The position numbers and the translations under genes are program-made. From Bacillota bacterium (GTDB lineage: Bacteria; Bacillota; Clostridia; Acetivibrionales; DTU013): a stretch of DNA of 64,000 nucleotides. Below are positions 1-64,000 of the stretch, piece by piece. The notes under the pieces are model-generated. The model worked only from the letters and a program-made list of their open reading frames with translations, searched no databases and was not told where the DNA came from. Position 1 is the first letter of the stretch; every line of letters begins with the position of its first letter. Where the stretch lies: the NCBI GenBank assembly GCA_023435925.1, contig JAEZLF010000288.1:13-64012 (forward strand), written 5' to 3'.

Positions 1-136
1 CCATAACGGCATAAGCAGCACTTTCGCCTGAAGCAGCAGTGTGATCAATGGATGCAGAATACTGCAGCATGACCGGATACAGAATCATTATTATAATAAG
101 AAGAAACAGCTTCGCAGGGTGAATCGATGTATGCAT
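1..136 (-). CDS. Partial CDS (N-terminus only; gene runs off the left edge): hypothetical exported or membrane protein
   Basis: Minus strand from the ATG at 134-136 reads MHTSIHPAKLFLLIIIMILYPVMLQYSASIDHTAASGESAAYAVM with no stop before position 1. GAAAGGAA lies 7 nt upstream. The hydrophobic core looks like a signal peptide. Too short for the ORF track. Confidence 0.3.
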   Translation of the reverse strand, partial: MHTSIHPAKLFLLIIIMILYPVMLQYSASIDHTAASGESAAYAVM

Positions 137-279
137 TCAAAGGTTCCTTTCTACCGTCTTTCTTCTATTATAAGCTTTATCCTACCGGTGAAGTAAAGCG
201 GGAATAAATGGGGCATAAGATTGAAAGCTTCGGGTAAAATACAAAAGTGACAAAAATGCAATATTAGGAGGGAAGCGCA

Positions 280-699
280 TTGAAAGTAAAAGATATTATG
301 ACGAAGGATGTAGCTTACATCAAACCGGATTGTTCTGTTATTGATGCAGCAAAGCTCATGCAGCAGGAAAATGTCGGATCAATTCCCGTATGCGATCAAT
401 CGGGTGTAGTGGGGATGGTTACCGACAGAGACATTGTTCTAAGAAATGTTGTCATAGGAACCGATCCAAAATCTACACCGGTAAGTAACATTATGACGAC
501 AAAGATAGAAACCGTTACGCCGGACACAGACGTCAACCGGCTGGGCGGCATTATGTCCAGGAATCAAATCAGGAGATTACCTGTAGTGGACAAAAATCAA
601 CTGGTTGGCATTGTCGCTCTGGGAGATCTGGCAGTGGATGAACGCTCCAACATGGAAGCATCTTTTGCACTCACAGATATATCCAAGCCGGAACATTAA
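280..699 (+). CDS. CBS-domain pair protein
   Basis: TTG start 8 nt after AGGAGG (266-271). Two CBS modules: DIMTKDVAYIKPD...IPVCDQSGVVGMVTDRDIV and IMTTKIETVTPD...LPVVDKNQLVGIVALGDL. Confidence 0.85.
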   Translation: MKVKDIMTKDVAYIKPDCSVIDAAKLMQQENVGSIPVCDQSGVVGMVTDRDIVLRNVVIGTDPKSTPVSNIMTTKIETVTPDTDVNRLGGIMSRNQIRRLPVVDKNQLVGIVALGDLAVDERSNMEASFALTDISKPEH

Positions 700-732
700 A
701 AACGGCGGATATCCAAGCCGGAACATTAAAAA
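679..732. repeat. Perfect 24-bp direct repeat at a 30-bp period, spanning the CBS gene stop codon
   Basis: atatccaagccggaacattaaaaa occurs at 679-702 and again at 709-732. Copy 1 encodes the last residues ISKPEH plus TAA. Confidence 0.9.
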
Positions 733-808
733 GCGAAAAAAGCCGGGATAAGGAAAACAAGAAATGAGAAGTGTAGAAGTGGAATAACGGAAAAAGCGGA
801 AACATGGT

Positions 809-878
809 AAAAAGCGATCAGGATGATATGGGCGGACAACTAATGTGATCATCATCGCCCGTAGTCTGACCGCTTTTT
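809..878. terminator. Candidate bidirectional terminator (long imperfect hairpin) between the convergent CBS and gerQ-like genes
   Basis: Arm aaaaagcgatcag (809-821) pairs with ctgaccgcttttt (866-878) at 12 of 13 positions. T-runs follow on both strands. The loop is large (about 44 nt), so confidence is low. Confidence 0.35.
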
Positions 879-978
879 CATGTTCCTATGTCTCTATGTC
901 TTTACAAATCACTTACCATTTACTTAAGGAAATTATGCTTTTCCATTTTCTACACATGGGGCTGACTTTTTGGACATA

Positions 979-1575
979 CTACAAAATAAACGTTACAAAT
1001 TTAATGGAATAAATATCGCAAAGCATGACGTCATCGGAGTCAACGAGCCGAATCAAAATGTAGCTTGCCCCGACGGCTATCAGAGTACCAGTTCTGTCTG
1101 TGAAACTATTCGTACCCAGAAGGAATTCAACTCTCACCTTTCTGCCGATTTGCGTCCTCAGAAAGCCGGGAGTAAAAAGCGGACTTTCGACTGTTGTCGG
1201 CATATTGGTCCATCCTGGTGCGGTAGGTACCTGAGGGGAGGTTGATGTCTGGGGAACACCACCCATTCCCGATGCTTGCGGAAGCAGCGGAGCAGTGACA
1301 CCGCCATTGGGGAAGCCTGCCGGTGCCATCGGCATATGCTGAGTTTCTGCAGGCATCATATTCGGCATCATCATAGGCGCAGAGGGTTTAAGCATTCCGG
1401 TTTTACCCTGAAATTCATTGGGCAGGTTCTGAAGTGCGGCAGGTGCTATGTTTTGAGACTGATATACACCCGGATTCATAGAGGCCGGCATTTCACCTGT
1501 ACAGGTACCGCATGGTCTATACTGTGGGAAGATTACTCCCTGTGTACTATTGTCAAAATCGCTCTTATATCTCAT
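979..1575 (-). CDS. gerQ: GerQ-like spore coat protein
   Basis: Gln/Pro/Met/Gly-rich low-complexity N-terminal two-thirds. The conserved C-terminal block (GRKVRVEFLLGTNSFTDRTGTLIAVGASYILIRLVDSDDVMLCDIYSIKFVTF) matches the GerQ family pattern. It lies directly downstream of a cwlJ-like gene, as in the Bacillus subtilis cwlJ-gerQ operon. Confidence 0.55.
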   Translation of the reverse strand: MRYKSDFDNSTQGVIFPQYRPCGTCTGEMPASMNPGVYQSQNIAPAALQNLPNEFQGKTGMLKPSAPMMMPNMMPAETQHMPMAPAGFPNGGVTAPLLPQASGMGGVPQTSTSPQVPTAPGWTNMPTTVESPLFTPGFLRTQIGRKVRVEFLLGTNSFTDRTGTLIAVGASYILIRLVDSDDVMLCDIYSIKFVTFIL

Positions 1576-1663
1576 AGAAATCGCTCCTATCTATTATTTG
1601 TTTATCCATAAAATTAACCATATCCTAAATCTCTGGTTTTCTTTAATAATAGGCCAAGTTTGA

Positions 1664-2101
1664 TTAAGTCTGATAATACAATGAAGTGGGCTGATAAAAG
1701 CAGTGCTCATTAATCCGGTTAAAAAGGCTGCCTGAACCGTTTCTCGGGAAAATACTCTCACAAGTAGGGCTGAAAGGGTTATAATACCAAAGGCAGGGTG
1801 CAACACCCGACAGAACATTGCCTGCAAGTGCCCAGTCAGCGACATCAAAATGTATCTGCTCAGCCGGAATGTTCCATACGTTCTGTGGATTAATCTCCCC
1901 GTACACCTGATCCAGCATGCAGGTAAACTGGTAAGGCTGCTCTATCACTCTCCGAAGATTGCCCTCATTCACACGCTGGTATTCTCCCTCTGCCACATGA
2001 ACCCTGTTCATTACAACTGTAGCAACTGCTCTCATACCATCCAGACCTTCACCTTCAGCTTCACAGCGAATAAGTCTGGCAAATAGCTCCCGGTCCGTCA
2101 T
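1664..2101 (-). CDS. cwlJ: Spore cortex-lytic cell wall hydrolase, CwlJ/SleB family
   Basis: FARLIRCEAEGEG and the C-terminal HCFYQPT match the CwlJ/SleB (Hydrolase_2) signatures. I place the start at the internal ATG (2099-2101) because AGGAGG (2108-2113, minus strand) lies 6 nt upstream. The ORF-track start at 2191 has no such site. Confidence 0.8.
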   Translation of the reverse strand: MTDRELFARLIRCEAEGEGLDGMRAVATVVMNRVHVAEGEYQRVNEGNLRRVIEQPYQFTCMLDQVYGEINPQNVWNIPAEQIHFDVADWALAGNVLSGVAPCLWYYNPFSPTCESIFPRNGSGSLFNRINEHCFYQPTSLYYQT

Positions 2102-2293
2102 GAACAAACCTCCTGTACATACGTGCAAAGTCTTAATATAGTATATTAACATAATATATAATTGGTAACCGGACGAAAAAATTTTTTGCAACCTCTATTT
2201 GATTTTGCAGTACAATCATATTTCATAATTTTTCGGGGCAATATAATGTTGTACGCTGTAAGCGGGTATTACCCGAAAAAAGGAGGCGTTACT

Positions 2294-2467
2294 GTGAGTA
2301 GACACAGAAGTTTGATGTCAGAGCAGTTAAAGCACGAAATTGCGAAGGAGCTTGGCGTCTACAGTACGGTAGAAGCAGATGGCTGGGGTGCCGTTTCATC
2401 CAGGGACTGCGGTAATATTGTCAAAAAAGCAATAGAAATGGCCGAGAGAAGCCTAGAAAGCAAATAA
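2294..2467 (+). CDS. Small acid-soluble spore protein, alpha/beta type
   Basis: LKHEIAKELGV...SRDCGNIVKKAIEMAE fits the clostridial alpha/beta SASP pattern. GTG at 2294 follows AAAGGAGG (2279-2286) by 7 nt; the ATG at 2315 (MSEQL) is an alternative start. A strong terminator follows. Confidence 0.8.
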   Translation: MSRHRSLMSEQLKHEIAKELGVYSTVEADGWGAVSSRDCGNIVKKAIEMAERSLESK

Positions 2468-2491
2468 CCTCTTGAATCCCAGTGTACCGGG

Positions 2492-2520
2492 AGCCGGCGA
2501 AAGCCGGCTTCTTTATATTC
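2492..2520 (+). terminator. Rho-independent terminator after the SASP gene
   Basis: agccggc (2492-2498), loop gaaa, gccggct (2503-2509), followed by tctttatatt. Confidence 0.7.
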
Positions 2521-2610
2521 ATATCAGTGAGCCGGCTTCTTAATGTTCACACCAATGAAATTTTTCTATAAAAATGTAATAATATTTTCCAGCCTTGTAC
2601 ACTTTCCTTG

Positions 2611-2639
2611 TTGAAAGAACGCGAAATCGGTGATATAAT
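2611..2639 (+). promoter_or_regulatory. Sigma-A-type promoter P1 upstream of the S-layer gene
   Basis: TTGAAA (2611-2616), a 17-nt spacer ending in TGa, then TATAAT (2634-2639). This is an extended -10 with a perfect hexamer. Confidence 0.6.
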
Positions 2640-2810
2640 TATATTTGCTAAAATCTGGGGACATTTCCACAACCATATGTGTCCGGATTGAACGCAACGT
2701 ATCACAAGGCGTCTTTCCAATGCAGCATAAACAAGCGTAAAGTGTCTGAAAAGTGCAGTATTGCTTTGTTGCAAATCTGTTACAATTTCTTTACACTTGG
2801 TTTGGATATG

Positions 2811-2839
2811 TTGACTGGCAAAAATGCCGGTGATATAAT
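2811..2839 (+). promoter_or_regulatory. Sigma-A-type promoter P2 upstream of the S-layer gene
   Basis: TTGACT (2811-2816), a 17-nt spacer ending in TGa, then TATAAT (2834-2839). It shares the 12-mer cggtgatataat with P1 exactly 200 bp upstream. The predicted leader is about 130 nt, with hairpins at 2870-2890 and 2911-2927. Confidence 0.65.
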
Positions 2840-2977
2840 CAATTTGAATTCAGAGGGGTGAAGCTTGCCCTTACTGAATAAAACAGTAAGACAAGTCGGG
2901 TTATATCACAGGGGTGAGGCGTACCCCGGCTTGACATCAGAGCCTGCCCCAAAAATTTACGAGGAGGATTTGAGAGT

Positions 2978-5785
2978 ATGAAGAATCTCAAAAAGTTACT
3001 TGCAGTAATCGTAGCAATTTGCGTGCTCGCAACATTTACGGTTCCTGCATTCGCCGAAGAGACTACCGCTGCTAAGACAGATGCAGAGATAGCTACAGAA
3101 CTCGGCGTTATTTTAGGCGAAGGTGGCGGCGTTACAGCTGACTATCTTGCATCACAGCCCACAAGGCTTCAGGGCGCTATTATGTTCCTGAGACTTAAGG
3201 GTCTGGAAGGCGCAGCAAAAGCATTCACCGGCACTGACAACTTTGAAGATGTCAGCGTAGTGAATGATACCAACAAAGCAATACTTGCCTATTTGAAAGC
3301 TAACCCGGATCTGGGATTCCAGGGCGTAGGCAACAACACGTTTGCTCCGTTAAAAGAGATGACAGCAAAAGAGTACTACAAAATTTTGCTCGTAGCTCTT
3401 GGATACGAAGAAAACACAGACTTCACTTGGGCAAATGTTCTTTCATTTGCAGCTTCCAAGGGTCTTACCAAGCTCATTGACAACGAGAAATTCACAGTTA
3501 ATGACCTTTGCATAGGCACAGTAGAAGCTCTGAAAGCAACAGTTAAGGGCGGAACTGACACTCTGATCGCTAAATTAGTTGAAGGCAACAGCATTTCAGC
3601 TGACAAGGCTACTGCAAGCGGATTGTACAATCCTGTAGCAAAAGCTCTTGAAGTTGTAAGCGCAACTGCTGACAACCTGAAGGCAGCTAAGGTAGTATTC
3701 AACAAGGAACTTAATGCTGACACAGTTGTTAAGGCTAACTTCAGCAACACAAACGTTGATGATGTTAAGTTGCTTGATGACAAGAAAACTGTTGTTGTTG
3801 TCCTGAAGGATGCCAAGAAACAGAGCGAAACTCTTGATATCGTTATCGACAATGTTAAAGCAGCTGACGGCACAAAGGTTGCTAAGGTTACCAAGACGGT
3901 TACTTTCGTTGATACTACTATACCTGTAGTAACTGGTGCAGTAGCAAAGAATGCAAAGACAATCGTTATCAGTGCAAGTGAACCTCTGGATGCATACAGC
4001 CAGTATGTAAAAGTATTCAGTGACATCAAGGTTGACGGAAATGCAGTTATAGCTACTTCAGCTATTGACTATGCTACTAATTCAATAACTCTGAAACTTA
4101 CTTCCATACTTGCAAAAGGTGCACACAAACTTGATATCTCCGGATTGAAAGATTTCGCTGGATATGTAGCAGTAGCAACATCCTTTAACATTGATGTAGC
4201 AGAAGACACTACAGCTCCTGCAATCGCATCTGCAAAGGTTAACAGCCCGACAGAAATCGAAGTAACTTTCAATGAAGATATTGACAGCCTGAACAAAGGA
4301 TCATTCACCGTTAATGGTACTGATGCAACAGTTAAATCACAGAGTGAAACTGATGCTTCCAAGATCACTATCACTTTAGGCAAGACTCTTGATATCGGTG
4401 CAACTGTTGAAATCAAGATCGGCTTCAAAGGACAGAAGGACGTTGTTGGAAACGAAGTTAAGGATACAACATACTTCACCTTTAAGGTATCTGATGATAC
4501 TACTCTGCCTACAGTAGCAGCTACAGTTGAATCAGGCAACAAGATAGTTCTTACTTTCAGCAAATCAGTACTGAAGGCCGGTACAGTTAAAATTTACAAC
4601 GTATCAGATTCCAAGCAGATCGGTGGAAACATTTCTCTTGCTGATAGCAATATCACTTGGGAATCCACCAACACTGTAGCTAAGATACCTGCTACATTGG
4701 GCGGAACAGGTTTGGATAACACTGATGCAAAAGACATTAAGATCAATATCACCGATGTAAAAGATGCTACAGTTAGAGCAAATGAACTTGGCGAACAGAA
4801 CATCAATGTTAAAGCTCTTGACACAAAGAAACCGACATTGTCACCGAGCTACACTATTAAAGCAGGAACTGCTGAGGACAAGAAGGATGATACAATCACA
4901 TTCTACTTCTCAGAGGCTATTGATGCTGAAACAGCTAAGAATCTCAGCAACTATGTAGTAACAACTCCTGGATCTGTTTTAACAGCAAAACAAGCTTTAG
5001 CAACTTACAGTGATGTATCCTTTAAAGAGTTATCCTCTGATGGCAAAAACGTTACTCTTTATGTAAAGGGTCTCCGTGATGAGTCTGCTAGCACCGCATT
5101 GGAATTCACAGTATATGCAATAAAGGATTTAGCAGGCAACATGCTTGTTACCGGTACGGCTTCCATAGTACCTGCAGGCAATCCTTCTCTGAGCACCTAT
5201 GCAGCTACTGGAACAAACACTGTTGAACTGGTTTACACTGAAGAAATTGGATATGCTGCTCCTGGCGCATTCATTATCAGAGAATCCAATACTACAAACG
5301 CAACAGTAAGTGCAGTTGTTATTTCAACAGCAATCGATGGTAGAAAGGTTACTTTGACACTTGACAGAAGCATTGGAACTACAACAGCAAAAGCTTATCT
5401 GTCTCAGCTTGACAGAACTTTGGTTAAGAATCCGTATGGAACTACATCTGCAACCGAGAGTGCATATCAGCTGACTGACAAGATTAAGCCTACGATTACC
5501 TACACTGCAACTAGTGCCGGTATATTGATCGAGTTCAGCGAAGAAGTATCAACCAGTGCAGCTACCTTATTCAATGAAATCACACTGACTAAGGGCGGAA
5601 ATGCAATTGATACATTCACAGCTTCATCAATATCTGCAATTGGTTCGGAGAACAAGGTTTGGAAGATCGGTAATCTTGAGATCAATACTGAATACAAGAT
5701 TCAGATGTATCCGAGAGGAACCGTAGATACTCGTACAAATGCTTTCCAGGCAACTGATCTGAAAGCTGTTACAACAAAACCGTAA
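2978..5785 (+). CDS. S-layer protein: signal peptide, SLH domains, then a series of Ig-like modules
   Basis: GAGGAGG lies 10 nt upstream of the ATG. Signal peptide MKNLKKLLAVIVAICVLATFTVPAFA. SLH-type segments include FEDVSVVNDTNKAILAYLKANPDLGFQGVGNNTFAPLKEMTAKEYYKILLVALGY. Recurring blocks such as EIEVTFNEDI, KIVLTFSKSV, TITFYFSEAI and ILIEFSEEV are typical of S-layer Ig-like repeats. Composition is Cys-poor and rich in Thr/Ala/Val/Lys. Strong promoters and a strong terminator flank it. Confidence 0.85.
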   Translation: MKNLKKLLAVIVAICVLATFTVPAFAEETTAAKTDAEIATELGVILGEGGGVTADYLASQPTRLQGAIMFLRLKGLEGAAKAFTGTDNFEDVSVVNDTNKAILAYLKANPDLGFQGVGNNTFAPLKEMTAKEYYKILLVALGYEENTDFTWANVLSFAASKGLTKLIDNEKFTVNDLCIGTVEALKATVKGGTDTLIAKLVEGNSISADKATASGLYNPVAKALEVVSATADNLKAAKVVFNKELNADTVVKANFSNTNVDDVKLLDDKKTVVVVLKDAKKQSETLDIVIDNVKAADGTKVAKVTKTVTFVDTTIPVVTGAVAKNAKTIVISASEPLDAYSQYVKVFSDIKVDGNAVIATSAIDYATNSITLKLTSILAKGAHKLDISGLKDFAGYVAVATSFNIDVAEDTTAPAIASAKVNSPTEIEVTFNEDIDSLNKGSFTVNGTDATVKSQSETDASKITITLGKTLDIGATVEIKIGFKGQKDVVGNEVKDTTYFTFKVSDDTTLPTVAATVESGNKIVLTFSKSVLKAGTVKIYNVSDSKQIGGNISLADSNITWESTNTVAKIPATLGGTGLDNTDAKDIKINITDVKDATVRANELGEQNINVKALDTKKPTLSPSYTIKAGTAEDKKDDTITFYFSEAIDAETAKNLSNYVVTTPGSVLTAKQALATYSDVSFKELSSDGKNVTLYVKGLRDESASTALEFTVYAIKDLAGNMLVTGTASIVPAGNPSLSTYAATGTNTVELVYTEEIGYAAPGAFIIRESNTTNATVSAVVISTAIDGRKVTLTLDRSIGTTTAKAYLSQLDRTLVKNPYGTTSATESAYQLTDKIKPTITYTATSAGILIEFSEEVSTSAATLFNEITLTKGGNAIDTFTASSISAIGSENKVWKIGNLEINTEYKIQMYPRGTVDTRTNAFQATDLKAVTTKP

Positions 5786-5816
5786 TAAATGATTCAAAAT
5801 TGAATCAGCAAAGGTT

Positions 5817-5850
5817 AAGCCGCCTGTGAAAACAGGCGGCTTTCTTTTCG
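5817..5850 (+). terminator. Rho-independent terminator after the S-layer gene
   Basis: aagccgcctgt (5817-5827), loop gaaa, acaggcggctt (5832-5842), then tcttttcgtcttt. A smaller hairpin tgattca/tgaatca lies at 5790-5807. Confidence 0.8.
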
Positions 5851-5919
5851 TCTTTACGTTTGTATAAAAGTGTGATACTATCTTAGAAGTGAAAAAACGG
5901 GGATGATGGTGATTAGAAG

Positions 5920-7758
5920 ATGAAAAAAATACAAAGATCAGAGACACCGGTTTATTACATTTTACCATTACTTCTATTGGTGGCTGTTGTACCGCTTATC
6001 GTGCATTTAAAAGTTATACCCCTAGACGAGGTTTCCTATAAAAGCTGGACCGGGCAGGAAAGCAATTCAGACTTTTTCTCTTATTACAAGTCAATTCTAA
6101 CAATTATTTTTTCCATACTGGCACTTGCTGCTTTTGCTATCGCAAGACACTATAAAATGATAGAGCTAAAAAGTCTTAAATTATACTATATTCCGATAGC
6201 TGTTTATACCGTTATGGTACTATTATCTTCACTATATACTGACTACCCTACTGTCGTTATGATGGGCTTTGTTGATAGATATGAGGGAATGTATGTATTA
6301 ATCTCGTATATGATAATTCTTTTCACAACCATTAATCTTGTTGATAAAGAAAAGTTTATTAAAGTTATTGTTGCCGGTATTTTTATCTCCGCTGTTGTTA
6401 TTGGGACGATAGGGATATTTCAATTTTTTGGTGTCGATTTTTTTAAGTCCGAGTTAGGGAAGTTTCTCATGTTACCTGAAAGCTATAGAAACACCGACCT
6501 TACATTTACATTTGGACCGCATACTATTTACTCTACCTTATACAATACGAACTATGTGGGAAGTTATACAGCGATGCTGTTACCATTGGCATTTGCTGCA
6601 TTTCTATACGCAAAAAAAGCTGTACCTAAAATTGCAGCAGGTGTGTTTACATGCTTGATGTTTGCCAACTGGTTGGGCTGTAGATCTAGAGCTGGCTATA
6701 TGGGCGGCGTGATTGCTCTTGCTGTATTAGCTATATTAATGCGAAAGAGCATCATAAAGAATATTAAAGCAATTGTGCCATTACTCATTTGTATTATTCT
6801 CATTTTTGTGGGAATGAATGCTGAAACAAATGGAGAACTTGGAGGAAGAATTATTACTACATTATCAAATATTGGAGATTATTCTACTGTAGGTGAGGAA
6901 GAAACAGACACTTCAGAAAAGACAATACTTGAAGATATCGTATTGACCGAAAAGATGGTGTCTATTGTCTACGGTAATAATACGTTGAATCTCAAACTGA
7001 ATAACAATGAAATGCAGTTTTCTGATGCAGATGATAAAACGTTGATCATAAAAAATGACCCGTCCGGGAACATCACATTTGAGGATGAGCGATATTCACC
7101 CTACAACATTTTGATCGATATGAGTACCAATACACTGGACATTAAGATTGACAAAATGGGTTTTATATTATATATAGATCCAACCGGCTTTAAATTTGTT
7201 GGGGAGCGAAATGCTTTAGTAGACGAGATCGATCGTCCGGAATCCTTTGGGTTTGAAGGAAAAGAAAAGTTCGCCTCTATGCGCGGATACATTTGGTCCC
7301 GGTCAATACCTATGCTAAAAGATAACTTAATAATCGGCGGTGGGCCGGATACTTTTGCTATACAGTTTCCACAGCGGGATTATGTGGGTAAGCTTAGAGC
7401 ATTTGACAGGGTAACTCAGATTGTGGATAAACCGCATAATATGTACTTGCAAGCAGGAATTAACACTGGTGTAGTATCACTTATTGCGTTTGTTTTCATT
7501 TTAGCTTTGTATATATTATCAAGCTTAAAAGTATATCTAAGGAAAACACCACTGGATGACACAGGAATTTTAGGTGTTGCAATACTGACTGCGGTGATTG
7601 GATATGCGATAGCAGGACTAGCAAATGATAGTCTTGTTTCAGTCGCTCCTGTATTCTGGGTTATACTAGGCTTAGGTATAAGTTGTAATTATATGGTGAA
7701 CAGAAAAACTGCTACAGATAAGAATAAACAGGTAGCAGGTAGAAAGGAAAGAAAATAA
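5920..7758 (+). CDS. O-antigen ligase / Wzy_C-family polytopic membrane protein (WsaB/PglL-like candidate O-oligosaccharyltransferase or ligase), paralogue 1
   Basis: About 10 hydrophobic segments. Wzy_C-type motifs WLGCRSRAGYMGG and DKPHNMYLQAGINTG. A hydrophilic, beta-rich insert of about 150 aa (about nt 6847-7300) sits between the TM bundles. Confidence 0.7.
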   Translation: MKKIQRSETPVYYILPLLLLVAVVPLIVHLKVIPLDEVSYKSWTGQESNSDFFSYYKSILTIIFSILALAAFAIARHYKMIELKSLKLYYIPIAVYTVMVLLSSLYTDYPTVVMMGFVDRYEGMYVLISYMIILFTTINLVDKEKFIKVIVAGIFISAVVIGTIGIFQFFGVDFFKSELGKFLMLPESYRNTDLTFTFGPHTIYSTLYNTNYVGSYTAMLLPLAFAAFLYAKKAVPKIAAGVFTCLMFANWLGCRSRAGYMGGVIALAVLAILMRKSIIKNIKAIVPLLICIILIFVGMNAETNGELGGRIITTLSNIGDYSTVGEEETDTSEKTILEDIVLTEKMVSIVYGNNTLNLKLNNNEMQFSDADDKTLIIKNDPSGNITFEDERYSPYNILIDMSTNTLDIKIDKMGFILYIDPTGFKFVGERNALVDEIDRPESFGFEGKEKFASMRGYIWSRSIPMLKDNLIIGGGPDTFAIQFPQRDYVGKLRAFDRVTQIVDKPHNMYLQAGINTGVVSLIAFVFILALYILSSLKVYLRKTPLDDTGILGVAILTAVIGYAIAGLANDSLVSVAPVFWVILGLGISCNYMVNRKTATDKNKQVAGRKERK

Positions 7759-7800
7759 TACTTTATTTATAGATGCATTGGTTTGGGGGCTTGCTTTGCA

Positions 7801-9678
7801 ATGGCGAAAAAGAATGATATTTATAAAACCAAAAAGTCAGTACAATTACCTAATAACGAAATCTATAAGATTATTCCCATACTACTGATTATTGGACTAG
7901 TACCCTTAATTCTTTATCTTAAGCCAGTAAACCTGCGCAATATTGAATTGCTATATGCAGGTAAACCGGAAAGCCGTGTTGATATATTTTCATATTATAA
8001 GATGGTATCACTATTATTGTTCACAGCAGCCGGGATTCTTGTTTATCTTGTTACTCGCAGGGATAATCCTCTCAGTATTCATAAGAAACCATATTATATT
8101 CCAATGGTAGTCTTTACATTATTGGTTCTTCTATCATCCGTAGCTTCAGAGCATAAGGACATTGCATTTTTTGGGTTCATGGAGCGTTACGAAGGCGCAT
8201 TAGTGCTTGCAGCTTATATGGCAATCTTATTTTTATCGATGAATATTGTGATAAACGAAAAAACTATAAGAGGTATCTTATTAATTATGTCGTGCTCAGC
8301 TTTTTTGATCCTTCTCATTGGTGCGCTTCAATTTTTTGGTTATGATCTTTTAAAAACAGATTTTGTGGGAAGTCTTATTGTTCCACCCAGCTTGTCTAAC
8401 GACGGAGGATCTTTTACATCAAATTTCGGTCCTAATGCAGTCTTTTCAACATTATACAATCCCAACTATATGGGAAGTTATACAGCAATACTGGTTCCAG
8501 TTATTATACTGTCTTTTTTATGGATTAAGAAAATCCCCTACAAATTGGCGATGGGGGGTCTATTGTGTCTAGCCTTGATCAACTGGGTCGGATGTGATTC
8601 ACGAGCAGGACTTTTTGGAGGATTGTTCTCCTTTGCTATAATCGTAATAATGCTGCGAAAGAAAGTTTGGAAGCATAAGAAAATTTTCTTAACTGCAATA
8701 ATCATTTCTTTAGTTGGCTTAATAGTGATTAATACAGCTACTAATGGAAACGTTGTAAATAGAATAGCACGCATGACCTCTTTGGAAAGCAAGGAAGAAG
8801 TGACTGAAAATAGGAAGGCCTTGGATAAGGCAATAACTGGATTGAGTGATATATCTATGAATAATGAAAAGATGATGGTAAAAACAGATCAAGGTACGTT
8901 GCAGATTATTATGACCGGAGGAGAGCTTATCACTCAAGATGAAAACAATAAGAACCTGGTATTTAGCTTTAATAATGGCATAGCCACTTTCTCGGATGAA
9001 CGGTTTGTGAATATTAAACTAAATATTAAAGCAGCAGATGGTTTGGTTGAAGTGTACTATAATGAGTACCACCTGATTGATATCGTATTAACAGAAAAAG
9101 GCCTGAAAAGCAGCTCTAACATGTGGATGAACTATAGAGGTGATGATGAGACTGTTGAGGTAGTGAAACTGCCGCTTAAAGAGTCTTTTGGGTCAAATAG
9201 AGGGTATATTTGGTCAAGGACGCTTCCTCTCCTAAAGAAAGCAGTTCTGCTTGGATATGGCCCTGATACCTTCCCAATATATTTCCCACAGTATGACTAT
9301 ATTGGAAAGCTCAGAAACTATGAAGTAGGTGGCATCTTTGTGGACAAGCCACACAATATGTATCTGCAGACAGCAGTTAATACTGGGGTTATATCATTGC
9401 TGGCATTGCTTGCAATATTCGGTATGTACTTTGTCTCCAGTATCAAAATATACTTTAAAGAAGAGTTCAAGACATTCTTTCCAGTTGCAGGACTTGCTTG
9501 CTTCGCGGCTTTCTGCGGGTATGCTGTGGCGGGTTTGTTCAATGATAGTGTCGTATCGGTGGCGCCTGTATTCTGGACGCTGCTGGGGCTGGGGATAGGG
9601 ATAAATGTAATGCTGATGGAAAAAACGAATACTGGTAATAAAACAGTACTAAAAAATAAAGCCCAAAAAACTATATAA
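7801..9678 (+). CDS. O-antigen ligase / Wzy_C-family polytopic membrane protein, paralogue 2
   Basis: Collinear with the preceding ORF: RYEGALVLAAYMAILF versus RYEGMYVLISYMIILF, GCDSRAGLFGG, DKPHNMYLQTAVNTG, and the shared insert motif F(S/E)DER(F/Y). Start taken at the ATG at 7801 (MAKKND); the ORF-track start at 7783 is an alternative. Confidence 0.7.
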   Translation: MAKKNDIYKTKKSVQLPNNEIYKIIPILLIIGLVPLILYLKPVNLRNIELLYAGKPESRVDIFSYYKMVSLLLFTAAGILVYLVTRRDNPLSIHKKPYYIPMVVFTLLVLLSSVASEHKDIAFFGFMERYEGALVLAAYMAILFLSMNIVINEKTIRGILLIMSCSAFLILLIGALQFFGYDLLKTDFVGSLIVPPSLSNDGGSFTSNFGPNAVFSTLYNPNYMGSYTAILVPVIILSFLWIKKIPYKLAMGGLLCLALINWVGCDSRAGLFGGLFSFAIIVIMLRKKVWKHKKIFLTAIIISLVGLIVINTATNGNVVNRIARMTSLESKEEVTENRKALDKAITGLSDISMNNEKMMVKTDQGTLQIIMTGGELITQDENNKNLVFSFNNGIATFSDERFVNIKLNIKAADGLVEVYYNEYHLIDIVLTEKGLKSSSNMWMNYRGDDETVEVVKLPLKESFGSNRGYIWSRTLPLLKKAVLLGYGPDTFPIYFPQYDYIGKLRNYEVGGIFVDKPHNMYLQTAVNTGVISLLALLAIFGMYFVSSIKIYFKEEFKTFFPVAGLACFAAFCGYAVAGLFNDSVVSVAPVFWTLLGLGIGINVMLMEKTNTGNKTVLKNKAQKTI

Positions 9679-9714
9679 TTAAGTACCAACAAAACTATAG
9701 TGAGGAAAGTTCAA

Positions 9715-10575
9715 GTGAATATTTTACTAACAGGTTCAAAGGGACAATTGGGATTAGAAGTAGCGAGGCAGCTGAAAAATAGAAGGAACACAAATCTTTT
9801 TCTTACAGATGTTGCAGAGCTTGATATATCTGACATAGATTCCACTGTTAAAGCAGTCAGAGATATACAACCTTCTGTTATTATTAATTGTGCAGCATAC
9901 ACTGCTGTTGATAACTGTGAAACCAATATAGACACAGCTTACAGAATTAATACAATTGGGCCTAGAAATCTGGCTATTGCATCATTAGAATTGAATGCCA
10001 GGCTGATACACATTTCTACTGACTACGTTTTTGATGGAGAAGGACTTACAGATCAACAAGGCAATATCAGGCCATACAATGAATTTGATGTACCAAACCC
10101 TCAGACTGTATATGGTAAGACGAAATATGAAGGGGAGCGATTTGTACAAAAAACGACTCCTTTTCATTATATATTGAGAACTGCATGGCTTTACGGTGAG
10201 GGCAATAATTTTGTCAGGACGATGCTAAAACTGTCAAAGGAAAGAGATATTATACATGTAGTCAACGATCAACACGGATCGCCAACAAGTACCCATGAAC
10301 TTGCCAAGGCAATAATAATGCTGATGGATACTGATAATTATGGTCTATTTCATACTACGTGTGAAGGTCAGTGTACATGGTACGAATTTACAAAAGAAAT
10401 ATTCAGACTGGCAAGGATTGGGACAGAGGTTGTACCTATTACCAGCGAAGAGTTCCAAAGGCCTGCAAAGAGGCCGAAGTTCTCCGTTCTCGACAATTAT
10501 ATGCTGCGATTGACAACTGACCATATGTTTAGTCATTGGAAGGATGAAATTGAGCGTTACCTAAACAGGATATGA
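9715..10575 (+). CDS. rmlD: dTDP-4-dehydrorhamnose reductase
   Basis: [10 protein letters not shown] Rossmann motif, [19 protein letters not shown] (YxxxK). GTG at 9715 follows GAGGAAAG; GTG at 9700 is an alternative start. Confidence 0.9.
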
Positions 10576-10586
10576 GGAGGCGACAT

Positions 10587-11456
10587 ATGAAAGGAATAAT
10601 TCTATCAGGCGGTGCAGGTACAAGATTGTATCCTGTTACAAAATCCATATCCAAGCAGATCATTCCGGTATATGACAAGCCAATGATTTACTATCCAATG
10701 TCAGTGCTATTATTAGCTGGAATACGCGAAATTCTGATTATTTCGACTCCCAGGGACATAGGACTCTATGAGGAATTATTTGAAGATGGTTCTCAGCTGG
10801 GTATAAAAATTAGTTACGCTATACAAGAAACTCCCAGGGGCCTTGCAGATGCCTTTATCGTGGGAGAAAGCTTTATAGGTGAAGATAACATCTGTTTAAT
10901 ACTAGGAGACAACATCTTTTACGGACAAGGTTTCTCCGGTATGCTTAAAGAAATCGTAAAGAAAGAGTCAGGAGCAACAATTTTTGGTTACTATGTTCAA
11001 AATCCTCAGGCTTATGGTGTTGTAGAGTTTGATGATAATGGAATGGCGGTATCTATTGAAGAAAAGCCTCAAATACCTAAATCCCATTATGCTGTTCCCG
11101 GGTTATATTTTTATGATAATGAGGTAATAGAAATTGCGAAAAACATAAAGCCATCATCGCGTGGTGAGATTGAAATAACGGCTGTCAACAATGAATACCT
11201 AAAAAGAGGCAATCTTAAGGTAGAGTTGTTTGGGCGCGGTATGGCCTGGCTTGACACAGGAACTCATGATTCATTACTCGCTGCAAGTAACTTCGTTGAA
11301 GCGATACAAAAAAGACAAGGCTTGTATATAGCATGCCTTGAAGAAATCGCATACAAAAGAGGCTATATTTCAAAGGATCAGCTGCTTGAGCAAGCAAAAC
11401 AGCTTGGCAATACAGATTATGGAAGATATCTGTTGGATATAGCCCATGGATTTTAG
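10587..11456 (+). CDS. rmlA: Glucose-1-phosphate thymidylyltransferase
   Basis: [18 protein letters not shown] signature. AGGAGG (10574-10579) lies 7 nt upstream of the ATG at 10587. Confidence 0.95.
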
Positions 11457-11520
11457 ATAAAGTGTTTAGGTTTAAAGATTAACGTTGAGAAAAGATTATG
11501 TATCGAAGGGAGTCTAAACA

Positions 11521-12084
11521 GTGGGCCAATTTATTTTTGAAAAGACGTTCATAGATGGATTAACAGTAATCGAGCCTAAAGTTTTTGGCGATCATCGCGG
11601 ATATTTCATGGAAACATATAATGAAAAGGACTTTACTGAAGGAGGACTTCAGATGAAGTTTGTACAGGATAATCAATCTTCGTCATTAAAAGGAGTATTA
11701 AGAGGATTGCATTTTCAGTACAATTTTCCACAAGGAAAGCTTGTAAGAGTACTTAAAGGAGAGGTTTTTGACGTTGCCGTCGATTTAAGGAAAATGTCAT
11801 CTACATACGGCAAATGGTATGGTATAATTTTATCTGAAGAGAATAAAAAGATGCTGTATGTTCCTGAAGGATTTGCACACGGTTTTCTGGTTTTATCGGA
11901 TGCTGCAGAGTTTTTATATAAGTGTACTGATTTTTATCATCCCGAGGATGAGGGCGGAATTATTTGGAGCGATCCTGATATAGGAATCATATGGCCTTTG
12001 AGCGCGATTGATGAGGTAAAGCTATCCAGTAAGGATCAGAACAATGAAAGGTTTATTGATGTAAAAGATATACTTAAGTTTTAG
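11521..12084 (+). CDS. rmlC: dTDP-4-dehydrorhamnose 3,5-epimerase
   Basis: HRGYFMETYN and VLRGLHFQ motifs; about 187 aa, typical of RmlC. Confidence 0.95.
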   Translation: MGQFIFEKTFIDGLTVIEPKVFGDHRGYFMETYNEKDFTEGGLQMKFVQDNQSSSLKGVLRGLHFQYNFPQGKLVRVLKGEVFDVAVDLRKMSSTYGKWYGIILSEENKKMLYVPEGFAHGFLVLSDAAEFLYKCTDFYHPEDEGGIIWSDPDIGIIWPLSAIDEVKLSSKDQNNERFIDVKDILKF

Positions 12085-12102
12085 TATCCGGAGGGGGAGA
12101 AT

Positions 12103-13125
12103 ATGACTGAGATGTTAGTAACCGGCGGCGCTGGGTTTATTGGCAGCAATTTTATCAGATATATGCTCGACAAATACTCAGAGTACAGAATTGTGAATCT
12201 TGATAAACTGACTTATGCCGGTAATCTCAATAATTTGTGCGGAGTGTGTGAAGAGAGGCATTTGTTTGTAAAAGGTGATATATGTGACAGAAGACTGGTG
12301 AATGACCTTTTTGAGACTTACCGGTTTCAATATATAGTAAACTTTGCTGCTGAATCTCATGTAGACAGAAGTATTGAAGATCCGGAGACATTTTTGAGAA
12401 CGAATATTCTTGGAACTCAGGTGTTGCTGGATGCATGCAGAAAATACCATGAAAAGCAAATCAAGCACAAATTTCTTCAGGTCTCTACAGATGAGGTATA
12501 TGGTTCGCTCGGAGCGGAGGGCTATTTTACTGAAGAGACTCCTTTGTCACCCAATAGTCCGTACTCTGCCAGTAAGGCAGCAGCAGATATGATCGTCAGG
12601 GCTTATAAGGAAACCTTTGGACTTAATGTTAATATTACCAGATGCTCAAACAATTATGGGCCTTACCAGTTCCCTGAAAAGCTGATACCTTTAATGATCT
12701 ACAATGCTTTGGAAGAAAAGGAACTTCCTGTTTACGGTGATGGAATGAATATTAGGGATTGGCTTTATGTTGAGGATCATTGCAGAGCAATTGATGTGGT
12801 ACTGCATCAGGGGAAACCAGGAGAGGTCTATAATGTTGGCGGGAGTAGTGAAAAGACGAATATTGAAATAGTAAAGCTGATATTAAAGGAGCTCGGTAAG
12901 CCTGAGCAGTTAATTAAATATGTGAAGGACAGGCCGGGTCATGACAAAAGGTATGCAATAGATGCAAGTAAAATAAAGGCGGAATTAGGCTGGGAGCCAG
13001 CATCCAGGTTTAATGAGGGTATTGTAAGGACTTTAAAGTGGTACTTAGAGAATAAGGACTGGTTTACAAATGTATTATCGGGGACTTATATGGAGTATTA
13101 CGATAGAATGTATAAGGAAAGGTAA
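12103..13125 (+). CDS. rmlB: dTDP-glucose 4,6-dehydratase
   Basis: VTGGAGFIGSNF, YSASKAAAD (YxxxK) and the conserved DRPGHDKRYAID block. Confidence 0.95.
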   Translation: MTEMLVTGGAGFIGSNFIRYMLDKYSEYRIVNLDKLTYAGNLNNLCGVCEERHLFVKGDICDRRLVNDLFETYRFQYIVNFAAESHVDRSIEDPETFLRTNILGTQVLLDACRKYHEKQIKHKFLQVSTDEVYGSLGAEGYFTEETPLSPNSPYSASKAAADMIVRAYKETFGLNVNITRCSNNYGPYQFPEKLIPLMIYNALEEKELPVYGDGMNIRDWLYVEDHCRAIDVVLHQGKPGEVYNVGGSSEKTNIEIVKLILKELGKPEQLIKYVKDRPGHDKRYAIDASKIKAELGWEPASRFNEGIVRTLKWYLENKDWFTNVLSGTYMEYYDRMYKER

Positions 13126-13132
13126 TACGTAA

Positions 13133-14110
13133 ATGTCAGCACTGGCAAAGACTTATAAGAAATTGTTCATAATAATGGCTTTAGCGGCAGTCTTTATACT
13201 CTGTTATAAAGCGCCTTGGAACAGCTTCTTTGAAGCTACGCCAACTATTTGGGATATCATCGGGCTAATCATACTACTATTATGCTCATTCTTTCTTATG
13301 CTTTTGTTTTATAAGAGAGTATTTTTCTTTATTAAGGATATATACCAGGGAAGAAGACTAATTATTGAACTGGCGAAAAATGACTTAAAGAATCGGTTTT
13401 TAGGATCATACCTTGGTATTGTTTGGGCGTTTGTTCAGCCGATCGTAACGATCCTGATTTTTTGGTTTGTATTTCAGGTGGGCTTTAAGTCGGCCCCTGT
13501 TGAGGACTTCCCTTTCATATTGTGGTTGATATGCGGGATGATCCCCTGGAACTTTTTTTCCGAAAGTCTGCTGGGATCAACCACGTCAATACTGGATAAT
13601 AGCTATTTAGTAAAAAAGATAGTGTTCAGGGTAAATGTTCTGCCTATGGTAAGAATATTATCGTCATTATTTATCCACTTGTTTTTTATTGCTGTTATTT
13701 TTATCATGTTTTTGGTATACGGCTACAAACCCAGTATTTACAATCTACAGGTGATTTATTATCTGTTGGCTTTAATTGTTTTTATATTAGGGCTATCGTG
13801 GATTACATCCTCGCTAGTTATATTCTTCAGAGATTTAGGTCAGATTATAGGAATTATTATACAATTTGGATTTTGGCTAACTCCAATTTTTTGGTCATTC
13901 AATATTATGCCTGAAAAGTACCACTTTATTTTCAAGCTGAATCCGATGTATTACATTGTTGAAGGTTATCGAGATAGCTTCATCAATCACGTTTGGTTTT
14001 GGCACCATTACAATTTAACAATCAATTTTTGGATGATTACCTGTGGAGTTTTAATTGTAGGAATATTGCTTTTCAAAAAATTGAGACCTCATTTTGCTGA
14101 TATGTTATAG
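13133..14110 (+). CDS. wzm: ABC-2 type polysaccharide export permease (Wzm/TagG family)
   Basis: ELAKNDLKNRFLGSYLGIVWAFVQP entry motif followed by six hydrophobic segments. About 55 extra N-terminal residues carry two more hydrophobic stretches; an internal ATG near 13298 would give a canonical length. Confidence 0.85.
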   Translation: MSALAKTYKKLFIIMALAAVFILCYKAPWNSFFEATPTIWDIIGLIILLLCSFFLMLLFYKRVFFFIKDIYQGRRLIIELAKNDLKNRFLGSYLGIVWAFVQPIVTILIFWFVFQVGFKSAPVEDFPFILWLICGMIPWNFFSESLLGSTTSILDNSYLVKKIVFRVNVLPMVRILSSLFIHLFFIAVIFIMFLVYGYKPSIYNLQVIYYLLALIVFILGLSWITSSLVIFFRDLGQIIGIIIQFGFWLTPIFWSFNIMPEKYHFIFKLNPMYYIVEGYRDSFINHVWFWHHYNLTINFWMITCGVLIVGILLFKKLRPHFADML

Positions 14111-14127
14111 GAAGTGAGACAGATATA

Positions 14128-15408
14128 ATGAACGATGTTGCTATAAAAGTTGAGAATGTATCAAAAGTATATAAGCTATATGATAAGCCACTGGACAGGT
14201 TAAAGGAATCATTAAATCCTCTGCGCAGGAGTTATCATAGAGATTTCTATGCATTGAAGGATATCAGCTTTGTGATTAAAAAGGGTGAAACGGTTGGAAT
14301 CATTGGGAAAAATGGCTCCGGCAAATCAACATTGCTGAAAATTATTACTGGTGTGCTTACACAGTCAGAGGGAAGTGTGCAGGTCAATGGAAAAGTTTCT
14401 GCGCTCTTAGAATTAGGAGCAGGCTTTAACCCCGAGCTAACCGGAATTGAAAATATTTATCTTAATGGGACGATCATGGGGTATACGAAAGAAGAGATGG
14501 ATTCCAGGGTGGACGATATTTTAGCGTTTGCAGATATCGGCGATTTTGTCTATCAACCGGTAAAGACTTATTCAAGCGGTATGTTTGTAAGATTGGCATT
14601 TGCCGTAGCTATTAGTGTCGAGCCGGAGATATTTATAGTGGATGAAGCATTAGCTGTAGGCGATATCAGGTTTCAACAAAAGTGCTTGAGGAAAATTGAA
14701 GAGTTTAAGAAAAGTAAAACAGTAATCTTTGTCTCACATTCCCTCGCAGACATAAACCGGTTGTGCGAGACAGTGATATGGATAGATCAAGGGCATGTAG
14801 TGAAAACAGGAGAACCGTATGAGATATCGAAAGAATATCAGGCCTTCATGACAAATGCGGATTTTCACAAGGAATGTAATCTAAAGGTGGCTGAAAAAAC
14901 TGCCGCCGTAGAGGATACCAACCTGGGAATAGAACTGGATGAGATAGATAAAAGCATTGATGTAATAGGAGACTTAAAAGCACAAATTACTGGAGTGAAT
15001 ATTTTTGATTATGCTTTGAAACAAAAAATTAATTTAGTAAAAACCGGTCAAAGGGTAAAGGTTTTAGTAAAGGTTAGATATAATGAGTTTATTGAGAACC
15101 CAATAATCGGTATTACCATTAAAGATAATAGAGGGAGCATTATTACTGAAGTTAACAATTATGTTCTTGATAGATTTATTGATGTTGCAAAAAAGAATTA
15201 TGATTGTATATACAGTTTTGAATTTTTCTTTCCTAACCTATACAGCGGAGAATATACATTATCAGCAGCGATAGGTTCCGGTACGCAAATGGATCATAAG
15301 CAGCACTGTTATACTCACGATGTGTTAGTATTTAGTGTAATTAGTGAATGCCCATATATACTCCAAGGCAGTATATACATGGAGCCAGTAAACTTTGATG
15401 TACTCTAA
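14128..15408 (+). CDS. wzt: Polysaccharide export ABC ATPase with a C-terminal extension (Wzt type)
   Basis: Walker A GKNGSGKST, signature YSSGMFVRLAF, Walker B IFIVDEAL. About 170 extra C-terminal residues sit where Wzt proteins carry the glycan-cap-binding domain. Confidence 0.9.
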   Translation: MNDVAIKVENVSKVYKLYDKPLDRLKESLNPLRRSYHRDFYALKDISFVIKKGETVGIIGKNGSGKSTLLKIITGVLTQSEGSVQVNGKVSALLELGAGFNPELTGIENIYLNGTIMGYTKEEMDSRVDDILAFADIGDFVYQPVKTYSSGMFVRLAFAVAISVEPEIFIVDEALAVGDIRFQQKCLRKIEEFKKSKTVIFVSHSLADINRLCETVIWIDQGHVVKTGEPYEISKEYQAFMTNADFHKECNLKVAEKTAAVEDTNLGIELDEIDKSIDVIGDLKAQITGVNIFDYALKQKINLVKTGQRVKVLVKVRYNEFIENPIIGITIKDNRGSIITEVNNYVLDRFIDVAKKNYDCIYSFEFFFPNLYSGEYTLSAAIGSGTQMDHKQHCYTHDVLVFSVISECPYILQGSIYMEPVNFDVL

Positions 15409-15435
15409 AGTAAAAAAGCGAATGGAGGAGGAAGC

Positions 15436-18400
15436 GTGGTTGTAACTAATGAAAAATGTTATATTTGCGGCGCAAGAACAGATTTCAATATAGTTAGTGA
15501 GGCTACATTGTTAAGAGAAGCTCAATGTGCTGTTTGTAGTGCAAGTTTACGGAACTCTGATGTAGCAAAATATATTGTAAAGGCCTTATTAAATCTAGAT
15601 TTATCTTTGAAAGAATGCATTGATGATTTGACGAAATTTAAAATATTGGAAGCGGCCTCCTCTGGACCAATCCATGATATGATCAAGGATCTACCATTCT
15701 ACACATGCTTTGAATACTATGATGGTATAAAACCTGGTGAGTATATAAACGGAGTCTTATGTAATGATCTCCAAAACCTTACTTTTAATAGTGAATGTTT
15801 TGATCTAATAATAACACAAGATGTTATGGAGCATGTGAAAAATCCAGAAAAAGCGATTAAAGAGATTCAACGGGTACTCAAAAATGGTGGAGTTCATATA
15901 TTTAGTGTACCTTTACATGACTACAAGAAAACTACTTCAAGGAAGGATTTAAAGCCAGTTTTTCATGGCGATCCGCTAAGAGATGGCATTCAGGTGGAGA
16001 CAGATTGGGGTCTGGACATATGTGAAATAATTGATAGATATGGAATGAAGACAGTTCAATATAATCAGCATACTTTTTATGAATCTGATGAGTTAACAAA
16101 TGTAGATATTGAATATGACAAATATATGAATAGTGAGCACATAAACTTTTTTAAATACAATTCAGTGGTTTTTGTTTCTCAGAAAAAGCAAGAGGGTGAT
16201 ATGGTGAAATTTACAGGAGAAAGATATATCCCGGGAAAATCCGACAGCTTGGAAATGGATATAGAACACTTACAGAGATATTACACATTAGGAGATATAG
16301 TTAAAGGTAAGGTTATTGTAGATGCAGCCTGTGGTGAAGGATACGGGTCTATGTATCTAGCGAATAGAGCATCAAAGGTTATTGGAATTGATATATCTGA
16401 AGAAACCATTAATACTGCTAAAAAAATATATAAGAGAGATAATTTAGATTATCTTTGTGCATCTATAGATAACATTCCAATTGAAGATAAATCTGTTGAC
16501 ATAATAATTTCATATGAAACGATTGAGCATGTCGATAGTAAAACTCAGCATGGGTTTATGAGTGAAATAAAAAGAATACTTAAGGATGATGGGCTTTTGA
16601 TAATATCAACCCCGAATAAGGAAGTATATTCGGATCTTTTTAACTATAAAAATCCCCATCATGTTAAAGAGTTTAATACAAGTGACTTTCGCTTTTTTTT
16701 AAAAAGCTACTTCGAACATGTTAAAATGTATTACCAGAGGTTTGAAGTGGCTTCCCTGATAAACTCAGGTGAAGAGAGCTATATTAAGGTTGTTAATAGA
16801 GATGTAACACCAATTCATAATAGTAAATATCTGATTGCTGTATGTAGTAATTTTGATATTAGCATTTCGATGAGTTCTATAGTGTACGAGAAAGATAGAA
16901 AGTACATCAAATTGATTCAAAGGATTATAGAAACTCAGAATGAAATCGAAAAACTGGGGGCATGGGGAAAGCAGTTGGATGAAGAAATTAGGAAGAGAGA
17001 TGAATTAATAGGATCACAGAATACAAGGATAGAAGAACTCTCAGTATGGGGGAAAATGCTGGATGAAGAGGTCATCAATAAGAATGATATCCTCGCATCC
17101 CAGAATGCAAAAATTGAAGAATTATCTTTAAAGGCAGAGGCTCTGGAGAATGAAAATACTACATTAAATAAGTTAATTAAATCCATAGAGACGACCTCTG
17201 AGCACATTTTAGATGATCAGGAAGAACGCATGCAGTCTCTGCTGGAAAAAGAAAAGGAACTGGATAATATTTATCGATCCAGAGGGTGGAGATATCTATT
17301 AAAGGCATATAAACTTGAGGATAAGATAATACCCCTTCATAGTAAGCAGAGAGAAGTATTAAAAGCTCCTTACTTTATGCTGAAGAACCTGAAGCTTATC
17401 GTAAAGCACACTAACAGGGAGAACTTGAAGAAGTTTTATTCTTATGCAAAGAAGGAGAGTCCAACACAGGTTTTACAGCACATAAAAAGTTATCTCAACC
17501 GATACAAACCTATTGCAAAAATGGAGCTGCAGATTTATGATGCAACCGATAAATACGAAAAGCTCAGTTTTGTATATTCAAGTCATCCGCTTGTTTCAAT
17601 TATTATTCCTGTTTATAATCAATGGAAGTACACCTATTCTTGTCTTTGCTCCATCCTGCAAAACACAGCAGGCATAGAGTATGAGATTATCATTGCTGAC
17701 GACGGGTCCACGGATGAAACAAGTCATATTGAAGATTATGCTGAAAATGTTATTGCTATCAGGAATACCAAAAACCTTGGTTTTCTGCTGAACTGTAATC
17801 ATGCAGCAAAGCAGGCCAGGGGCAAATATATTATGTTTTTAAACAATGACACCAATGTTCAGAAAGACTGGCTGAGGTATCTGGTTGAATTAATTGAAAA
17901 GGACAGCAAAATTGGCATGGTAGGTTCAAAGCTGGTTTATGCAGACGGAAGACTTCAGGAAGCAGGGGGTATTATCTGGAAGGATGCCAGCGGATGGAAC
18001 TATGGACGGCTGGATGATCCTGAAAAGCCTGAATACAACTATGTAAAGGAAGTCGACTATATATCAGGTGCAAGCATTATGATACGAGCAGACCTCTGGT
18101 ACAAGATAGGAGGGTTTGATGAAAGATTTGCTCCAGCATATTGTGAAGACAGTGACTTGGCATTTGAGGTCAGAAAGCATGGATATAAGGTTATGTTCCA
18201 GCCGAAGTCGGTTGTTGTACACTTTGAAGGTATATCTCATGGAACAGATACAGGTACAGGTATTAAGAGTTATCAAGTAAAGAATAGAGAAAGGTTCCTC
18301 GATAAATGGGAAGAAACCTTAAAAACAGGACAATTCGATAATGGGCAGAATGTATTTTTAGCAAGAGATCGAAGCAGAAATAAAAAATCTATACTGGTAA

Positions 18401-19500
18401 TAGACCATTACGTGCCTCATTATGATAAAGATGCAGGATCAAGAACCACATTCCAATATCTTAAACTATTTACAGAAATAGGACTTAATGTAAAGTTTAT
18501 TGGCGATAATTTTTACAGGCATGAGCCTTATACCAGTGCTCTCCAGCAATTAGGAGTTGAAGTGTTGTATGGCGTATGGTATAGTGATAATTGGAAAAAG
18601 TGGATTAAGGAAAATGCTGAAGAAATTGATTATGTATATCTGAACCGTCCTCATATTTCGATTAAGTATATTGATTATATTAGAAATAATACAAAAGCTA
18701 AAGTTATATATTATGGGCATGATCTACATTATTTGAGAGAGCTAAGAGAGTATGATATCTCAAGAGACAGTGAAATTCTAAAGTCAGCTGAAAATTGGAA
18801 GAAAATAGAGTTTAAAATCATAGGGAAAGCCGATGCAGTCTACTATCCTTCGCAAATAGAAATTGATGAAATAAGAAAGCATATACCCAAGGTTAATGCG
18901 AAGGCAATACCAGCATATATTTTTGACATAACAGAGTCTACAAATGAGTATATCCCAGAAGACCGAAAAGACATTATGTTTGTAGGAGGTTTTACGCATA
19001 AACCCAATATTGATGCAGTATTATGGTTTGCCAAAAAAATTTATCCATTAGTTTTAAATGAGATTCCGAATATGAAGTTCTATATAATTGGATCAAACCC
19101 TACGGATGAGGTTAGAAAATTAGCGTCAGACAGCATCATAGTTACAGGATTTGTATCTGATGAACAGTTAGACAAATATTATGAGAGTTGTAAACTGACT
19201 GTTGTGCCCCTAAGATATGGTGCTGGAGTCAAGGGTAAAATTGTTGAGGCAATGTTTAAGCAAATGCCTGTAATAACAACGCCAATTGGTGCTGAGGGCT
19301 TAATTAATATTGACAAAGCTTTAGTAACTGCAGAGAGTAATGATGAGTTTGCAAACTACATTATACGGTATTATAATAATGATAATTTACTAGAAGAGTT
19401 AACTAAATCTGCTTTTAATTATGTTAAGAAATACTTTACGAAACAGAGTGTTATAGATTCTCTTAAGAATGACATTGTCATTAATAATAAAATGAGATAA
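15436..19500 (+). CDS. Multidomain glycan synthase/terminator: Zn-ribbon, two class-I SAM methyltransferase domains, coiled coil, GT2, C-terminal GT4-like domain (WsaE-like)
   Basis: CYICGARTDF...CAVCSASL (two CxxC). MT1: FDLIITQDVMEHV...LKNGG. MT2 begins like a stand-alone enzyme: MVKFTGERYIPG...VDAACGEGYGS...LKDDG. Heptad-rich segment at residues about 488-615. GT2: IIIPVYNQ...IIIADDGSTDET...FLNNDT. The last 370 aa or so resemble retaining GT-B enzymes. Confidence 0.8.
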   Translation: MVVTNEKCYICGARTDFNIVSEATLLREAQCAVCSASLRNSDVAKYIVKALLNLDLSLKECIDDLTKFKILEAASSGPIHDMIKDLPFYTCFEYYDGIKPGEYINGVLCNDLQNLTFNSECFDLIITQDVMEHVKNPEKAIKEIQRVLKNGGVHIFSVPLHDYKKTTSRKDLKPVFHGDPLRDGIQVETDWGLDICEIIDRYGMKTVQYNQHTFYESDELTNVDIEYDKYMNSEHINFFKYNSVVFVSQKKQEGDMVKFTGERYIPGKSDSLEMDIEHLQRYYTLGDIVKGKVIVDAACGEGYGSMYLANRASKVIGIDISEETINTAKKIYKRDNLDYLCASIDNIPIEDKSVDIIISYETIEHVDSKTQHGFMSEIKRILKDDGLLIISTPNKEVYSDLFNYKNPHHVKEFNTSDFRFFLKSYFEHVKMYYQRFEVASLINSGEESYIKVVNRDVTPIHNSKYLIAVCSNFDISISMSSIVYEKDRKYIKLIQRIIETQNEIEKLGAWGKQLDEEIRKRDELIGSQNTRIEELSVWGKMLDEEVINKNDILASQNAKIEELSLKAEALENENTTLNKLIKSIETTSEHILDDQEERMQSLLEKEKELDNIYRSRGWRYLLKAYKLEDKIIPLHSKQREVLKAPYFMLKNLKLIVKHTNRENLKKFYSYAKKESPTQVLQHIKSYLNRYKPIAKMELQIYDATDKYEKLSFVYSSHPLVSIIIPVYNQWKYTYSCLCSILQNTAGIEYEIIIADDGSTDETSHIEDYAENVIAIRNTKNLGFLLNCNHAAKQARGKYIMFLNNDTNVQKDWLRYLVELIEKDSKIGMVGSKLVYADGRLQEAGGIIWKDASGWNYGRLDDPEKPEYNYVKEVDYISGASIMIRADLWYKIGGFDERFAPAYCEDSDLAFEVRKHGYKVMFQPKSVVVHFEGISHGTDTGTGIKSYQVKNRERFLDKWEETLKTGQFDNGQNVFLARDRSRNKKSILVIDHYVPHYDKDAGSRTTFQYLKLFTEIGLNVKFIGDNFYRHEPYTSALQQLGVEVLYGVWYSDNWKKWIKENAEEIDYVYLNRPHISIKYIDYIRNNTKAKVIYYGHDLHYLRELREYDISRDSEILKSAENWKKIEFKIIGKADAVYYPSQIEIDEIRKHIPKVNAKAIPAYIFDITESTNEYIPEDRKDIMFVGGFTHKPNIDAVLWFAKKIYPLVLNEIPNMKFYIIGSNPTDEVRKLASDSIIVTGFVSDEQLDKYYESCKLTVVPLRYGAGVKGKIVEAMFKQMPVITTPIGAEGLINIDKALVTAESNDEFANYIIRYYNNDNLLEELTKSAFNYVKKYFTKQSVIDSLKNDIVINNKMR

Positions 19501-19523
19501 ACATTTCGTTGATGATATGAATA

Positions 19524-19532
19524 TGTTATAAT
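19524..19532 (+). promoter_or_regulatory. Candidate extended -10 element ahead of the methyltransferase/heptose genes
   Basis: TGtTATAAT at 19524-19532 in the 70-nt gap after the 1354-aa ORF. No convincing -35. Confidence 0.3.
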
Positions 19533-19570
19533 TTTTAAGTAGCTTAAGGATATGAAAAAGTATAAATAGT

Positions 19571-20356
19571 GTGATATATAAAGTTATGCCCTTAATAAAA
19601 ATTTTCGCAAAGGAATATTGGAGTATGGGAAGATATTATGTTGGTAACCTTGAACTTGATTTTTCCGAAAGCAAAATACATGAGTCAAAAGCGGAGCTTT
19701 TAGAATTATATTGGCTTTATCATCCGAGATTTAGATTCATTAAAAATACGCCCATTCACTCAAAGTTCTTAGATGTTGGAGCAGGTGATGGTGGTTTACA
19801 ATATTGGAAAGAATGGAGATTACCACCGAGGAATGACTTGGAAATGTATGCAATCGATATGCAAAAGGGTAAGTTGTTTTCTAGGTATATTGATTACCAG
19901 ATTTGCAATTTAGATAAAGAATGTATTAAATATGATGATAATTATTTTAATGTTGTGTTCATATCACATGTCTTAGAGCATATTAATGATGAAACTAGAT
20001 TTATACTTGATGTCAATAGAGTCTTAAAAAATGGAGGCAAGCTATATATTGAAATACCTACACCAGAAACAATAAATTATCCAAGCAGAAGACTATTCAT
20101 AGATCAAGGTATTAACGTTTCTACAGTCAATTTCTTTGATGACAACTCTCATCTCAAGACATATGATGCTGAAGAGCTAAAAAGACTGCTACACTCAAAC
20201 GGTTTTAGAATACTTGAGTATGGTGTTATTGAAAATAAATATATAGAAGATAAGCTATTTTCATACGGTATAAAGAATAATGATCAAGAACTGCTAACCT
20301 ATTCTATTTGGTCTAAACTTAGGTGGGCTCAATATATAATTGGCGAGAAGGTGTAG
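19571..20356 (+). CDS. Class-I SAM-dependent methyltransferase
   Basis: Motif [10 protein letters not shown] and post-motif [11 protein letters not shown]...[10 protein letters not shown]. The start is uncertain: GTG at 19571, or ATG at 19586 or 19625. Confidence 0.65.
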
Positions 20357-20360
20357 CCTG

Positions 20361-21386
20361 ATGATTGTACGTTCTAAAGCCCCATTAAGATTGGGACTTG
20401 CAGGCGGTGGCACAGATGTGTCTCCATATAGTGATGAGTATGGTGGATATGTATTGAACGCAACAATTGACATGTATGCATATTGTACGATTGAGACCAC
20501 AAATGATAATAAAGTTAGTTTTTATGCTACGGATAGGGAAGAATTTTTTGAAGATGAAGCTAAAGAAAGTCTGATTATTGATGGTTTATTGAGCTTGCAT
20601 AAAGGTATCTATAATAGAATTGTGAGGCAGTATAATAATAGTATTCCACTATCGATTAAGGTTGTTACTTATTCAGACGCGCCTGCGGGTTCTGGGCTTG
20701 GGTCGTCATCAACAATGGTAGTAGCTATTTTGAAGGCATATGTAGAGTTATTAAATTTGCCCTTGGGTGAATATGATATTGCTCACCTGGCATATCAAAT
20801 CGAGCGTTTGGATGTAGGACTAAGTGGAGGGAAACAGGATCAGTATGCGGCAACTTTTGGAGGGTTTAATTTTATCGAGTTTTACTCTTATGATCGGGTC
20901 ATCGTGAACCCCCTGAGAATAAAGAATTGGATTATAAACGAATTGGAAAGTTCAATGATATTATTTTATACCGGGACATCAAGAGAATCAGCTAAAATAA
21001 TACAAGAGCAGGTAAGAAATACTCAGACTAGAGATGCTAGATCACTAAATGCTATGCACGAACTTAAAGCAGATGCACTTATCATGAAAGAGGCTATTTT
21101 AAAGGGTGATATATTAAATTTCGCTAAACACTTGGGAAAGTCATGGGAAGCTAAAAAAACTATGGCAACTTCAATTACGAATCTTGAAATTGATGCTATA
21201 TACGAAGCTGCACTTGAAGCTGGTGCATACGCTGGTAAGGTTACTGGTGCAGGTGGTGGTGGATTTATGATGTTCATTGTTGACCCGGTAAAGAAAATTC
21301 AAGTCATAAGAGAATTGTGTAAGCTGAATGGCCAGGTCGTTAGATTTCATTTTGTAAAGGATGGTACACAAGGATGGAGAGTATAG
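20361..21386 (+). CDS. hddA: D-glycero-alpha-D-manno-heptose 7-phosphate kinase (GHMP family)
   Basis: [23 protein letters not shown] and GHMP motif [11 protein letters not shown]. Context with gmhA, hddC and gmhB supports the call. Confidence 0.8.
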
Positions 21387-21973
21387 GTGTGGATAAGTTT
21401 ATTAATAATCAAATAGAGAAATCAATCCAAATTAAGCAGTACGTTTTGGATAGTGAAGAGCTTTTATACTTAATAAAGGAAGTTAGCATTATAGCGGTAA
21501 AGGCATACAAGAAAGGTAATAAGATTTTAATAGCAGGAAATGGTGGTAGTGCAGCAGATGCTCAGCACATTGCAGGAGAGCTGGTTAATAAATTCTATTT
21601 TGATAGATCAGGTTTACCTGCAATTGCACTATCAACAGATACATCAGTCCTAACTGCGATAAGTAATGACTATGGATTTGACAGAATATTCGCACGTCAA
21701 ATTCAAGCTAATGGAGTCGCAGGAGATTTGTTTCTTGGAATATCAACATCGGGAGATTCGTCAAATATTATTCTTGCATTGGAAGAATGTAAAAGAAAAG
21801 GAATAATAACGGTAGGGCTTACAGGTCAATCGGGCGGTAGAATGTCGGATATGTGTGATTATTGCATCAAGATTCCATCAGAAGAGACACCAAGAGTCCA
21901 GGAAGCACATATAATGGTTGGACATATTATCTGTTCAATTATTGAAGAAGATATATTTGGGAGAGGATTTTAA
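21374..21973 (+). CDS. gmhA: Sedoheptulose-7-phosphate isomerase (SIS domain)
   Basis: [16 protein letters not shown] and ISTSGDS motifs. The start overlaps the hddA stop; GTG at 21389 is an alternative start. Confidence 0.85.
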
Positions 21974-22669
21974 ATGGAGGCTATTATATTAGCAGGCGGT
22001 TTTGGCAGTAGACTAAGATCAGTTATATCTGATACCCCAAAACCCATGGCACCGATAGCTAATAAGCCATTTTTGTGCTTTTTATTTGAGTATCTTATTA
22101 AAAACGAGGTTAACAAAGTTATCCTATCCGTCGGCTATAGATATGAAAAAATTGTTGAATATTATGGTAATCAGTATAAAGGAATATCAATTGCATATTC
22201 ATATGAAAGTAGGCCATTAGGGACAGGGGGGGGTATAAAGAAAGCTTTAGCACAAGTGTGTTCAGATGATGTATTTATATTAAACGGAGATACTTATTTT
22301 GATGTTAATTTAAGCAGTCTTTTGCAAAAGCATACCGATACTAATGCTGACATAACTTTATCTTTAAAGCCAATGTGTTACTATAATAGATATGGTTCTG
22401 TGACTACCATGGGTGATAGAGTTGTGAGATTTGAAGAAAAAAAGTTTAAAGAGTATGGTAATATAAATGGTGGAGTATATATTGCGAAAAGCTCAATATT
22501 TGATAAAGTGGAAATGCCAGAAAAATTCTCTTTCGAAGCTGATTTTTTAGATAGAAATGTTGAAACATTAAAAATTCATGCATTTATTGCAGATAGTTAT
22601 TTTATAGACATTGGGATACCTGAAGATTATGAAAAAGCACAAAAGGAGCTTCCTGTATTATATGAATAG
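21974..22669 (+). CDS. hddC: D-glycero-alpha-D-manno-heptose 1-phosphate guanylyltransferase
   Basis: MEAIILAGGFGSRLRSVISDTPKPMAP nucleotidyltransferase signature; about 230 aa. Sits between gmhA and gmhB. Confidence 0.8.
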   Translation: MEAIILAGGFGSRLRSVISDTPKPMAPIANKPFLCFLFEYLIKNEVNKVILSVGYRYEKIVEYYGNQYKGISIAYSYESRPLGTGGGIKKALAQVCSDDVFILNGDTYFDVNLSSLLQKHTDTNADITLSLKPMCYYNRYGSVTTMGDRVVRFEEKKFKEYGNINGGVYIAKSSIFDKVEMPEKFSFEADFLDRNVETLKIHAFIADSYFIDIGIPEDYEKAQKELPVLYE

Positions 22670-23216
22670 AGCACTGTTTCTGGATAGAGATGGAGTAGTA
22701 AACGTTGAGAAAAATTATGTGCATAGAATTAAGGACTTTGAGTTTGTTGAAGGTATATTCGAATTAACTATGTTTTTACAGAGCAAAGGTTATTTAATTT
22801 TTATAATTACAAACCAAGCTGGGATTGCACGAGGTTATTATACAGAAGAGGATTTTAGGATATTAAATGATTGGATGTTAAATGAGTTTATAAAGAGAGG
22901 CTGCAATATTTCCAAGGTATATTTTTGTCCACATCACCCCGTGTATGGTCTGGGAAAATACAAAATAGATTGTGAATGCAGAAAGCCAAAGCCTGGTATG
23001 ATATTGCTAGCTAAAGATGAATTCAATATTGATTTAGAGCAATCTATATTGATTGGTAATTCGGAATCAGATATGGAAGCCGGAATAAATGCTGGAATTG
23101 TTATTAATTATTTGTTAGCGGATGGAAGTACGAATGTAAATGAGAAAAAAGGATATAAAGTTGTAAAAAATTTATTAGACATAATGTACAAAATGCGGCT
23201 AGGGCTATTAATTTGA
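22662..23216 (+). CDS. gmhB: D,D-heptose 1,7-bisphosphate phosphatase (HAD family)
   Basis: LFLDRDGVVN (DxDG motif I), ITNQAG, CECRKPKPGM. The ATG at 22662 overlaps the hddC stop. Confidence 0.85.
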   Translation: MNRALFLDRDGVVNVEKNYVHRIKDFEFVEGIFELTMFLQSKGYLIFIITNQAGIARGYYTEEDFRILNDWMLNEFIKRGCNISKVYFCPHHPVYGLGKYKIDCECRKPKPGMILLAKDEFNIDLEQSILIGNSESDMEAGINAGIVINYLLADGSTNVNEKKGYKVVKNLLDIMYKMRLGLLI

Positions 23217-23291
23217 GTTATTGCAGTTCGACTGAGCCTAAAAGAACAAATATTTAGCTGCTTACATAAAGAATCCTGGAGGAATAGAAGG

Positions 23292-26200
23292 GTGAAAGAT
23301 AAAAACATACAGGAATCGAGAAGTGTTGAAATCAAAGGAATCGGCGTATGGGTTAGTGTATTCATCGCTATCACATTTGGTATTTTTGGGCCACTTGGAT
23401 TATATATAACCAATATAAATGAATTTTGGTTTTCTATAGGAGACATATGGTGGATTGCTTTGCTAGGAGGCTTACTTCTGTTTGCTGTATGCTTTGGAGT
23501 AAATCTTATTTTTAAAGACAAAAAACGCGAAATTTGCGCATGCCTGATATTTGGCGTGTCGTTGGGTTTCTATATTCAGGGGAATTGGGTTACTACTGAT
23601 TACGGGATACTGGATGGTAAAAATATCAATTGGAGTGCATATGCAGACATAGCAATTATAAATACTATGATATGGGTAATATGTTTCATGCTACCATTTG
23701 TCCTACGTCATTTCCTTCCAGAATACTGGAAAAAGATAATTAAGTATGCAGCAATTTTTTTTGTACTCATTCAGATCATTACGCTCGGAACGCTGCTGAT
23801 GACAACGAATCTCAGTCAGAACGATTCTGATACCTATCTGACGACTGACGGACAATTTGAATTATCCAAGAACGAAAATATTGTTATTTTTGTTCTTGAT
23901 GCTTTTGATTCGAGTTATTTAAAGGCGTTAATGGAAGAATACCCAGAACTAACGAGTGCCTTTGATAATTTTACATATTACCCGGACATGGTAGCCGGTG
24001 GAGCAACGACAAAGATTGCCATGCCAGCAATACTGACGGGAGTGCCATACACTCAATCCATCTCTTATTCAGACTACATTAATTATGCATATACGCAGAC
24101 CGATCTTTTTATTAAGCTCAAAGAACAGAATTATTCCACCGGGATATATACGATTCCAACTTTTGTTTCATCATCGCAGAGCGATTTGGTTGATAACCTC
24201 ACGACGGGAAAAACTAAAATAAATTCATATGGTAAGCTTGCAAAATATATCTATCAATTTGCTGCGTTTCGATACATGCCCCATTTATTGAAAAGTAAAT
24301 TCTGGTTTTACAGTGGCATATTTGACGAACTGAAGAGTGGTAGTAATGCCAAAAACTATTCTTATGATAATGTGACATTTTATCAAAACATGATGGAAGA
24401 TGGAATTTCATCCGATATAGAAGGAAATTCATTTAGATTGTACTACCTGCTGGGAGCGCACCCACCTTATGAGATGAATGAATATGCGGAAAAAGTATCG
24501 CCAAATGAAACATCACAACTACAACAGGCAAAAGGCTCTCTTTATATAATTGAGGAGTATATGAATCAACTCAAACAAGCAGGTATTTATGATAACACAG
24601 CCATTATAATTATGGCAGATCATGGCGACATTGGTCATCATCACAATCCTTTATTTATGATAAAATTATTCGGTGAGTCAAAGGATTTTTGTACTTCATA
24701 TGCACCGCTGTCATATTATGACCTACACGCTACGTTGCTATCAATTATAACCGGGAACGATAAAGATTATGGGAAAACGATTTTTGATTTTGAAGAAGGT
24801 GATAAGAGAGAACGCTATTTTTACTTCAATGCGTCTGAGAATTATTTAACATCAATTGTGGAATATGCAATTAACGGGTATGCGGGGGATGATAGTTCTG
24901 TTATAGCGACTGGCAATATCTATACAGGCAATTCTGACGACTCGTTAATTGCGCATGAATATGATTTTGGAACGGTATTGACTTTTGGACCTGATGGAAC
25001 AGCCATGTCGCATTGTATTAGCGGGTTCAGTGGTATTGATATGCTCAACTATACGTGGACAGATGGGAAAACAGCCAAGATGAGATTTGATTTGTCGGAA
25101 ATACCAAATCAGAACCTAATTACTAGTATCAATACGATGGTATACTCCAGTGTTAGATCCCAACGTGTTATCGTTAGGGTCGGGGAAAAGATAGTTCATG
25201 CAGGGATCTACGACAAAACCTCAACAATCGATTTTGTTGTCCCCAAAGAGTTGCTTGACGGCAAGACATTGATACTTGACTTTGAGTTTCCTGATGCTGT
25301 ATGCCCCCAGGAAGTATTCGGCGCAGGTCATGATTCTCGAACTCTTGCATTCGCATTAATGAATATGTCGATATCAGAAGGTATTCTCGAGGATGAAAAT
25401 GAAATATGCAGTTATTCTCTTGGTGATGTTATAGAGTTTACAAGTGAAAAGAACGGTACGAGATATTTCAAAAATGGTATAAACAAAATAGACCAAAACT
25501 ACGCATGGTCATCTGGCAATAAGAGCTGGATGATTATGGAAACCGGTGAAGTTGACAGTAATTTAGTGTGTTTTATAGATTTTGCCAGTGTTTTAAATGG
25601 GAGTCAGCGATTGACTATATCTACAAGAGGAACTACACTATATGATGACATTGTAACTTCTGATAAAAAGACAATAAGCTTTACGATACCGGCAGAATAT
25701 ATAGCCTCACAAACTATTTCCTTAGATTTTGAATATCAAGACGCGGCTTCTCCCAAGAATTTTGGTACTGGTACAGATGTGCGAGTTTTAGCAGTAGCAT
25801 TTAAATCGATTACTATTAAAAGAACCGATGAATATATGAAATTCAAGAAATTATTTTTTACTGACGGAAAAGCTGTGATTAGTTTTTCCGAGGACGGCAA
25901 CGATAAGTTGTATATAACTGAAGGCACAGATTGGTATACTAATCAAAAAACTTATCGCTGGACTGGAAAATATGCAGAACTTCAAACCGATATAGATTCT
26001 GATGTTGATTTGACTATGACTGTCTATGGATATGTCTATCAGCAATCGGGCGGAAGTATCGTTACACTTAATGGAACTGTCGTAGCCAATTTGGATGCTG
26101 GAGATGGTTTTAGGCAATATGAGATAGCGCTGCCAAGTAAACTACTAAAAGCAGACGGATTACAGACTATAGCATTTTCCTCAGAAAATGCGGTATCGCC

Positions 26201-26297
26201 ATTTGATGCGGGTACCGGAAAAGATAAAAGGGAATTGGGGATCGCTCTTAGTACGATCACTTTTGAAAAAGTATCAATTGTAGGTGAGGGTTCATAA
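23292..26297 (+). CDS. Polytopic alkaline-phosphatase-superfamily transferase (LtaS/EptA-like) with three C-terminal repeat modules
   Basis: Five N-terminal hydrophobic helices. Catalytic-domain motifs IVIFVLDAFDSSY, GGATTKIAMPAILTG (Thr nucleophile region as in phosphoethanolamine transferases) and IIIMADHGD. Three modules of about 140 aa each end in FGAGHDSRTLAFALMNMSI, FGTGTDVRVLAVAFKSITI and DAGTGKDKRELGIALSTITF. GTG start after GGAGG. Confidence 0.65.
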   Translation: MKDKNIQESRSVEIKGIGVWVSVFIAITFGIFGPLGLYITNINEFWFSIGDIWWIALLGGLLLFAVCFGVNLIFKDKKREICACLIFGVSLGFYIQGNWVTTDYGILDGKNINWSAYADIAIINTMIWVICFMLPFVLRHFLPEYWKKIIKYAAIFFVLIQIITLGTLLMTTNLSQNDSDTYLTTDGQFELSKNENIVIFVLDAFDSSYLKALMEEYPELTSAFDNFTYYPDMVAGGATTKIAMPAILTGVPYTQSISYSDYINYAYTQTDLFIKLKEQNYSTGIYTIPTFVSSSQSDLVDNLTTGKTKINSYGKLAKYIYQFAAFRYMPHLLKSKFWFYSGIFDELKSGSNAKNYSYDNVTFYQNMMEDGISSDIEGNSFRLYYLLGAHPPYEMNEYAEKVSPNETSQLQQAKGSLYIIEEYMNQLKQAGIYDNTAIIIMADHGDIGHHHNPLFMIKLFGESKDFCTSYAPLSYYDLHATLLSIITGNDKDYGKTIFDFEEGDKRERYFYFNASENYLTSIVEYAINGYAGDDSSVIATGNIYTGNSDDSLIAHEYDFGTVLTFGPDGTAMSHCISGFSGIDMLNYTWTDGKTAKMRFDLSEIPNQNLITSINTMVYSSVRSQRVIVRVGEKIVHAGIYDKTSTIDFVVPKELLDGKTLILDFEFPDAVCPQEVFGAGHDSRTLAFALMNMSISEGILEDENEICSYSLGDVIEFTSEKNGTRYFKNGINKIDQNYAWSSGNKSWMIMETGEVDSNLVCFIDFASVLNGSQRLTISTRGTTLYDDIVTSDKKTISFTIPAEYIASQTISLDFEYQDAASPKNFGTGTDVRVLAVAFKSITIKRTDEYMKFKKLFFTDGKAVISFSEDGNDKLYITEGTDWYTNQKTYRWTGKYAELQTDIDSDVDLTMTVYGYVYQQSGGSIVTLNGTVVANLDAGDGFRQYEIALPSKLLKADGLQTIAFSSENAVSPFDAGTGKDKRELGIALSTITFEKVSIVGEGS

Positions 26298-26299
26298 TA

Positions 26300-28201
26300 A
26301 TGGATACGATTATTTCTATTTTTGCTCAACTCCTTGGCTATGTGATGGATTTTTGCTATTCACTGCTCCACAATTATACTCTTGCCATTATTCTGTTTAC
26401 CCTCCTGACCAAGGTCATCTTACTCCCGGTATCAATTTGGGTGCACAGAAATGGCATCAAGATGGTACGTATGATGCCAGAAATTAATCGCTTCAAGGTT
26501 AAATATTTTGGTGATGGGGATAGTATTGCTGAAGAACAGCAGGCCCTATACAAACGCGAGAAATATAATGCTTTTGCAAGTATAATTCCAATGCTTATAC
26601 AGATCATTCTTTTGATTTCTCTTGTACGCGTTATTAATGTGAGTCTTGGCGGGACAACGCTTACAATGATACCTGTGCAGGCGAAAGGTCTTTCATTACT
26701 GATGCCTCTGGCGGCTGGTGCATCGGCGTTTATTCTTTCTATAACCCAAGACAGGATTAATCCTTTACAAAGAGAACAGAGCCGTATTAGTCAAATATCC
26801 ACCATGGCACTTTCGGTTGGGATTTCGTTGTTTCTCGGAGCTTTTGTTTCCATTGGCGTCGGTTTGTACTGGATATGCAGCAACCTATTCACTATTTCGC
26901 AGCAGCTTTTTTTGAATGCAATCATACCGCCTAAAAAGTATATTGACTATGAGGATCTGGAAAAAAGCAAGAGAGCTTTGGAGGAGCTAAACAAAATAGG
27001 TGATAGAAGTAAGAGAAAATGGAATGAAAAAGATCCGGATAAGAAGCGTGAGAAGGCAGATTATAAACGCTTTTTCTCTATCGCTAATAAGCACTTGGTA
27101 TTCTATTCTGAAAAGAGCGGGTTCTACAAGTATTTTGAAAACGTTATTGAGGAGCTATTACGCAGATCAAATATCATAATCCACTATATCACCAGCGACC
27201 CAAAAGACCAGATATTTGAGCTTGCTAAAGAGCAACCTCGTATAAAGCCGTATTATATTGGCGAAAAACGTTTGATTACCCTCATGATGAAGATGGATGC
27301 GGATATGGTGGTCATGACCATGCCTGATCTGGATAATTATCATTTTAAGCGATCCTATGTGCGAAAGGATATTGAATATGTATATATGTTCCACTATCCG
27401 TTAAGCACTCATTTGGTGCTTCGAAAAGGTGCTCTGGATCACTATGACACAATTTTTTGCGTAGGTGAATTTCAGTTTGATGAAATACGTGAAACTGAAA
27501 AGCTCTATTCCTTACCGGAGAAAAAACTAATAGCTGCTGGTTACGGACAATTAGAAAAGCTTTACGATAGTTACAGTAAGATGCAAAAGATTGCCCGTAC
27601 GCAAAAAAAAGTACTGATAGCACCATCCTGGCAGCAGGATAATATTCTTGACAGCTGTATTGATAATCTGCTTGCAGCCCTTTTGGGACAAGGTTTTCAA
27701 GTAATAGTACGTCCTCACCCGGAATATGTTAAGCGTTATGGTTTCCGGATGGATGCTATTGTCGAGAGATATAGGGAATATAATGGAGGCGATTTGGCCT
27801 TTGAACTGGATTTTTCCAGCAACAATTCGATTTTTGATTCAGATGTAGTAATTACTGACTGGTCAGGTACAGCATATGAGTTTTCGTTTGTTACGAAGAA
27901 ACCATCCGTCTTTATTAACACTCCACCCAAAATCAACAATCCGGAGTATAATAAGCTATCTGCGGAGCCACTGGAGATAACATTGCGGGACAAGATCGGT
28001 ATTCAAATGGAACCGGGTCACTTAGAAAACATCTCAGTCGAAATTAACAAACTACTGGATTCTTCAGGAGAGTATCAGAGTGAGATTACATCTATTGTAG
28101 ATAACTATATTGCTAACTTTGGTCATAGTGGGGAGATCGGAAGCAGATATATCATTAGCAGATTAAAAGAGATTGGAGTGAAGAGATCAAATGAAGGCTG
28201 A
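26300..28201 (+). CDS. Fusion protein: YidC/Oxa1-like membrane domain plus CDP-glycerol glycerophosphotransferase (TagB/TagF)-like domain
   Basis: N-terminal region: NYTLAIILFTLLTKVILLPVSIW, MMPEINRFKVKYFGD, QQALYKREKYNAF, IIPMLIQIILL (YidC pattern). A charged linker follows. C-terminal region: KVLIAPSWQQDN, VRPHPEY, VVITDWSGTAYEF (Glyphos_transf pattern). Confidence 0.65.
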   Translation: MDTIISIFAQLLGYVMDFCYSLLHNYTLAIILFTLLTKVILLPVSIWVHRNGIKMVRMMPEINRFKVKYFGDGDSIAEEQQALYKREKYNAFASIIPMLIQIILLISLVRVINVSLGGTTLTMIPVQAKGLSLLMPLAAGASAFILSITQDRINPLQREQSRISQISTMALSVGISLFLGAFVSIGVGLYWICSNLFTISQQLFLNAIIPPKKYIDYEDLEKSKRALEELNKIGDRSKRKWNEKDPDKKREKADYKRFFSIANKHLVFYSEKSGFYKYFENVIEELLRRSNIIIHYITSDPKDQIFELAKEQPRIKPYYIGEKRLITLMMKMDADMVVMTMPDLDNYHFKRSYVRKDIEYVYMFHYPLSTHLVLRKGALDHYDTIFCVGEFQFDEIRETEKLYSLPEKKLIAAGYGQLEKLYDSYSKMQKIARTQKKVLIAPSWQQDNILDSCIDNLLAALLGQGFQVIVRPHPEYVKRYGFRMDAIVERYREYNGGDLAFELDFSSNNSIFDSDVVITDWSGTAYEFSFVTKKPSVFINTPPKINNPEYNKLSAEPLEITLRDKIGIQMEPGHLENISVEINKLLDSSGEYQSEITSIVDNYIANFGHSGEIGSRYIISRLKEIGVKRSNEG

Positions 28202-29327
28202 ATTCTTTTTAAATATACTAAGTGAAAATTTGGGGGTAGATTTTTATGCAGGCGTGCCGGATTCTCAGCTCAAAGCATTATGTAACACTCTCTATGAGAA
28301 GTATGGATTGGGAGATAAGCATATTGTCGCAGCGAATGAAGGTGCTGCTGTTGGCCTGGCTGCTGGGCATTACATTGCCACTGGAAAGCCTGCCCTTGTG
28401 TATCTTCAGAACAGTGGGATCGGTAATATAATTAACCCTGTTGCCTCTTTACTGAATGAAATGGTATATGGTATTCCCTGCGTGTTTGCGGTAGGCTGGA
28501 GAGGAGAACCTGGAATCAAGGATGAGCCCCAGCATGCTTTTCAAGGCGAAGTGACAATTTCTCTATTGGAACTGATGAAAATAAAATGCTTTACCCTTTC
28601 CAAGGAAACGAAGAATGAAGAATTTCTTGAGTTTATTCAGCAGAGCAGAGAGCTTATTGCTGAAGGGAAAAGTATAGCTTTTGTTGTATGTAAAGGTGCA
28701 CTGGAAACCGACATCAAGCCTCACTTCGGAAATAATAATAAAATAAAGAGAGAAGATGCGCTTAGAACAATTGTAAAAAGTGCGAGCGATGGAGATATTT
28801 TTATTTCTACTACAGGAAAAACGTCCCGTGAATTATTTGAAATAAGAGAGGCTTTGGGGCAGGGACATGAAAAAGACTTCCTGACAGTGGGATCAATGGG
28901 ACATGCCTCTATGATAGCTATGGGAATAGCAATGGAATTGCCTGAGAGGACAGTGTGGTGTATTGATGGTGATGGAGCAGCGGTAATGCATTTGGGTAGC
29001 ATGGTGGTGCTGGCGAAGACTGGATGCAAGAATTTAATACATGTAGTATTTAATAACGGTGCTCACGAAAGTGTGGGAGGTATGCCGGTAGCATATGGTA
29101 AAACGGATTTTTGTTCACTGGCTAAAGCTGCAGGATATAATATTTGTATGAAAGTTTCGGATCATGCTGAGCTTATAGAAGCCTTAAATACCGCTACGAA
29201 GACGGAAGGAACTTTCTTTATAGAAATATTGGCAGCTCTGGGCTCAAGGGATGATCTAGGCAGGCCAACTACAACACCAAAAGAAAACAAATCAGCTCTT
29301 ATGAAATTTCTGAGAGAGGTGAAATAG
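28191..29327 (+). CDS. ppd: Phosphonopyruvate decarboxylase (ThDP-dependent)
   Basis: About 378 aa. ThDP motif GDG-x25-NN (IDGDGAAVMHLGS...VFNNGAHES). N-terminal GVPDSQLK block typical of Ppd/AepY. Context with PEP mutase supports the call. Confidence 0.85.
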   Translation: MKAEFFLNILSENLGVDFYAGVPDSQLKALCNTLYEKYGLGDKHIVAANEGAAVGLAAGHYIATGKPALVYLQNSGIGNIINPVASLLNEMVYGIPCVFAVGWRGEPGIKDEPQHAFQGEVTISLLELMKIKCFTLSKETKNEEFLEFIQQSRELIAEGKSIAFVVCKGALETDIKPHFGNNNKIKREDALRTIVKSASDGDIFISTTGKTSRELFEIREALGQGHEKDFLTVGSMGHASMIAMGIAMELPERTVWCIDGDGAAVMHLGSMVVLAKTGCKNLIHVVFNNGAHESVGGMPVAYGKTDFCSLAKAAGYNICMKVSDHAELIEALNTATKTEGTFFIEILAALGSRDDLGRPTTTPKENKSALMKFLREVK

Positions 29328-29331
29328 ATTA

Positions 29332-30066
29332 ATGAAAGCTTTGCTTTTAAATTCCGGTCTTGGAAGTAGAATGGGGAAGTTGACAGATGACAAGCCAAAG
29401 TGTATGTGCCCAATAGGAAATGGGTACAGTATCATAAGTTGGCAGTTAGAACTATTACGGACGCATGGAATTATGGATATTGTGATTACTACAGGCCCTT
29501 TTGAAAGGTCACTGAAAGAGCACGTCCTGACCTATGGAGAAGGATTAAACTTTACCTTTGTCAACAATCCGATTTACCAAGAAACAAATTATATTTTTTC
29601 CATGTATTTGGCAAGAGAGCATTTAAAAGATGATATTCTACTTTTACATGGCGATCTTGTATTAGAACCTTCTGTTGTTGCAGACCTGTTATTTTCAGAC
29701 CATAGTGTAGTAACAGTGGATAAATTACTGCCTCTTCCGGAAAAAGATTTTAAAGCAAAGCATGACGGCAGTAAGATCAAAGCGGTGGGAATTGAATTCT
29801 TCGGGAATGACTGCGAAGCCTGCCAACCGGCATATAAATGGACTAAAGCTGACTTTGCTTTGTGGATGAATGAAATTGAAGCATTCTGCAAAAGAGGTAA
29901 AACAAAGGTCTATGCCGAGAATGCATTTAATTGTGTAAGCGACCAGATAGATTTGTATCCCCTGGAACTTGAAAAGAGACTCTGCAATGAAATTGATAAT
30001 TTGGACGATCTGATGGCAATTACCGAAAGATTTCAACGATTATTAAGTAAGGAGAGGAAGCAATGA
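29332..30066 (+). CDS. LicC/PntC/TarI-like nucleotidyl(cytidylyl)transferase
   Basis: MKALLLNSGLGSRMGKLTDDKPKCM glycine-rich NTP-binding loop; about 244 aa. The substrate cannot be assigned from sequence. Confidence 0.65.
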   Translation: MKALLLNSGLGSRMGKLTDDKPKCMCPIGNGYSIISWQLELLRTHGIMDIVITTGPFERSLKEHVLTYGEGLNFTFVNNPIYQETNYIFSMYLAREHLKDDILLLHGDLVLEPSVVADLLFSDHSVVTVDKLLPLPEKDFKAKHDGSKIKAVGIEFFGNDCEACQPAYKWTKADFALWMNEIEAFCKRGKTKVYAENAFNCVSDQIDLYPLELEKRLCNEIDNLDDLMAITERFQRLLSKERKQ

Positions 30067-31355
30067 AAAAAGTTTATATGTGCTTTAGCACAGATATTAT
30101 TCACAATGGGCACATGAATATTATTCAAAAAGCTTCAAAGCTTGGAGAGTTAACAGTTGGAGTTCTAACGGATGAGGTGGTTGCCACATTTAAACGGTAT
30201 CCTCTGATCCCTTTGGATGAACGCATTCAAATGTTTCAAAACATTAAAGGTGTGGCAAAAGTTGTTGTTCAGGATAAGCTAGAGTATAACGATATTTTAA
30301 ATCAGTTAAAGCCAGATATTGTTGTTCATGGTGATGATTGGCATACAGGATATCAAGCTGGAATTCGTGATAAAGTTATTGAGGTTCTAAAAGGATGGGG
30401 AGGTAAGCTTGTTGAATATCCTTACACGCATTCTCCAACGGAAGAAACCCTTAGCAGCCTTGATCAAAAACTTTCTATGCCTGAAAATCGCCGCTCAAGG
30501 TTAAAGAAGTTGTTACAGTATAAGCCTTGTTTATCAGTATTAGAAGCGCATAATGGCCTTACTGGATTGATTGTGGAACATACGAAGGTAGATACGGGCA
30601 CTGGTGTAAGGCAGTTTGATGCGATGTGGGTCTCCAGCCTTTGTGATTCTACTGCAAAAGGTAAGCCAGACATCGAACTGGTGGATATGACCTCCCGAAT
30701 CAATACACTAGAGGAAATTATGGAAGTAACAACAAAACCAATCATCCTGGATGGGGATACTGGCGGACTGACCGAGCACTTTATTTTTACTATAAGGACT
30801 TTAGAGAGAATAGGTGTATCTGCTGTTATTATTGAAGATAAGACTGGATTAAAGAAGAATTCACTTTTTGGAACTGACGCCGAGCAGGTTCAAGAGTCCA
30901 TTGAGAAATTCTGTGAGAAGATCAGTGCAGGGAAAAACGCATTGAAAACCAAAGATTTTATGATTATTGCGCGATGTGAAAGCCTTATTTTGAATCAAGG
31001 CTTGGAAGATGCACTTAAGAGATGTAAGGCATATGTGGAAGCAGGAGCGGATGGTATTATGATTCATTCCTGCAGAAAGGAGCCCGATGAGGTTCTGGAA
31101 TTTTGCAGAAAATTCCGTGAGATAGATCTATCTACGCCGATCGTAGCGGTGCCTACAACGTACAACAGTATTACTGAAGAAGAATTGGGGGCTGCCGGTG
31201 TAAATATAGTAATTCATGCAAATCATCTTTTAAGAAGTGCATTTCCTGCTATGCAGAAAGTTGCAAAGACTATACTTTCTCACTCTAGAACCCTTGAAGC
31301 AGATGAATACTGTATGCCAATTAAAAGTATTCTAACGCTGATTCCAAATGAATGA
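30063..31355 (+). CDS. pepM: Bifunctional HxGH cytidylyltransferase :: phosphoenolpyruvate mutase (Fom1-type architecture)
   Basis: Residues 1 to about 135: FSTDIIHNGHMNII (HxGH) of the TagD-like cytidylyltransferase fold. Residues from about 140 to 430: LSVLEAHNGLTGLIVE, FDAMWVSSLCDS and the PepM-diagnostic EDKxxxxxNS motif (EDKTGLKKNS, nt 30834-30863). Confidence 0.9.
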   Translation: MKKVYMCFSTDIIHNGHMNIIQKASKLGELTVGVLTDEVVATFKRYPLIPLDERIQMFQNIKGVAKVVVQDKLEYNDILNQLKPDIVVHGDDWHTGYQAGIRDKVIEVLKGWGGKLVEYPYTHSPTEETLSSLDQKLSMPENRRSRLKKLLQYKPCLSVLEAHNGLTGLIVEHTKVDTGTGVRQFDAMWVSSLCDSTAKGKPDIELVDMTSRINTLEEIMEVTTKPIILDGDTGGLTEHFIFTIRTLERIGVSAVIIEDKTGLKKNSLFGTDAEQVQESIEKFCEKISAGKNALKTKDFMIIARCESLILNQGLEDALKRCKAYVEAGADGIMIHSCRKEPDEVLEFCRKFREIDLSTPIVAVPTTYNSITEEELGAAGVNIVIHANHLLRSAFPAMQKVAKTILSHSRTLEADEYCMPIKSILTLIPNE

Positions 31356-31370
31356 AAGGGGTGCTCACTT

Positions 31371-32510
31371 ATGAGACAATATTTGCCTTTTTCACCTGTA
31401 GAGATTGTCTTTACATCCCGAAAGGAAGCAATAGTTTACCTGAAAGATCTGGTTTTCGGAGGAGATAGATCTTTGCTGTTAGCTAGTGAAGGAAGGATTA
31501 ATGCGCTAGGATCAGGACAATGGATTTCAGATTTAAAGGATTCTGGAAAGATCATTCATCTTAGCCAAATTCCCGTTAACCCAACTGTTTTAGATGTTTA
31601 TAGTAATCTTAAGATGCTGCAGGGGACCCAACTGAATCAAATTATTGCAATAGGCGGTGGAAGCTGTATTGATCTTGCAAAAGCAATTAGTGCTCTCCAC
31701 TATTTGATACAGGAAGACAAATTATCTGTACAATCTGTGCGCAACGCCATCAAAGACAAGAAATATCTGAACGGGCATCGTTTTATAGATGTTATAGCAG
31801 TACCTACAACATCGGGAACAGGGTCTGAAGTAACTAAGTGGGCAACAATCTGGGATATGGAGCAGAAAGAGAAGCTATCTGTGGACAGCGTTAACAGCTT
31901 TCCCAAAGTGGCATTGATTGCCCCGGACATTACAACATCTGTGCCTGCTCGGTTATCACTTTCAACAGGATTAGATGCACTTTCGCATGCAATGGAAGCA
32001 TTTTGGGCCAGAAGCAGATCACCATTGTCTCAGGCATTAGCAATATCGGCAATCGAACTTGTGAAAAAGTTTCTTCCCCAAGTGCTGAATGATGGCAGAA
32101 ATGCAGAGTATCGAGAAGGGATGAGTTTAGCTTCATTATTGGCTGGTCTAGCCTTTTCTATGACCAGAACGACAGCATGTCACTCTATATCTTATCCGTT
32201 AACAATGCATTTTGGTGTGGAACACGGCTTTGCGACAGCCATGACTCTGATCCAAGTAGCAGAACGTAATGAAGCTGTTGTACCTGAGATTAGCAGAATA
32301 TATTCAATCTTTGGAGGAAAAACGGCATTCATTCAATGGTTTAAAGATGTAACACATCCAGTTTTAGACTTAAAATTATCTGCCTTTGGAGTTTACCTGA
32401 CCGATTTGGATTTTATTGCGGAAAGAACTTTTACTCAAGGAAGAATGGATAATAATCCGATTACATTTTCTCAGCAAGAAGTGAAAGATATATTGCAGAA
32501 GGCTTTTTAA
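31371..32510 (+). CDS. Group-III iron-containing alcohol dehydrogenase, predicted phosphonoacetaldehyde reductase (PhpC/FomC-like)
   Basis: GGGSCIDLAKA, TTSGTGSEVT, HAMEAFW and CHSISYPL metal/NAD(P) motifs. Lies immediately downstream of pepM. Confidence 0.75.
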   Translation: MRQYLPFSPVEIVFTSRKEAIVYLKDLVFGGDRSLLLASEGRINALGSGQWISDLKDSGKIIHLSQIPVNPTVLDVYSNLKMLQGTQLNQIIAIGGGSCIDLAKAISALHYLIQEDKLSVQSVRNAIKDKKYLNGHRFIDVIAVPTTSGTGSEVTKWATIWDMEQKEKLSVDSVNSFPKVALIAPDITTSVPARLSLSTGLDALSHAMEAFWARSRSPLSQALAISAIELVKKFLPQVLNDGRNAEYREGMSLASLLAGLAFSMTRTTACHSISYPLTMHFGVEHGFATAMTLIQVAERNEAVVPEISRIYSIFGGKTAFIQWFKDVTHPVLDLKLSAFGVYLTDLDFIAERTFTQGRMDNNPITFSQQEVKDILQKAF

Positions 32511-32587
32511 GTGTAATTTGAAGTACAGGTATGTATTAATGTTTCTTATGGTATTTTGTAATATGTGGGAACACCCTATTTAGAAAC

Positions 32588-32616
32588 TTGTAGATTTCCC
32601 ATTTAAATTGTATAAT
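32588..32616 (+). promoter_or_regulatory. Candidate sigma-A promoter for the small ORF at 32659
   Basis: TTGTAG (32588-32593), 17-nt spacer, TATAAT (32611-32616). Confidence 0.4.
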
Positions 32617-32658
32617 TAGGGTTGAATTCAGCAGATACGTTGGAAGGGGGATTTTTTC

Positions 32659-32910
32659 TTGAGTATTATCAATTTAATGAATCAGATACCTACTCTGTTA
32701 CCCAAAGTTTTTTTCGCTTATATTGACCCGTCAGTAATGACCTATACGATACAGGCGGTTGCAGGTGTTGTTATAGCTATCGGTGCGGTTGTTGGCATTG
32801 TTTGGCGAAATGCCAGAAAAAAAGCGAAGCAGGTCCTCAATATTGATGATAACGCCAAAAAAGAGGTTGAAGAGGATGTTGTAGAGATTGACCCTGATGA
32901 GAAGAAATAA
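32659..32910 (+). CDS. Small hypothetical membrane protein with an acidic tail
   Basis: TTG start after GGAAGGGGG. One clear TM helix (YTIQAVAGVVIAIGAVVGIVW), a basic patch RNARKKAKQ, then KKEVEEDVVEIDPDEKK. No family recognised. Confidence 0.4.
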   Translation: MSIINLMNQIPTLLPKVFFAYIDPSVMTYTIQAVAGVVIAIGAVVGIVWRNARKKAKQVLNIDDNAKKEVEEDVVEIDPDEKK

Positions 32911-32924
32911 TTGGTGAGGAATCG

Positions 32925-32960
32925 CTACACCAGCTCGTGTACTGTAGTGAACTGGTGTAG
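32925..32960. terminator. Inverted repeat between convergent genes (possible bidirectional terminator)
   Basis: ctacaccag (32925-32933) pairs with ctggtgtag (32952-32960). The loop is 18 nt and there is no clear U-run. Confidence 0.3.
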
Positions 32961-32992
32961 TGATTAGCGAAGCTTCCTGCTCGACCGTCAGA

Positions 32993-33760
32993 TTAAAACA
33001 ACCTAAATCCCCATTTCCTGAAATAATATACTGCTGACCTTATATCCGTTAAAGCCAGCTTCAGGCTTTTATGGGAGCCTCTCTGCCACTCATGAATGAC
33101 ATAATTGTAAGGATAAAATAATGTTTTTGAGATTTCGTTCACCCGCCTTGTAATGTCGGCGTCCTCTAGGTAAAGGAAAAAATGCTCGTCAAAGCCGCTC
33201 AGCTTTTTGAATATTTCTGTTCTGAAGAACATGAAGCAGCCGGTTGCATAATCAATCTCGACTTCCTTATTATATCCGGTATCTCTCATTTCAAAATAAT
33301 TATGTCGTTTTTGAAAGGAATGAGGGAAAACTAATCGGATAAACAGATCAAAAAATGTTGGGTTTCTTTTGCATAAATATTGTATTCTCCCATCAGGGTA
33401 CTTTATCATTGGAGACAGCAGACCGATATCCTCGTGATGATCCATAAAGATGGCCATTTCAGCAATACAACTATTCTCGATAACAATATCGGGGTTTATA
33501 GCTAGATGGTAACGTGAGTCAAGCTCACTCAGCAGTTGATTGTGGGCAGTTCCAAAGCCTACATTTGTGCTGTTTTGAATAATGATAATGTTATCGGATA
33601 TGCTTTTAATTATGTCGACAGTACGATCATGAGAATCATTATCTATGACATATATCTGGTAAGATAGACTACCGTCAAGATACTGGATCAAGCTGTTAAT
33701 ACATTTTTCTATTGAGTTTTCATTATTATAAGTGACGATTGCGATTGATAATTCCGGCAT
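32993..33760 (-). CDS. Family-2 glycosyltransferase
   Basis: MPELSIAIVTYNN...YVIDNDSHDRT...(ED motif) YLEDADI. The ATG at 33760 has GAGGA 6 nt upstream; the ORF-track start at 33772 lacks an RBS. This is the only minus-strand gene inside the island. Confidence 0.8.
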   Translation of the reverse strand: MPELSIAIVTYNNENSIEKCINSLIQYLDGSLSYQIYVIDNDSHDRTVDIIKSISDNIIIIQNSTNVGFGTAHNQLLSELDSRYHLAINPDIVIENSCIAEMAIFMDHHEDIGLLSPMIKYPDGRIQYLCKRNPTFFDLFIRLVFPHSFQKRHNYFEMRDTGYNKEVEIDYATGCFMFFRTEIFKKLSGFDEHFFLYLEDADITRRVNEISKTLFYPYNYVIHEWQRGSHKSLKLALTDIRSAVYYFRKWGFRLF

Positions 33761-33944
33761 GCGAATCCTCATTGCTTTATTTTTTCTTTCATCATAGCAT
33801 ATCTCAATGCGGAGTACAAACGGAGTATTTCAGCCAGATTACTCATCCATATATTTATCTCATTTCCATGCTTTTTTCTAAAGCAAAATGTAGTGAAATG
33901 AGGTATAATGTAAACATATAACAATCGGATTTGTGAGGTTATCC

Positions 33945-35333
33945 ATGCTTGCATTTTTTAGAAAAGCTGAAAAGTTATATAAAGTTGCCATAATTCTGGT
34001 GGATCTGGCTTTGATCAACATCGCTTACGTACTGGCGTTCCTTGTCCGGTATAATTGGACGCTTCCTGCGTATAACTTTGACCCATATGTTAGTGCTGCA
34101 CCTTTTACTACACTTGCGGCGCTGATCTATTTTGATATGTTCGGACTTTTGAAATTTTACAGAAAGTCCATGCAAGAGGTTGCAGCAGCTCTGCTAAAGT
34201 CCATTTTCGTATTGAGCTTAACAACTATCGCAATTACCTATTTTATGCGAGGCTTCTCGTTTCCGCGCCTTATATTAATAATTGCCCCAGTCTTTCAGTT
34301 TATACTGCTCCTCATATGGAAGGGTGTTGTTCTATATGTGAGAAAAAGATTTACCAGCGACCTGAATCTGATGGTGATCGGAGAGAGGAGCGAACTGAGC
34401 TCCATTCTGGACAAGGTGGAACACTCGTTGAAAGGCTTTGGAATGCACATAAAGTGTATTATTCCGTCCGATGAGATGGGAAAGGCTTTCAAACGGTTGA
34501 AGGATGTTCATGAGGTTTTCATCAGTGATAATGTATCTGATGATGATAAAATAAAGATCATCACCGAATGTATTGCTCAAAAGAAGATTGTGTATATTGT
34601 ACCGCACTTGTTTGAGATTTCCCTGTCCAATGCCAGAATGGTCCAGTTTGAGGATATGCCTGCCTTTATGATTGATCGGTTGGGACTGACAGTGGAGCAG
34701 AGGTTTTTTAAAAGGGTTTTTGATATTTGTGTTTCCTTAATTGGTATATTTATCACACTACCATTGCTGGTGTTCACTGCTTGCCTAGTTAAATTTACTT
34801 CAAAGGGTCCGGCTATCTATAAACAAACCCGGTTGACTGCCGGGAACAAGCAGTTTGAAGTGTTGAAATTCCGAACAATGTACGAAGACTCCGAAAATGA
34901 AACGGGGCCTGTTTTGTCCAGTGAGGATGATCCGCGGATTACAAGGGTGGGCAAGGTTTTGAGAAATCTTAGAATTGACGAACTGCCCCAGCTTTTCAAT
35001 GTTCTGAAGGGTGACATGAGCTTTGTGGGGCCTAGGCCGGAAAGACCGTTTTTCGTGGAGCAATTCAGCAGGGACATTCCGGAGTATGCCCATCGTTACC
35101 TTGTAAAGGCCGGGATCACCGGATATGCTCAGATTTATGGGAAGTACGATACCACGCCTGTGGACAAGCTCCGATATGATCTGCTGTATATAAAGGACTA
35201 TAGCCTGATGCTTGATATTAAGCTGATGATTCAGACACTGAAGGTATTCAGAGGGAAAAAGGCAGTATATCAGGGGAACGGAAACGCAAAAGCTATGCAT
35301 GCAGAGCATAGAAACAAGACTGCAGCACTATAA
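33945..35333 (+). CDS. Large polyprenyl-phosphate phosphoglycosyl transferase (WbaP/EpsB-type, initiating enzyme)
   Basis: Four N-terminal TM segments, a central Rossmann-like region and the C-terminal catalytic block IDELPQLFNVLKGDMSFVGPRPERP. The ATG at 33945 has GAGG 6 nt upstream. Confidence 0.85.
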   Translation: MLAFFRKAEKLYKVAIILVDLALINIAYVLAFLVRYNWTLPAYNFDPYVSAAPFTTLAALIYFDMFGLLKFYRKSMQEVAAALLKSIFVLSLTTIAITYFMRGFSFPRLILIIAPVFQFILLLIWKGVVLYVRKRFTSDLNLMVIGERSELSSILDKVEHSLKGFGMHIKCIIPSDEMGKAFKRLKDVHEVFISDNVSDDDKIKIITECIAQKKIVYIVPHLFEISLSNARMVQFEDMPAFMIDRLGLTVEQRFFKRVFDICVSLIGIFITLPLLVFTACLVKFTSKGPAIYKQTRLTAGNKQFEVLKFRTMYEDSENETGPVLSSEDDPRITRVGKVLRNLRIDELPQLFNVLKGDMSFVGPRPERPFFVEQFSRDIPEYAHRYLVKAGITGYAQIYGKYDTTPVDKLRYDLLYIKDYSLMLDIKLMIQTLKVFRGKKAVYQGNGNAKAMHAEHRNKTAAL

Positions 35334-35373
35334 TATTATTTTACAGACAAAAGAAGTATTTCAGGGAGGATCT

Positions 35374-36345
35374 ATGAGTAAATATCTTGTTACCGGGGGT
35401 GCCGGCTTTATTGGATCAAGTACAACAGAGAAACTGGTATCCCTTGGGCATGAGGTGAAGGTTCTTGATAATTTATCATCAGGCTGCTTTGAGAATATAG
35501 CAGCATTACAAGATAGAATTACTTTTACTCATGGTGACCTTTCTGACTTCGGGATCGTGCGAGATGCTGTTGATGGAGTCGAATATATCATTCATATGGC
35601 GGCATTGCCTTCCGTACCACTCTCCATACAAGATCCGATTAAGTGTAATGAAAATAGTGTCACAACGTCCGTAAATCTTTTTAAAGCAGCAGTGGATGCA
35701 AAATCAGTGAGACGCATTGTTCAGGCATCATCATCTGCAGTGTATGGAGATAGTCCGATATTGCCAAAGAAGGAGAAAATGCTTCCGGCCCCACTATCAC
35801 CTTATGCGGCGGCAAAGCTGGCTCAGGAATATTATGCTGAAGCGTTTAGTAGAGTATATGGTCTGGAGATGGTATCTCTTCGGTATTTTAATGTATTTGG
35901 GCCGAAACAGGACATTGAATCCGCTTATTCGGCGGTAATCCCCAGGTTTATCCTGGCAATGCTTAAAGGGGAGCAGCCGGCCATATTTGGAGATGGGCTG
36001 ACAAGCCGCGATTTTGTATATATTCAAGATGTTGTTGACGCAAATATTCTTGCCTGTTCAGTTGGACTAAATAGAAAGCATGAGGTATTCAATATTGGAT
36101 GTGGAAAAAGTATTACACTTCACCATCTTGTAGATAGCATAAACACCATTTTAGGGACGGGTATTGTACCCAAATACGAAAATCGTAAAGTGGGCGATAT
36201 ACTGAGTTCACAAGCTGATATAAGCAAAGCAAGGAATGAGCTCGGATTTTGCCCAAAGATAAGTATAGAAGAGGGATTGGAGAAGTTGATTGAATATTTG
36301 AAATGCTCATTACAGATACATAGACGAGGTGAAGAAAATGAATAA
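35374..36345 (+). CDS. NAD-dependent nucleotide-sugar 4-epimerase family (SDR)
   Basis: MSKYLVTGGAGFIGSS, YAAAKLAQE (YxxxK), GDGLTSRDFVYIQDVV. AGGGAGGA precedes the ATG at 35374. Confidence 0.8.
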   Translation: MSKYLVTGGAGFIGSSTTEKLVSLGHEVKVLDNLSSGCFENIAALQDRITFTHGDLSDFGIVRDAVDGVEYIIHMAALPSVPLSIQDPIKCNENSVTTSVNLFKAAVDAKSVRRIVQASSSAVYGDSPILPKKEKMLPAPLSPYAAAKLAQEYYAEAFSRVYGLEMVSLRYFNVFGPKQDIESAYSAVIPRFILAMLKGEQPAIFGDGLTSRDFVYIQDVVDANILACSVGLNRKHEVFNIGCGKSITLHHLVDSINTILGTGIVPKYENRKVGDILSSQADISKARNELGFCPKISIEEGLEKLIEYLKCSLQIHRRGEENE

Positions 36346-37408
36346 GTATGCGGTTATTATGGCAGGTGGAGGCGGAACCCGCTTTTGGCCTTTAAGCAGA
36401 CAAAATGTGCCTAAACAACTGCTAAATCTAAGTGGCAATGATTCAATGATCAATGAGACGATAAAGAGGTTTGGGGATATTATACCAAATGAAAGTATAT
36501 ATATTGTGACGAGTAAGGCACAGGAAAAACCGCTTAAAGAAATTGTAGCAGACACTATACCTCAAAAGAATATTTTGTATGAGCCTGTAGGAAGAAACAC
36601 GGCTCCATGTATTCTTTATGCTGCCATGGTGCTTAAGAGAAGATATGGTGAAGGCATTATGTGTGTTTTCCCTTCTGATCATTATATAGATCATGTAGCT
36701 CAGTTTAATTCAACTCTTCTTCACTGTATGGATTTAGCTGAAAAAACAGACGGATTAATTACAATAGGAATTCGGCCTAAATATGCAGCAACTGGCTATG
36801 GATATATTAAGTTTATTGATCGAGAAAATTACAGTGGAGGTCTTAAAGTAGAAGAGTTTGTGGAAAAACCAGAGTTTAAAACTGCTGAGGAATACCTTCG
36901 AACCGGAAACTATCTTTGGAACAGTGGAATGTTCATATGGCGTATATCCTCCATAATATCCAATTTTCAGCGATTTTTACCACGATTATATGAGAAAATG
37001 CACCTGATTGTGGATGCTATTGATACACCTGAAGAGCAGGATTTATTGGAAACTATTTACCCACAGTTACAAAGTATATCGATAGATTATGGTATAATGG
37101 AACGATCTGATGATGTATATGTGGTCCCAGGTGACTTCGGCTGGAATGATGTAGGAAGCTGGGATGCGCTTGGTTCGATTTTTGCACCTGATAATGATGG
37201 TAATATTATTAAGGCAGATCATGTTGGTGTAGATTCAAAGAACTGTATTATTTATGGAGATGGCAAACTGATATCAACGATTGGACTTGAGGGTATGATT
37301 GTTGTTAATACCGATGATGCGCTACTAATTTGTCCTAAAAGCAAGGCGCAGGATGTTAAGAAGATTGTGGATAAGCTCAGGGAAAGTAATAGAAATGAAT
37401 TACTTTGA
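36338..37408 (+). CDS. manC: Mannose-1-phosphate guanylyltransferase
   Basis: NKYAVIMAGGGGTRFWPLSR signature and GYGYI block; about 356 aa without the isomerase domain. Confidence 0.85.
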   Translation: MNKYAVIMAGGGGTRFWPLSRQNVPKQLLNLSGNDSMINETIKRFGDIIPNESIYIVTSKAQEKPLKEIVADTIPQKNILYEPVGRNTAPCILYAAMVLKRRYGEGIMCVFPSDHYIDHVAQFNSTLLHCMDLAEKTDGLITIGIRPKYAATGYGYIKFIDRENYSGGLKVEEFVEKPEFKTAEEYLRTGNYLWNSGMFIWRISSIISNFQRFLPRLYEKMHLIVDAIDTPEEQDLLETIYPQLQSISIDYGIMERSDDVYVVPGDFGWNDVGSWDALGSIFAPDNDGNIIKADHVGVDSKNCIIYGDGKLISTIGLEGMIVVNTDDALLICPKSKAQDVKKIVDKLRESNRNELL

Positions 37409-37460
37409 TAAAGCTAAACATAAAGCAAAAGCTAATTTGTTTTGAGGGAGGAAAACTGGT

Positions 37461-38501
37461 TTGAAAAAGGCACTTATTACTGGAATTACCGGACAAGACG
37501 GGTCATACCTCACGGAGCTGCTATTGGAAAAGGGATACGAAGTCCATGGTATAATTAGACGGGCAAGCAGTTTTAATACAGACCGGATAGATCACCTGTT
37601 TGAGGATAAGGAGATAGGAAACCGGACATTATTTTTGCACCATGGTGATTTAACAGATTCAAGTAATCTCAACCGGGTTATTGAAAAAGTTCAACCTGAT
37701 GAAGTATATAATCTTGCGGCGCAAAGCCATGTACAGGTGTCTTTTGAAGTTCCGGAATATACAGCTGAAGTGGATGCCATAGGGACTATTAGGCTTCTTG
37801 ATGCTATAAAGGAAAATGGTGGGCACACTAAATTTTATCAAGCATCTACAAGTGAACTTTTCGGGGGGATGCCAGGTACAGAGCCACAGAATGAAAGAAC
37901 TCCTTTTTATCCAAGAAGCCCCTATGCGGCTGCCAAACTTTATGCCTACTGGATGACAGTCAATTATAGAGAGGCTTATGGTCTTTTTGCATGCAATGGT
38001 ATTCTCTTTAATCATGAATCACCGCGCAGGGGGGAGACCTTTGTGACACGAAAGATTACCAGAGCGGTTGCTCGTATACTGCAGGGTACGCAGCATAAGC
38101 TTTCACTGGGCAACTTAGATGCAAAAAGGGACTGGGGATTTGCCGGTGATTATGTAGAAGGCATGTGGAGGATACTGCAACACAGTGAGCCGTCTGATTA
38201 TGTGCTCGCTACTGGAGAAACACATAAGGTCAGAGAATTTGTTGAATTGGCATTTAAGGTAACGGGCATAGACATTGAATGGGCAGGCTCAGGGGTGAAT
38301 GAAAAGGGACTGAACCGGAAAAACGGTGAGGTATTGGTAGATGTGAATCCCAGATATTTTAGGCCGACAGAAGTTGAAGTATTGCTTGGCGATCCTGCCA
38401 AAGCGGAGAGTGATCTGGGATGGAAGCGAAGGGTGAGCTTTAATGAGCTTGTTAAAATGATGGTGAAAGCAGATTGTGAAGCAATAGGAATAAGTCTATA
38501 A
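37461..38501 (+). CDS. gmd: GDP-mannose 4,6-dehydratase
   Basis: [45 protein letters not shown] is near-canonical Gmd. TTG start after GGGAGG. Confidence 0.95.
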
Positions 38502-38552
38502 TATTATTTCAAGGAATCACTAATTTCGTGGTATGCAAAAAGGGAGATCCAG

Positions 38553-39485
38553 ATGAAAAAAGACGGAAAAATATATGTTGCCGGGCATAAAGGCTTGGTG
38601 GGTTCAGCATTAGTAAGGAGCCTAAAAAGTAAAGAGTATTGTAACATTGTCACTATGACTCATAGAGAGTTGGATTTGACTAATCAAGCTCAGGTAAGGG
38701 AGTTTTTTGAGACTGAACATCCTGATTATGTATTCCTCGCAGCTGCTAAGGTAGGCGGCATAGGAGCAAATAGCACGTACCCGGCTGATTTCATCATGGA
38801 AAATGAGCTGATTCAATGTAATGTGATCAAATATGCACATCAGTACAATGTAAAAAAGCTGATGTTTCTGGGAAGCTCTTGTATATACCCAAGGCAGTGT
38901 CCGCAGCCGATAAAAGAAGAATATCTTCTTACAGGACCATTGGAGCTGACAAATGAAGCCTACGCCCTTGCCAAGATATCTGGTCTCAAGATGTGCCAGT
39001 ATTACAATATACAATATGGTACCAACTTTATTAGTGTAATGCCTACGAACTTGTATGGACCTAACGACAATTATGATCTGGAGAACTCTCATGTATTGCC
39101 AGCGCTGATACGGAAAATGCATGAAGCAAAAGTGGAAGAAAAGCCGTTTGTCGAATTATGGGGTACAGGGGCACCATTGCGGGAATTTATGCATGTTGAT
39201 GATATGGCAGATGCTTGCGTATTTTTGATGGAGACTTATGAGGGGAACGATTTCTTTAATGTTGGTACGGGGAAAGAAATCAGTATTAAAGATCTGGCAG
39301 AGCTTATTAAGGGTGTTGTGGGGTACAAGGGAGAGTTAAGATTTAACGTAAGTAAACCCGATGGTACGCCTAGAAAGCTGCTGGATGTCAGTAAACTGGA
39401 AAAAGCAGGGTGGAAGTACAAGATAGAACTGGATGAAGGGATCAGAAATACTTATGAGGCGTTTTTAGAGGGCAGATGCAGATAA
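38553..39485 (+). CDS. fcl: GDP-L-fucose synthase (GDP-4-keto-6-deoxymannose 3,5-epimerase/4-reductase)
   Basis: [41 protein letters not shown]. Confidence 0.9.
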
Positions 39486-39528
39486 TGGCTTCATTGACCT
39501 TATAAAGTGCTTGGGATGGAACAAACGT

Positions 39529-41106
39529 ATGAGAGTAAAATCGACAATCATTAATAGCACTTTTAATATCATAGCACAAATCATTCAATTGGTTCTGAGC
39601 TTCATTGTCCGCAATCTATTTATTAAGTATATTGGGATAGAATTTTTAGGACTCAGTGGTCTTTTTACAAATATACTTTCCGCGTTGAATCTGGCGGAGC
39701 TTGGTGTAGGCACAGCAATTACCTACTATTTGTACAAACCCATGACCGAAATGGATAAAGGGAAAATTAAAGGGCTGATGATATTTTACAGAAAGCTTTA
39801 TTATTCTATTGGTATGTTTATCATCGTCATTGGATTATTAATATTGCCCTTAATCCAGTTTTTTATTAAGGATCAGTCATTGGATTTGCCGTACATCAGG
39901 GTACTCTTTTTGATACAACTTGCAGGAACAGCTTCTACTTATTTCTTGGCATACAAACGTACGCTTTTGTTTGTTGATCAAAAAAACTACATAGCATCCA
40001 TCGTTGATTCATCTATGAATATTGTGATGATGGTTGTTAGGGTTGGAGCATTGATCTATCTTAAAAGCTATGTAGCGTATTCTATTGTTATTCTTATTCA
40101 GACTGTTTTGGGCAATGTGATTATATCAATGATTTGCAGTAGAAAATATGATTTCCTAAAAGATAAACAATTGACGGCGGAACATATTGATAGGAAAAGC
40201 GTATTTCGTGACTTAAAAAATATTGTCATTGAAAAAATTGTCAGCTACATCCATTATTCTACGGATAATATCTTGATTTCCAAGTTTATCGGGCTGGCGA
40301 GTACCGGGCTTCTTGCTAACTATACGTTAATCTACAGTACGGTACAGACATTTATCGGGCAGGTTACCAACGCTGTGCAGGCATCTCTGGGCAATTATAT
40401 AAACTCAGGCAACGAGGATAGGGATGTTTATATTGTGTTCAAACGTTTTAGTTTTTTATGTTATTTATGTACCAGCTTTAGTGTGGTTTCATTTTTGGTA
40501 TTAATTCAACCATTTATCAATTTATGGCTTGGAGAGAAATATATACTTCCGTACTATATTATTATTATTTTATGTGTATCCTTTTTTATCTCTGTAATGC
40601 GGGTACCGCTTATTCAGATGGTGTCTATTTATGGATTGTTTAAAGAGATGAAGTATGTAGCTATTTTAGCGGCATCTGTTAATTTGACGATATCAATAGT
40701 CATGATTCAATTTATTGGAGTAGCAGGAACATTACTGGGGACGTTGGCCAGTGAAGCAATATATTTTATAGGCCAATCCTATTATGTCCTTGGAATAAAG
40801 CTAAAGATTCCATTAAAAGTGTCTATTCAAAGAATGGGAGTGTTTTCATTTATAACGATATCTGCAGTTGTAGCAACAGTATTTACCAGTAACAAATTAT
40901 TTATATCTGCTTCGATCATTGCATTTATCGGGAGAGCTTGTTTGTGTATCTTCATCCCTAATTTTCTCAACATCTTGGTTTACTGGAAAAGTGATGAAAT
41001 GAAGTACTACAAAAATTTATTCATTCTTGTATATGATAAAGGCTTAGCTAAAATAAGAGGCGGTACTAACAATAGAAAGAGAGAGGGGTCGTCAAATGAG
41101 GAATGA
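39529..41106 (+). CDS. wzx: Wzx-type (MOP superfamily) lipid-linked oligosaccharide flippase
   Basis: At least 12 hydrophobic segments. N-terminus IINSTFNIIAQIIQLVLSFIVRNLFIKYIG is typical of the Polysacc_synt family. Located inside the glycosyltransferase cluster. Confidence 0.75.
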   Translation: MRVKSTIINSTFNIIAQIIQLVLSFIVRNLFIKYIGIEFLGLSGLFTNILSALNLAELGVGTAITYYLYKPMTEMDKGKIKGLMIFYRKLYYSIGMFIIVIGLLILPLIQFFIKDQSLDLPYIRVLFLIQLAGTASTYFLAYKRTLLFVDQKNYIASIVDSSMNIVMMVVRVGALIYLKSYVAYSIVILIQTVLGNVIISMICSRKYDFLKDKQLTAEHIDRKSVFRDLKNIVIEKIVSYIHYSTDNILISKFIGLASTGLLANYTLIYSTVQTFIGQVTNAVQASLGNYINSGNEDRDVYIVFKRFSFLCYLCTSFSVVSFLVLIQPFINLWLGEKYILPYYIIIILCVSFFISVMRVPLIQMVSIYGLFKEMKYVAILAASVNLTISIVMIQFIGVAGTLLGTLASEAIYFIGQSYYVLGIKLKIPLKVSIQRMGVFSFITISAVVATVFTSNKLFISASIIAFIGRACLCIFIPNFLNILVYWKSDEMKYYKNLFILVYDKGLAKIRGGTNNRKREGSSNEE

Positions 41107-43033
41107 TACTGTTGAACTTTTTGTACCGGGACGTTTATGCCTGCTTGGAGAGCATTCTGATTGGGCAGGCAGTTATAGAAGGATTAATGCGGATGTTATG
41201 CCGGGAATGGCTATAGTCAGTGGAATTGATCAGGGAATAAAAGCACGTGCGTCCAGAGATAGGATACTGAAGATTTTATCGGTTTTGCCAGAAGGCGGAA
41301 ATACAGAGATATTTGAAGCTCCTATGAATGTAAAAACTCTTAAAAATTTAGCATTAGAAGGTGGTTTTTTTTCATATGCTGCGGGAGCTGCTGCGTATAT
41401 AATGGAACATTACCGTGTTGGCGGGGTGTGCATTGAATGCTATGAAATGAGCTTGCCAATGAAAAAGGGGCTATCTTCCAGTGCTGCAATCTGTGTTCTC
41501 GTTGTACGAGCCTTCAATAAACTATATAATCTGAACCTAAATGTTAGAGGCGAAATGGAAGCCGCGTACAGGGCAGAAGTATTAACGCCGTCAAGATGCG
41601 GCAGAATGGATCAGGCATGTGCATATGGTCAGAAACCTGTGTTAATGGTATTTGACGGCGATACTATTGATGTGGAGCCCATTAAGGTTTCGAAACCACT
41701 GTACTGGGTTTTTGCTGATCTGAAGCGAGGGAAAGACACAAAGAGGATACTGGCAGATCTTAACAAGTGTTATCCGTTTGCTCAGGACGAAAAGGACCGG
41801 GCTGTTCAAGAAGCGCTTGGAATACACAACCAGGGAATCATTGCTAGGGCTGTTGCAGCAATGGAAAAGGGTGATGCTCGTGAGATTGGCTTACTGATGA
41901 GTGAAGCTCAGCGGATATTTGATCAAATGGTGATGCCGGCTTCTCCGGAAGCACTAGCTTCTCCCAGACTGCATTCGATTCTTCAGGATCATGTAGTAAG
42001 GGAGTTAACATGGGGTGGCAAGGGGGTAGGATCACAGGGTGATGGTACTGTTCAGTTTATCGCCAAAGGAAAGCAGGAACAAAGTAACCTAATTGATTAT
42101 TTAAATAATGTACAAAGGTTGACAGCCTATCCATTTGATATAAAGGCTTATCAGAAAGTATCAAAAGCTGTTATTCCTTTGGCTGGATATGGTACAAGGC
42201 TATTTCCTGCTTCGAAAGCCGTAAAAAAGGAATTGTTTCCGATTGTTGACCACGATGGAATTGCCAAGCCTGCGTTGCTTATTCTATTAGAAGAGTTGGA
42301 TCAGGCGGGGATTGAAAAGATATGTCTTATAATCGCTGAAGGAGAAGAACATATCTACAGAGGACTATTTGAATTTGAACCAAGTGAAGAGTATTTTGAG
42401 AAGCTAGCGCCATATATGCGTGAGTATGATCAAAGAATAAGAAGGATTGGCAGTAAAATATCGTTTGCTTATCAAAACGAACGTCTCGGATTCGGACATG
42501 CAGTTTATCAGAGCAGAGAATTTGCCGATAATGAACCGGTTCTTCTTGTTTTGGGAGATCATATTTTTAGATCCGGAGAAAATAGGACTTGTGCGGCTCA
42601 AGCATTGGAGATCTTTGAGATGAATGGAGAGACTACTGTTCTTATACAGGAAGTCTCATTGGATCAGGTGTCACACTATGGTATTATCGGAGGTTCGTGG
42701 CTGGATGACGAAGAAACGCAGCTTTCCGTTCGAGAGATTTATGAGAAACCAACTAAGGAATATGCAGTTGAAAATCTGGGTATTAAAATGAAAAACGGCG
42801 AAGTTAGGTATTTTTCGGTATTTGGGCAATATGTTTTGTCTTCAGAGGTTTATGAAGCTCTTGAAGAAAACATAAGAAATGGTAAAATGGAAAAAGGAGA
42901 GTTTCAGCTGACCTCTGCTTTGGATATGGTTAGAGAAAGAAAAGGGATGCTCGCCTTTGTACCGAATGGAAAACGGTTTGATATAGGTATTCCAGAAGCA
43001 TATAGAGATACAGTTTGGAGTTTTTCAAGATAA
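41096..43033 (+). CDS. Fusion protein: galactokinase-like GHMP sugar-1-kinase plus GalU-like NDP-sugar pyrophosphorylase
   Basis: N-terminal half: PGRLCLLGEHSDWAG (GalK signature type) and KKGLSSSAAICV (GHMP motif 2). C-terminal half: VIPLAGYGTRLFPASKAVKKELFPIVD (UTP-glucose-1-phosphate uridylyltransferase-type loop). Confidence 0.7.
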   Translation: MRNDTVELFVPGRLCLLGEHSDWAGSYRRINADVMPGMAIVSGIDQGIKARASRDRILKILSVLPEGGNTEIFEAPMNVKTLKNLALEGGFFSYAAGAAAYIMEHYRVGGVCIECYEMSLPMKKGLSSSAAICVLVVRAFNKLYNLNLNVRGEMEAAYRAEVLTPSRCGRMDQACAYGQKPVLMVFDGDTIDVEPIKVSKPLYWVFADLKRGKDTKRILADLNKCYPFAQDEKDRAVQEALGIHNQGIIARAVAAMEKGDAREIGLLMSEAQRIFDQMVMPASPEALASPRLHSILQDHVVRELTWGGKGVGSQGDGTVQFIAKGKQEQSNLIDYLNNVQRLTAYPFDIKAYQKVSKAVIPLAGYGTRLFPASKAVKKELFPIVDHDGIAKPALLILLEELDQAGIEKICLIIAEGEEHIYRGLFEFEPSEEYFEKLAPYMREYDQRIRRIGSKISFAYQNERLGFGHAVYQSREFADNEPVLLVLGDHIFRSGENRTCAAQALEIFEMNGETTVLIQEVSLDQVSHYGIIGGSWLDDEETQLSVREIYEKPTKEYAVENLGIKMKNGEVRYFSVFGQYVLSSEVYEALEENIRNGKMEKGEFQLTSALDMVRERKGMLAFVPNGKRFDIGIPEAYRDTVWSFSR

Positions 43034-43062
43034 ATTGAGATGGAACTGGAGGACACTTTGGT

Positions 43063-44013
43063 ATGGAGGAATTCAGGCTCACTACACCTGTTACTTTTAT
43101 TATCTTCAACAGACCGGATACTACACAAAAAGTATTTGATGCAATAAGGCTCGCAAAACCGGAAAAGCTGCTTTTAATTGCCGACGGTCCGCGGGATGGC
43201 AGGCCGGGAGAACGTGAAAAGTGTGAGCAAACGAGGAAAATAGTTGAGAACATTGATTGGGAATGCGAGGTACTGAGAAACTATTCAGACATTAATATGG
43301 GCTGTAAAAAAAGGGTTTCCAGCGGATTGAACTGGGTATTTGAAAATGTGGAGGAATCTATTATTCTGGAGGATGACTGTCTGCCGGATCCCTCGTTTTT
43401 TCGTTATTGTCAGGAGCTTCTGGAGAAGTATCGTGATGACGAACGGGTTATGGTAATATCCGGTGATAATATGCTTTTTGAAAAAAATATGCAGGAGCAT
43501 AGTTATTATTTTACGAAATATGTACACATCTGGGGATGGGCGACCTGGAGAAGAGCATGGAAGCTTTATGATGTCAACATTGAATTGTGGCCGAAAGCAA
43601 ATGAAAAGGGCCTGCTGCTTGGTATTGTTGATAAGCTTGAGCTATACCAATGGAAGAACAACTTAAACAGTGTATATGCTGAAAACTTTGATACATGGGA
43701 TTATCAGTGGGTTTTTTCAATTTGGATGCAGTCTGGTCTTAGTATTGCACCTGGTAAAAACTTAATATCGAATATTGGATTTAATCAGGATGCAACACAT
43801 ACGCATGGCGCTAGCATATATTCCAATATGCAAACAGAGCCGTTAACCTTTCCGCTCAAGCATCCTCCATACATTATAAGAGATATTCAAAATGACAAGA
43901 TAGAAAGCCGTATTTGTTATAAAGACTCTAAGTACCTTTGGTTGGGTCCATTTGTGCCATACCTGCGTAGGGTTAAAAGGATGATGCAGAAATTAATTGG
44001 AATGAATAGATAG
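43063..44013 (+). CDS. GT-A fold glycosyltransferase (GNT-I/HlpA-like family)
   Basis: TFIIFNRPDTT...LLLIADGPRDG...ILEDDCLP (DxD-type motif). Soluble, 316 aa. Confidence 0.6.
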   Translation: MEEFRLTTPVTFIIFNRPDTTQKVFDAIRLAKPEKLLLIADGPRDGRPGEREKCEQTRKIVENIDWECEVLRNYSDINMGCKKRVSSGLNWVFENVEESIILEDDCLPDPSFFRYCQELLEKYRDDERVMVISGDNMLFEKNMQEHSYYFTKYVHIWGWATWRRAWKLYDVNIELWPKANEKGLLLGIVDKLELYQWKNNLNSVYAENFDTWDYQWVFSIWMQSGLSIAPGKNLISNIGFNQDATHTHGASIYSNMQTEPLTFPLKHPPYIIRDIQNDKIESRICYKDSKYLWLGPFVPYLRRVKRMMQKLIGMNR

Positions 44014-44024
44014 GTGTATATATT

Positions 44025-45128
44025 ATGAAAATTTTTTTTGACTATCAAATGTTTTCATATCAGAATTATGGCGGCATATCAAGGTATTTCTATGAATTGA
44101 TGTGCAACATAAATAAATTTCAGCTAGCTGATTTTTATCTAAGCACAAAGTACTCTAATAATTACTATCTGAGAAATTCAGATTTCCTCAAACCTGAAAG
44201 TTTCCTGGAAGGGCACAACTTTCGGGGGAAAGTACGGCTTCTGAGTTTAGTGAACCATATTCATTGTATCAGAGACTTAAAGCTTGTTCCGTATGATGTT
44301 TTACACCCAACATATTACAATCCATACTTTTTGAAGTATGCAAAAGGGAAAAGCTTCGTGCTGACAATACATGATATGATTCACGAAATTTATCCGGAGT
44401 ATTTCGGGAGAAATAATAAAACAAGAGAGTATAAAAAAGTACTTGCCGAAAAGGCTGTGAAAATTATTGCCATCTCTGAAAATACTAAAAATGATATTAT
44501 TAGAATTCTGGGAGTTGACGAAAGCAAAATTGTAATCATTCCACATGGATGTTCTTTAATGGAAGCATTTGATAAAAAGATGAAGGTAGACATTCCGGAA
44601 CGTTATTTATTATATGTTGGAGACAGAGCCAATTATAAAAATTTTAACAGGTTTTTATTATCCATATACAAAACCTTGCTGGATGACGATTCTCTCTTCT
44701 TGATTTGCGCAGGTGGCAGGCCTTTCAATTCAAAGGAGATAGAATTGATTGAAAGTCTGGGAGTAAAGGGAAAAGTGCTTAAATATTCAGCGGATAACAA
44801 TATTCTGGCTTATTTGTATAGCAATGCGCTGGCATTTATTTTTCCTTCATTATATGAAGGATTTGGCATACCGATACTTGAAAGTATGCAATGCGGATGC
44901 CCTACGGTATTAAGCAACACCAGTTCTCTGACAGAAGTGGGAGGAGATGCGGCGGTATACTTTGACCCTCTTGACGAGTATTCTATAAAAAATAGTGTTG
45001 AAAAAGTTATTTATAATGAAGATCTCAGAAGTGAGTTAATCACTAAAGGATACAATAACATCAACAGGTTTTCATGGGAAAAGACAGCTAGAGATACTGT
45101 GAAAGTATATGAAAGCTGTATTCGGTAA
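44025..45128 (+). CDS. Family-4 (GT-B, retaining) glycosyltransferase
   Basis: C-terminal EX7E region FPSLYEGFGIPILESMQCGCP. Confidence 0.8.
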   Translation: MKIFFDYQMFSYQNYGGISRYFYELMCNINKFQLADFYLSTKYSNNYYLRNSDFLKPESFLEGHNFRGKVRLLSLVNHIHCIRDLKLVPYDVLHPTYYNPYFLKYAKGKSFVLTIHDMIHEIYPEYFGRNNKTREYKKVLAEKAVKIIAISENTKNDIIRILGVDESKIVIIPHGCSLMEAFDKKMKVDIPERYLLYVGDRANYKNFNRFLLSIYKTLLDDDSLFLICAGGRPFNSKEIELIESLGVKGKVLKYSADNNILAYLYSNALAFIFPSLYEGFGIPILESMQCGCPTVLSNTSSLTEVGGDAAVYFDPLDEYSIKNSVEKVIYNEDLRSELITKGYNNINRFSWEKTARDTVKVYESCIR

Positions 45129-45140
45129 AAGGTATTGATT

Positions 45141-45998
45141 ATGGAAAAAATTCATGTTATCGTTGCTGTCCATAATAGAATAAACATTACGCGCTCTTTT
45201 ATAAAATCACTGGAGACCCAGTCATTTAAGAATATTCATCTTATCCTTATTGACGATGGATCTACAGATGGCACATGTGAAATGGTTAACGATTGTGTGT
45301 TGAATAAAACAATTATCCGCGGCGATGGCAATCTGTGGTGGGGTGGTGCTTTGCATAAAGCCTATCTATGGTTGAAGCGTAATGATGTTGATCCTGAAGA
45401 TTTTGTTTTGACCGCAAATGATGATATTAAAGTTGATGATGAGTTTATACAAAGCGGTATCAGGATTCTTTCAAATGAATCAAACGCCTTTCTGACAGCC
45501 AATGGATTTGATTTGAATAGCGGTGAGCATTTAGACGGAGCGGTTTTTTATAATTTTGTTGATGGGACATCTGAGTTAGTTACACAAGAACAGATTACTA
45601 ACTGTGCTTCGACACGTGCCCTTTTTTTCAGAGTGAAGGACTTCCTAAAAGTTGGAGGCTTTCGTCCCGTATTACTGCCTCATTATGGATCGGATTATGA
45701 ATTTACTATCAGGGCATGGCGAAAAGGGTATCGAATCATATCAAATAAAGAGTTGAAGTACCTTGTGGATAAGGAAACAACGGGTAATATGTATTATATG
45801 GATTTAACAGCGAAGGACTTTATGAAGAAGATGTTTTCGAAAAAGTCTGTTTTCAATCCTGTTTATAAGGTTACTTTTATCATATTGGCATGTCCGCTAA
45901 AGTACATTCCTGCAAATTTATTTTTTCAGTTAAAAAGATATATTAACAATATGGTAGTATATATAAAAAGACATTTGGCGGCAAAAAACGAGAGGTAG
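45141..45998 (+). CDS. Family-2 glycosyltransferase
   Basis: HVIVAVHNR...LILIDDGSTDGT...TANDDI. Confidence 0.75.
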   Translation: MEKIHVIVAVHNRINITRSFIKSLETQSFKNIHLILIDDGSTDGTCEMVNDCVLNKTIIRGDGNLWWGGALHKAYLWLKRNDVDPEDFVLTANDDIKVDDEFIQSGIRILSNESNAFLTANGFDLNSGEHLDGAVFYNFVDGTSELVTQEQITNCASTRALFFRVKDFLKVGGFRPVLLPHYGSDYEFTIRAWRKGYRIISNKELKYLVDKETTGNMYYMDLTAKDFMKKMFSKKSVFNPVYKVTFIILACPLKYIPANLFFQLKRYINNMVVYIKRHLAAKNER

Positions 45999-46000
45999 AC

Positions 46001-46804
46001 ATGATCATTATTATTAAGAAGAGTGGGCAAACCTGTAACAGACTATTTCAGTATGCTCATTTTTATGCCTACTGTAAGGAACACAATATAGAGCTTCTTA
46101 ATCCGACGTTCCGTGATTTGCGGAATGTCTTTAATACAGAAATGACCGGCAATGATTCTATAAGAACAAAATTAGAGCTTTTTATTAAAGTAATTTTATA
46201 TACTCTTAAAGGCAATTTAATGAATATAGACTCTCCCGAAAAGAATCTGTTGGCGATGTCTTTGCTAAAAAATAAGGATTATTTGGTATGGGGATGGTGT
46301 TTTCGGGATGCAGCGAATTTTTGTAAATACGCTGACGATATTAGAGATTTCTTTAGAATAAATAGTGTTTATATAAAAAAAGTAGAAAATGAGCTGCTGG
46401 AGAAACGTAAGGTTTATGACAGTATTGTTGGCGTACATATCCGAAGAGGTGATTATTCTACCTGGAATGACGGAAAGTACTATTTTGATGATTCTGAATA
46501 TGTATCTATCATTGAACAGATGTCTAGCTTAATGCCATTTAAAAAAGTACTGTTTATAATTTGTTCTAATGAAAGTGTTAATGTTTTACCTTATAAGGAT
46601 CTAGAAAGAAATCACTTGGGAATATGGATTCCACAGAGCAATTTTGTTGAAGAGCTGTTTTTACTTTCAAAATGCGATAAGATAATTGGTCCGCCCAGTA
46701 CTTTTACGCTATGGGCATCCTTTTATGGCAATATACCATATTTGCATATAGAAGAGAAAAATTTTAAAATTAAGGAGCAGGATTTTAAAGTATGTCTTGG
46801 ATAA
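46001..46804 (+). CDS. GT11-like alpha-1,2-fucosyltransferase candidate
   Basis: N-terminal GQTCNRLFQYAH (compare GNQMFQYA) and the GT11 motif GVHIRRGDY. The cluster makes GDP-fucose. Confidence 0.6.
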   Translation: MIIIIKKSGQTCNRLFQYAHFYAYCKEHNIELLNPTFRDLRNVFNTEMTGNDSIRTKLELFIKVILYTLKGNLMNIDSPEKNLLAMSLLKNKDYLVWGWCFRDAANFCKYADDIRDFFRINSVYIKKVENELLEKRKVYDSIVGVHIRRGDYSTWNDGKYYFDDSEYVSIIEQMSSLMPFKKVLFIICSNESVNVLPYKDLERNHLGIWIPQSNFVEELFLLSKCDKIIGPPSTFTLWASFYGNIPYLHIEEKNFKIKEQDFKVCLG

Positions 46805-46830
46805 TGAATGCTGTTTGAGAATATGCATAA

Positions 46831-46983
46831 GTGCTTTCAAAAAAGATACATGATATACTATTTGATGAAGAGTTGCTAAACAAAATGGCTCACAAGAGCC
46901 TGGAAAGAATAAAAGATTTTACATTAGAGAAAATGGTGCAAGTTCATATGGACTTATTCGGAAAAATGGAGTTGTTAGATTGA
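46831..46983 (+). pseudogene. Orphan C-terminal remnant of a GT4 glycosyltransferase
   Basis: 50 codons with no usable start, preceded by in-frame stops at 46816 and 46828. They read LSKKIHDILFDEELLNKMAHKSLERIKDFTLEKMVQVHMDLFGKMELLD, the typical tail of GT4 enzymes. The stop overlaps the TTG start of the next gene. Confidence 0.5.
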
Positions 46984-48185
46984 ATAAAAGACTATACATT
47001 ATAAACCAACATTATTATCCTGAGCTTGCTTCCACAGCTCAGGTTTTTCAAGAAATTGCAGAGTATTTTGTGACGATTGGGTATGACGTGACTGTTGTTG
47101 CAGGGTTACCCTTTTACCATGACGGCATTTCCGTAGAGTATAGTAGTATAAAGGAGCTTAATGGCGTTAAGATCAAGAGACTCTGGAATACGACTTTCAA
47201 GAAGAGTTCTTTTTTGGGGAAAAGCATTAATCTATTGACATTTCAGATTAGCTTGCTGGGCTTTACCTTATTTCGTATAAACAGCTCTTCCACGGTTATG
47301 GTTGGTACGAACCCGCCACTGGCAATTGTTTCAGCATATATGGCAAAGATTTTGAAGAGGTTTAAGCTTGTTTCGGTGATCCAGGATTTATACCCGGATA
47401 TCCTTATCAGCAGCGGTTATTCAGATGGACGGTCTTTGTCCTACAGACTTCTATCAATGGTGATGAAAAGGTCTCTCAAACATTGTGATCATGTAGTGAC
47501 AATTAGTGACGATATGAAAATGTATATACAGAAGACATACGGAGTTGATAAAATTCAAGTTATCAACAATATGATTATTGGTCACATATTCCCAATAGAT
47601 AACCGTCAACCGAAGGAAATGGAAGGTATTTTGGACAAACTGGTTGTGATGTATTCCGGAAATTTTGGTGTTGCACACGAATATAATACTTTGTTAAATG
47701 CTGTTAGACTGCTGAGGCATAACACAGACATTATTTTTAGAATTGTAGGCGGAGGTATTAACTACGATACCCTAAAGAGTATTTGTGTAAATGAAGGCCT
47801 TTCGAATATTAACTTTCTGCCGTATGTAGAAAAAGAGGAACTCAACAACAATCTTAATCTGGCAGACATACATATCATTGTATTTAATGATAACTTCAAA
47901 AATGTGTTAATGCCTAGTAAGTATTATGGGATACTTGCATGTGGAAAACCTTTCATTTTAATTTCTGATGGTCAGAATGACATATCAAGGGATGTTGATA
48001 GGTATGGCATTGGATATTCCATTCAAAGAGGAGATTCACAAGGATTGGTAGAAATACTAACAAGTATTTCAATGAACAAAAAGAAGATTGATGAAATAGG
48101 CACTAATTCCAGCCGGTTATATAATAGTAAGTATGCCAGAAACTTGGTTTTTGATAGATATAAGCGACTGCTGGAGGAGCTGTGA
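46980..48185 (+). CDS. Family-4 glycosyltransferase (WbuB/WcaI-like)
   Basis: LYIINQHYYPELASTAQVFQEIAEYF N-terminus typical of the WbuB/WcaI subgroup. TTG start. Confidence 0.75.
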   Translation: MNKRLYIINQHYYPELASTAQVFQEIAEYFVTIGYDVTVVAGLPFYHDGISVEYSSIKELNGVKIKRLWNTTFKKSSFLGKSINLLTFQISLLGFTLFRINSSSTVMVGTNPPLAIVSAYMAKILKRFKLVSVIQDLYPDILISSGYSDGRSLSYRLLSMVMKRSLKHCDHVVTISDDMKMYIQKTYGVDKIQVINNMIIGHIFPIDNRQPKEMEGILDKLVVMYSGNFGVAHEYNTLLNAVRLLRHNTDIIFRIVGGGINYDTLKSICVNEGLSNINFLPYVEKEELNNNLNLADIHIIVFNDNFKNVLMPSKYYGILACGKPFILISDGQNDISRDVDRYGIGYSIQRGDSQGLVEILTSISMNKKKIDEIGTNSSRLYNSKYARNLVFDRYKRLLEEL

Positions 48186-48188
48186 GAG

Positions 48189-49196
48189 ATGCTGGAAAAA
48201 ACAGTGAAAATATTGATTACAGGCGTTAATGGGTTTATTGGAAAAAACGTTGCACATGAGCTGTATACTATTATGGGAGTTGAGATCATTGGTGTCTCAG
48301 TTGAAGAATCTTGTTCCTTTCCTGAAGTGAAAAGCTATGAACAAGGCGACATTTCGGATTTCGTAAGAATGGAAGCAATCTTTGAAAAGCATAGACCAGA
48401 TATCGTAATCCATTTGGCGGCCATTGTCCATAAAAAATCGTTGAATGCAACTTATGAAGTATTTTACAAAGTAAATTACTTGTCAAGTGAGAACATTTTT
48501 AAACTTTGCAGAAAATATAATGTAAGGAAGTTGCTTTATTCCAGTACGGTTGAAGTTTATGATATGTGTGGAAGCAAGATTATATGCGAGGCATCAGAAG
48601 CTTTACCATTGAGCGATTATGGCAAGACAAAGCTTATGGCTGAGCAAGCATTGATTACGTTGGCTGAGTCTTCGGAAATGAATTATGCTGTTATGAGGTT
48701 TGCACCTGTTTATGGAGATGACTTTACACTAAATCTGGATAGACGTATTTATTTAGTAAAGGGAAAGCTGTTGTACTTTTTTGGAGATGGTAGCTATTTC
48801 TATAACATGTGTTCTATTCTCAATGTAGTCGATTTCGTGAAAGCGTTTATTGCAGGCAGCTATCCAAGTGGAGTTTATAATATAAGTGACACAAAAAATT
48901 ATTCAGTGAAGGAACTTGTTGCCTTTGAAAAGATGAAAGCGGCCCAAAAGAATGGCAAGAAGGCACCTGTCTCTATCCGTTTGCCCTTTTACCTGACTTA
49001 TATTGCTATTGCAATTATTGAAGAAACCCTTAAAATATTTAACAGAAAGAGTATTATTTCTGTTTATAACTTCAGGAAAATTTTTAGGTGTACTGTTTTT
49101 GATAATACAAAGGCTGCCCGAATTGTAGGTGGTATTAAATGGGATATTGTGTCGACTTTGTATGGAGGAGGTGCTGAACATGAAGAGAATACTTGA
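48189..49196 (+). CDS. NAD(P)-dependent SDR epimerase/reductase (candidate 4-keto-6-deoxy-HexNAc reductase)
   Basis: ILITGVNGFIGKN and YGKTKLMAE (YxxxK). Position before the initiating transferase and the CapD-like dehydratase. Confidence 0.7.
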   Translation: MLEKTVKILITGVNGFIGKNVAHELYTIMGVEIIGVSVEESCSFPEVKSYEQGDISDFVRMEAIFEKHRPDIVIHLAAIVHKKSLNATYEVFYKVNYLSSENIFKLCRKYNVRKLLYSSTVEVYDMCGSKIICEASEALPLSDYGKTKLMAEQALITLAESSEMNYAVMRFAPVYGDDFTLNLDRRIYLVKGKLLYFFGDGSYFYNMCSILNVVDFVKAFIAGSYPSGVYNISDTKNYSVKELVAFEKMKAAQKNGKKAPVSIRLPFYLTYIAIAIIEETLKIFNRKSIISVYNFRKIFRCTVFDNTKAARIVGGIKWDIVSTLYGGGAEHEENT

Positions 49197-49782
49197 TCTT
49201 GTTGCAGTGTTATTGCTGATAGTATTGACGTTGCCGTTATTATTTCTGATAAGTCTTGTAGTAAAGCTGACCTCCAAAGGCCCTGTTTTGTTCCGCCAGC
49301 GCCGCATTGGGCTGAACAGGAAAGAGTTTGATATATTGAAGTTCCGTACCATGCGTATAGATACGCCGTCCAACGTACCGACGCATATGCTGGAGAATCC
49401 GGAGGCTTTTATTACACCGGTGGGCAGAGTGCTGAGAAAGACCAGTTTGGACGAGCTGCCCCAGCTTTTTAACATTTTGAAGGGGGATATGAGCTTGGTG
49501 GGACCGAGACCGGCGCTGTACAATCAGGAGGATTTGATCGGGCTGCGGGAACAGTTTGGCGTGCACAGGATGCGGCCCGGATTGACGGGCTGGGCGCAGG
49601 TGAATGGCCGGGACGAGCTGGCAATTCCGGTGAAAGTGGAGTATGATCGGTATTATGTGGAGAATTGGTCAATTTGGCTGGATATAAAAATATTGTTTTT
49701 GACAGCGGTGAGCGTGGTCAGGCACAGAGGTGTGGTGGAAGGCAGGCAGGATGCGGCCCGGGTTACGGAGCTTAAGAGGTAA
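49180..49782 (+). CDS. Small monotopic phosphoglycosyl transferase (PglC/WbaP-C-terminal type)
   Basis: MKRILDLVAVLLLIVLTLPLLFL re-entrant helix, then LDELPQLFNILKGDMSLVGPRP. GGAGGAGG precedes the ATG at 49180. The start overlaps the previous gene's end. Confidence 0.85.
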   Translation: MKRILDLVAVLLLIVLTLPLLFLISLVVKLTSKGPVLFRQRRIGLNRKEFDILKFRTMRIDTPSNVPTHMLENPEAFITPVGRVLRKTSLDELPQLFNILKGDMSLVGPRPALYNQEDLIGLREQFGVHRMRPGLTGWAQVNGRDELAIPVKVEYDRYYVENWSIWLDIKILFLTAVSVVRHRGVVEGRQDAARVTELKR

Positions 49783-49899
49783 CACTCTGGATATTATGCT
49801 GCTTTCCAGGTAACGGAGTAGAAGCGATTAGTGGCAGGGTTGCTATGCCAGCGTAATCTTTAGAATATGCAGGAATATATAGAGATGAGGTGAGGTCAT

Positions 49900-51750
49900 A
49901 TGAAGCAAAGAATAAAAGCGAATGCTTTGATTATCGTTGATATTGTATTGGTCAATCTGTCGTTGCTTGCGGCTTACTGGCTGCGTTTTGAGTTTAGCTG
50001 GAGAAGTATTCCAGATTATTTTACTGAAAATATATTGCATTTGGCGTTGATTGCCACTGTGGTGAAGCTGGTTTGTTTTCTGGTTTTCAGATTGTATGAC
50101 TCACTATGGAAATATGCGGGGACTCATGAGCTGATATCTGTTTCCCTTGCTGCGTCTATAAGTAACATCGTCATGCTTGGATATGTGTTTCTTGCCCAGG
50201 TAAGGGTTCCGCGAAGTATTTTCGGTATTACGTTGTTTATTGATATTATACTGATTGGCGGCGCCAGACTGAGCTACAGGGTGATCCGCAGGATCATCAG
50301 AGGAGAAGCGATCCGACTCAAGGATCAGAGAAGGGTACTGATTATTGGTGGCGGTGATGCGGGTGCCATCATAATTAAGGAAATGCTGACCCATAGTGAG
50401 TTGAAAAGCAAGCCGGTAGCCATCATTGATGATGATAAGGAGAAGATTGGCAGGAAGATCAACGGTGTACCCATAGTAGGCGGCAGGAGCAAAATTATTG
50501 AAACTGTCGCGAAAAAAAGCGTTGACGAGATTATTATCGCCATACCCTCTACGAGTCGTAAGGTGATCAACGAGATATATAATATCTGTGCCGAAACGAA
50601 CTGTAAAGTGAAGATTCTTCCGTCTGTTTCCCAATTGATTGATGAAACGGTTGTTATGCAGAAGGTCAGAGATGTGGATATTGAAGACTTGCTGGGCCGC
50701 GAACCGGTGAAGCTGGATCTGGAGGAAATTACTTCTTACCTGAAGGGACATGTGGTACTTGTGACCGGAGCAGGTGGTTCTATCGGCTCAGAGCTATGCA
50801 GGCAGATTGCCTCCTATTCTCCGGTAGAGCTGGTGTTGTTGGATAATTATGAGAATAATTTGTATGATATTCAAAATGAATTGCTGCATAGCTTTCCAAA
50901 ACTGAAGCTTTCCGCTGTAATTGCCAATATTAGAGAGAAGCCCAGGTTGGATAGTATTTTTGCACAATATAAGCCTGAGGTAGTATTTCATGCGGCAGCC
51001 CACAAGCATGTACCGCTGATGGAGGCGAATCCCACTGAGGCCATAAAAAATAATGTATTCGGTACGCTAAATGTAGCGGAATGTGCGGATAAGCATCAGT
51101 CAAAGCGGTTTGTATTGATTTCAACAGACAAGGCTGTGAACCCCACTAATATCATGGGGGCTACGAAAAGGATTGCGGAGCTGGTGATACAGGCCATGGG
51201 AAGGCACAGCAGGACAGAGTTTTCAGCCGTCCGGTTTGGAAATGTATTGGGCAGTAATGGCAGCGTTATCCCTTTGTTTAAGAAGCAGATCGAACAGGGA
51301 GGGCCTGTTACAGTGACCCATCCCGAGGTAATCCGTTATTTTATGACGATTCCCGAAGCGGTGCAGTTGGTGATACAGGCAGGCGCTATGGCAAAGAACG
51401 GAGATATATTTGTGCTGGATATGGGGCAGCCGGTGAGAATTTATGATCTGGCGAAGAATTTGATTAAGCTTTCGGGGTTTGAGCCGGATGAGGATATTAA
51501 GATTGAGTTTACCGGACTGAGGCCTGGGGAAAAGCTTTATGAGGAGCTCTTGATGGCGGAGGAAGGGTTGAAGGCTACCCGGAATGACAAGATTTTTGTT
51601 GCTCATCCTGTGGCTACAGACCTTGCTGTATTAAGAAGAGAGCTGGAAATATTGAAGGATATCACACTCACCGGAAGCAGAGATGTATGTGACGAAGATG
51701 TTTTTGAGTATGTCAAGTCCATTGTACCGACCTATTGCAAGGCGGAGTGA
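49900..51750 (+). CDS. Membrane-anchored UDP-HexNAc 4,6-dehydratase (CapD/PglF/WbpM family)
   Basis: Four N-terminal TM helices, an inner Rossmann segment (VLIIGGGDAGA) and the catalytic domain VLVTGAGGSIGSEL...AAAHKHVPLME...MGATKRIAE. Confidence 0.9.
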   Translation: MKQRIKANALIIVDIVLVNLSLLAAYWLRFEFSWRSIPDYFTENILHLALIATVVKLVCFLVFRLYDSLWKYAGTHELISVSLAASISNIVMLGYVFLAQVRVPRSIFGITLFIDIILIGGARLSYRVIRRIIRGEAIRLKDQRRVLIIGGGDAGAIIIKEMLTHSELKSKPVAIIDDDKEKIGRKINGVPIVGGRSKIIETVAKKSVDEIIIAIPSTSRKVINEIYNICAETNCKVKILPSVSQLIDETVVMQKVRDVDIEDLLGREPVKLDLEEITSYLKGHVVLVTGAGGSIGSELCRQIASYSPVELVLLDNYENNLYDIQNELLHSFPKLKLSAVIANIREKPRLDSIFAQYKPEVVFHAAAHKHVPLMEANPTEAIKNNVFGTLNVAECADKHQSKRFVLISTDKAVNPTNIMGATKRIAELVIQAMGRHSRTEFSAVRFGNVLGSNGSVIPLFKKQIEQGGPVTVTHPEVIRYFMTIPEAVQLVIQAGAMAKNGDIFVLDMGQPVRIYDLAKNLIKLSGFEPDEDIKIEFTGLRPGEKLYEELLMAEEGLKATRNDKIFVAHPVATDLAVLRRELEILKDITLTGSRDVCDEDVFEYVKSIVPTYCKAE

Positions 51751-51796
51751 GATTTTACAGACTTTTTGTAGTATGATAAAGTATATATAGTTGGTT

Positions 51797-51848
51797 AAAA
51801 AATACTGGCGGAATGATGAATGTAGGGTGATCGAGCCGGTATTTTTTG
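51797..51848. terminator. Candidate bidirectional terminator after the CapD-like gene
   Basis: aaaaaatactggc (51797-51809) pairs with gccggtatttttt (51835-51847) with one G-U pair. There is an A-run before and a T-run after. The loop is about 25 nt. A second 13-bp hairpin lies at 51851-51887. Confidence 0.4.
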
Positions 51849-51996
51849 AACAATGTCAGAAGTGAGTATGATCTCTCACTGACATTGCTCAGACGCCACG
51901 TGAAAGCGGGGCGCGCAAGCTTAGCTTACTTGAGTATATGCCGGATTCATTCCGGCATATGCGTGTAGCTTAAATTGAAAGGGGGACTTCACAAGG

Positions 51997-53151
51997 GTGA
52001 AACGGCTGATAGCTTTAACTGTTACAGTGGCCATGCTGATTCTGCCTGCCGGTGCATTGGCAGAATCGAGAGGACCGCTTACATACGACCGCTCTGTTGC
52101 ATTTATGGAGATGAACAGCAGTACGCTAAAAAAGCTCCAGAGGGCAGAAGACGATGCTCTGCGGCAATACAAGAGCAATGTGGAGAGCGCGAAGAATATT
52201 GATGTGAATGGCTTTACTTTTAAGTACGGAAACGAAGAGATGTACATTCATTACGGTGCAGAGACTAAATTAATGATGATTAAAATGAAAGAGCTTTTTC
52301 CGGAGCAGATGAAGTTTTCATGGGAGGCGACGAGGGCAAACCGGGTCATTACTGTTAATGGCCTTAAAGCATCTCTCAGGGGAGTATTTTTCGGCGTGTA
52401 TAATGCTCAGTCGGACTATCAGCTGAAGCAAAAGCAGCTGGCACTGGCTGGGGAGATCAATCGACAGGATAAAATCAAGCAACAGAAGGGCATGATTACT
52501 GATCTGGAAATGGAAGAATCGGATTTTAACCTTCTGAAAGCGCAGAAGGATGCAGATAATGCAAAACGCTCCTATGATAATATGGTGAGGAGCTTTAACC
52601 AGTTTGTAGGTCTGCCTGCCCGAGATGGATTTTCACAGGTCTCATACGAGGATGAGTTGTCCCATCCGGTGTGGAAGCCGGTGGAGGATTACATACAAAT
52701 GGCTCTTGAGAACAGATTTGATATGATCAGCATTCGGAGCCAGATTGCTCTGAAGGAGCAGGAAAAGAAAATTATTGAGTCAGGCTATTTATATAAGACC
52801 AGTACAACGGCACAGGATGAATATGAACGGCTTCTCAATGACCTGGAACAGTTGAATCTGGATTTGGAGGGCATGCGGCTGTCAATCATCAATGAAATAG
52901 AGAATGCCTATGTTGATGTGATCCGTACTGGTAAGAGCGTGGATAATCTAAATAACACGCTGAAACTTCAACGCAGCAGCCACGCCAATATGCAGGCTAG
53001 ATTCGAATCAGGGATGATATCGAAAAATATCCTGACCCAGTCTGAGCTGGGGTTACTACAGGTTGAAAACGGCTATAAGGCAGCTCTCTACGATTATAAT
53101 ACTAGAATCATGCGATTTAACAATGCTACCGGAATTGGTCCGGGATATTAA
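51997..53151 (+). CDS. TolC/OEP-family-like secreted coiled-coil protein
   Basis: Signal peptide MKRLIALTVTVAMLILPAGALA. OEP-type repeat starts LTYDRSVAFMEMNSSTLKKLQ and YIQMALENRFDMISIRSQIALKE. GTG start. Confidence 0.55.
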   Translation: MKRLIALTVTVAMLILPAGALAESRGPLTYDRSVAFMEMNSSTLKKLQRAEDDALRQYKSNVESAKNIDVNGFTFKYGNEEMYIHYGAETKLMMIKMKELFPEQMKFSWEATRANRVITVNGLKASLRGVFFGVYNAQSDYQLKQKQLALAGEINRQDKIKQQKGMITDLEMEESDFNLLKAQKDADNAKRSYDNMVRSFNQFVGLPARDGFSQVSYEDELSHPVWKPVEDYIQMALENRFDMISIRSQIALKEQEKKIIESGYLYKTSTTAQDEYERLLNDLEQLNLDLEGMRLSIINEIENAYVDVIRTGKSVDNLNNTLKLQRSSHANMQARFESGMISKNILTQSELGLLQVENGYKAALYDYNTRIMRFNNATGIGPGY

Positions 53152-53165
53152 GAGGTGTGAATGAT

Positions 53166-54335
53166 ATGAAAAAGTTGATTGCTTCAGTAACATTGATTAC
53201 CATTTTGTTTTCCTTTAGCATTACATATGCCGCAGACAATAGCGGTACAGCCAGTACCAGAGTCGCAGTAGAGAAGACTGGTGATTCAAGCGTGACAATT
53301 GCTTCCGGCGCCGGTGCAGTTACCGGCTCTGCATTAATATTGGACGTTGGCAGAGAATATAAAATCGCAGAGCTGCAGGAAATTGCTGTGAATCACAGCA
53401 GGCAGGCCATGGTGGATGATGTGGACATTAAGAAAAAAGAGATGACAGTCAGAACCGTAAGGTCCGATACCAATGCCATGAGTGACAGCATTCTAAGCAT
53501 TACCAAGCCGATTGATGTGAAGCTGGAGCTGGAGGCGGCCCAAAAGACAAAGCAGGATCACCTGAACCAGCTGAAGGTGGATGTATATAAAGCAGCTATG
53601 AACATACAGCTTTGTAACAAGGAAATTGAGCTGCAGGAACAGAAGCTGGCTCTTGCCCAGGAGAAACTGGAGATGGCTGCTGCAAGATTCAAGGCAGCTA
53701 TGATAACCCAGGATGATCTGGATTCGGCACAATATAATGTAGACAACAGTATGGTGAATCTGACAAATACAAAGGAGAAGTTGAATTCTCTATACCTTGA
53801 GCTAAAAAAGCTTCTCAGCCAGCCACTGGATACTACACCTGTAAAGATAGAGGGGACAATCAAGCTGGAGAAATTTGAAGATATCGATGTTGATTATGCC
53901 CTGAATCAGCTGTATAAAACCGAGACTTCTGTTCATAAAGCAGCAGGGAAGCGGGATATTGCGCAGACGGCGATGGATATTGCAGCGAAGCTTTATCGTA
54001 AGGGAGATCTGATCTATGACAATTGTGTCCTGGATCTGGAAGAGACCGGGCTGGATCTTACCAGTGCAAAAACGGCATTGGATGTGAAAGTGAAAAATGA
54101 ATATAACGATATGGTTAGCAGGTTGGATGATGTGGAGCTTGCCAATAAATATACAGAACTGATGGAGAAGAAGCTGGCTAATGCGAAGATCCGATATGAG
54201 AAGGGTACCATCAGCAGGGAAGTATATATGAGCGCGCAGGAGTCTTTGATCAGTGCAGAGTATGATGCTCTTGCCGCAGTGGTGGACTATAACGGAGCCA
54301 GAGCGGAATTCCGAAACATGTTGGGATTGGAATGA
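53166..54335 (+). CDS. Second TolC/OEP-like secreted coiled-coil protein
   Basis: Signal peptide MKKLIASVTLITILFSFSITYA. Long heptad-rich helices and weaker OEP-like repeat starts (LQEIAVNHSRQAMV, VDYALNQLYKTETSV). AGAGG lies 10 nt before the ATG at 53166. Confidence 0.5.
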   Translation: MKKLIASVTLITILFSFSITYAADNSGTASTRVAVEKTGDSSVTIASGAGAVTGSALILDVGREYKIAELQEIAVNHSRQAMVDDVDIKKKEMTVRTVRSDTNAMSDSILSITKPIDVKLELEAAQKTKQDHLNQLKVDVYKAAMNIQLCNKEIELQEQKLALAQEKLEMAAARFKAAMITQDDLDSAQYNVDNSMVNLTNTKEKLNSLYLELKKLLSQPLDTTPVKIEGTIKLEKFEDIDVDYALNQLYKTETSVHKAAGKRDIAQTAMDIAAKLYRKGDLIYDNCVLDLEETGLDLTSAKTALDVKVKNEYNDMVSRLDDVELANKYTELMEKKLANAKIRYEKGTISREVYMSAQESLISAEYDALAAVVDYNGARAEFRNMLGLE

Positions 54336-54470
54336 ACTTACTGAGCCGGAGTGAGGTATTCTGTAACGCGAAGGCTGTCGAGGCGCCGCAGCACAATGCT
54401 TGGAATAGAGAAAAACAGGACCTGGTGAGACTTTTGGTGGAACTTTTTATGGCATTTATCGTCAAATAAC

Positions 54471-54499
54471 TGGTTATCGTCTGGGAGTATTGGTATAAT
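54471..54499 (+). promoter_or_regulatory. Candidate extended -10 promoter for the second SLH gene
   Basis: TGgTATAAT at 54491-54499 with a weak -35 TGGTTA (54471-54476) at 17-nt spacing. It would give a leader of about 150 nt containing a hairpin at about 54524-54568. Confidence 0.35.
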
Positions 54500-54650
54500 G
54501 ATAAGAGAACATACAGCACAAGGAACGGGGATGCTTCTAAAAATACCATAGCAGAGAAGTTTCCCCGACTGTTTTGATTGCATTATATTATTACATTTCC
54601 GAATAGCGGCAGATGAGTACAAATAAAAACGAATGAAAAGGGGTCTTGAT

Positions 54651-56936
54651 ATGACGAGCATGAAAAAAATTCTTTCCGTATTGGTGGCAGCGGCTATTTG
54701 CATGTCGCTTTTTGCAGGAACCGTATCAGCACAGACTGCTGCAACGGATATCTACACTATGGCAACAGCCTTGAATAAGCTGAATATTCTTCAGGGCAGC
54801 GGCGGAGATTATCTACTGAATAATAAAATCAACAGAGCGGAAGCAGCAGCCCTGATTATCAGAATGCTGGGCAAGGAAAACTATGTAAAGCAGAATGCCG
54901 AACAGCTGAAGTACACAAAGTATGCCGATGTTCCGGCAACACAATGGTATGCGCCTTATGTAGGATATGGTACCCAGGTTGGTATTATGGTTGGCAATCC
55001 CGATGGGAGCTTTGCGCCGAAGGATGACATCAGTGAAAAAGCGTTCCTGAAAATGGCTATATGCGCATTAGGTTATGAGTATAATGTAGATTTTAGTTGG
55101 TCCAATGTATATCAGAAGGCGTTTGTACTGGGCATTGTTAAGGATGCAGGATATGCTGACAGGACGATGGACAATACCAACTATTTGAGATCAGGTGCTG
55201 CATCAGCGATTTACTATTCATTAAATGCATTCAAAAAAGACACATCGTCAAAAATGGTGTTCACACTGGTGCAGGAGGGTGTGTTTACAAACGAAGCCAT
55301 TTCTGCCAGTGGTATCTTAGGGGTGGATAATAAGGCCACGGTCATAGACGTCATTACAGCTACAGCCTCTAATAGTATTGAAATCAATTTGAATGAGAAT
55401 ATTCAGAATGTAAATGCCTCAGATATACTTATTACGGATTCCGCCACCACTGGTAGCAGCCTTGCTGTGCAGTCCGTTGCGTTCTCCCAGGACAAGATCC
55501 AGGTGATTACGGCGGGGCAGATACCAGGACGCAATTATGTGGTAAGGGTTAATAGTGTCACCGATGCTAACGGATACGTTTCAGGGCAATTGACAGGTAC
55601 CTTCACCGGCTATGCTCAGCAGCAGGTTGCTTCGGATTTCTTTAAGATCAGCAAGGTGGAGCAGGCGTCTGCGAATGTAGTGAATGTTTATTTTACTCAC
55701 CCTGTAAACGAAAACAGTGAGACGCCTGCGTATTATAATTTGACGAAAAACGGCGGAACGTATTTAGCGGGTTCTACTTCTAATTTTGCGGTGAAGAAGC
55801 TACAGTCGGTGAATAATGCGGTTTCAATTTATATAAAGAATGCAACGCTGGAGCCCGGCCAGGTTTATGGCATTACTGCCAGCGGAAAGTTGACCAGCAG
55901 CTACGGAGTCAAGCTGGGTGATGGGTATGGTGAAAGCAGGGACTTTGTAACGACAGCGGTGGATTCTGGTCAATTGACAGTATCGTCAGTACATGCATGG
56001 ACAAGCACATCGGTGCGGGTCATTTTCAGCCGCGATGTTGACCCTGGTTGGGCGGAGAAAAGACTGAACTATACTGTATATGATGCGAACAAAACAGCAA
56101 TTGCAGTGACAAATGCTGTGATTGATGGTACAGGAGACAGCAGCGGAAGAACTGTAATGCTAAGCCTGGCATCACCTTTAGATAAAACAAAGCAGTATGA
56201 GGTAAAGATGGAATATGTACCAGACATATATAAGCAAAGTTCTATAGAGAATAAGAGCTTCTCCTTCGCAGGAGTATATCCCGAAAATAGTGGACTTGCA
56301 CTTGAGAAGGCCGTATCTGATTATAGTAACTGCGCAGTGTTAATTTTTAATAAGGCTCTGGATGCTGCCACTGCAGCAAATACTTCAAATTATATTATTC
56401 GCGGTGTCAGTGACTATTCCTTCAATGTAGTGCCTGAAAAGGCGCTTTATCAGTATCAATACGGTATGTACGTTGTGAAGCTGTTCTTACCTGCAGGAAA
56501 AACCTTCAGCAGCTCACAAAAATATAAGGTCTATGCCTCCGGTCTGAAGGATTCTTTGGGAAGCAGCCAACTAGCGGTATATACTGGCGAGTTCACCGGT
56601 GGCGGCAACAGTGTTGTCAGGCCGCAGATTGTGGATGCGGTAACGGTTTCAAAGGATGCAGTGAAGCTGATGTTTAATATCGAAATCGCGTTTAACTTGA
56701 ACAATATCAGTACAGCCAATTATGCGCTGGAGTATGTGGAAAATGGCGAGACAATGAAGATTGCGCCTATCGGAGTGACCTATGTGGATCCTCTGACGCT
56801 GGTGCTTCGTTTTGATGAACTGGATCCGGCGAAGACCTATTTGCTGCGGTTCAACTCTATTACAGACTACTCTGAGGTCTATTCCCGCACTACTGCCGAG
56901 GGCGGCAATACATGGACAGTGAGACAGGGGAAATAG
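54651..56936 (+). CDS. SLH-domain cell-surface protein with Ig-like modules (second S-layer-type protein)
   Basis: Signal peptide MKKILSVLVAAAICMSLFAGTVSA. SLH segments include YADVPATQWYAPYVGYGTQVGIMVGNPDGSFAPKDDISEKAFLKMAICALGY. Recurring blocks: SIEINLNENI, VVNVYFTHPV, SVRVIFSRDV, AVLIFNKALD, AVKLMFNIEI. Confidence 0.85.
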   Translation: MTSMKKILSVLVAAAICMSLFAGTVSAQTAATDIYTMATALNKLNILQGSGGDYLLNNKINRAEAAALIIRMLGKENYVKQNAEQLKYTKYADVPATQWYAPYVGYGTQVGIMVGNPDGSFAPKDDISEKAFLKMAICALGYEYNVDFSWSNVYQKAFVLGIVKDAGYADRTMDNTNYLRSGAASAIYYSLNAFKKDTSSKMVFTLVQEGVFTNEAISASGILGVDNKATVIDVITATASNSIEINLNENIQNVNASDILITDSATTGSSLAVQSVAFSQDKIQVITAGQIPGRNYVVRVNSVTDANGYVSGQLTGTFTGYAQQQVASDFFKISKVEQASANVVNVYFTHPVNENSETPAYYNLTKNGGTYLAGSTSNFAVKKLQSVNNAVSIYIKNATLEPGQVYGITASGKLTSSYGVKLGDGYGESRDFVTTAVDSGQLTVSSVHAWTSTSVRVIFSRDVDPGWAEKRLNYTVYDANKTAIAVTNAVIDGTGDSSGRTVMLSLASPLDKTKQYEVKMEYVPDIYKQSSIENKSFSFAGVYPENSGLALEKAVSDYSNCAVLIFNKALDAATAANTSNYIIRGVSDYSFNVVPEKALYQYQYGMYVVKLFLPAGKTFSSSQKYKVYASGLKDSLGSSQLAVYTGEFTGGGNSVVRPQIVDAVTVSKDAVKLMFNIEIAFNLNNISTANYALEYVENGETMKIAPIGVTYVDPLTLVLRFDELDPAKTYLLRFNSITDYSEVYSRTTAEGGNTWTVRQGK

Positions 56937-57045
56937 TATAGTGCACTTGTTTCTCCCTACTATAGAAATATTTCACAATGGAAGTTATTAAGCCTTGTAC
57001 AGAGCGCGTTAATATGGTAAAAGTATATGAAGGGGAGAGTGTTCT

Positions 57046-57744
57046 GTGAGTAAAAAAGTATTGATCGTAGATGATGAGAAAAACATTGTTGATATTTTGA
57101 AATTTAATCTGAAAAAAGAGGGCTTTGATACCATTGAGGCCTACGACGGGGAAAAGGCAATGGAGCTGGCATTGAGTGAGAAGCCTGATTTGATTTTGCT
57201 TGATGTCATGCTTCCCAAAACAGATGGCTTTACTGTATGCAGAAAACTGAGACAGTCCATATCAACGCCCATTCTGATGCTCACGGCCAAGGAGGAAGAG
57301 GTTGACAAGGTATTGGGCCTGGAGCTGGGAGCGGATGATTATATTACCAAGCCCTTCAGTCAGCGGGAATTGATGGCCAGAGTAAAGGCAAATATCAGAA
57401 GGACATCCTTTGAGGATAGCGATACAGCTGTCGGCAGCATTATTAAATGCGGAGGCATTGTGATTGATGCGGATCGCTATGAAATCAAGAGAGATGACGA
57501 AACCATTGAGCTGACCCTCAGAGAGTTTGAGCTTGTGAAATTTCTTGCCATACACCATGGTCAGATTTTTTCCAGGGAGAATCTGCTGGAAAAGGTTTGG
57601 GGCTATGAATACTACGGGGATGTCCGCACGGTGGACGTGACGATCAGAAGAGTAAGGGAGAAGCTGGAAAAGGATCCCTCCAATTGCGAATATATTATGA
57701 CCAAGCGTGGTGTCGGCTACTATTTCAACAGGCAGGACAATTAA
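57046..57744 (+). CDS. walR: OmpR-family response regulator, WalR/YycF-like
   Basis: [23 protein letters not shown] (phospho-Asp), [42 protein letters not shown] closely parallels Bacillus WalR. GTG start after GGGGAGAG. Confidence 0.8.
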
Positions 57745-57791
57745 ACACTTTTGGCCCTTAAGGGATCCCAAGCATTAGGTGCGAGGTGTGT

Positions 57792-59564
57792 ATGTTCCCG
57801 AAAAATTTACAGTGGCGGCTGGTTAGTTTCTTTTGTCTGGTAACGTTTTGCCTGATCATTCCGATCGGACTTTATTTGAACAGCATTGTAGAGAACCAGT
57901 ACTACGAAAAATTCATTGATAGACTGGATGAAGGCTTTAAAAATTTTCAAAGCAGCGATCATCCTACTGAAGCGGAATTGATGGAGGACCTGGAAGATAT
58001 AGAGAGCGTCTTCCAGGTAAGCCAGCTGGAGTATAGAAGCTATACGGTTACCAATAAAAGCGGTACAGTTCTTAAAACCAATGATAACGACTTCATGAAT
58101 GGTACCGCGTCATCTTTAAACGCACTTCTGGCATCTGATAATTTTGTGCAGGCAATGGCTGGTTCCGCTGATAACAAGCAGATTTTGGAGAGCTTTGGCG
58201 GAAGAAGCTTTTTTGATTATGCCCGGCCCATCGGTGATTATATTCTTTACTTTCGGTATTATAAGGATGATTGGGCAGGCATTATCAGCAGCTTTTACAA
58301 TGCGATTATTACCAGCATTGTCATAGCATTGGCGATAGCCTTTGTCGCAGGCTATCTACTTTCAAAAACCATTACCGGCCCGATTGTTAAGCTGATGAAC
58401 AAGGCGAAGAGTATTGCAAATGGCGATTTTGAGCAGGTGCTTGAGGTTAAGTCCAACGATGAGATCGGTAAGCTGACCGATACCTTCAACTACATGGCCT
58501 ATAGCATGAAAACTACATTGGCCGAGATTTCTAGTGAAAAGAGCAAGATGGAAACCATCCTCAACTATATGACCGATGGTATTATTGCATTTAATCTCAA
58601 GGGTGAGATTATTCATACAAATCCTGCGTCTTCCAGGCTTTTGGGAGTTAGCAGTCATGTAAGCAATTTTCAGGATTATTGTACACTGTATGGCTTTAAG
58701 TACTGCCTGGAGGATGTTTTATATCTTCAGTCCCAGCACACGACGGAAATGAATGTTCAAATCGGTGAAAAGGTCATCAAGGTTTATTTTGCTGTTTTTA
58801 CCGATGAGGCAAAGAAGCCTGAGGGTGTTATTGCTGTGCTGCAGGATATTACGGAGCAGCAGCGCTTGGAGAATATGCGCAAGGAGTTTGTGGCGAATGT
58901 TTCTCACGAACTGCGGACACCTCTGACATCGATCAAAAGCTATTCGGAGACACTGCTGGATGGAGCTCTTGAGGACAGGGAGACGGCAGAAAAATTTCTT
59001 GGTGTAATCGATGCCGAGGCCGATAGAATGACCCGGTTGGTGAAGGATCTGCTGCAGCTTTCCAGGCTGGATAATCAGCAGATGCAATGGAAATTCGAAG
59101 AGATGTCCCTGGTGGATCTTGTAAAAAGTACGGTTGATAGAATGGAGATGGAGGCAAAGACGAGAAGGCAGAAGTTGGAATGCTTTGTTCTTGGCGATAT
59201 TCCGGAAATCGAGGGAGACTGGGGTAGGCTGGAGCAGGTGGTTTTCAACGTATTGGGTAATGCAATCAAGTATACTCCTGAGGATGGTAAAGTGTCGGTT
59301 TATGTCGGAAAGATATACAATGATGCATACTTTAAGGTAGCGGATACAGGGATTGGTATACCGGAAAATGATTTGCCCAGAATTTTTGAAAGATTTTACA
59401 GGGTAGACAAAGCACGATCGAGAGAAATGGGGGGCACAGGTCTGGGTCTTGCAATTGCCAAGGAGATTGTGGAAGCCCATTCGGGTAACATTACAATCAC
59501 AAGCCAGACGGGGAATGGAACAGAGGTAACGGTGCGGCTGCCTATAAAGCAGGCAGACGCATAA
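57792..59564 (+). CDS. walK: Sensor histidine kinase, WalK/VicK-like (2 TM, HAMP, PAS, HisKA, HATPase)
   Basis: TM1, an extracytoplasmic loop of about 150 aa, then TM2. HAMP: GPIVKLMNKAKSIANGDF. PAS: ILNYMTDGIIAFN. H-box SHELRTPLTSI. G2 box GTGLGLAIAKEIV. Confidence 0.75.
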   Translation: MFPKNLQWRLVSFFCLVTFCLIIPIGLYLNSIVENQYYEKFIDRLDEGFKNFQSSDHPTEAELMEDLEDIESVFQVSQLEYRSYTVTNKSGTVLKTNDNDFMNGTASSLNALLASDNFVQAMAGSADNKQILESFGGRSFFDYARPIGDYILYFRYYKDDWAGIISSFYNAIITSIVIALAIAFVAGYLLSKTITGPIVKLMNKAKSIANGDFEQVLEVKSNDEIGKLTDTFNYMAYSMKTTLAEISSEKSKMETILNYMTDGIIAFNLKGEIIHTNPASSRLLGVSSHVSNFQDYCTLYGFKYCLEDVLYLQSQHTTEMNVQIGEKVIKVYFAVFTDEAKKPEGVIAVLQDITEQQRLENMRKEFVANVSHELRTPLTSIKSYSETLLDGALEDRETAEKFLGVIDAEADRMTRLVKDLLQLSRLDNQQMQWKFEEMSLVDLVKSTVDRMEMEAKTRRQKLECFVLGDIPEIEGDWGRLEQVVFNVLGNAIKYTPEDGKVSVYVGKIYNDAYFKVADTGIGIPENDLPRIFERFYRVDKARSREMGGTGLGLAIAKEIVEAHSGNITITSQTGNGTEVTVRLPIKQADA

Positions 59565-59715
59565 AGCACACAGGCGCATATAGCAGACGAGCTTATAAAG
59601 CAGTAAGTGTATAAAGCTGACAAGCTCATGCAACAATCTGACATATGAAACAGACTGGTGTATGAAGCAGGCAGATACATAAAGCAGGCAGATGCATAAA
59701 GAGGACGGCATGAAG
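59544..59715. repeat. Degenerate tandem array of about 10 copies of a 17-nt unit (consensus ATAAAGCAGGCAGAYGC)
   Basis: Units start at 59544, 59561, 59578, 59595, 59611, 59628, 59645, 59662, 59679 and 59696. The first and ninth differ by one base. Unit 1 encodes the last residues (IKQADA) of the kinase. Confidence 0.8.
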
Positions 59716-59741
59716 TCGCCTCTGGAACGGAAACAAAAAGA

Positions 59742-59793
59742 AAAGGGCTTCTCATAACCATCAAATAGTTTTGAGAAAGCCCCTTTGTTTTTG
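59742..59793. terminator. Bidirectional terminator between the convergent kinase and lipoprotein genes
   Basis: aaagggcttctca (59742-59754) pairs imperfectly with tgagaaagccccttt (59772-59786). gtttttgtt follows on the plus strand and ttctttttgtttcc on the minus strand. Confidence 0.55.
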
Positions 59794-59832
59794 TTAGTAC
59801 GAATGTATTTCTGCTAAGAATTCTTTAAACGA

Positions 59833-62565
59833 TCATTCTGCCAGATATGCGGCGGCTCTGCGCTGCAGTGCCTCTGCAGCTTCTCTTGCAGTTTTGCGGC
59901 CATACAGGAATGGATTGATTTCCTCGGTCAAAAATTCAGATAGAGTCTGATCATACTGGACCGGAACGGTACATTCGTCCATACGGTTCACGATGTCACG
60001 CATCTGCTGCTCAGTCAGCCTTATCATATCAATCGATGTTTTATCATCAATATACATTTGATGCGTTCCTCCCATTTCATCCTGTTGCTTGTACTGCTCC
60101 AGCAGGTTCTTAATGGCCTTTTCCTGCTGGTCTTTTACAATAGAAAAGCCCCACATATAGTTTCCCATGTTTTCAATTTCACCGGATAAAATCATTTTTA
60201 CAAACTCTGTCGCCAGCTTTTGGTTTTTGCTTTTTGCGCTGATACCCAGGGTGGTCTGGGGCATAAATATCTCTCCGCCGATATCCTTCATTGTGGGCAT
60301 GAACGTCCAGGAGGCGTCCTTTCCACCGGAGTATGAAAACTCGTAGGACAAGCTGTCCAAATTTCCCAATGTAGTCATGGACAGGGCAGTCTTTCCGGTG
60401 TAACGGTCTTTCTGTACGTTTTGATAAAAATTACCCGTATCCAGTCTTCGATAATCTTCTTCGGTAGGATTTTCCGGCAGTTCAGGTGGCGGTATCTGTG
60501 CTTCGTTATAAATACGGTCAAAAAGTTCAAGGAATCCGATAAACTCCGGTGTATCAAAACGATAATTTCCTGATTGCTTGTCAATAAACACCGGTAGGTT
60601 TGTCATCAGGAGCTGATAGAATAAGGATTGCTTCTGCATAGGCGAAAGCGCTGTCTGTTCGGGCTCCAGTTTCAAGGTCAGAAGTGATTGAAGATCTGTT
60701 ACCTGATCAATAACGTTTTTGCGTCCGATAAGGGCATAAGTGGTAAATGTCAACGGAAGCGCGTACAGTTTCCCATCTTTATTTTTCATTCCGTTAACAA
60801 TACCCATATTGAGGTTTTCAGTACCGCCCAATTCATTGACAAGTGGATTCAAGTCAACCAAAATGCCACGCCTCGTATAACTATCCAACGGAAGATTGTC
60901 CAGAAACATAATGTCTGCAGTTTTTCCGGAGAGAATGTCCGTGTTGACTGTGCGGATGAAATCGCTCCACTTCATTTCGTTTTCCATCTTATCGTAGTAT
61001 TGTGTAATCTTAATCTGTACATCGGGATGATCCTTTTGGAATTTATAAGCGGCAACACGTAAAAGCTGATCGGTAAATAATGAACTAATAGTCAATACCG
61101 TCTTATTGGATAAATCCAGCTCCGGATCCCAGTTATACAAGAAAAGGTGCATCTCAGGTCCGGAATATACTTCCGCTGAGCTCACTGCCATTGTACTGCT
61201 GTACATACGACCGCCCATACGATTTGAATTAGCCATAATGAGGATCTGCTTGTCACTATTTACTGCAAAGCCGTTTGCATAAAGCTCAGGATCCGCCAGG
61301 GAGCACTGAAGAAAGTCAAGAACCATCTCTGTATCTGTTTGAGCCGATTTATTTGTGGTTTCAGTGGCAGCATCAGACGAATCCAATCGGTATATACCAT
61401 TCTGACCGTATAAATAAAAGGAGCCATCATCAAACCCTGCAGCACTGTTTGTATTGTTAATAATCGTTCTTCCTACCTTCATACGTTTTGATTCTGTAAG
61501 TGTTGTAGTGTCATAAAAAACCAGCTCGCTCTTTTCTCCGTCCGCTACAACCAAATTATTACCGACGCGGAACATTTGATTGCTGTAGGTGACTGATATG
61601 TCCTTTACTTTTTTGCCATCTGCACCAAGTATTTTGACGCTATCCCAAGTGGAAGCTGCAAATAAGCCTCCCGGAAGAGCTACAATAGCATTGGGGTAAA
61701 ATTCTCCCAAATCAAGAAGCTGTTCTTTTACAGGTGCTACAGGTGCTGCGTCCTTACCGGCTCCTACCGCTTCGGGCAGCCAATAGAGAAGAAACTTCTG
61801 GGTTCCCTTTTCCTGGTCATAACCGTTTGCCCGTAAAATTGGATTGCCATCAACATCAGCTATTAACGCACCTTGTGAATCAAAATAGGTGTTTACAGGC
61901 AGCTTTAGCGGATCGACCGTTGGTTCCTTTGTCAAATCCTGCCATGTCAGAATATCATACTTCATTTCCGGCGGGGTGTACTCATTCATTGGCATATCAA
62001 CTGCTGCTGCATCAATAACTGCTTCTTTGTCGACCGCGGCGGTAGCGTCGCCATCTGCTGCGGTAGTATCAACCTCAGCGGTAGCGTCGCCATCTGCTGG
62101 TTTAGCATCATCGGTAGCGGTAGCCTCACCATCGACAGCCGTAGTATCATTCGAAGAGGCAGCTTCGCTATCTGTTGCGGTAGCATTCTCCGCAGCGGCT
62201 GTTTCGCTGTCTGCTGCTGCAGTATTTTCCGCAGCGGCTGTTTCGCCATCTGCTTCTGCAGTATTCTCCCCAGCAGCAGCTTCAATTTCCGCTGCTTTTC
62301 TGGGATCAATGACTGGTCCAGCTCCCATTGGCATATCTTCAGGTACACGGGTCGCGAGCATCATAACACGGCCATCCTTCAAAAACAAAGGATTTGTGTT
62401 TTGTTGATAACCGGCAGGCATACTGATCTCTGTCTCCCGATAGCCCCCCTTTGTTACCTTCTTGTCATTCCCATTACCTCCACACCCGCTGAGTAGAATC
62501 AGCGAAGCCAATCCAATACAGAAAACACTTTTCATTTTTCTTTTCAAACGTGTTGCCCCCTTCAT
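59833..62565 (-). CDS. Large lipoprotein: acidic low-complexity linker, beta-rich domain, C-terminal family-1 solute-binding-protein-like domain
   Basis: AGGAGA lies 7 nt upstream of the ATG. Lipobox LILLSGCGG. Residues about 85-190 are Ala/Thr/Asp/Glu repeats. The last 430 aa or so resemble ABC extracellular solute-binding proteins (TVLTISSLFTDQLLRVAAYKFQKDHPDVQIKITQYY...). Confidence 0.7.
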   Translation of the reverse strand: MKGATRLKRKMKSVFCIGLASLILLSGCGGNGNDKKVTKGGYRETEISMPAGYQQNTNPLFLKDGRVMMLATRVPEDMPMGAGPVIDPRKAAEIEAAAGENTAEADGETAAAENTAAADSETAAAENATATDSEAASSNDTTAVDGEATATDDAKPADGDATAEVDTTAADGDATAAVDKEAVIDAAAVDMPMNEYTPPEMKYDILTWQDLTKEPTVDPLKLPVNTYFDSQGALIADVDGNPILRANGYDQEKGTQKFLLYWLPEAVGAGKDAAPVAPVKEQLLDLGEFYPNAIVALPGGLFAASTWDSVKILGADGKKVKDISVTYSNQMFRVGNNLVVADGEKSELVFYDTTTLTESKRMKVGRTIINNTNSAAGFDDGSFYLYGQNGIYRLDSSDAATETTNKSAQTDTEMVLDFLQCSLADPELYANGFAVNSDKQILIMANSNRMGGRMYSSTMAVSSAEVYSGPEMHLFLYNWDPELDLSNKTVLTISSLFTDQLLRVAAYKFQKDHPDVQIKITQYYDKMENEMKWSDFIRTVNTDILSGKTADIMFLDNLPLDSYTRRGILVDLNPLVNELGGTENLNMGIVNGMKNKDGKLYALPLTFTTYALIGRKNVIDQVTDLQSLLTLKLEPEQTALSPMQKQSLFYQLLMTNLPVFIDKQSGNYRFDTPEFIGFLELFDRIYNEAQIPPPELPENPTEEDYRRLDTGNFYQNVQKDRYTGKTALSMTTLGNLDSLSYEFSYSGGKDASWTFMPTMKDIGGEIFMPQTTLGISAKSKNQKLATEFVKMILSGEIENMGNYMWGFSIVKDQQEKAIKNLLEQYKQQDEMGGTHQMYIDDKTSIDMIRLTEQQMRDIVNRMDECTVPVQYDQTLSEFLTEEINPFLYGRKTAREAAEALQRRAAAYLAE
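62000..62315 (-). repeat. In-frame tandem repeats encoding the Ala/Thr/Asp/Glu linker of the lipoprotein
   Basis: A 39-nt unit occurs twice in tandem (ccgcagcggctgtttcgc.gtctgct.ctgcagtatt.tc, about 62190-62270), encoding ENTA(A/E)AD(S/G)ETAAA. The 22-mer gcggtagcgtcgccatctgctg is repeated at 62039 and 62078, encoding ADGDATA. Confidence 0.7.
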
Positions 62566-62585
62566 GTTCTATTCTCCTAAATGTT

Positions 62586-64000
62586 CTATTCTTCTATATC
62601 TTTGTTTTTCGAAACCAAACGTACTCCCGGGATACTGCGCATATTTTTCTTAAGCATGTGAATTCTTGGAATCCTATGTATAATAAAATGCAGTTTTGTC
62701 ATCGGTGAGAAACGCAAAGGCCATAATGCGCTTGGCCACAAGCGCAGAATCAGACCTACCATTACCATCACGATGGGTATCACCTGCATGGTCAAAACCG
62801 TTCCGGAAATCACCGGCTGCAAACCCAGCAGTTCAGCCAGCTTAAGCCCAGATACAGGAGCTGCAGCCGATATCAGCAGAAGTAAATAACAGCTTGTATC
62901 CCACCGTGCTACAGGATGTGACCATTCATCCGGATGGTGCCTGAGCCTTGATGACACAGGACGTCCCAGTACTTTATTAAGGCAAGCATTGAAAAAATAA
63001 AGCGAACCCAGCGAAGCGGCAATAAAAGCAAACCCCCAGTCAGTCAAGGCGTTTGTTACTGCATCAGGCCGTGCGACAGGCAAAGCATTTCTCTCAGCTT
63101 GTTCAATCAGCATTTTTTTTATAAGCTCCGGCCAGAAGCCTACGTCCGACCACTGAGTCGGAATATAGGACGGTGGCAGAGAAAAATCAGGTCGAACGAT
63201 AAGAAATATGCAGACTGATGCCAATAATGAGGCACCTCCCCATAAAATTCCACGCAGCATAGTATTGAACGCTATTCTTCCGGAAATACTGCGTGAGCTG
63301 AAACGCCGCCATGCCATTCGCAGCATCATTTTTAGCTGTGAGTATCCGGTATATAGCAGCATCAGTATGGCAACAGCCATCATTATCCACCCAGGTAACT
63401 GAGCGAGCTGACGCAGCATTTTATCCCCGGCAGAATAATCCTTGATATAGGCGGCCCCGCCAAGTCCCATCTCTCCAGCAAGCTGCATGGCGTAGCTTTT
63501 TGTTTCATCCGGAGATAAGCCTGCCGGAAACAGAAATTCAACACCTTGTACTCCGATTTTTCCACTTGATTTACCGTCAAAAGCTCCTGCCGTTAATGAC
63601 GAGGGCGGAGATACTACAGCCAGCCCCCGGCCTGTGTCTGTTCCCAATGCTGCCATTCCCTTCGGACTTTCAAAAATACCACGCACGGTATATTTCTGTC
63701 CCCCCAAAGTAATATCAAGGTTTACAGGTGTAGACGATCCAAAGAGTTTTACAGCAGTTTTTGTATCAATGGAAATACCTGTTTTGTCAGTACTCGCAGG
63801 AAATCCGCCTGCAACTAGAGTCAGGTCCATAACATCCAGGACATTTCCATTGATATAGTAAAGATCTACAGCAACGTCTGCCTTCCACTCCGTTGCAGAA
63901 ACCTGCCGGTTCCTTTCCTCCGCCCATGCAGTCACGACTCCCGGAATTATTGCCGCTCCCACCTTAGAAGCTTGTCTTTCGTAATACTGCTCTATTCCAT
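62586..64000 (-). CDS. Partial CDS (5' end beyond the right edge): polytopic membrane protein with a MacB/FtsX-type extracytoplasmic-domain-like N-terminal region
   Basis: The frame stays open to position 64000 (...EQYYERQASKVGAAIIPGVV...). The segment DVMDLTLVAGGFPASTDKTGISIDTKTAVKLFGSSTPVNLDITLGGQKYTVRGIFE resembles the MacB periplasmic core domain. Several TM helices follow. Its stop is 20 nt from the lipoprotein start, so the two are probably an operon. Confidence 0.45.
   Translation of the reverse strand, partial: GIEQYYERQASKVGAAIIPGVVTAWAEERNRQVSATEWKADVAVDLYYINGNVLDVMDLTLVAGGFPASTDKTGISIDTKTAVKLFGSSTPVNLDITLGGQKYTVRGIFESPKGMAALGTDTGRGLAVVSPPSSLTAGAFDGKSSGKIGVQGVEFLFPAGLSPDETKSYAMQLAGEMGLGGAAYIKDYSAGDKMLRQLAQLPGWIMMAVAILMLLYTGYSQLKMMLRMAWRRFSSRSISGRIAFNTMLRGILWGGASLLASVCIFLIVRPDFSLPPSYIPTQWSDVGFWPELIKKMLIEQAERNALPVARPDAVTNALTDWGFAFIAASLGSLYFFNACLNKVLGRPVSSRLRHHPDEWSHPVARWDTSCYLLLLISAAAPVSGLKLAELLGLQPVISGTVLTMQVIPIVMVMVGLILRLWPSALWPLRFSPMTKLHFIIHRIPRIHMLKKNMRSIPGVRLVSKNKDIEE

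Follow-up and report, generated by a model that had tools for sequence, protein, structure and literature searches.

What a bacterium would gain from a gene set for 2-hydroxyethylphosphonate (HEP) located within a wall-glycan operon, and which enzymes would put the product to use, are the questions raised by a locus of an uncultured Clostridia-type bacterium. A previous sequence-only reading of the window (i.e., the whole 64 kb stretch of DNA that was analyzed) delimited a four-gene cassette and proposed CMP-HEP as an activated donor for the decoration of an envelope glycopolymer. In order to follow up this proposal, the encoded proteins were compared with profile libraries and solved structures, and the gene neighborhood was surveyed in 80 loci anchored on the PEP mutase (PepM) and in 8 informative contigs anchored on a YidC::TagF protein encoded next to the cassette.

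Predicted chemistry up to CMP-HEP

The four cassette genes are all encoded on the + strand with spacings of +4, -4, and +15 nt (ORF coordinates), and an ORF check found their coordinates and strand, as well as the quoted motifs (GDG-x25-NN, HNGH, EDKTGLKKNS), exactly as first described. The first gene (28191–29327, +, 378 aa) encodes a Fom2-like phosphonopyruvate decarboxylase (Ppd) with TPP_enzyme_N and TPP_enzyme_C domains and GDG-x25-NN at aa 260, and the type assigned to this ThDP decarboxylase is borne out by a score well above the cutoff of the TIGR03297 equivalog (457.8 vs. 312.5 bits). The third gene (30063–31355, +, 430 aa) fuses a Fom1-type cytidylyltransferase (aa 1 to ~135, 30063–30470) to a PEP mutase domain (aa ~141–430, 30483–31355). 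The mutase identity was confirmed by the TIGR02320 equivalog (409.8 bits, cutoff 319.6) together with EDKTGLKKNS at aa 258 of the fusion (nt 30834–30863), and the closest solved structure is the PEP mutase 5unc (E 3e-46, 37% identity). The HxGH domain (PF01467 CTP_transf_like, 1.3e-16; HNGH at aa 14, inside FSTDIIHNGHMNII) shares 50% identity with the Fom1 CyTase structure 5x3d across 124 aa (E 2.2e-38) and is far nearer to it than to TagD (E 8e-6), in agreement with the Fom1-like CyTase::PepM architecture recognized earlier; HEP is a known substrate of Fom1 (PMC6697681).

Between these two lies the gene of a nucleotidyltransferase (29332–30066, +, 244 aa; PF12804 NTP_transf_3, 6.5e-10), which runs into the fusion gene through an ATGA stop/start overlap. 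Its best solved relatives are LicC 1jyk (2e-11) and Tde PntC 6pd1 (8e-5), as expected from its initial classification as LicC/PntC-like, and it presumably acts as a phosphonate cytidylyltransferase as well. The gene is kept between ppd and pepM in ~70 of the 80 loci, and in L056, L086, L087, L089, and L090 it forms an in-frame fusion with CyT::PepM. The fourth gene (31371–32510, +, 379 aa) encodes a PhpC/FomC-like Fe/Zn alcohol dehydrogenase (Fe-ADH 5e-27, ADH_Fe_C 1.4e-34), a predicted phosphonoacetaldehyde reductase that would yield HEP. Residues D202, H206, H271, Y275, H285, K168, and R358 match, at a constant offset, the metal ligands and HEP-binding residues of PhpC, including the PhpC-specific Tyr (PMC13576164), and homologues at 48–65% identity carry the NCBI name 'phosphonoacetaldehyde reductase', both in favor of the third step proposed at the outset. 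An alcohol dehydrogenase gene is co-inherited with the cassette in ~49/73 loci.

Two observations count against this assignment of the product, namely the presence of two cytidylyltransferases for one predicted phosphonate and the best NCBIfam match of the dehydrogenase, TIGR03405 Phn_Fe-ADH, which at 235 bits stays under the 424-bit trusted cutoff. Both would fit an end product other than HEP, such as AEP (through a transaminase encoded elsewhere) or a product of hydroxylation or methylation, activated by one of the two nucleotidyltransferases; the two unrelated enzymes are always co-present, and a related sub-group of loci (L021–L039) is devoid of the dehydrogenase, and two of its members (L022, L031) have a class I/II aminotransferase no more than 3 kb away. 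We consider such a product very improbable, given the PhpC signature residues, the co-inheritance of the dehydrogenase, and the absence of transaminase, dioxygenase, and radical-SAM genes among the annotated window ORFs. CMP-HEP as the predicted product of the cassette is well supported by homology.

The cassette by itself is not new: HEP-type cassettes and neighborhoods have already been inventoried by genome surveys (PMC6697681, PMC8942020), Ppm with such a fusion make up 23.6% of all Ppm, and close homologues of the dehydrogenase are already named in NCBI. As the cassette type is known from these surveys, what is new is the lineage that carries it and the machinery for transfer, not the steps that lead to CMP-HEP. 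The literature search turned up neither a HEP glycan described from Clostridia nor an account of a YidC::TagF machine.

A unit larger than the cassette

The four-gene borders drawn by the sequence-only reading proved too narrow: the gene upstream overlaps ppd, a conserved small gene lies downstream of the dehydrogenase, and the functional unit extends beyond the four genes. From 23292 to 32510, genes overlap or stand close together. The cassette is flanked by the YidC::TagF-like gene (26300–28201, +, 633 aa), whose 3' end overlaps the start of ppd by 11 nt, and by the gene of a small membrane protein (32659–32910, +, 83 aa), while a gene for an LtaS-like membrane protein (23292–26297, +, 1001 aa) stops 2 nt ahead of the YidC::TagF-like gene.

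The YidC::TagF-like protein combines a five-helix YidC/Oxa1 membrane core (aa 1–231; PF02096, 113 bits) with a TagF-type (CDP-glycerol glycerophosphotransferase) GT-B domain (aa ~262–600; PF04464, 31.2 bits, cutoff 22.1). In its AF2 model (pLDDT 85), the top Foldseek match is TagF 3l7l/3l7k (E 2e-9, TM 0.56), with YidC 6al2 as a match for the N-terminal part. As the TagF-like domain comes after the last YidC helix (AF2 model, TM prediction), it is placed in the cytoplasm. The protein is the candidate CMP-HEP-using phosphonotransferase; the YidC domain of this window could serve merely as an anchor. The LtaS-like protein has 4–5 N-terminal TM helices (TM segments at 11–174), an extracytoplasmic Sulfatase/alkaline-phosphatase-type domain (PF00884, 41 bits, cutoff 25) and three C-terminal repeats of ~150 aa, and its only solved relatives, LtaS 2w5q and 2w8d, are weak matches (E 7e-6). 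The small protein, which matched no Pfam family in the profile search, has a signal-like N-terminus, the motif AYIDPSVMTYTIQ, a single TM helix (25–53), and a KK-rich, then acidic tail; its gene starts with TTG, 8 nt downstream of the ribosome-binding site GGAAGGGGG. It clearly aligns with the product of an 81–84 aa gene directly 3' of YidC::TagF in L081, L082, and L084.

Around this unit, the window contains rml genes, Wzm/Wzt (with a Wzt_C domain), genes of a GDP-heptose pathway, numerous glycosyltransferases, and a protein with an SLH domain. The annotated ORFs agree with the earlier description of the neighbors as glycan-assembly genes, and the reported absence of an AEP transaminase, a radical-SAM enzyme, and an epoxidase holds among window ORFs ≥ 150 aa. 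A free secreted, antibiotic-like phosphonate unrelated to the envelope would share its first three enzymes with the early steps of fosfomycin, phosphinothricin, and dehydrophos biosynthesis (PMC8942020). We give this origin hardly any credence, because the annotated window ORFs include no equivalents of Fom3, Fom4, or FomD, no NRPS or ATP-grasp, no resistance gene, and no cassette-specific exporter, all neighbors are glycan or envelope genes, and translation of the cassette is coupled to that of a TagF-like transferase tethered to the membrane. The non-antibiotic interpretation put forward before is supported by this lack of antibiotic-tailoring genes.

Putative transfer genes beside HEP cassettes in other genomes

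YidC::TagF homologues adjoin HEP cassettes in 18 of the 80 PepM-anchored loci, and in 17 of these the cassette includes the Fe-ADH (L024, without it, is the exception). The order YidC::TagF, ppd, nucleotidyltransferase, CyT::PepM, dehydrogenase, small gene was recovered in 8 complete and 2 truncated loci. In the reciprocal survey, the triad of LtaS-like, YidC::TagF, and small genes followed by a HEP-type cassette was present in 5/8 contigs, each with the Fe-ADH (5/5). The layout varies: elsewhere the three triad genes are directly adjacent to one another, the cassette comes after the small gene in L084, L086, L087, L089, and L090 (other lineages), and in L051, L054, and L071 the small gene stands immediately 5' of YidC::TagF, upstream of the cassette. 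In total, the small gene adjoins YidC::TagF or the cassette in 20 loci, and we regard its product as an obligate YidC::TagF partner. Homologous Sulfatase genes lie 5' of YidC::TagF in L081, L082, L002, L014, L051, and L071, and in P0242, P0260, and P0283 one polypeptide unites the Sulfatase, YidC, and TagF-like domains, with both domain orders represented, which argues for one machine. The TagF-like::YidC protein, the LtaS-like enzyme, and the small membrane protein form a conserved three-part machine that most likely adds HEP to an envelope polymer. With a TagF-like phosphotransferase translationally coupled to ppd and co-occurring with HEP cassettes in many genomes, the proposed envelope link is stronger than could be appreciated from the cassette alone.

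Two results of the survey count against this model: 62 of the 80 PepM-anchored loci are without YidC::TagF in the flank covered, and three YidC::TagF contigs (L081, L082, L088) lack phosphonate genes within 8–10 kb, where the machine may take another donor or its donor genes may lie elsewhere. These three contigs would suit a triad independent of the phosphonate that uses CDP-glycerol or phosphatidylglycerol, with HEP attached by another enzyme, e.g., as a non-reducing-end cap that the C-terminal domain of Wzt would read and that would terminate the ABC-transporter-dependent glycan; the Wzt_C carbohydrate-binding domain and the methyltransferase domains typical of chain terminators in the window are compatible with such a cap. 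We find this independence improbable in view of the 11-nt overlap with ppd, the position of the cassette inside the YidC::TagF/small-gene pair here, and its adjacency in at least three different arrangements elsewhere. Moreover, no LicD-like or other candidate phosphonotransferase is present among the annotated window ORFs, and the whole 64 kb contains no TagD-like or other CDP-glycerol gene and no second TagF-like gene, which leaves predicted CMP-HEP as the sole CDP-alcohol-type donor encoded locally.

Proposed route to the envelope

The seven genes probably constitute an envelope-modification module in which CMP-HEP is made and used by the TagF-like domain to place HEP on an envelope polymer. 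The cytoplasmic chemistry, which we infer from strong homology to characterized enzymes, would convert PEP to phosphonopyruvate (PEP mutase), phosphonopyruvate to phosphonoacetaldehyde (Ppd), and phosphonoacetaldehyde to HEP (PhpC-like dehydrogenase), after which the Fom1-like HxGH domain, possibly with or replaced by the LicC-like enzyme, would form CMP-HEP from HEP and CTP. For the transfer, fold, topology, gene fusion, and synteny suggest that the GT-B domain, tethered via the YidC-like core, acts at the inner membrane face on CMP-HEP, a structural analogue of the TagF-type donor CDP-glycerol; the phosphonate phosphorus would be attacked, CMP released, and the HEP-phosphonyl group placed on a membrane-bound acceptor.

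Most likely, HEP is finally attached to an envelope glycopolymer as a phosphonate ester, possibly by way of a flipped lipid intermediate. The free hydroxyl of HEP would also permit the TagF-like and/or LtaS-like enzyme to polymerize it head to tail into poly(2-hydroxyethylphosphonate), the C-P counterpart of a poly(glycerol phosphate) wall teichoic or lipoteichoic acid, instead of single side groups. TagF, the top structural match, and LtaS, to which the Sulfatase protein is closest among solved structures, are both polymerases, the triad stands alone, away from glycan genes, in L081 and L082 as expected of a polymer synthase, and on chemical grounds a diacylglyceryl-HEP lipid would mimic phosphatidylglycerol as CMP-HEP does CDP-glycerol. 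Nevertheless, primase-type (TagB, single transfer) and polymerase enzymes are indistinguishable by sequence, and the module of the window lies within a heteroglycan cluster. The HEP glycans of two actinomycetes bear HEP as ester side groups and not as chains. PMC13576164 describes these two cases, the only HEP glycans characterized, as phosphonoglycans that contain HEP. A phosphono-teichoic acid therefore seems unlikely to us.

For the ester decoration, two routes can be envisaged. The TagF-like domain might decorate a lipid-linked glycan directly, before export. We favor, as our own and weaker inference, a lipid shuttle, in which an acceptor lipid (diacylglycerol or a glycolipid) would become a phosphatidylglycerol-like phosphonolipid, the hydrophilic groove of the YidC-like core would move it to the outer leaflet, and the LtaS-like enzyme would pass the HEP-phosphonyl group to the rhamnose/heptose glycopolymer exported by the adjacent Wzm/Wzt. 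This last step would resemble those of GacH and LtaS, which handle glycerol phosphate.

The phosphonate cassette and its predicted product

The four genes of the phosphonate cassette (28191-32510) lie exactly where the sequence-only reading had placed them; all are on the + strand and close together, with intergenic spacings of +4, -4 and +15 nt. They encode a phosphonopyruvate decarboxylase (Ppd, 28191-29327), a LicC-like nucleotidyltransferase (29332-30066), a 430-aa fusion of a cytidylyltransferase domain (CTP_transf_like, aa 11-100) to a PEP mutase (CyTase::PepM, 30063-31355), and a group III Fe alcohol dehydrogenase (ADH, 31371-32510; PF00465 and PF25137). Profile searches leave no doubt about the predicted identity of the first three. 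The GC content of the cassette is 0.40 vs. 0.33–0.37 in the flanks, a difference not large enough to indicate a horizontal insertion, and scanning 19-36 kb of the window for promoters and terminators gave counts close to the shuffled expectation.

The PepM domain (aa 147-429) scored 409.8 bits against the TIGR02320 equivalog (trusted cutoff 319.55) and carries, as had been noticed before, EDKTGLKKNS at aa 258 (nt 30834-30863), an instance of the EDKxxxxxNS motif that separates Ppm from other isocitrate-lyase-superfamily enzymes (PMC6697681). Another enzyme of that superfamily was rejected on both the score and the motif; with the PrpB, Pphn-hydrolase, and CPEP-mutase models the domain stayed far under their cutoffs. 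The type of the decarboxylase was likewise borne out by the TIGR03297 equivalog (457.8 bits, cutoff 312.5) and by GDG-x(25)-NN at aa 260, while its scores with sulfopyruvate decarboxylase models were far under the cutoffs. By strong homology, PepM would convert PEP to phosphonopyruvate and Ppd would convert the latter to phosphonoacetaldehyde.

For the third step, the best NCBIfam family of the ADH was the phosphonate-associated Fe-ADH TIGR03405, yet with 235.5 bits against a trusted cutoff of 423.7; homologues at 48–65% identity are named 'phosphonoacetaldehyde reductase' by NCBI. The hallmarks of the reductase PhpC, according to a 2026 study, are the metal ligands D191, H195, H260, and H274, a K157/R349 clamp, and a strictly conserved Tyr264 that is Phe in sulfoacetaldehyde reductases (PMC13576164). 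When mapped by offset, the metal site of the window's ADH (D202, H206, H271, H285) has a spacing identical to these ligands, and Y275 (four residues past the second His ligand), K168, and R358 match the remaining PhpC residues, their equivalents being kept in the two ADH classes that accompany such cassettes. Reduction of phosphonoacetaldehyde to 2-hydroxyethylphosphonate (HEP) by this predicted PhpC-like enzyme is well supported.

The HxGH domain of the fusion (PF01467, 1.3e-16; HNGH at aa 14) had been likened to the cytidylyltransferase of Fom1, and its 50% identity over 124 residues to the Streptomyces Fom1 CyTase structure 5x3d (E 2.2e-38) agrees with this. Ethanolamine-phosphate cytidylyltransferase (ECT) was matched at E 2e-13, and a TagD-like CDP-glycerol synthase was rejected by comparing the E-values (2e-38 for Fom1 vs. 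8e-6 for TagD). Fom1 is the enzyme shown to produce CMP-HEP (PMC6697681), and the reaction predicted for the domain, HEP + CTP to CMP-HEP, is well supported.

The additional LicC-like nucleotidyltransferase (NTP_transf_3, PF12804, 6.5e-10) is closest to LicC 1jyk (2e-11) and Treponema PntC 6pd1 (8e-5). As expected of a PntC, its fold is found beside or fused to Ppm: it adjoins pepM in the window and is fused to CyTase::PepM in five related loci (L056, L086, L087, L089, and L090). The acidic amine contact of these enzymes (Glu104 in Tde-PntC, Asp105 in LicC) is absent, the aligned residue in a provisional mapping by pairwise HMMER being His106 of an HGDL motif. His occupies this position in 67 of 73 related loci and HGDL is invariant in the clade; His106 was nevertheless abandoned as a marker of HEP vs. 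AEP specificity, because HGDL is just as invariant in a sub-group without the ADH. The two unrelated cytidylyltransferases always occur together, and a single phosphonate is predicted. In several lineages the LicC-like, HxGH, and PepM parts form a single triple-fusion ORF whose junction coincides with the ATGA stop/start overlap of the window. This region spans 29332-31355 in the window (split), 9278-11293 in L056, and 10227-12245 in L084, where a stop codon just past HxGH breaks the ORF, which may be genuinely split there or contain a sequencing error.

The chemistry up to CMP-HEP is already established for Streptomyces, and the early fosfomycin pathway has the same fusion architecture (PF01467 then PF13714), the same Ppd and Fe-ADH steps, and the same predicted intermediate (PMC6697681). 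It continues, however, with the Fom3 radical-SAM methyltransferase, the FomD hydrolase, and the Fom4 epoxidase, all three of which are missing from the window, whereas the window has the LicC-like enzyme in addition and an envelope-glycan setting in a Clostridia-type organism. CMP-HEP, a transient intermediate in Streptomyces, would here be a donor. The earlier view that this is not an antibiotic pathway held: among window ORFs of at least 150 aa there are no tailoring genes, and no aminotransferase, radical-SAM, dioxygenase, NRPS, or ATP-grasp gene was found. A fosfomycin or other antibiotic cluster was rejected on the absence of Fom3, FomD, Fom4, HEPD, MPnS, NRPS, and ATP-grasp from the same ORFs.

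A YidC::TagF-like fusion, an LtaS-like protein and a small membrane protein

Directly upstream of ppd, and overlapping its start by 11 nt, lies the gene of a 633-aa protein (26300-28201) in which a YidC/Oxa1 core (PF02096, 113 bits) is followed by a TagF-type domain (PF04464, 31.2 bits vs. a gathering threshold of 22.1, over profile positions 150-291 only). Sources annotate such fusions simply as 'YidC insertase'. With phmmer the TagF-like domain gave no match to TagF, and a PDB sequence search with it matched YidC alone, so a fold search was needed. In the AlphaFold model (pLDDT 85), five membrane helices are joined by a disordered linker to a GT-B domain. Its best solved match in Foldseek was the teichoic-acid polymerase TagF, 3l7l (E 2e-9, TM 0.56), above generic GT-B enzymes and with 15–17% identity in the aligned TagF-like domain; the capsule polymerase Bcs3 (8a0m) was also matched, and YidC matched the N-terminal part. 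The two active-site histidines of S. epidermidis TagF are H444 and H584; the TagF-like domain has candidate counterparts in invariant His residues, which occur in both of its Rossmann halves (H365 and H371; H473 in RPHP). The CDP-glycerol glycerophosphotransferases TagF/TagB, which act in wall teichoic acid synthesis, and the TagF-like capsule polymerases share with this domain PF04464, the GT-B fold, a peripheral or cytoplasmic position at the membrane, and a CMP-linked donor of the alcohol-phosphate type (predicted in the window). In contrast to them, the window's domain is covalently joined to a YidC/Oxa1 insertase core and its predicted donor is the phosphonate CMP-HEP.

The preceding gene (23292-26297) ends 2 nt upstream of the YidC::TagF gene and encodes an LtaS-like protein of 1001 aa, with 4–5 TM helices (segments at 11-174) and an extracytoplasmic Sulfatase domain (PF00884, 41.3 bits vs. 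25); LtaS entries were the only matches of the protein in a PDB sequence search (E 7e-6). An N-terminal multi-TM anchor followed by an extracellular Sulfatase-type (alkaline-phosphatase superfamily) domain is also the layout of the extracytoplasmic glycerol-phosphate transferases LtaS and GacH, and GacH, like the window's gene, is located beside a rhamnose-polysaccharide cluster of the ABC-transporter type. The window's protein differs from both in being very divergent, in having ~470 extra C-terminal residues, and in its genetic (in some species physical) coupling to YidC::TagF. The C-terminal extension (window 25000-26294, aa ~570-1001) consists of three ~150-aa repeats, each ending in a G-[TA]-G-x-D-x-R-x-L-[AG]-[FVI]-A type motif; no Pfam family was assigned to them, and they may serve as modules that bind carbohydrate. 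In L084, a contig anchored on a YidC::TagF homologue, the fusion is preceded by an 818-aa protein with no similarity to the LtaS-like protein, which shows that the upstream partner does not always come from the same family.

Downstream of the ADH, an 83-aa ORF with a strong ribosome-binding site (32659-32910) encodes a small membrane protein. Clear homology links it to the 81–84 aa gene product encoded directly 3' of YidC::TagF in other genomes (common motif AYIDPSVMTYTIQ...WRRAKKK...IDENAKKEVEED; motif AYIDPSV). As this gene follows YidC::TagF directly elsewhere, the cassette of the window sits inside a YidC::TagF/small-gene pair.

The TagF-like domain belongs to a family of 551 representative clusters (E < 1e-30), and most of its best-scoring full-length relatives are fused to a YidC-like N-terminal part. 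Three of the related proteins, 1168–1545 aa long, are Rosetta-stone fusions that also include a Sulfatase domain, arranged as Sulfatase-DUF7024-YidC-TagF in one (P0242) and as YidC-TagF-Sulfatase in the other two (P0260, P0283). Such single polypeptides point to TagF-like, YidC-like, and LtaS-like parts working together, and we argue that a cytoplasmic TagF-like transferase, a YidC-like core, and an extracytoplasmic LtaS-like enzyme would constitute one machine. The triad of LtaS-like, YidC::TagF, and small-protein genes is a large Clostridia family with > 120 clusters at 55–85% identity, and it also occurs without nearby phosphonate genes.

Related loci

A survey of related genomes, proposed in the sequence-only reading, found the core of the cassette conserved in most loci and the window's full gene order present in some. 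In the species-representative genome set the CyTase::PepM fusion has 122 relatives (best match 88% identical), nearly all in Clostridia MAGs (Oscillospiraceae, Christensenellales, Ruminococcus, and Faecalibacterium-type), with others in Brachyspira, Clostridium algidicarnis, and Anaerotruncus. Among 80 retained PepM-anchored loci, the core of ppd, LicC-like, and CyT::PepM genes was found in ~70, and an ADH follows in ~49 of the 73 loci having the nucleotidyltransferase; these ADHs fall into two classes, both with the PhpC Tyr. YidC::TagF is encoded within the examined flank of 18 of the 80 loci, and the exact gene order of the window is repeated in 8 complete and 2 truncated ones.

The reverse view was taken from nine contigs anchored on YidC::TagF homologues. 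Five of them (L084, L086, L087, L089, and L090) have a HEP-type cassette directly after the small gene, consisting in four cases of the PepM fusion, an Fe-ADH, and Ppd; L086 lacks Ppd and has a transposase after the ADH. No cassette was found within 8–10 kb of YidC::TagF in L081, L082, and L088, and the L091 contig ends too soon to be scored. L088 reproduces the context of the window without the cassette, i.e., a large glycosyltransferase, heptose genes, a 964-aa protein, YidC::TagF, and the small gene.

One sub-group (L021-L039; Faecalibacterium, Christensenellales, Clostridia) keeps Ppd, the nucleotidyltransferase, and CyT::PepM and has no Fe-ADH. In the two loci of it that were examined, a class I/II aminotransferase (PF00155) is encoded within ~3 kb (L022, 4497-5672; L031, 13759-14940), and the sub-group may represent an AEP-type or other branch. 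In L024 (63-5270), YidC::TagF, Ppd, the nucleotidyltransferase, CyT::PepM, and the small gene follow one another directly, a version of the window's arrangement from which the reductase is missing.

Known surface phosphonates and the predicted fate of CMP-HEP

Cassettes of this type are already known from genome surveys: 23.6% of Ppm are PF01467::Ppm fusions and 2.8% are triple fusions (PMC6697681), and HEP-type neighbourhoods account for 8.5% of 434, distributed over ten families, only two of which have isolated products (Nitrosopumilus methylphosphonate and the Stackebrandtia HEP exopolysaccharide; PMC8942020). The novelty therefore rests on the consistent coupling to an undescribed YidC::TagF/LtaS-like/small-protein machine. 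A literature search, whose reach did not extend to Yu et al. 2013 and 2014, returned nothing on Clostridia HEP glycans or YidC-TagF fusions.

The phosphonyl tailoring (Pnt) pathway for cell-surface AEP (Rice et al. 2019) has in common with the window the nucleotidyl activation of a two-carbon phosphonate and a PF12804 enzyme beside Ppm, and the window's double-nucleotidyltransferase layout corresponds to the Pnt 'triple fusion' class split at the same junction (PMC6697681). Pnt, however, uses the AEP transaminase branch and a LicD-like candidate transferase, whereas the window uses the ADH branch towards HEP and its candidate is TagF-like and YidC-fused. The only characterised HEP glycans, as presented in papers citing the original work, are those of Glycomyces sp. 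and Stackebrandtia nassauensis (Yu et al. 2014 via PMC8942020, PMC13576164), and the September 2026 paper still names just these two actinomycetes (PMC13576164). Set against the window through the same citing papers, their phosphonoglycans follow the same route (PepM, Ppd, PhpC-type reductase) in Actinomycetes and not in Clostridia, and what the two papers relate of them includes no report of a YidC::TagF/LtaS-like/small-protein machine (PMC8942020, PMC13576164). The transfer of activated phosphonates from CMP conjugates to surfaces is a recognised gap in the phosphonyl-tailoring field, where 'subsequent steps remain enigmatic' (PMC6697681), and the present locus and its relatives nominate a concrete candidate transferase system for the HEP branch.

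The TagF-like domain would spend CMP-HEP, as a mimic of CDP-glycerol, at the inner membrane face, a step that is suggested by its fold, topology, gene overlap, and synteny as well as by the absence of another CDP-alcohol donor; no other TagD-like or second TagF-like sequence was found in the whole 64 kb. In the reading that we tentatively favour, the domain might form a lipid-linked HEP-phosphonate, the YidC-like groove might translocate it, and the LtaS-like enzyme might pass the HEP-phosphonyl group to an exported rhamnose/heptose glycopolymer. Glycerol phosphate is handled likewise by GacH and LtaS. A simpler alternative would be that the lipid-linked glycan is decorated directly, before its export; it is also chemically plausible that HEP is polymerised into a chain resembling teichoic acid. 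We consider it rather unlikely that the triad is a widespread, previously undescribed Clostridia machine building a phosphonate version of teichoic or lipoteichoic acid. In that case CMP-HEP would be consumed at the inner face of the membrane to form a phosphonolipid resembling phosphatidylglycerol, the YidC-like domain would be a dedicated scramblase of this lipid and not a protein insertase, and the LtaS-like enzyme would polymerise or transfer HEP-phosphonyl units outside the cell; if true, abundant gut and rumen anaerobes would have a C-P-containing anionic wall polymer.

Among the phosphonates of marine high-molecular-weight organic phosphorus, HEP esters are a major form, and pathways dedicated to HEP catabolism occur widely (PMC8931226, PMC13576164). 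Gut and rumen genomes of Oscillospiraceae, Christensenellales, Ruminococcus, and the Faecalibacterium type commonly carry the module. If HEP were indeed placed on or in the wall polymers of these bacteria, this would mean a large unrecognised C-P source in anaerobic ecosystems, an anionic wall chemistry that resists phosphatases and is of relevance to phage, lysin, and host-immune recognition, and, for a YidC/Oxa1 domain, a new role other than that of an insertase.

In the window, the cassette is part of a long co-directional envelope-glycan run, and its neighbours are glycan-assembly genes, just as had been described. The run includes rmlDACB, the GDP-heptose pathway (HddA, GmhA, HddC, GmhB), and, downstream, a GT2, a Bac_transf initiating transferase, GDP-mannose/6-deoxyhexose genes, and several further glycosyltransferases. 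The segment 5920-9678, which immediately precedes the rml genes, encodes two tandem paralogous ~620-aa membrane proteins with Wzy_C (O-antigen ligase/polymerase-like). Wzm and Wzt (with a Wzt_C carbohydrate-binding domain) are encoded within 13133-19500, and after them comes a 1354-aa protein that combines two methyltransferase domains with a GT2 and a GT1, the layout of ABC-transporter-dependent glycans with chain length set by terminal modification. At 41096-43033, a 645-aa fusion of a GHMP sugar kinase and a nucleotidyltransferase, suggesting a salvage-type enzyme of sugar-1-phosphate activation, is flanked by two ORFs (39511-41106 and 43063-44013), neither with a Pfam family. An SLH-domain protein is encoded at 54633-56936. 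Also present are a pair of neighbouring OEP-family genes (TolC-like outer-membrane efflux) and one MacB-like gene (51997-54335 and 62586-63962), in a lineage otherwise annotated as Clostridia/Bacillota.

Follow-up and report, generated by a model that had tools for sequence, protein, structure and literature searches.

In the 64,000-nucleotide stretch of DNA analysed here (the window), one open reading frame, which joins a YidC/Oxa1-type membrane domain to a TagF/TarL-type phosphotransferase domain, forms the centre of a conserved envelope-modification module of four parts. As judged from its sequence, this module probably transfers phosphonate-type head groups from the cytoplasm to cell-wall sugars. 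The fusion protein is genetically locked to an LtaS-like enzyme, through their places in the operon as well as through natural gene fusions, and a small membrane protein with a YIDPS motif is locked to it likewise. A variable cassette that appears to supply a cytidylyl-activated head group accompanies the module, and the cassette of the window is predicted to be of the CMP-2-hydroxyethylphosphonate (CMP-HEP) type. The fusion gene is divided as follows.

26300..28201, + strand: fusion ORF, ATG start, 633 aa; YidC/Oxa1-type membrane domain, charged linker, TagF/TarL-type GT-B phosphotransferase domain
26375..26917, + strand: YidC core, aa 26-206 (Pfam, NCBIfam, PDB alignment, model secondary structure, conservation in 65 orthologues)
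26924..27040, + strand: basic, charged, partly disordered linker, aa 209-247 (model pLDDT, conservation)
27041..28198, + strand: TagF-like GT-B domain, aa 248-633 (Pfam, Foldseek, profile matches, conservation)

An earlier note on this DNA had described this ORF, which is present as claimed, as a YidC-like N-terminus followed by a charged linker and a part resembling CDP-glycerol glycerophosphotransferases, and all three assignments were borne out: 60KD_IMP and Glyphos_transf both matched above cutoff within the one ORF, and Foldseek searches with an AlphaFold2 model (pLDDT 85.8, pTM 0.70) led to YidC for the N-terminal domain and to TagF for the C-terminal one. Pfam 60KD_IMP (PF02096) covered aa 26-206 over the whole profile (positions 1-162 of 163, E 1.8e-32, 113 bits against a cutoff of 35), and NCBIfam TIGR03592 (yidC_oxa1_cterm) scored 97.1 bits against a cutoff of 84.3. 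All 20 NCBIfam housekeeping-YidC equivalog models stayed far under cutoff (NF002803 SpoIIIJ, for instance, with 52 bits against 377). The N-terminal domain belongs to the YidC family, yet it is no housekeeping YidC. The model contains five transmembrane (TM) helices with a cytoplasmic coiled-coil hairpin between TM1 and TM2 (helices 26-40/42-68, 73-86, 91-115, 130-153, 162-182 and 185-208), and was matched to E. coli YidC 6al2 with an rmsd of 3.8-4.1 Å over ~200 residues at 24% identity. According to the positive-inside rule, the five-helix domain is oriented N-out, C-in, and the TagF-like domain is cytoplasmic. Residues 236-243 of the linker are the sole low-confidence stretch of the model (pLDDT <50), and the linker has the lowest mean column conservation among 65 orthologues, 0.51 versus 0.62 for the YidC part and 0.64 for the enzyme part. 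Its position is presumably that of the basic C-terminal tail in stand-alone YidC2/Oxa1 proteins.

In a PDB sequence alignment, Lys38 of the groove (codon 26411-26413) fell on E. coli R366. This residue is Lys in 61 and Arg in 3 of the 65 orthologues, so that the charge is kept in 64/65. Q101, Y190, W191 and N195 are 100% conserved in these proteins, which are 43-79% identical, and the equivalent of E. coli S520 is Ser in 58 of them. The NP motif of YidC reads NA in the fusion protein and HP in the family consensus, while the Pro of the QxP motif in TM2 is absent family-wide; the earlier note had correctly pointed to both positions, and the changes are minor. Variants of ~700 aa carry an extra segment of 60-74 aa, which is inserted into the outside loop between TM2 and TM3; a fused copy of the small protein, which we had considered, was ruled out.

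Over the C-terminal part, Pfam Glyphos_transf (PF04464) matched aa 400-538 with 31.2 bits against a cutoff of 22.1, covering profile positions 150-291 of 367 only; in the relatives P0130 and P0123, positions 10-293 were matched. The top PDB match of this domain in Foldseek was TagF (3l7k_D, E 2.4e-10, target-normalised TM-score 0.54), followed by generic GT-B enzymes. A family profile of the domain only, with stand-alone homologues included, reached TarL 8va1 (1.3e-7) and the TagF-like polymerase Cps3D 8qoy (5.3e-7); PDB sequence searches with the whole fusion protein and with a whole-protein profile found YidC only and no TagF match. R471-P-H473-P (His codon 27716-27718) and D520-W-S522 are invariant in the 65 orthologues, and RPH473P and ITD520WSG were aligned to KMHP and ISDYSS of TarL, respectively. 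H473 and S522 are also invariant in a 35-sequence alignment with 34 shorter homologues (~380-400 aa) that have no YidC domain. The conserved His of the (K/R)xHP motif is, we assume, H584 of TagF. Also invariant in the 65 orthologues are H365 (codon 27392-27394), D383, E395, E527 and N547. H365 follows the strand 359-363 in the context F-H-x-x-x-S and is invariant in all alignments; no residue-for-residue alignment of it to TagF was obtained, and the first catalytic His of TagF, which we take to be H444, was aligned to the fusion family by no tool used. Stand-alone TagF-like homologues exist in two loci without YidC or LtaS-like genes (L084, L089), and the ancestral activity may therefore have been direct glycan decoration in the cytoplasm. 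No tagD, tagO or tagA genes were seen within the window, and the sequence context suggests that the donors are likely other than CDP-glycerol or CDP-ribitol: CMP-HEP here, and the products of other cassettes elsewhere.

The fusion gene lies in the following surroundings.

13133..15408, + strand: Wzm/Wzt ABC exporter, sharing a same-strand gene array with the module
23292..26297, + strand: LtaS-like membrane enzyme of the alkaline-phosphatase superfamily, 1001 aa (Pfam, PDB matches, TM segments, conserved catalytic set, natural fusions)
28191..29327, + strand: phosphonopyruvate decarboxylase (Ppd), a TPP enzyme (Pfam), overlapping the fusion ORF
29332..30066, + strand: NTP_transf_3 nucleotidyltransferase, PntC/LicC type (Pfam; PMC6697681)
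30063..31355, + strand: PF01467 cytidylyltransferase domain fused to PEP mutase (Ppm), Fom1 architecture (Pfam, motifs; PMC6697681)
31371..32510, + strand: Fe-dependent alcohol dehydrogenase (Fe-ADH), PhpC type (Pfam; PMC8942020)
32659..32910, + strand: small YIDPS membrane protein, 83 aa, TTG start (tblastn, sequence, locus counts, fusions)

The LtaS-like gene ends 2 nt upstream of the fusion ATG (26300). At the other end, the fusion ORF overlaps the Ppd gene, as had been noticed before, by 11 nt (28191 versus 28201), and the Ppd ATG is preceded by a GGAG-type ribosome-binding site. A promoter and terminator scan of positions 22500-34000 gave the same counts as shuffled sequences. The LtaS-like protein has 4-5 N-terminal TM helices, a predicted extracytoplasmic catalytic domain and three C-terminal repeats; it matched Pfam Sulfatase (1.5e-10), its best PDB sequence matches were LtaS 2w5q and 2w8d, and its catalytic set D203, T240, H390 and D443-H444 is conserved in 30-33 of 35 partners.

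The cytidylyltransferase-Ppm protein of the window carries the EDKTGLKKNS motif of a genuine Ppm and an HNGH motif, and the Fe-ADH is predicted to reduce phosphonoacetaldehyde to 2-hydroxyethylphosphonate (HEP). Together, the cytidylyltransferase-Ppm protein, Ppd, Fe-ADH and the NTP_transf_3 enzyme point to the synthesis of CMP-HEP, an assignment made from Pfam matches and motifs and, for the Fom1 cytidylyltransferase domain, from the literature (PMC6697681). From its genes, the locus is predicted to make a wall polysaccharide of rhamnose/heptose type that leaves the cell through an ABC transporter; Wzt has a glycan-binding domain at its C-terminus, and the polysaccharide exported by Wzm/Wzt is the likely acceptor.

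The small protein consists of a pre-sequence, the segment YIDPSVMTY, one TM helix, the stretch RNARKKAK and an acidic IDDNAKKEVEED tail, and it was recovered among the neighbours of orthologues by tblastn (1e-33). It and its relatives are annotated as hypothetical throughout; Pfam contained no family for it, nor for the 480-aa and 306-aa neighbours found in other loci, and the nature of all three was judged from motifs and hydropathy. Y-[ILV]-D-P is kept in distant versions, as YLDPNSGG in locus L085 and YLDPGTGS in protein P0241. Some copies have no pre-sequence and are Pf3-coat-like, others have a cleavable one and are M13-procoat-like. With its short acidic outside segment, single TM helix and basic inside flank, the protein resembles a classical YidC substrate; it probably plays a structural or regulatory part, either within the groove or next to it.

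The best 120 database matches of the fusion protein listed were all full-length, at 55-85% identity, and relatives were encoded on 146 genome stretches from Oscillospiraceae, Lachnospiraceae, Eggerthellaceae, Kiritimatiellia and Victivallales. Gut and rumen Clostridia, Coriobacteriia and Kiritimatiellia commonly carry the fusion; Angelakisella massiliensis (L018) and Lacrimispora saccharolytica (L075) are two carriers in culture. Its public annotation is simply "membrane protein insertase YidC", a label that misrepresents thousands of genes. Partners were counted within 8 kb in 41 loci with at least 6 kb on both flanks (complete loci). No other neighbour accompanies the fusion gene as constantly as the small protein (38/41). 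An LtaS-like protein is encoded in 28 loci and a divergent alkaline-phosphatase-like protein of 480 aa with five TM helices in 5 more, which gives an alkaline-phosphatase-type partner in 33 of the 41; none was found within 8 kb in the other 8. An NTP_transf_3-type nucleotidyltransferase is present in 32 complete loci and Ppm in 19; NTP_AT counts were disregarded, being inflated by cross-matches to the shared nucleotidyltransferase domain. Loci without Ppm have either NTP-transferase/aminotransferase fusions, which represent other cytidylyl-activation cassettes, or no activation genes. Since Ppm occurs in only 19 of the 41, the family is not phosphonate-specific. The fusion protein had been proposed as the consumer of a cytidylyl-activated phosphonate, and with the CMP-HEP genes beside it, it is the best candidate for this role in the locus of the window, but the proposal does not extend to the whole family. 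Similarly, the phosphonate genes are its linked context in the window, but its tightest partners, as the fusions show, are the LtaS-like enzyme and the small YIDPS protein, both of which the earlier note had missed.

All four module parts are joined by natural fusions, in both orders, with four-part proteins of 1326-1410 aa among them. Among the top 150 cluster representatives, 8 are LtaS-like-YidC-TagF-like fusions and 8 are YidC-TagF-like-(YIDPS hairpin)-LtaS-like fusions, the latter order being found also in loci L031 and L034; the small protein is fused either between the TagF-like and LtaS-like parts or N-terminally to TagF-like domains. The predicted topologies are compatible with every fusion order. 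In L085, with a different gene order, the parts are separate genes (Sulfatase, CT-Ppm, Ppd, Fe-ADH, TagF-like, small protein, YidC). This locus alone was counted as a true split form; the apparently split YidC and TagF-like pairs of L091, at 1.6x coverage, and of L092, with overlapping frames on a long-read contig, probably stem from frameshifts in the assembly and were left out.

For the module, the following relay may be proposed. At the inner leaflet, the TagF-like domain would transfer the head group of CMP-HEP to a hydroxyl group on a carrier embedded in the membrane, most probably a lipid of diacylglycerol or glycolipid type, giving the loaded carrier and CMP. The anionic head group would then slide to the outer leaflet, scramblase-like, through the hydrophilic and positively charged groove of the YidC-like domain, a passage of the kind that the earlier note had raised as an option. 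E. coli YidC acts as a scramblase of glycerophospholipids in vitro (PMC11047089), and such scrambling is known for generic phospholipids in liposomes only. The phosphonyl group would be taken onto the catalytic Thr of the LtaS-like enzyme and passed to the rhamnose/heptose wall polysaccharide exported by Wzm/Wzt of the same locus, much as GacH, an enzyme of LtaS type, adds glycerol phosphate outside the cell in a rhamnose-polysaccharide setting (10.1101/337519). Alternatively, the LtaS-like enzyme might polymerise HEP, which is conceivable because HEP keeps a free hydroxyl. We infer all three steps, namely loading by the TagF-like domain, passage through the groove and transfer to the wall glycan, and we put the whole model forward tentatively, as a serious possibility somewhat short of probable. 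Against it stand the 8 loci with no alkaline-phosphatase-type partner within 8 kb, the small protein, which the model does not require even though it is the most constant partner, and the Pfam TagF match of the fusion protein, which is restricted to the C-terminal half of the profile. In a broader reading, which we regard as possible but doubtful, an Oxa1-fold domain was recruited from protein insertion to a dedicated small-molecule relay, its groove standing between a fused cytoplasmic TagF-like loader and an LtaS-like unloader that is either fused or adjacent. Here the groove is possibly occupied by the YIDPS mini-protein as a substrate mimic, with the phosphonyl or phosphoryl head groups carried either on lipid or on the mini-protein.

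It is unlikely, in our judgement, that the YidC-like domain serves instead as a dedicated insertase or chaperone for the small protein and for the five-helix anchor of the LtaS-like enzyme, with the TagF-like domain decorating the lipid-linked polysaccharide directly, on the cytoplasmic side, before ABC export. In both of its forms the small protein has the look of a model substrate for YidC alone, 6 of the 41 complete loci contain a gene for an S26 signal peptidase, the coiled-coil hairpin and basic tail typical of insertases are retained, and stand-alone TagF-like homologues are predicted to work without YidC. However, a housekeeping YidC is, to our knowledge, already present in all bacteria, a permanent fusion of an insertase to its own substrate is hard to rationalise, and the combination of a cytoplasmic CMP-X transferase and an extracytoplasmic phosphotransferase in one polypeptide is left unexplained.

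Two further explanations seem to us improbable. One is a DltX-like shuttle with a protein carrier, in which the TagF-like domain would load Tyr, Ser or Thr of YIDPSVMTY while this segment lies in the YidC groove, open to the cytoplasm; the groove would then bring the segment outside for unloading by the LtaS-like enzyme. The constancy of the small protein, the persistence of its Y-[ILV]-D-P motif even in distant versions, its direct fusion to TagF-like domains in some proteins and a conserved Asp that could pair with Lys38 of the groove are in keeping with such a shuttle, yet reversible YidC-mediated shuttling is without precedent, the motif is expected to be permanently outside in versions with a cleavable signal peptide, and the idea is wholly speculative. 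The other is a teichoic-acid-like polymer: the TagF-like domain would prime or polymerise HEP, or another unit, on a glycolipid, the YidC-like domain would export the chain, and the LtaS-like enzyme would extend it or transfer it to the wall. TagF, TarL and Cps3D are indeed polymerases, CMP-HEP is formally analogous to CDP-glycerol in that HEP retains a free hydroxyl after transfer, and minimal modules occur near a diacylglycerol glycosyltransferase gene (MGDG_synth in L082). On the other hand, a groove of the size of that in YidC is unlikely to export a long polyanion, several of the head groups that other cassettes imply, amino-alcohol phosphates among them, would be incapable of polymerisation, and an ABC exporter for the polymer of the locus is already encoded there. 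Finally, a YidC-like part that acts solely as an anchor, which the earlier note had entertained, would suit the need of TagF-family enzymes for membrane proximity, but it is very improbable and, from the alignments, disfavoured, because this part equals the catalytic part in its degree of conservation and keeps its groove charge (64/65) and polar groove residues in orthologues as little as 43% identical, because a simple N-terminal hairpin replaces it in the homologues P0160 and P0241, so that one or two helices are evidently enough, and because in L085 it is a separate gene of the same module.

Should the relay through the YidC groove prove true, it would be the first pathway-specific, non-insertase job of the Oxa1 superfamily and would supply the missing step from CMP-phosphonates to phosphonoglycans. 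The module is a concrete and widespread candidate for the post-cytidylylation step of surface phosphonate tailoring in gut and rumen anaerobes. Its interchangeable head-group cassettes suggest a general route for placing unusual charged groups on Gram-positive wall polysaccharides, and groups of this kind bear on phage receptors, host immunity and cation binding. The earlier note knew of no such fusion in the teichoic-acid literature, and our literature searches on a YidC-TagF fusion or a phosphonate-LtaS link likewise found nothing relevant. The module is also a natural experiment on the physiological use of the lipid scrambling by YidC/Oxa1 proteins, so far an in vitro activity (PMC11047089).

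Compared with known systems, the TagF-like domain shares its GT-B fold and cytoplasmic location with TagF, TarL and TagF-like capsule polymerases, TagF being its top structural match, and has the (K/R)xHP histidine, D-(Y/W)-S motif and AP(S/T)(W/F) motif of TagF and TarL; the cytidylyltransferases encoded nearby imply that CMP is the leaving group. It differs in being very divergent (15% identity to TagF), in the replacement of the Arg of the APTWR motif (APSWQ), and in its likely donors, with CMP-phosphonates and further small head groups in place of CDP-glycerol or CDP-ribitol. Whereas TagF binds the membrane peripherally, the fusion enzyme is joined to, or encoded with, a polytopic YidC-type domain.

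Like YidC, SpoIIIJ and Oxa1, that domain has the full five-helix core, the coiled-coil hairpin, a positive groove residue at the R366 site and a basic segment after TM5; equivalents of Q429, Y516, Y517 and N521 are invariant and that of S520 is nearly so. The change to Lys in the fusion family at the site of E. coli R366 and B. halodurans R72 is conservative. Unlike them, the fusion protein has no lipoprotein signal or periplasmic domain, the family has a groove Lys for Arg and has lost the Pro of the TM2 motif, and its genes lie in accessory polysaccharide loci, joined to enzymes. We know of no YidC-family member that serves a small-molecule or glycan pathway.

The partner enzyme resembles LtaS and GacH in its N-terminal TM helices, outside alkaline-phosphatase-fold domain, Thr nucleophile and metal-ligand set, and its gene, like gacH, lies in an ABC-transporter-type rhamnose polysaccharide locus (10.1101/337519). 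For LtaS and GacH, however, bulk phosphatidylglycerol is the source of the head group, and neither requires a donor synthase or flippase of its own, while the partner enzyme is linked, in some cases within one polypeptide, to a CMP-X transferase on the cytoplasmic side and to a YidC-like domain.

The proposed logic of the module, deduced here purely from genetic linkage, is like that of GacI/GacJ/GacK/GacL, GtrA/GtrB/Gtr and CsbB/GtcA/YfhO, the latter two following the same load-flip-transfer scheme of decoration as the first. In the GacI/GacJ/GacL system, a carrier is loaded in the cytoplasm with a small membrane partner, flipped, and used outside to decorate an exported glycan (10.1101/180810). 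All four protein families of the module differ from those of the Gac, Gtr and CsbB systems, a phosphoryl or phosphonyl group would be moved instead of a sugar, and the flippase role of its YidC-like domain is hypothetical.

With PntC and LicC-LicD, the module has in common a CMP- or CDP-activated head group, made beside Ppm-Ppd genes and bound for cell-surface glycans; the step after the CMP-phosphonate has been described as enigmatic or given to LicD-like enzymes (PMC6697681). In the loci described here, by contrast, that position is occupied by the TagF-like/YidC/LtaS-like module.

The ORF at 26300..28201 (+ strand, 633 aa) had been read in an earlier note, from the sequence alone, as a YidC-like membrane domain joined by a very charged linker to a TagF-type phosphotransferase, and this observation was confirmed in every particular. 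Residues 26-206 match the whole Pfam 60KD_IMP profile (E 1.8e-32; 113 bits, gathering score 35) and exceed the cutoff of the NCBIfam YidC/Oxa1 C-terminal domain model (97 bits vs 84), while residues 400-538 match Glyphos_transf (31 bits vs 22) over profile positions 150-291 of 367 only. The AlphaFold2 model, whose input alignment contained 31 homologues, was confident (pLDDT 85.8, pTM 0.70), with the linker (aa 236-243) as the sole disordered stretch. Foldseek recovered E. coli YidC (6al2) for the N-terminal domain (about 4 Å over 200 residues, 24% identity) and ranked TagF (3l7k) first in the PDB for the C-terminal GT-B domain (E 2.4e-10). The family profile of the latter also matched TarL, which polymerises ribitol phosphate (8va1, 1.3e-7), and Cps3D, a capsule polymerase of TagF-like type (8qoy, 5.3e-7), aligning RPH473P with KMHP, ITD520WSG with ISDYSS, and APSW with APTF/APTWR. 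The last codons do overlap the start of the phosphonopyruvate decarboxylase (Ppd) gene, by 11 nt, and a 2-nt gap separates the ORF from the upstream gene. The finding is thus real, and more interesting than could be seen from the sequence alone.

This ORF scores far below the cutoff of every NCBIfam housekeeping-YidC equivalog model, so we treat the N-terminal part as a YidC-family domain and not as a housekeeping YidC. Its first 25 residues are free of Lys and Arg and include two Asp, the TM1-TM2 (aa 47-90) and TM3-TM4 (aa 149-168) loops are rich in Lys/Arg, and a strongly basic segment follows TM5; this distribution of charge predicts the standard YidC topology, with the N-terminus outside and the C-terminus inside. 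The TagF-like domain would therefore be cytoplasmic, at the site where CTP-derived donors are made. In orthologues of about 700 aa (cluster representatives P0018, P0072, P0088 and P0114), the TM2-TM3 loop on the extracytoplasmic side is enlarged by 60-74 aa inserted after residue 112; the insertion opens with a conserved Y(H/N)PL motif.

The best 120 database matches are all full-length fusions (55-85% identity), and the sources that name them say only "membrane protein insertase YidC". When species-representative genomes were scanned, 146 encoded relatives could be confirmed, mostly from gut and rumen metagenome bins, in Oscillospiraceae, Lachnospiraceae, Eggerthellaceae and other Coriobacteriia, Kiritimatiellia and Victivallales; the few cultured carriers are Angelakisella massiliensis, Lacrimispora saccharolytica, Anaerotruncus sp. 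G3 and Curtanaerobium respiraculi. The C-domain on its own, in an exhaustive HMMER search, matched 2155 cluster representatives with E <= 1e-3 and 551 with E <= 1e-30. The earlier note could not place an insertase-derived anchor in the teichoic-acid literature, and our literature search for the YidC-TagF architecture likewise found no paper.

In the window, the fusion ORF lies in a long same-strand array for cell-wall polysaccharide, whose features are as follows.

9700-13125: rmlD/A/C/B
13133-15408: Wzm and Wzt, the latter with a C-terminal glycan-binding domain
15436-19500, after Wzm/Wzt: 1354-aa protein with two methyltransferase domains, GT2 and GT1
same array: GDP-heptose-type set (GHMP kinase, SIS isomerase, nucleotidyltransferase, HAD phosphatase)
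23292..26297, upstream gene of the fusion ORF: LtaS-like protein, 1001 aa
immediately downstream of the fusion ORF, phosphonate cassette: Ppd, then NTP_transf_3 nucleotidyltransferase
next in this cassette: PF01467 cytidylyltransferase-PEP mutase (Ppm) fusion with the diagnostic EDKTGLKKNS motif, then Fe-ADH
32659..32910: small YIDPS protein, 83 aa
further downstream in the array: Bac_transf, GDP-mannose dehydratase and more glycosyltransferases

The 1354-aa protein resembles an enzyme that terminates chains or polymerises them in an ABC-transporter-dependent polysaccharide pathway. Two adjacent Wzy_C (O-antigen ligase-like) proteins of 612 and 631 aa (5920-9678) lie upstream of the rml genes. 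At 39511-43033, a 645-aa GHMP-kinase/NTP-transferase fusion comes after a 531-aa protein lacking a Pfam match, a region resembling a second sugar-1-phosphate activation route of this locus. Tandem TolC-like OEP proteins (51997-54335 and 54633-56936), then an SLH/Big_5 protein, are also encoded; TolC-like proteins are unexpected in a monoderm, and the nearest relatives of the genome are Clostridia/Oscillospiraceae. The ORFs listed at 21974..22669 and 22611..23216 overlap by 59 nt, and for the HAD phosphatase ORF the listed TTG start probably lies too far upstream.

The coupling to phosphonate genes described in the earlier note stands in the window, while the LtaS-like and small YIDPS partners had been overlooked. 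The LtaS-like protein combines 4-5 TM helices at the N-terminus with an alkaline-phosphatase-fold domain on the outside (Pfam Sulfatase) and three repeats at the C-terminus; by sequence, it matches the lipoteichoic acid synthases LtaS (2w5q, 2w8d) best among PDB entries, and the catalytic set D203, T240, H390 and D443-H444 is kept across the family. The repeats (about 100-150 aa each, aa 570-1001, window 25000-26294) share the motif (F/D)G(A/T)G.D.R.LA and may bind the glycan acceptor, a part that a separate 306-aa single-TM beta-rich protein may fill in other loci. The small protein consists of a pre-sequence, YIDPSVMTY, one TM helix, RNARKKAK and an acidic tail; a Pfam search assigned it no family, and its approximately 980 database clusters are all "hypothetical". 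In six of 41 complete loci (for example L036:13831-14286 and L020:5113-5625), the module includes a gene for a type I signal peptidase (Peptidase_S26), which may cut the small protein at its AxA|YIDPS site.

Partners within 8 kb of the fusion gene in the 41 orthologous loci whose flanks each extend for 6 kb or more
small YIDPS protein: 38
LtaS-like protein: 28
divergent 480-aa alkaline-phosphatase-like protein (five TM helices) plus the 306-aa protein: 5 more
no recognisable alkaline-phosphatase-type partner: 8
NTP_transf_3-type nucleotidyltransferase: 32
Ppm: 19
Ppd: 19
Fe-ADH: 15

Natural fusions, read by Pfam, motifs and local HMMs, join the parts in both orders. Among the top 150 representatives, the order LtaS-like-YidC-TagF-like occurs in eight (e.g. 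P0122, P0130) and YidC-TagF-like-(YIDPS hairpin)-LtaS-like in another eight (e.g. P0128, P0131, P0140, P0165), the latter also in loci L031 and L034. L035 has the small protein as the N-terminal part of its LtaS-like protein, P0160 and P0241 have it as the N-terminal part of a TagF-like domain without YidC, and the 306-aa protein is fused ahead of YidC in P0123 and P0137. All these orders are compatible with the predicted topologies. In locus L085, the same set of parts is found in a different order as separate genes: Sulfatase, CT-Ppm, Ppd, Fe-ADH, TagF-like (374 aa), small protein (AYLDPNSGG) and YidC (224 aa). A widespread protein annotated only as "YidC" is, then, the core of a previously undescribed four-component module.

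The fused PF01467 domain of Fom1 makes CMP-2-hydroxyethylphosphonate (CMP-HEP; PMC6697681), and PhpC-type Fe-ADHs reduce phosphonoacetaldehyde to HEP (PMC8942020); by these precedents, the cassette of the window encodes CMP-HEP synthesis. The phosphonate link does not define the family, as the Ppm count shows. In about a dozen loci, the YidC-TagF gene adjoins fusions of NTP_transf_3 with a class I/II aminotransferase (607 aa; L045:12681-14504, L075:11883-13706), which replace the phosphonate genes and whose product may be an amino-alcohol phosphate. L004 and L036 have an NTP-transferase with an MFS transporter or other partners instead, and L082/L083 hold a minimal module of LtaS-like protein, fusion and small protein, nothing more. 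A few genes from this minimal module is an MGDG_synth-type diacylglycerol glycosyltransferase (L082:15481-16596), which hints at a link to glycolipid anchors. In L089 (527-7692) and L090, a stand-alone TagF-like homologue neighbours a PPDK-like kinase (999 aa, PPDK_N/PEP-utilizers), a C26 amidotransferase (Peptidase_C26/GATase) and NTP_transf_3, which is how the genes are composed in the C. jejuni O-methyl-phosphoramidate (CDP-phosphoramidate/CDP-amidate) pathway (Cj1418/1417/1416). This suggests that the TagF-like clade also transfers phosphoramidate and, with the varied cassettes, the substrates of the clade appear to span various small head groups in cytidylyl-activated form.

Across 65 full-length orthologues (43-79% identity), mean column conservation was 0.62 in the YidC part, 0.64 in the enzyme part and 0.51 in the linker. 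The position aligned with the groove arginine R366 of E. coli YidC is Lys in 61 and Arg in three, and Q101, Y190, W191 and N195 (E. coli Q429, Y516, Y517 and N521) are invariant. Some relatives use a simple hairpin anchor in place of the YidC part, which L085 keeps as a separate gene. Together, these observations argue against the suggestion of the earlier note that this part could be only an anchor; its retained activity may be protein insertion or something else.

An inside CMP-X transferase and an outside LtaS-type phosphotransferase are fused with a groove-containing polytopic domain between them, and the simplest explanation, which we favour tentatively, is a relay. The TagF-like domain would transfer the HEP phosphonyl group from CMP-HEP onto a hydroxyl of a carrier embedded in the membrane. 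A lipid of the diacylglycerol or glycolipid type is the most plausible carrier, since lipid phosphodiesters serve as donors for LtaS, GacH and EptA-type enzymes alike. The anionic head group would then cross the membrane via the YidC-like groove; E. coli YidC scrambles phospholipids in vitro (PMC11047089). Finally, the LtaS-like enzyme would move the group onto the ABC-exported polysaccharide, much as GacH adds glycerol phosphate to the group A carbohydrate outside the cytoplasm (10.1101/337519). As a class, the module would load, flip and transfer an envelope decoration using unexpected families; that the fusion represents a new use of the YidC/Oxa1 fold is possible, if somewhat doubtful.

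That eight of the 41 loci show no recognisable alkaline-phosphatase-type partner nearby is a weak point of the relay, which also has no need of the most constant partner, the small protein. It resembles classical YidC substrates, and a dedicated insertase, with a signal peptidase gene occasionally nearby, would fit at least as well on this point; overall we consider that reading unlikely, yet worth keeping in view. A protein-carrier shuttle through the YIDPS protein, and intracellular polymer synthesis followed by export, are each improbable. TagF-like homologues also stand alone, with neither YidC nor LtaS-like partners, and the ancestral activity may therefore be direct decoration in the cytoplasm. 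A pure anchor is the least probable reading, the YidC part being conserved about as well as the enzyme part, with its groove residues kept.

Ordinary LtaS and GacH draw on bulk phosphatidylglycerol, whereas the relay would have a dedicated loader and translocator; these would be required for exotic head groups only, which fits the swappable cassettes. The four-part layout parallels that of GacI, GacJ, a flippase and GacL, a system whose carrier-loading enzyme is activated by a small membrane protein (10.1101/180810).
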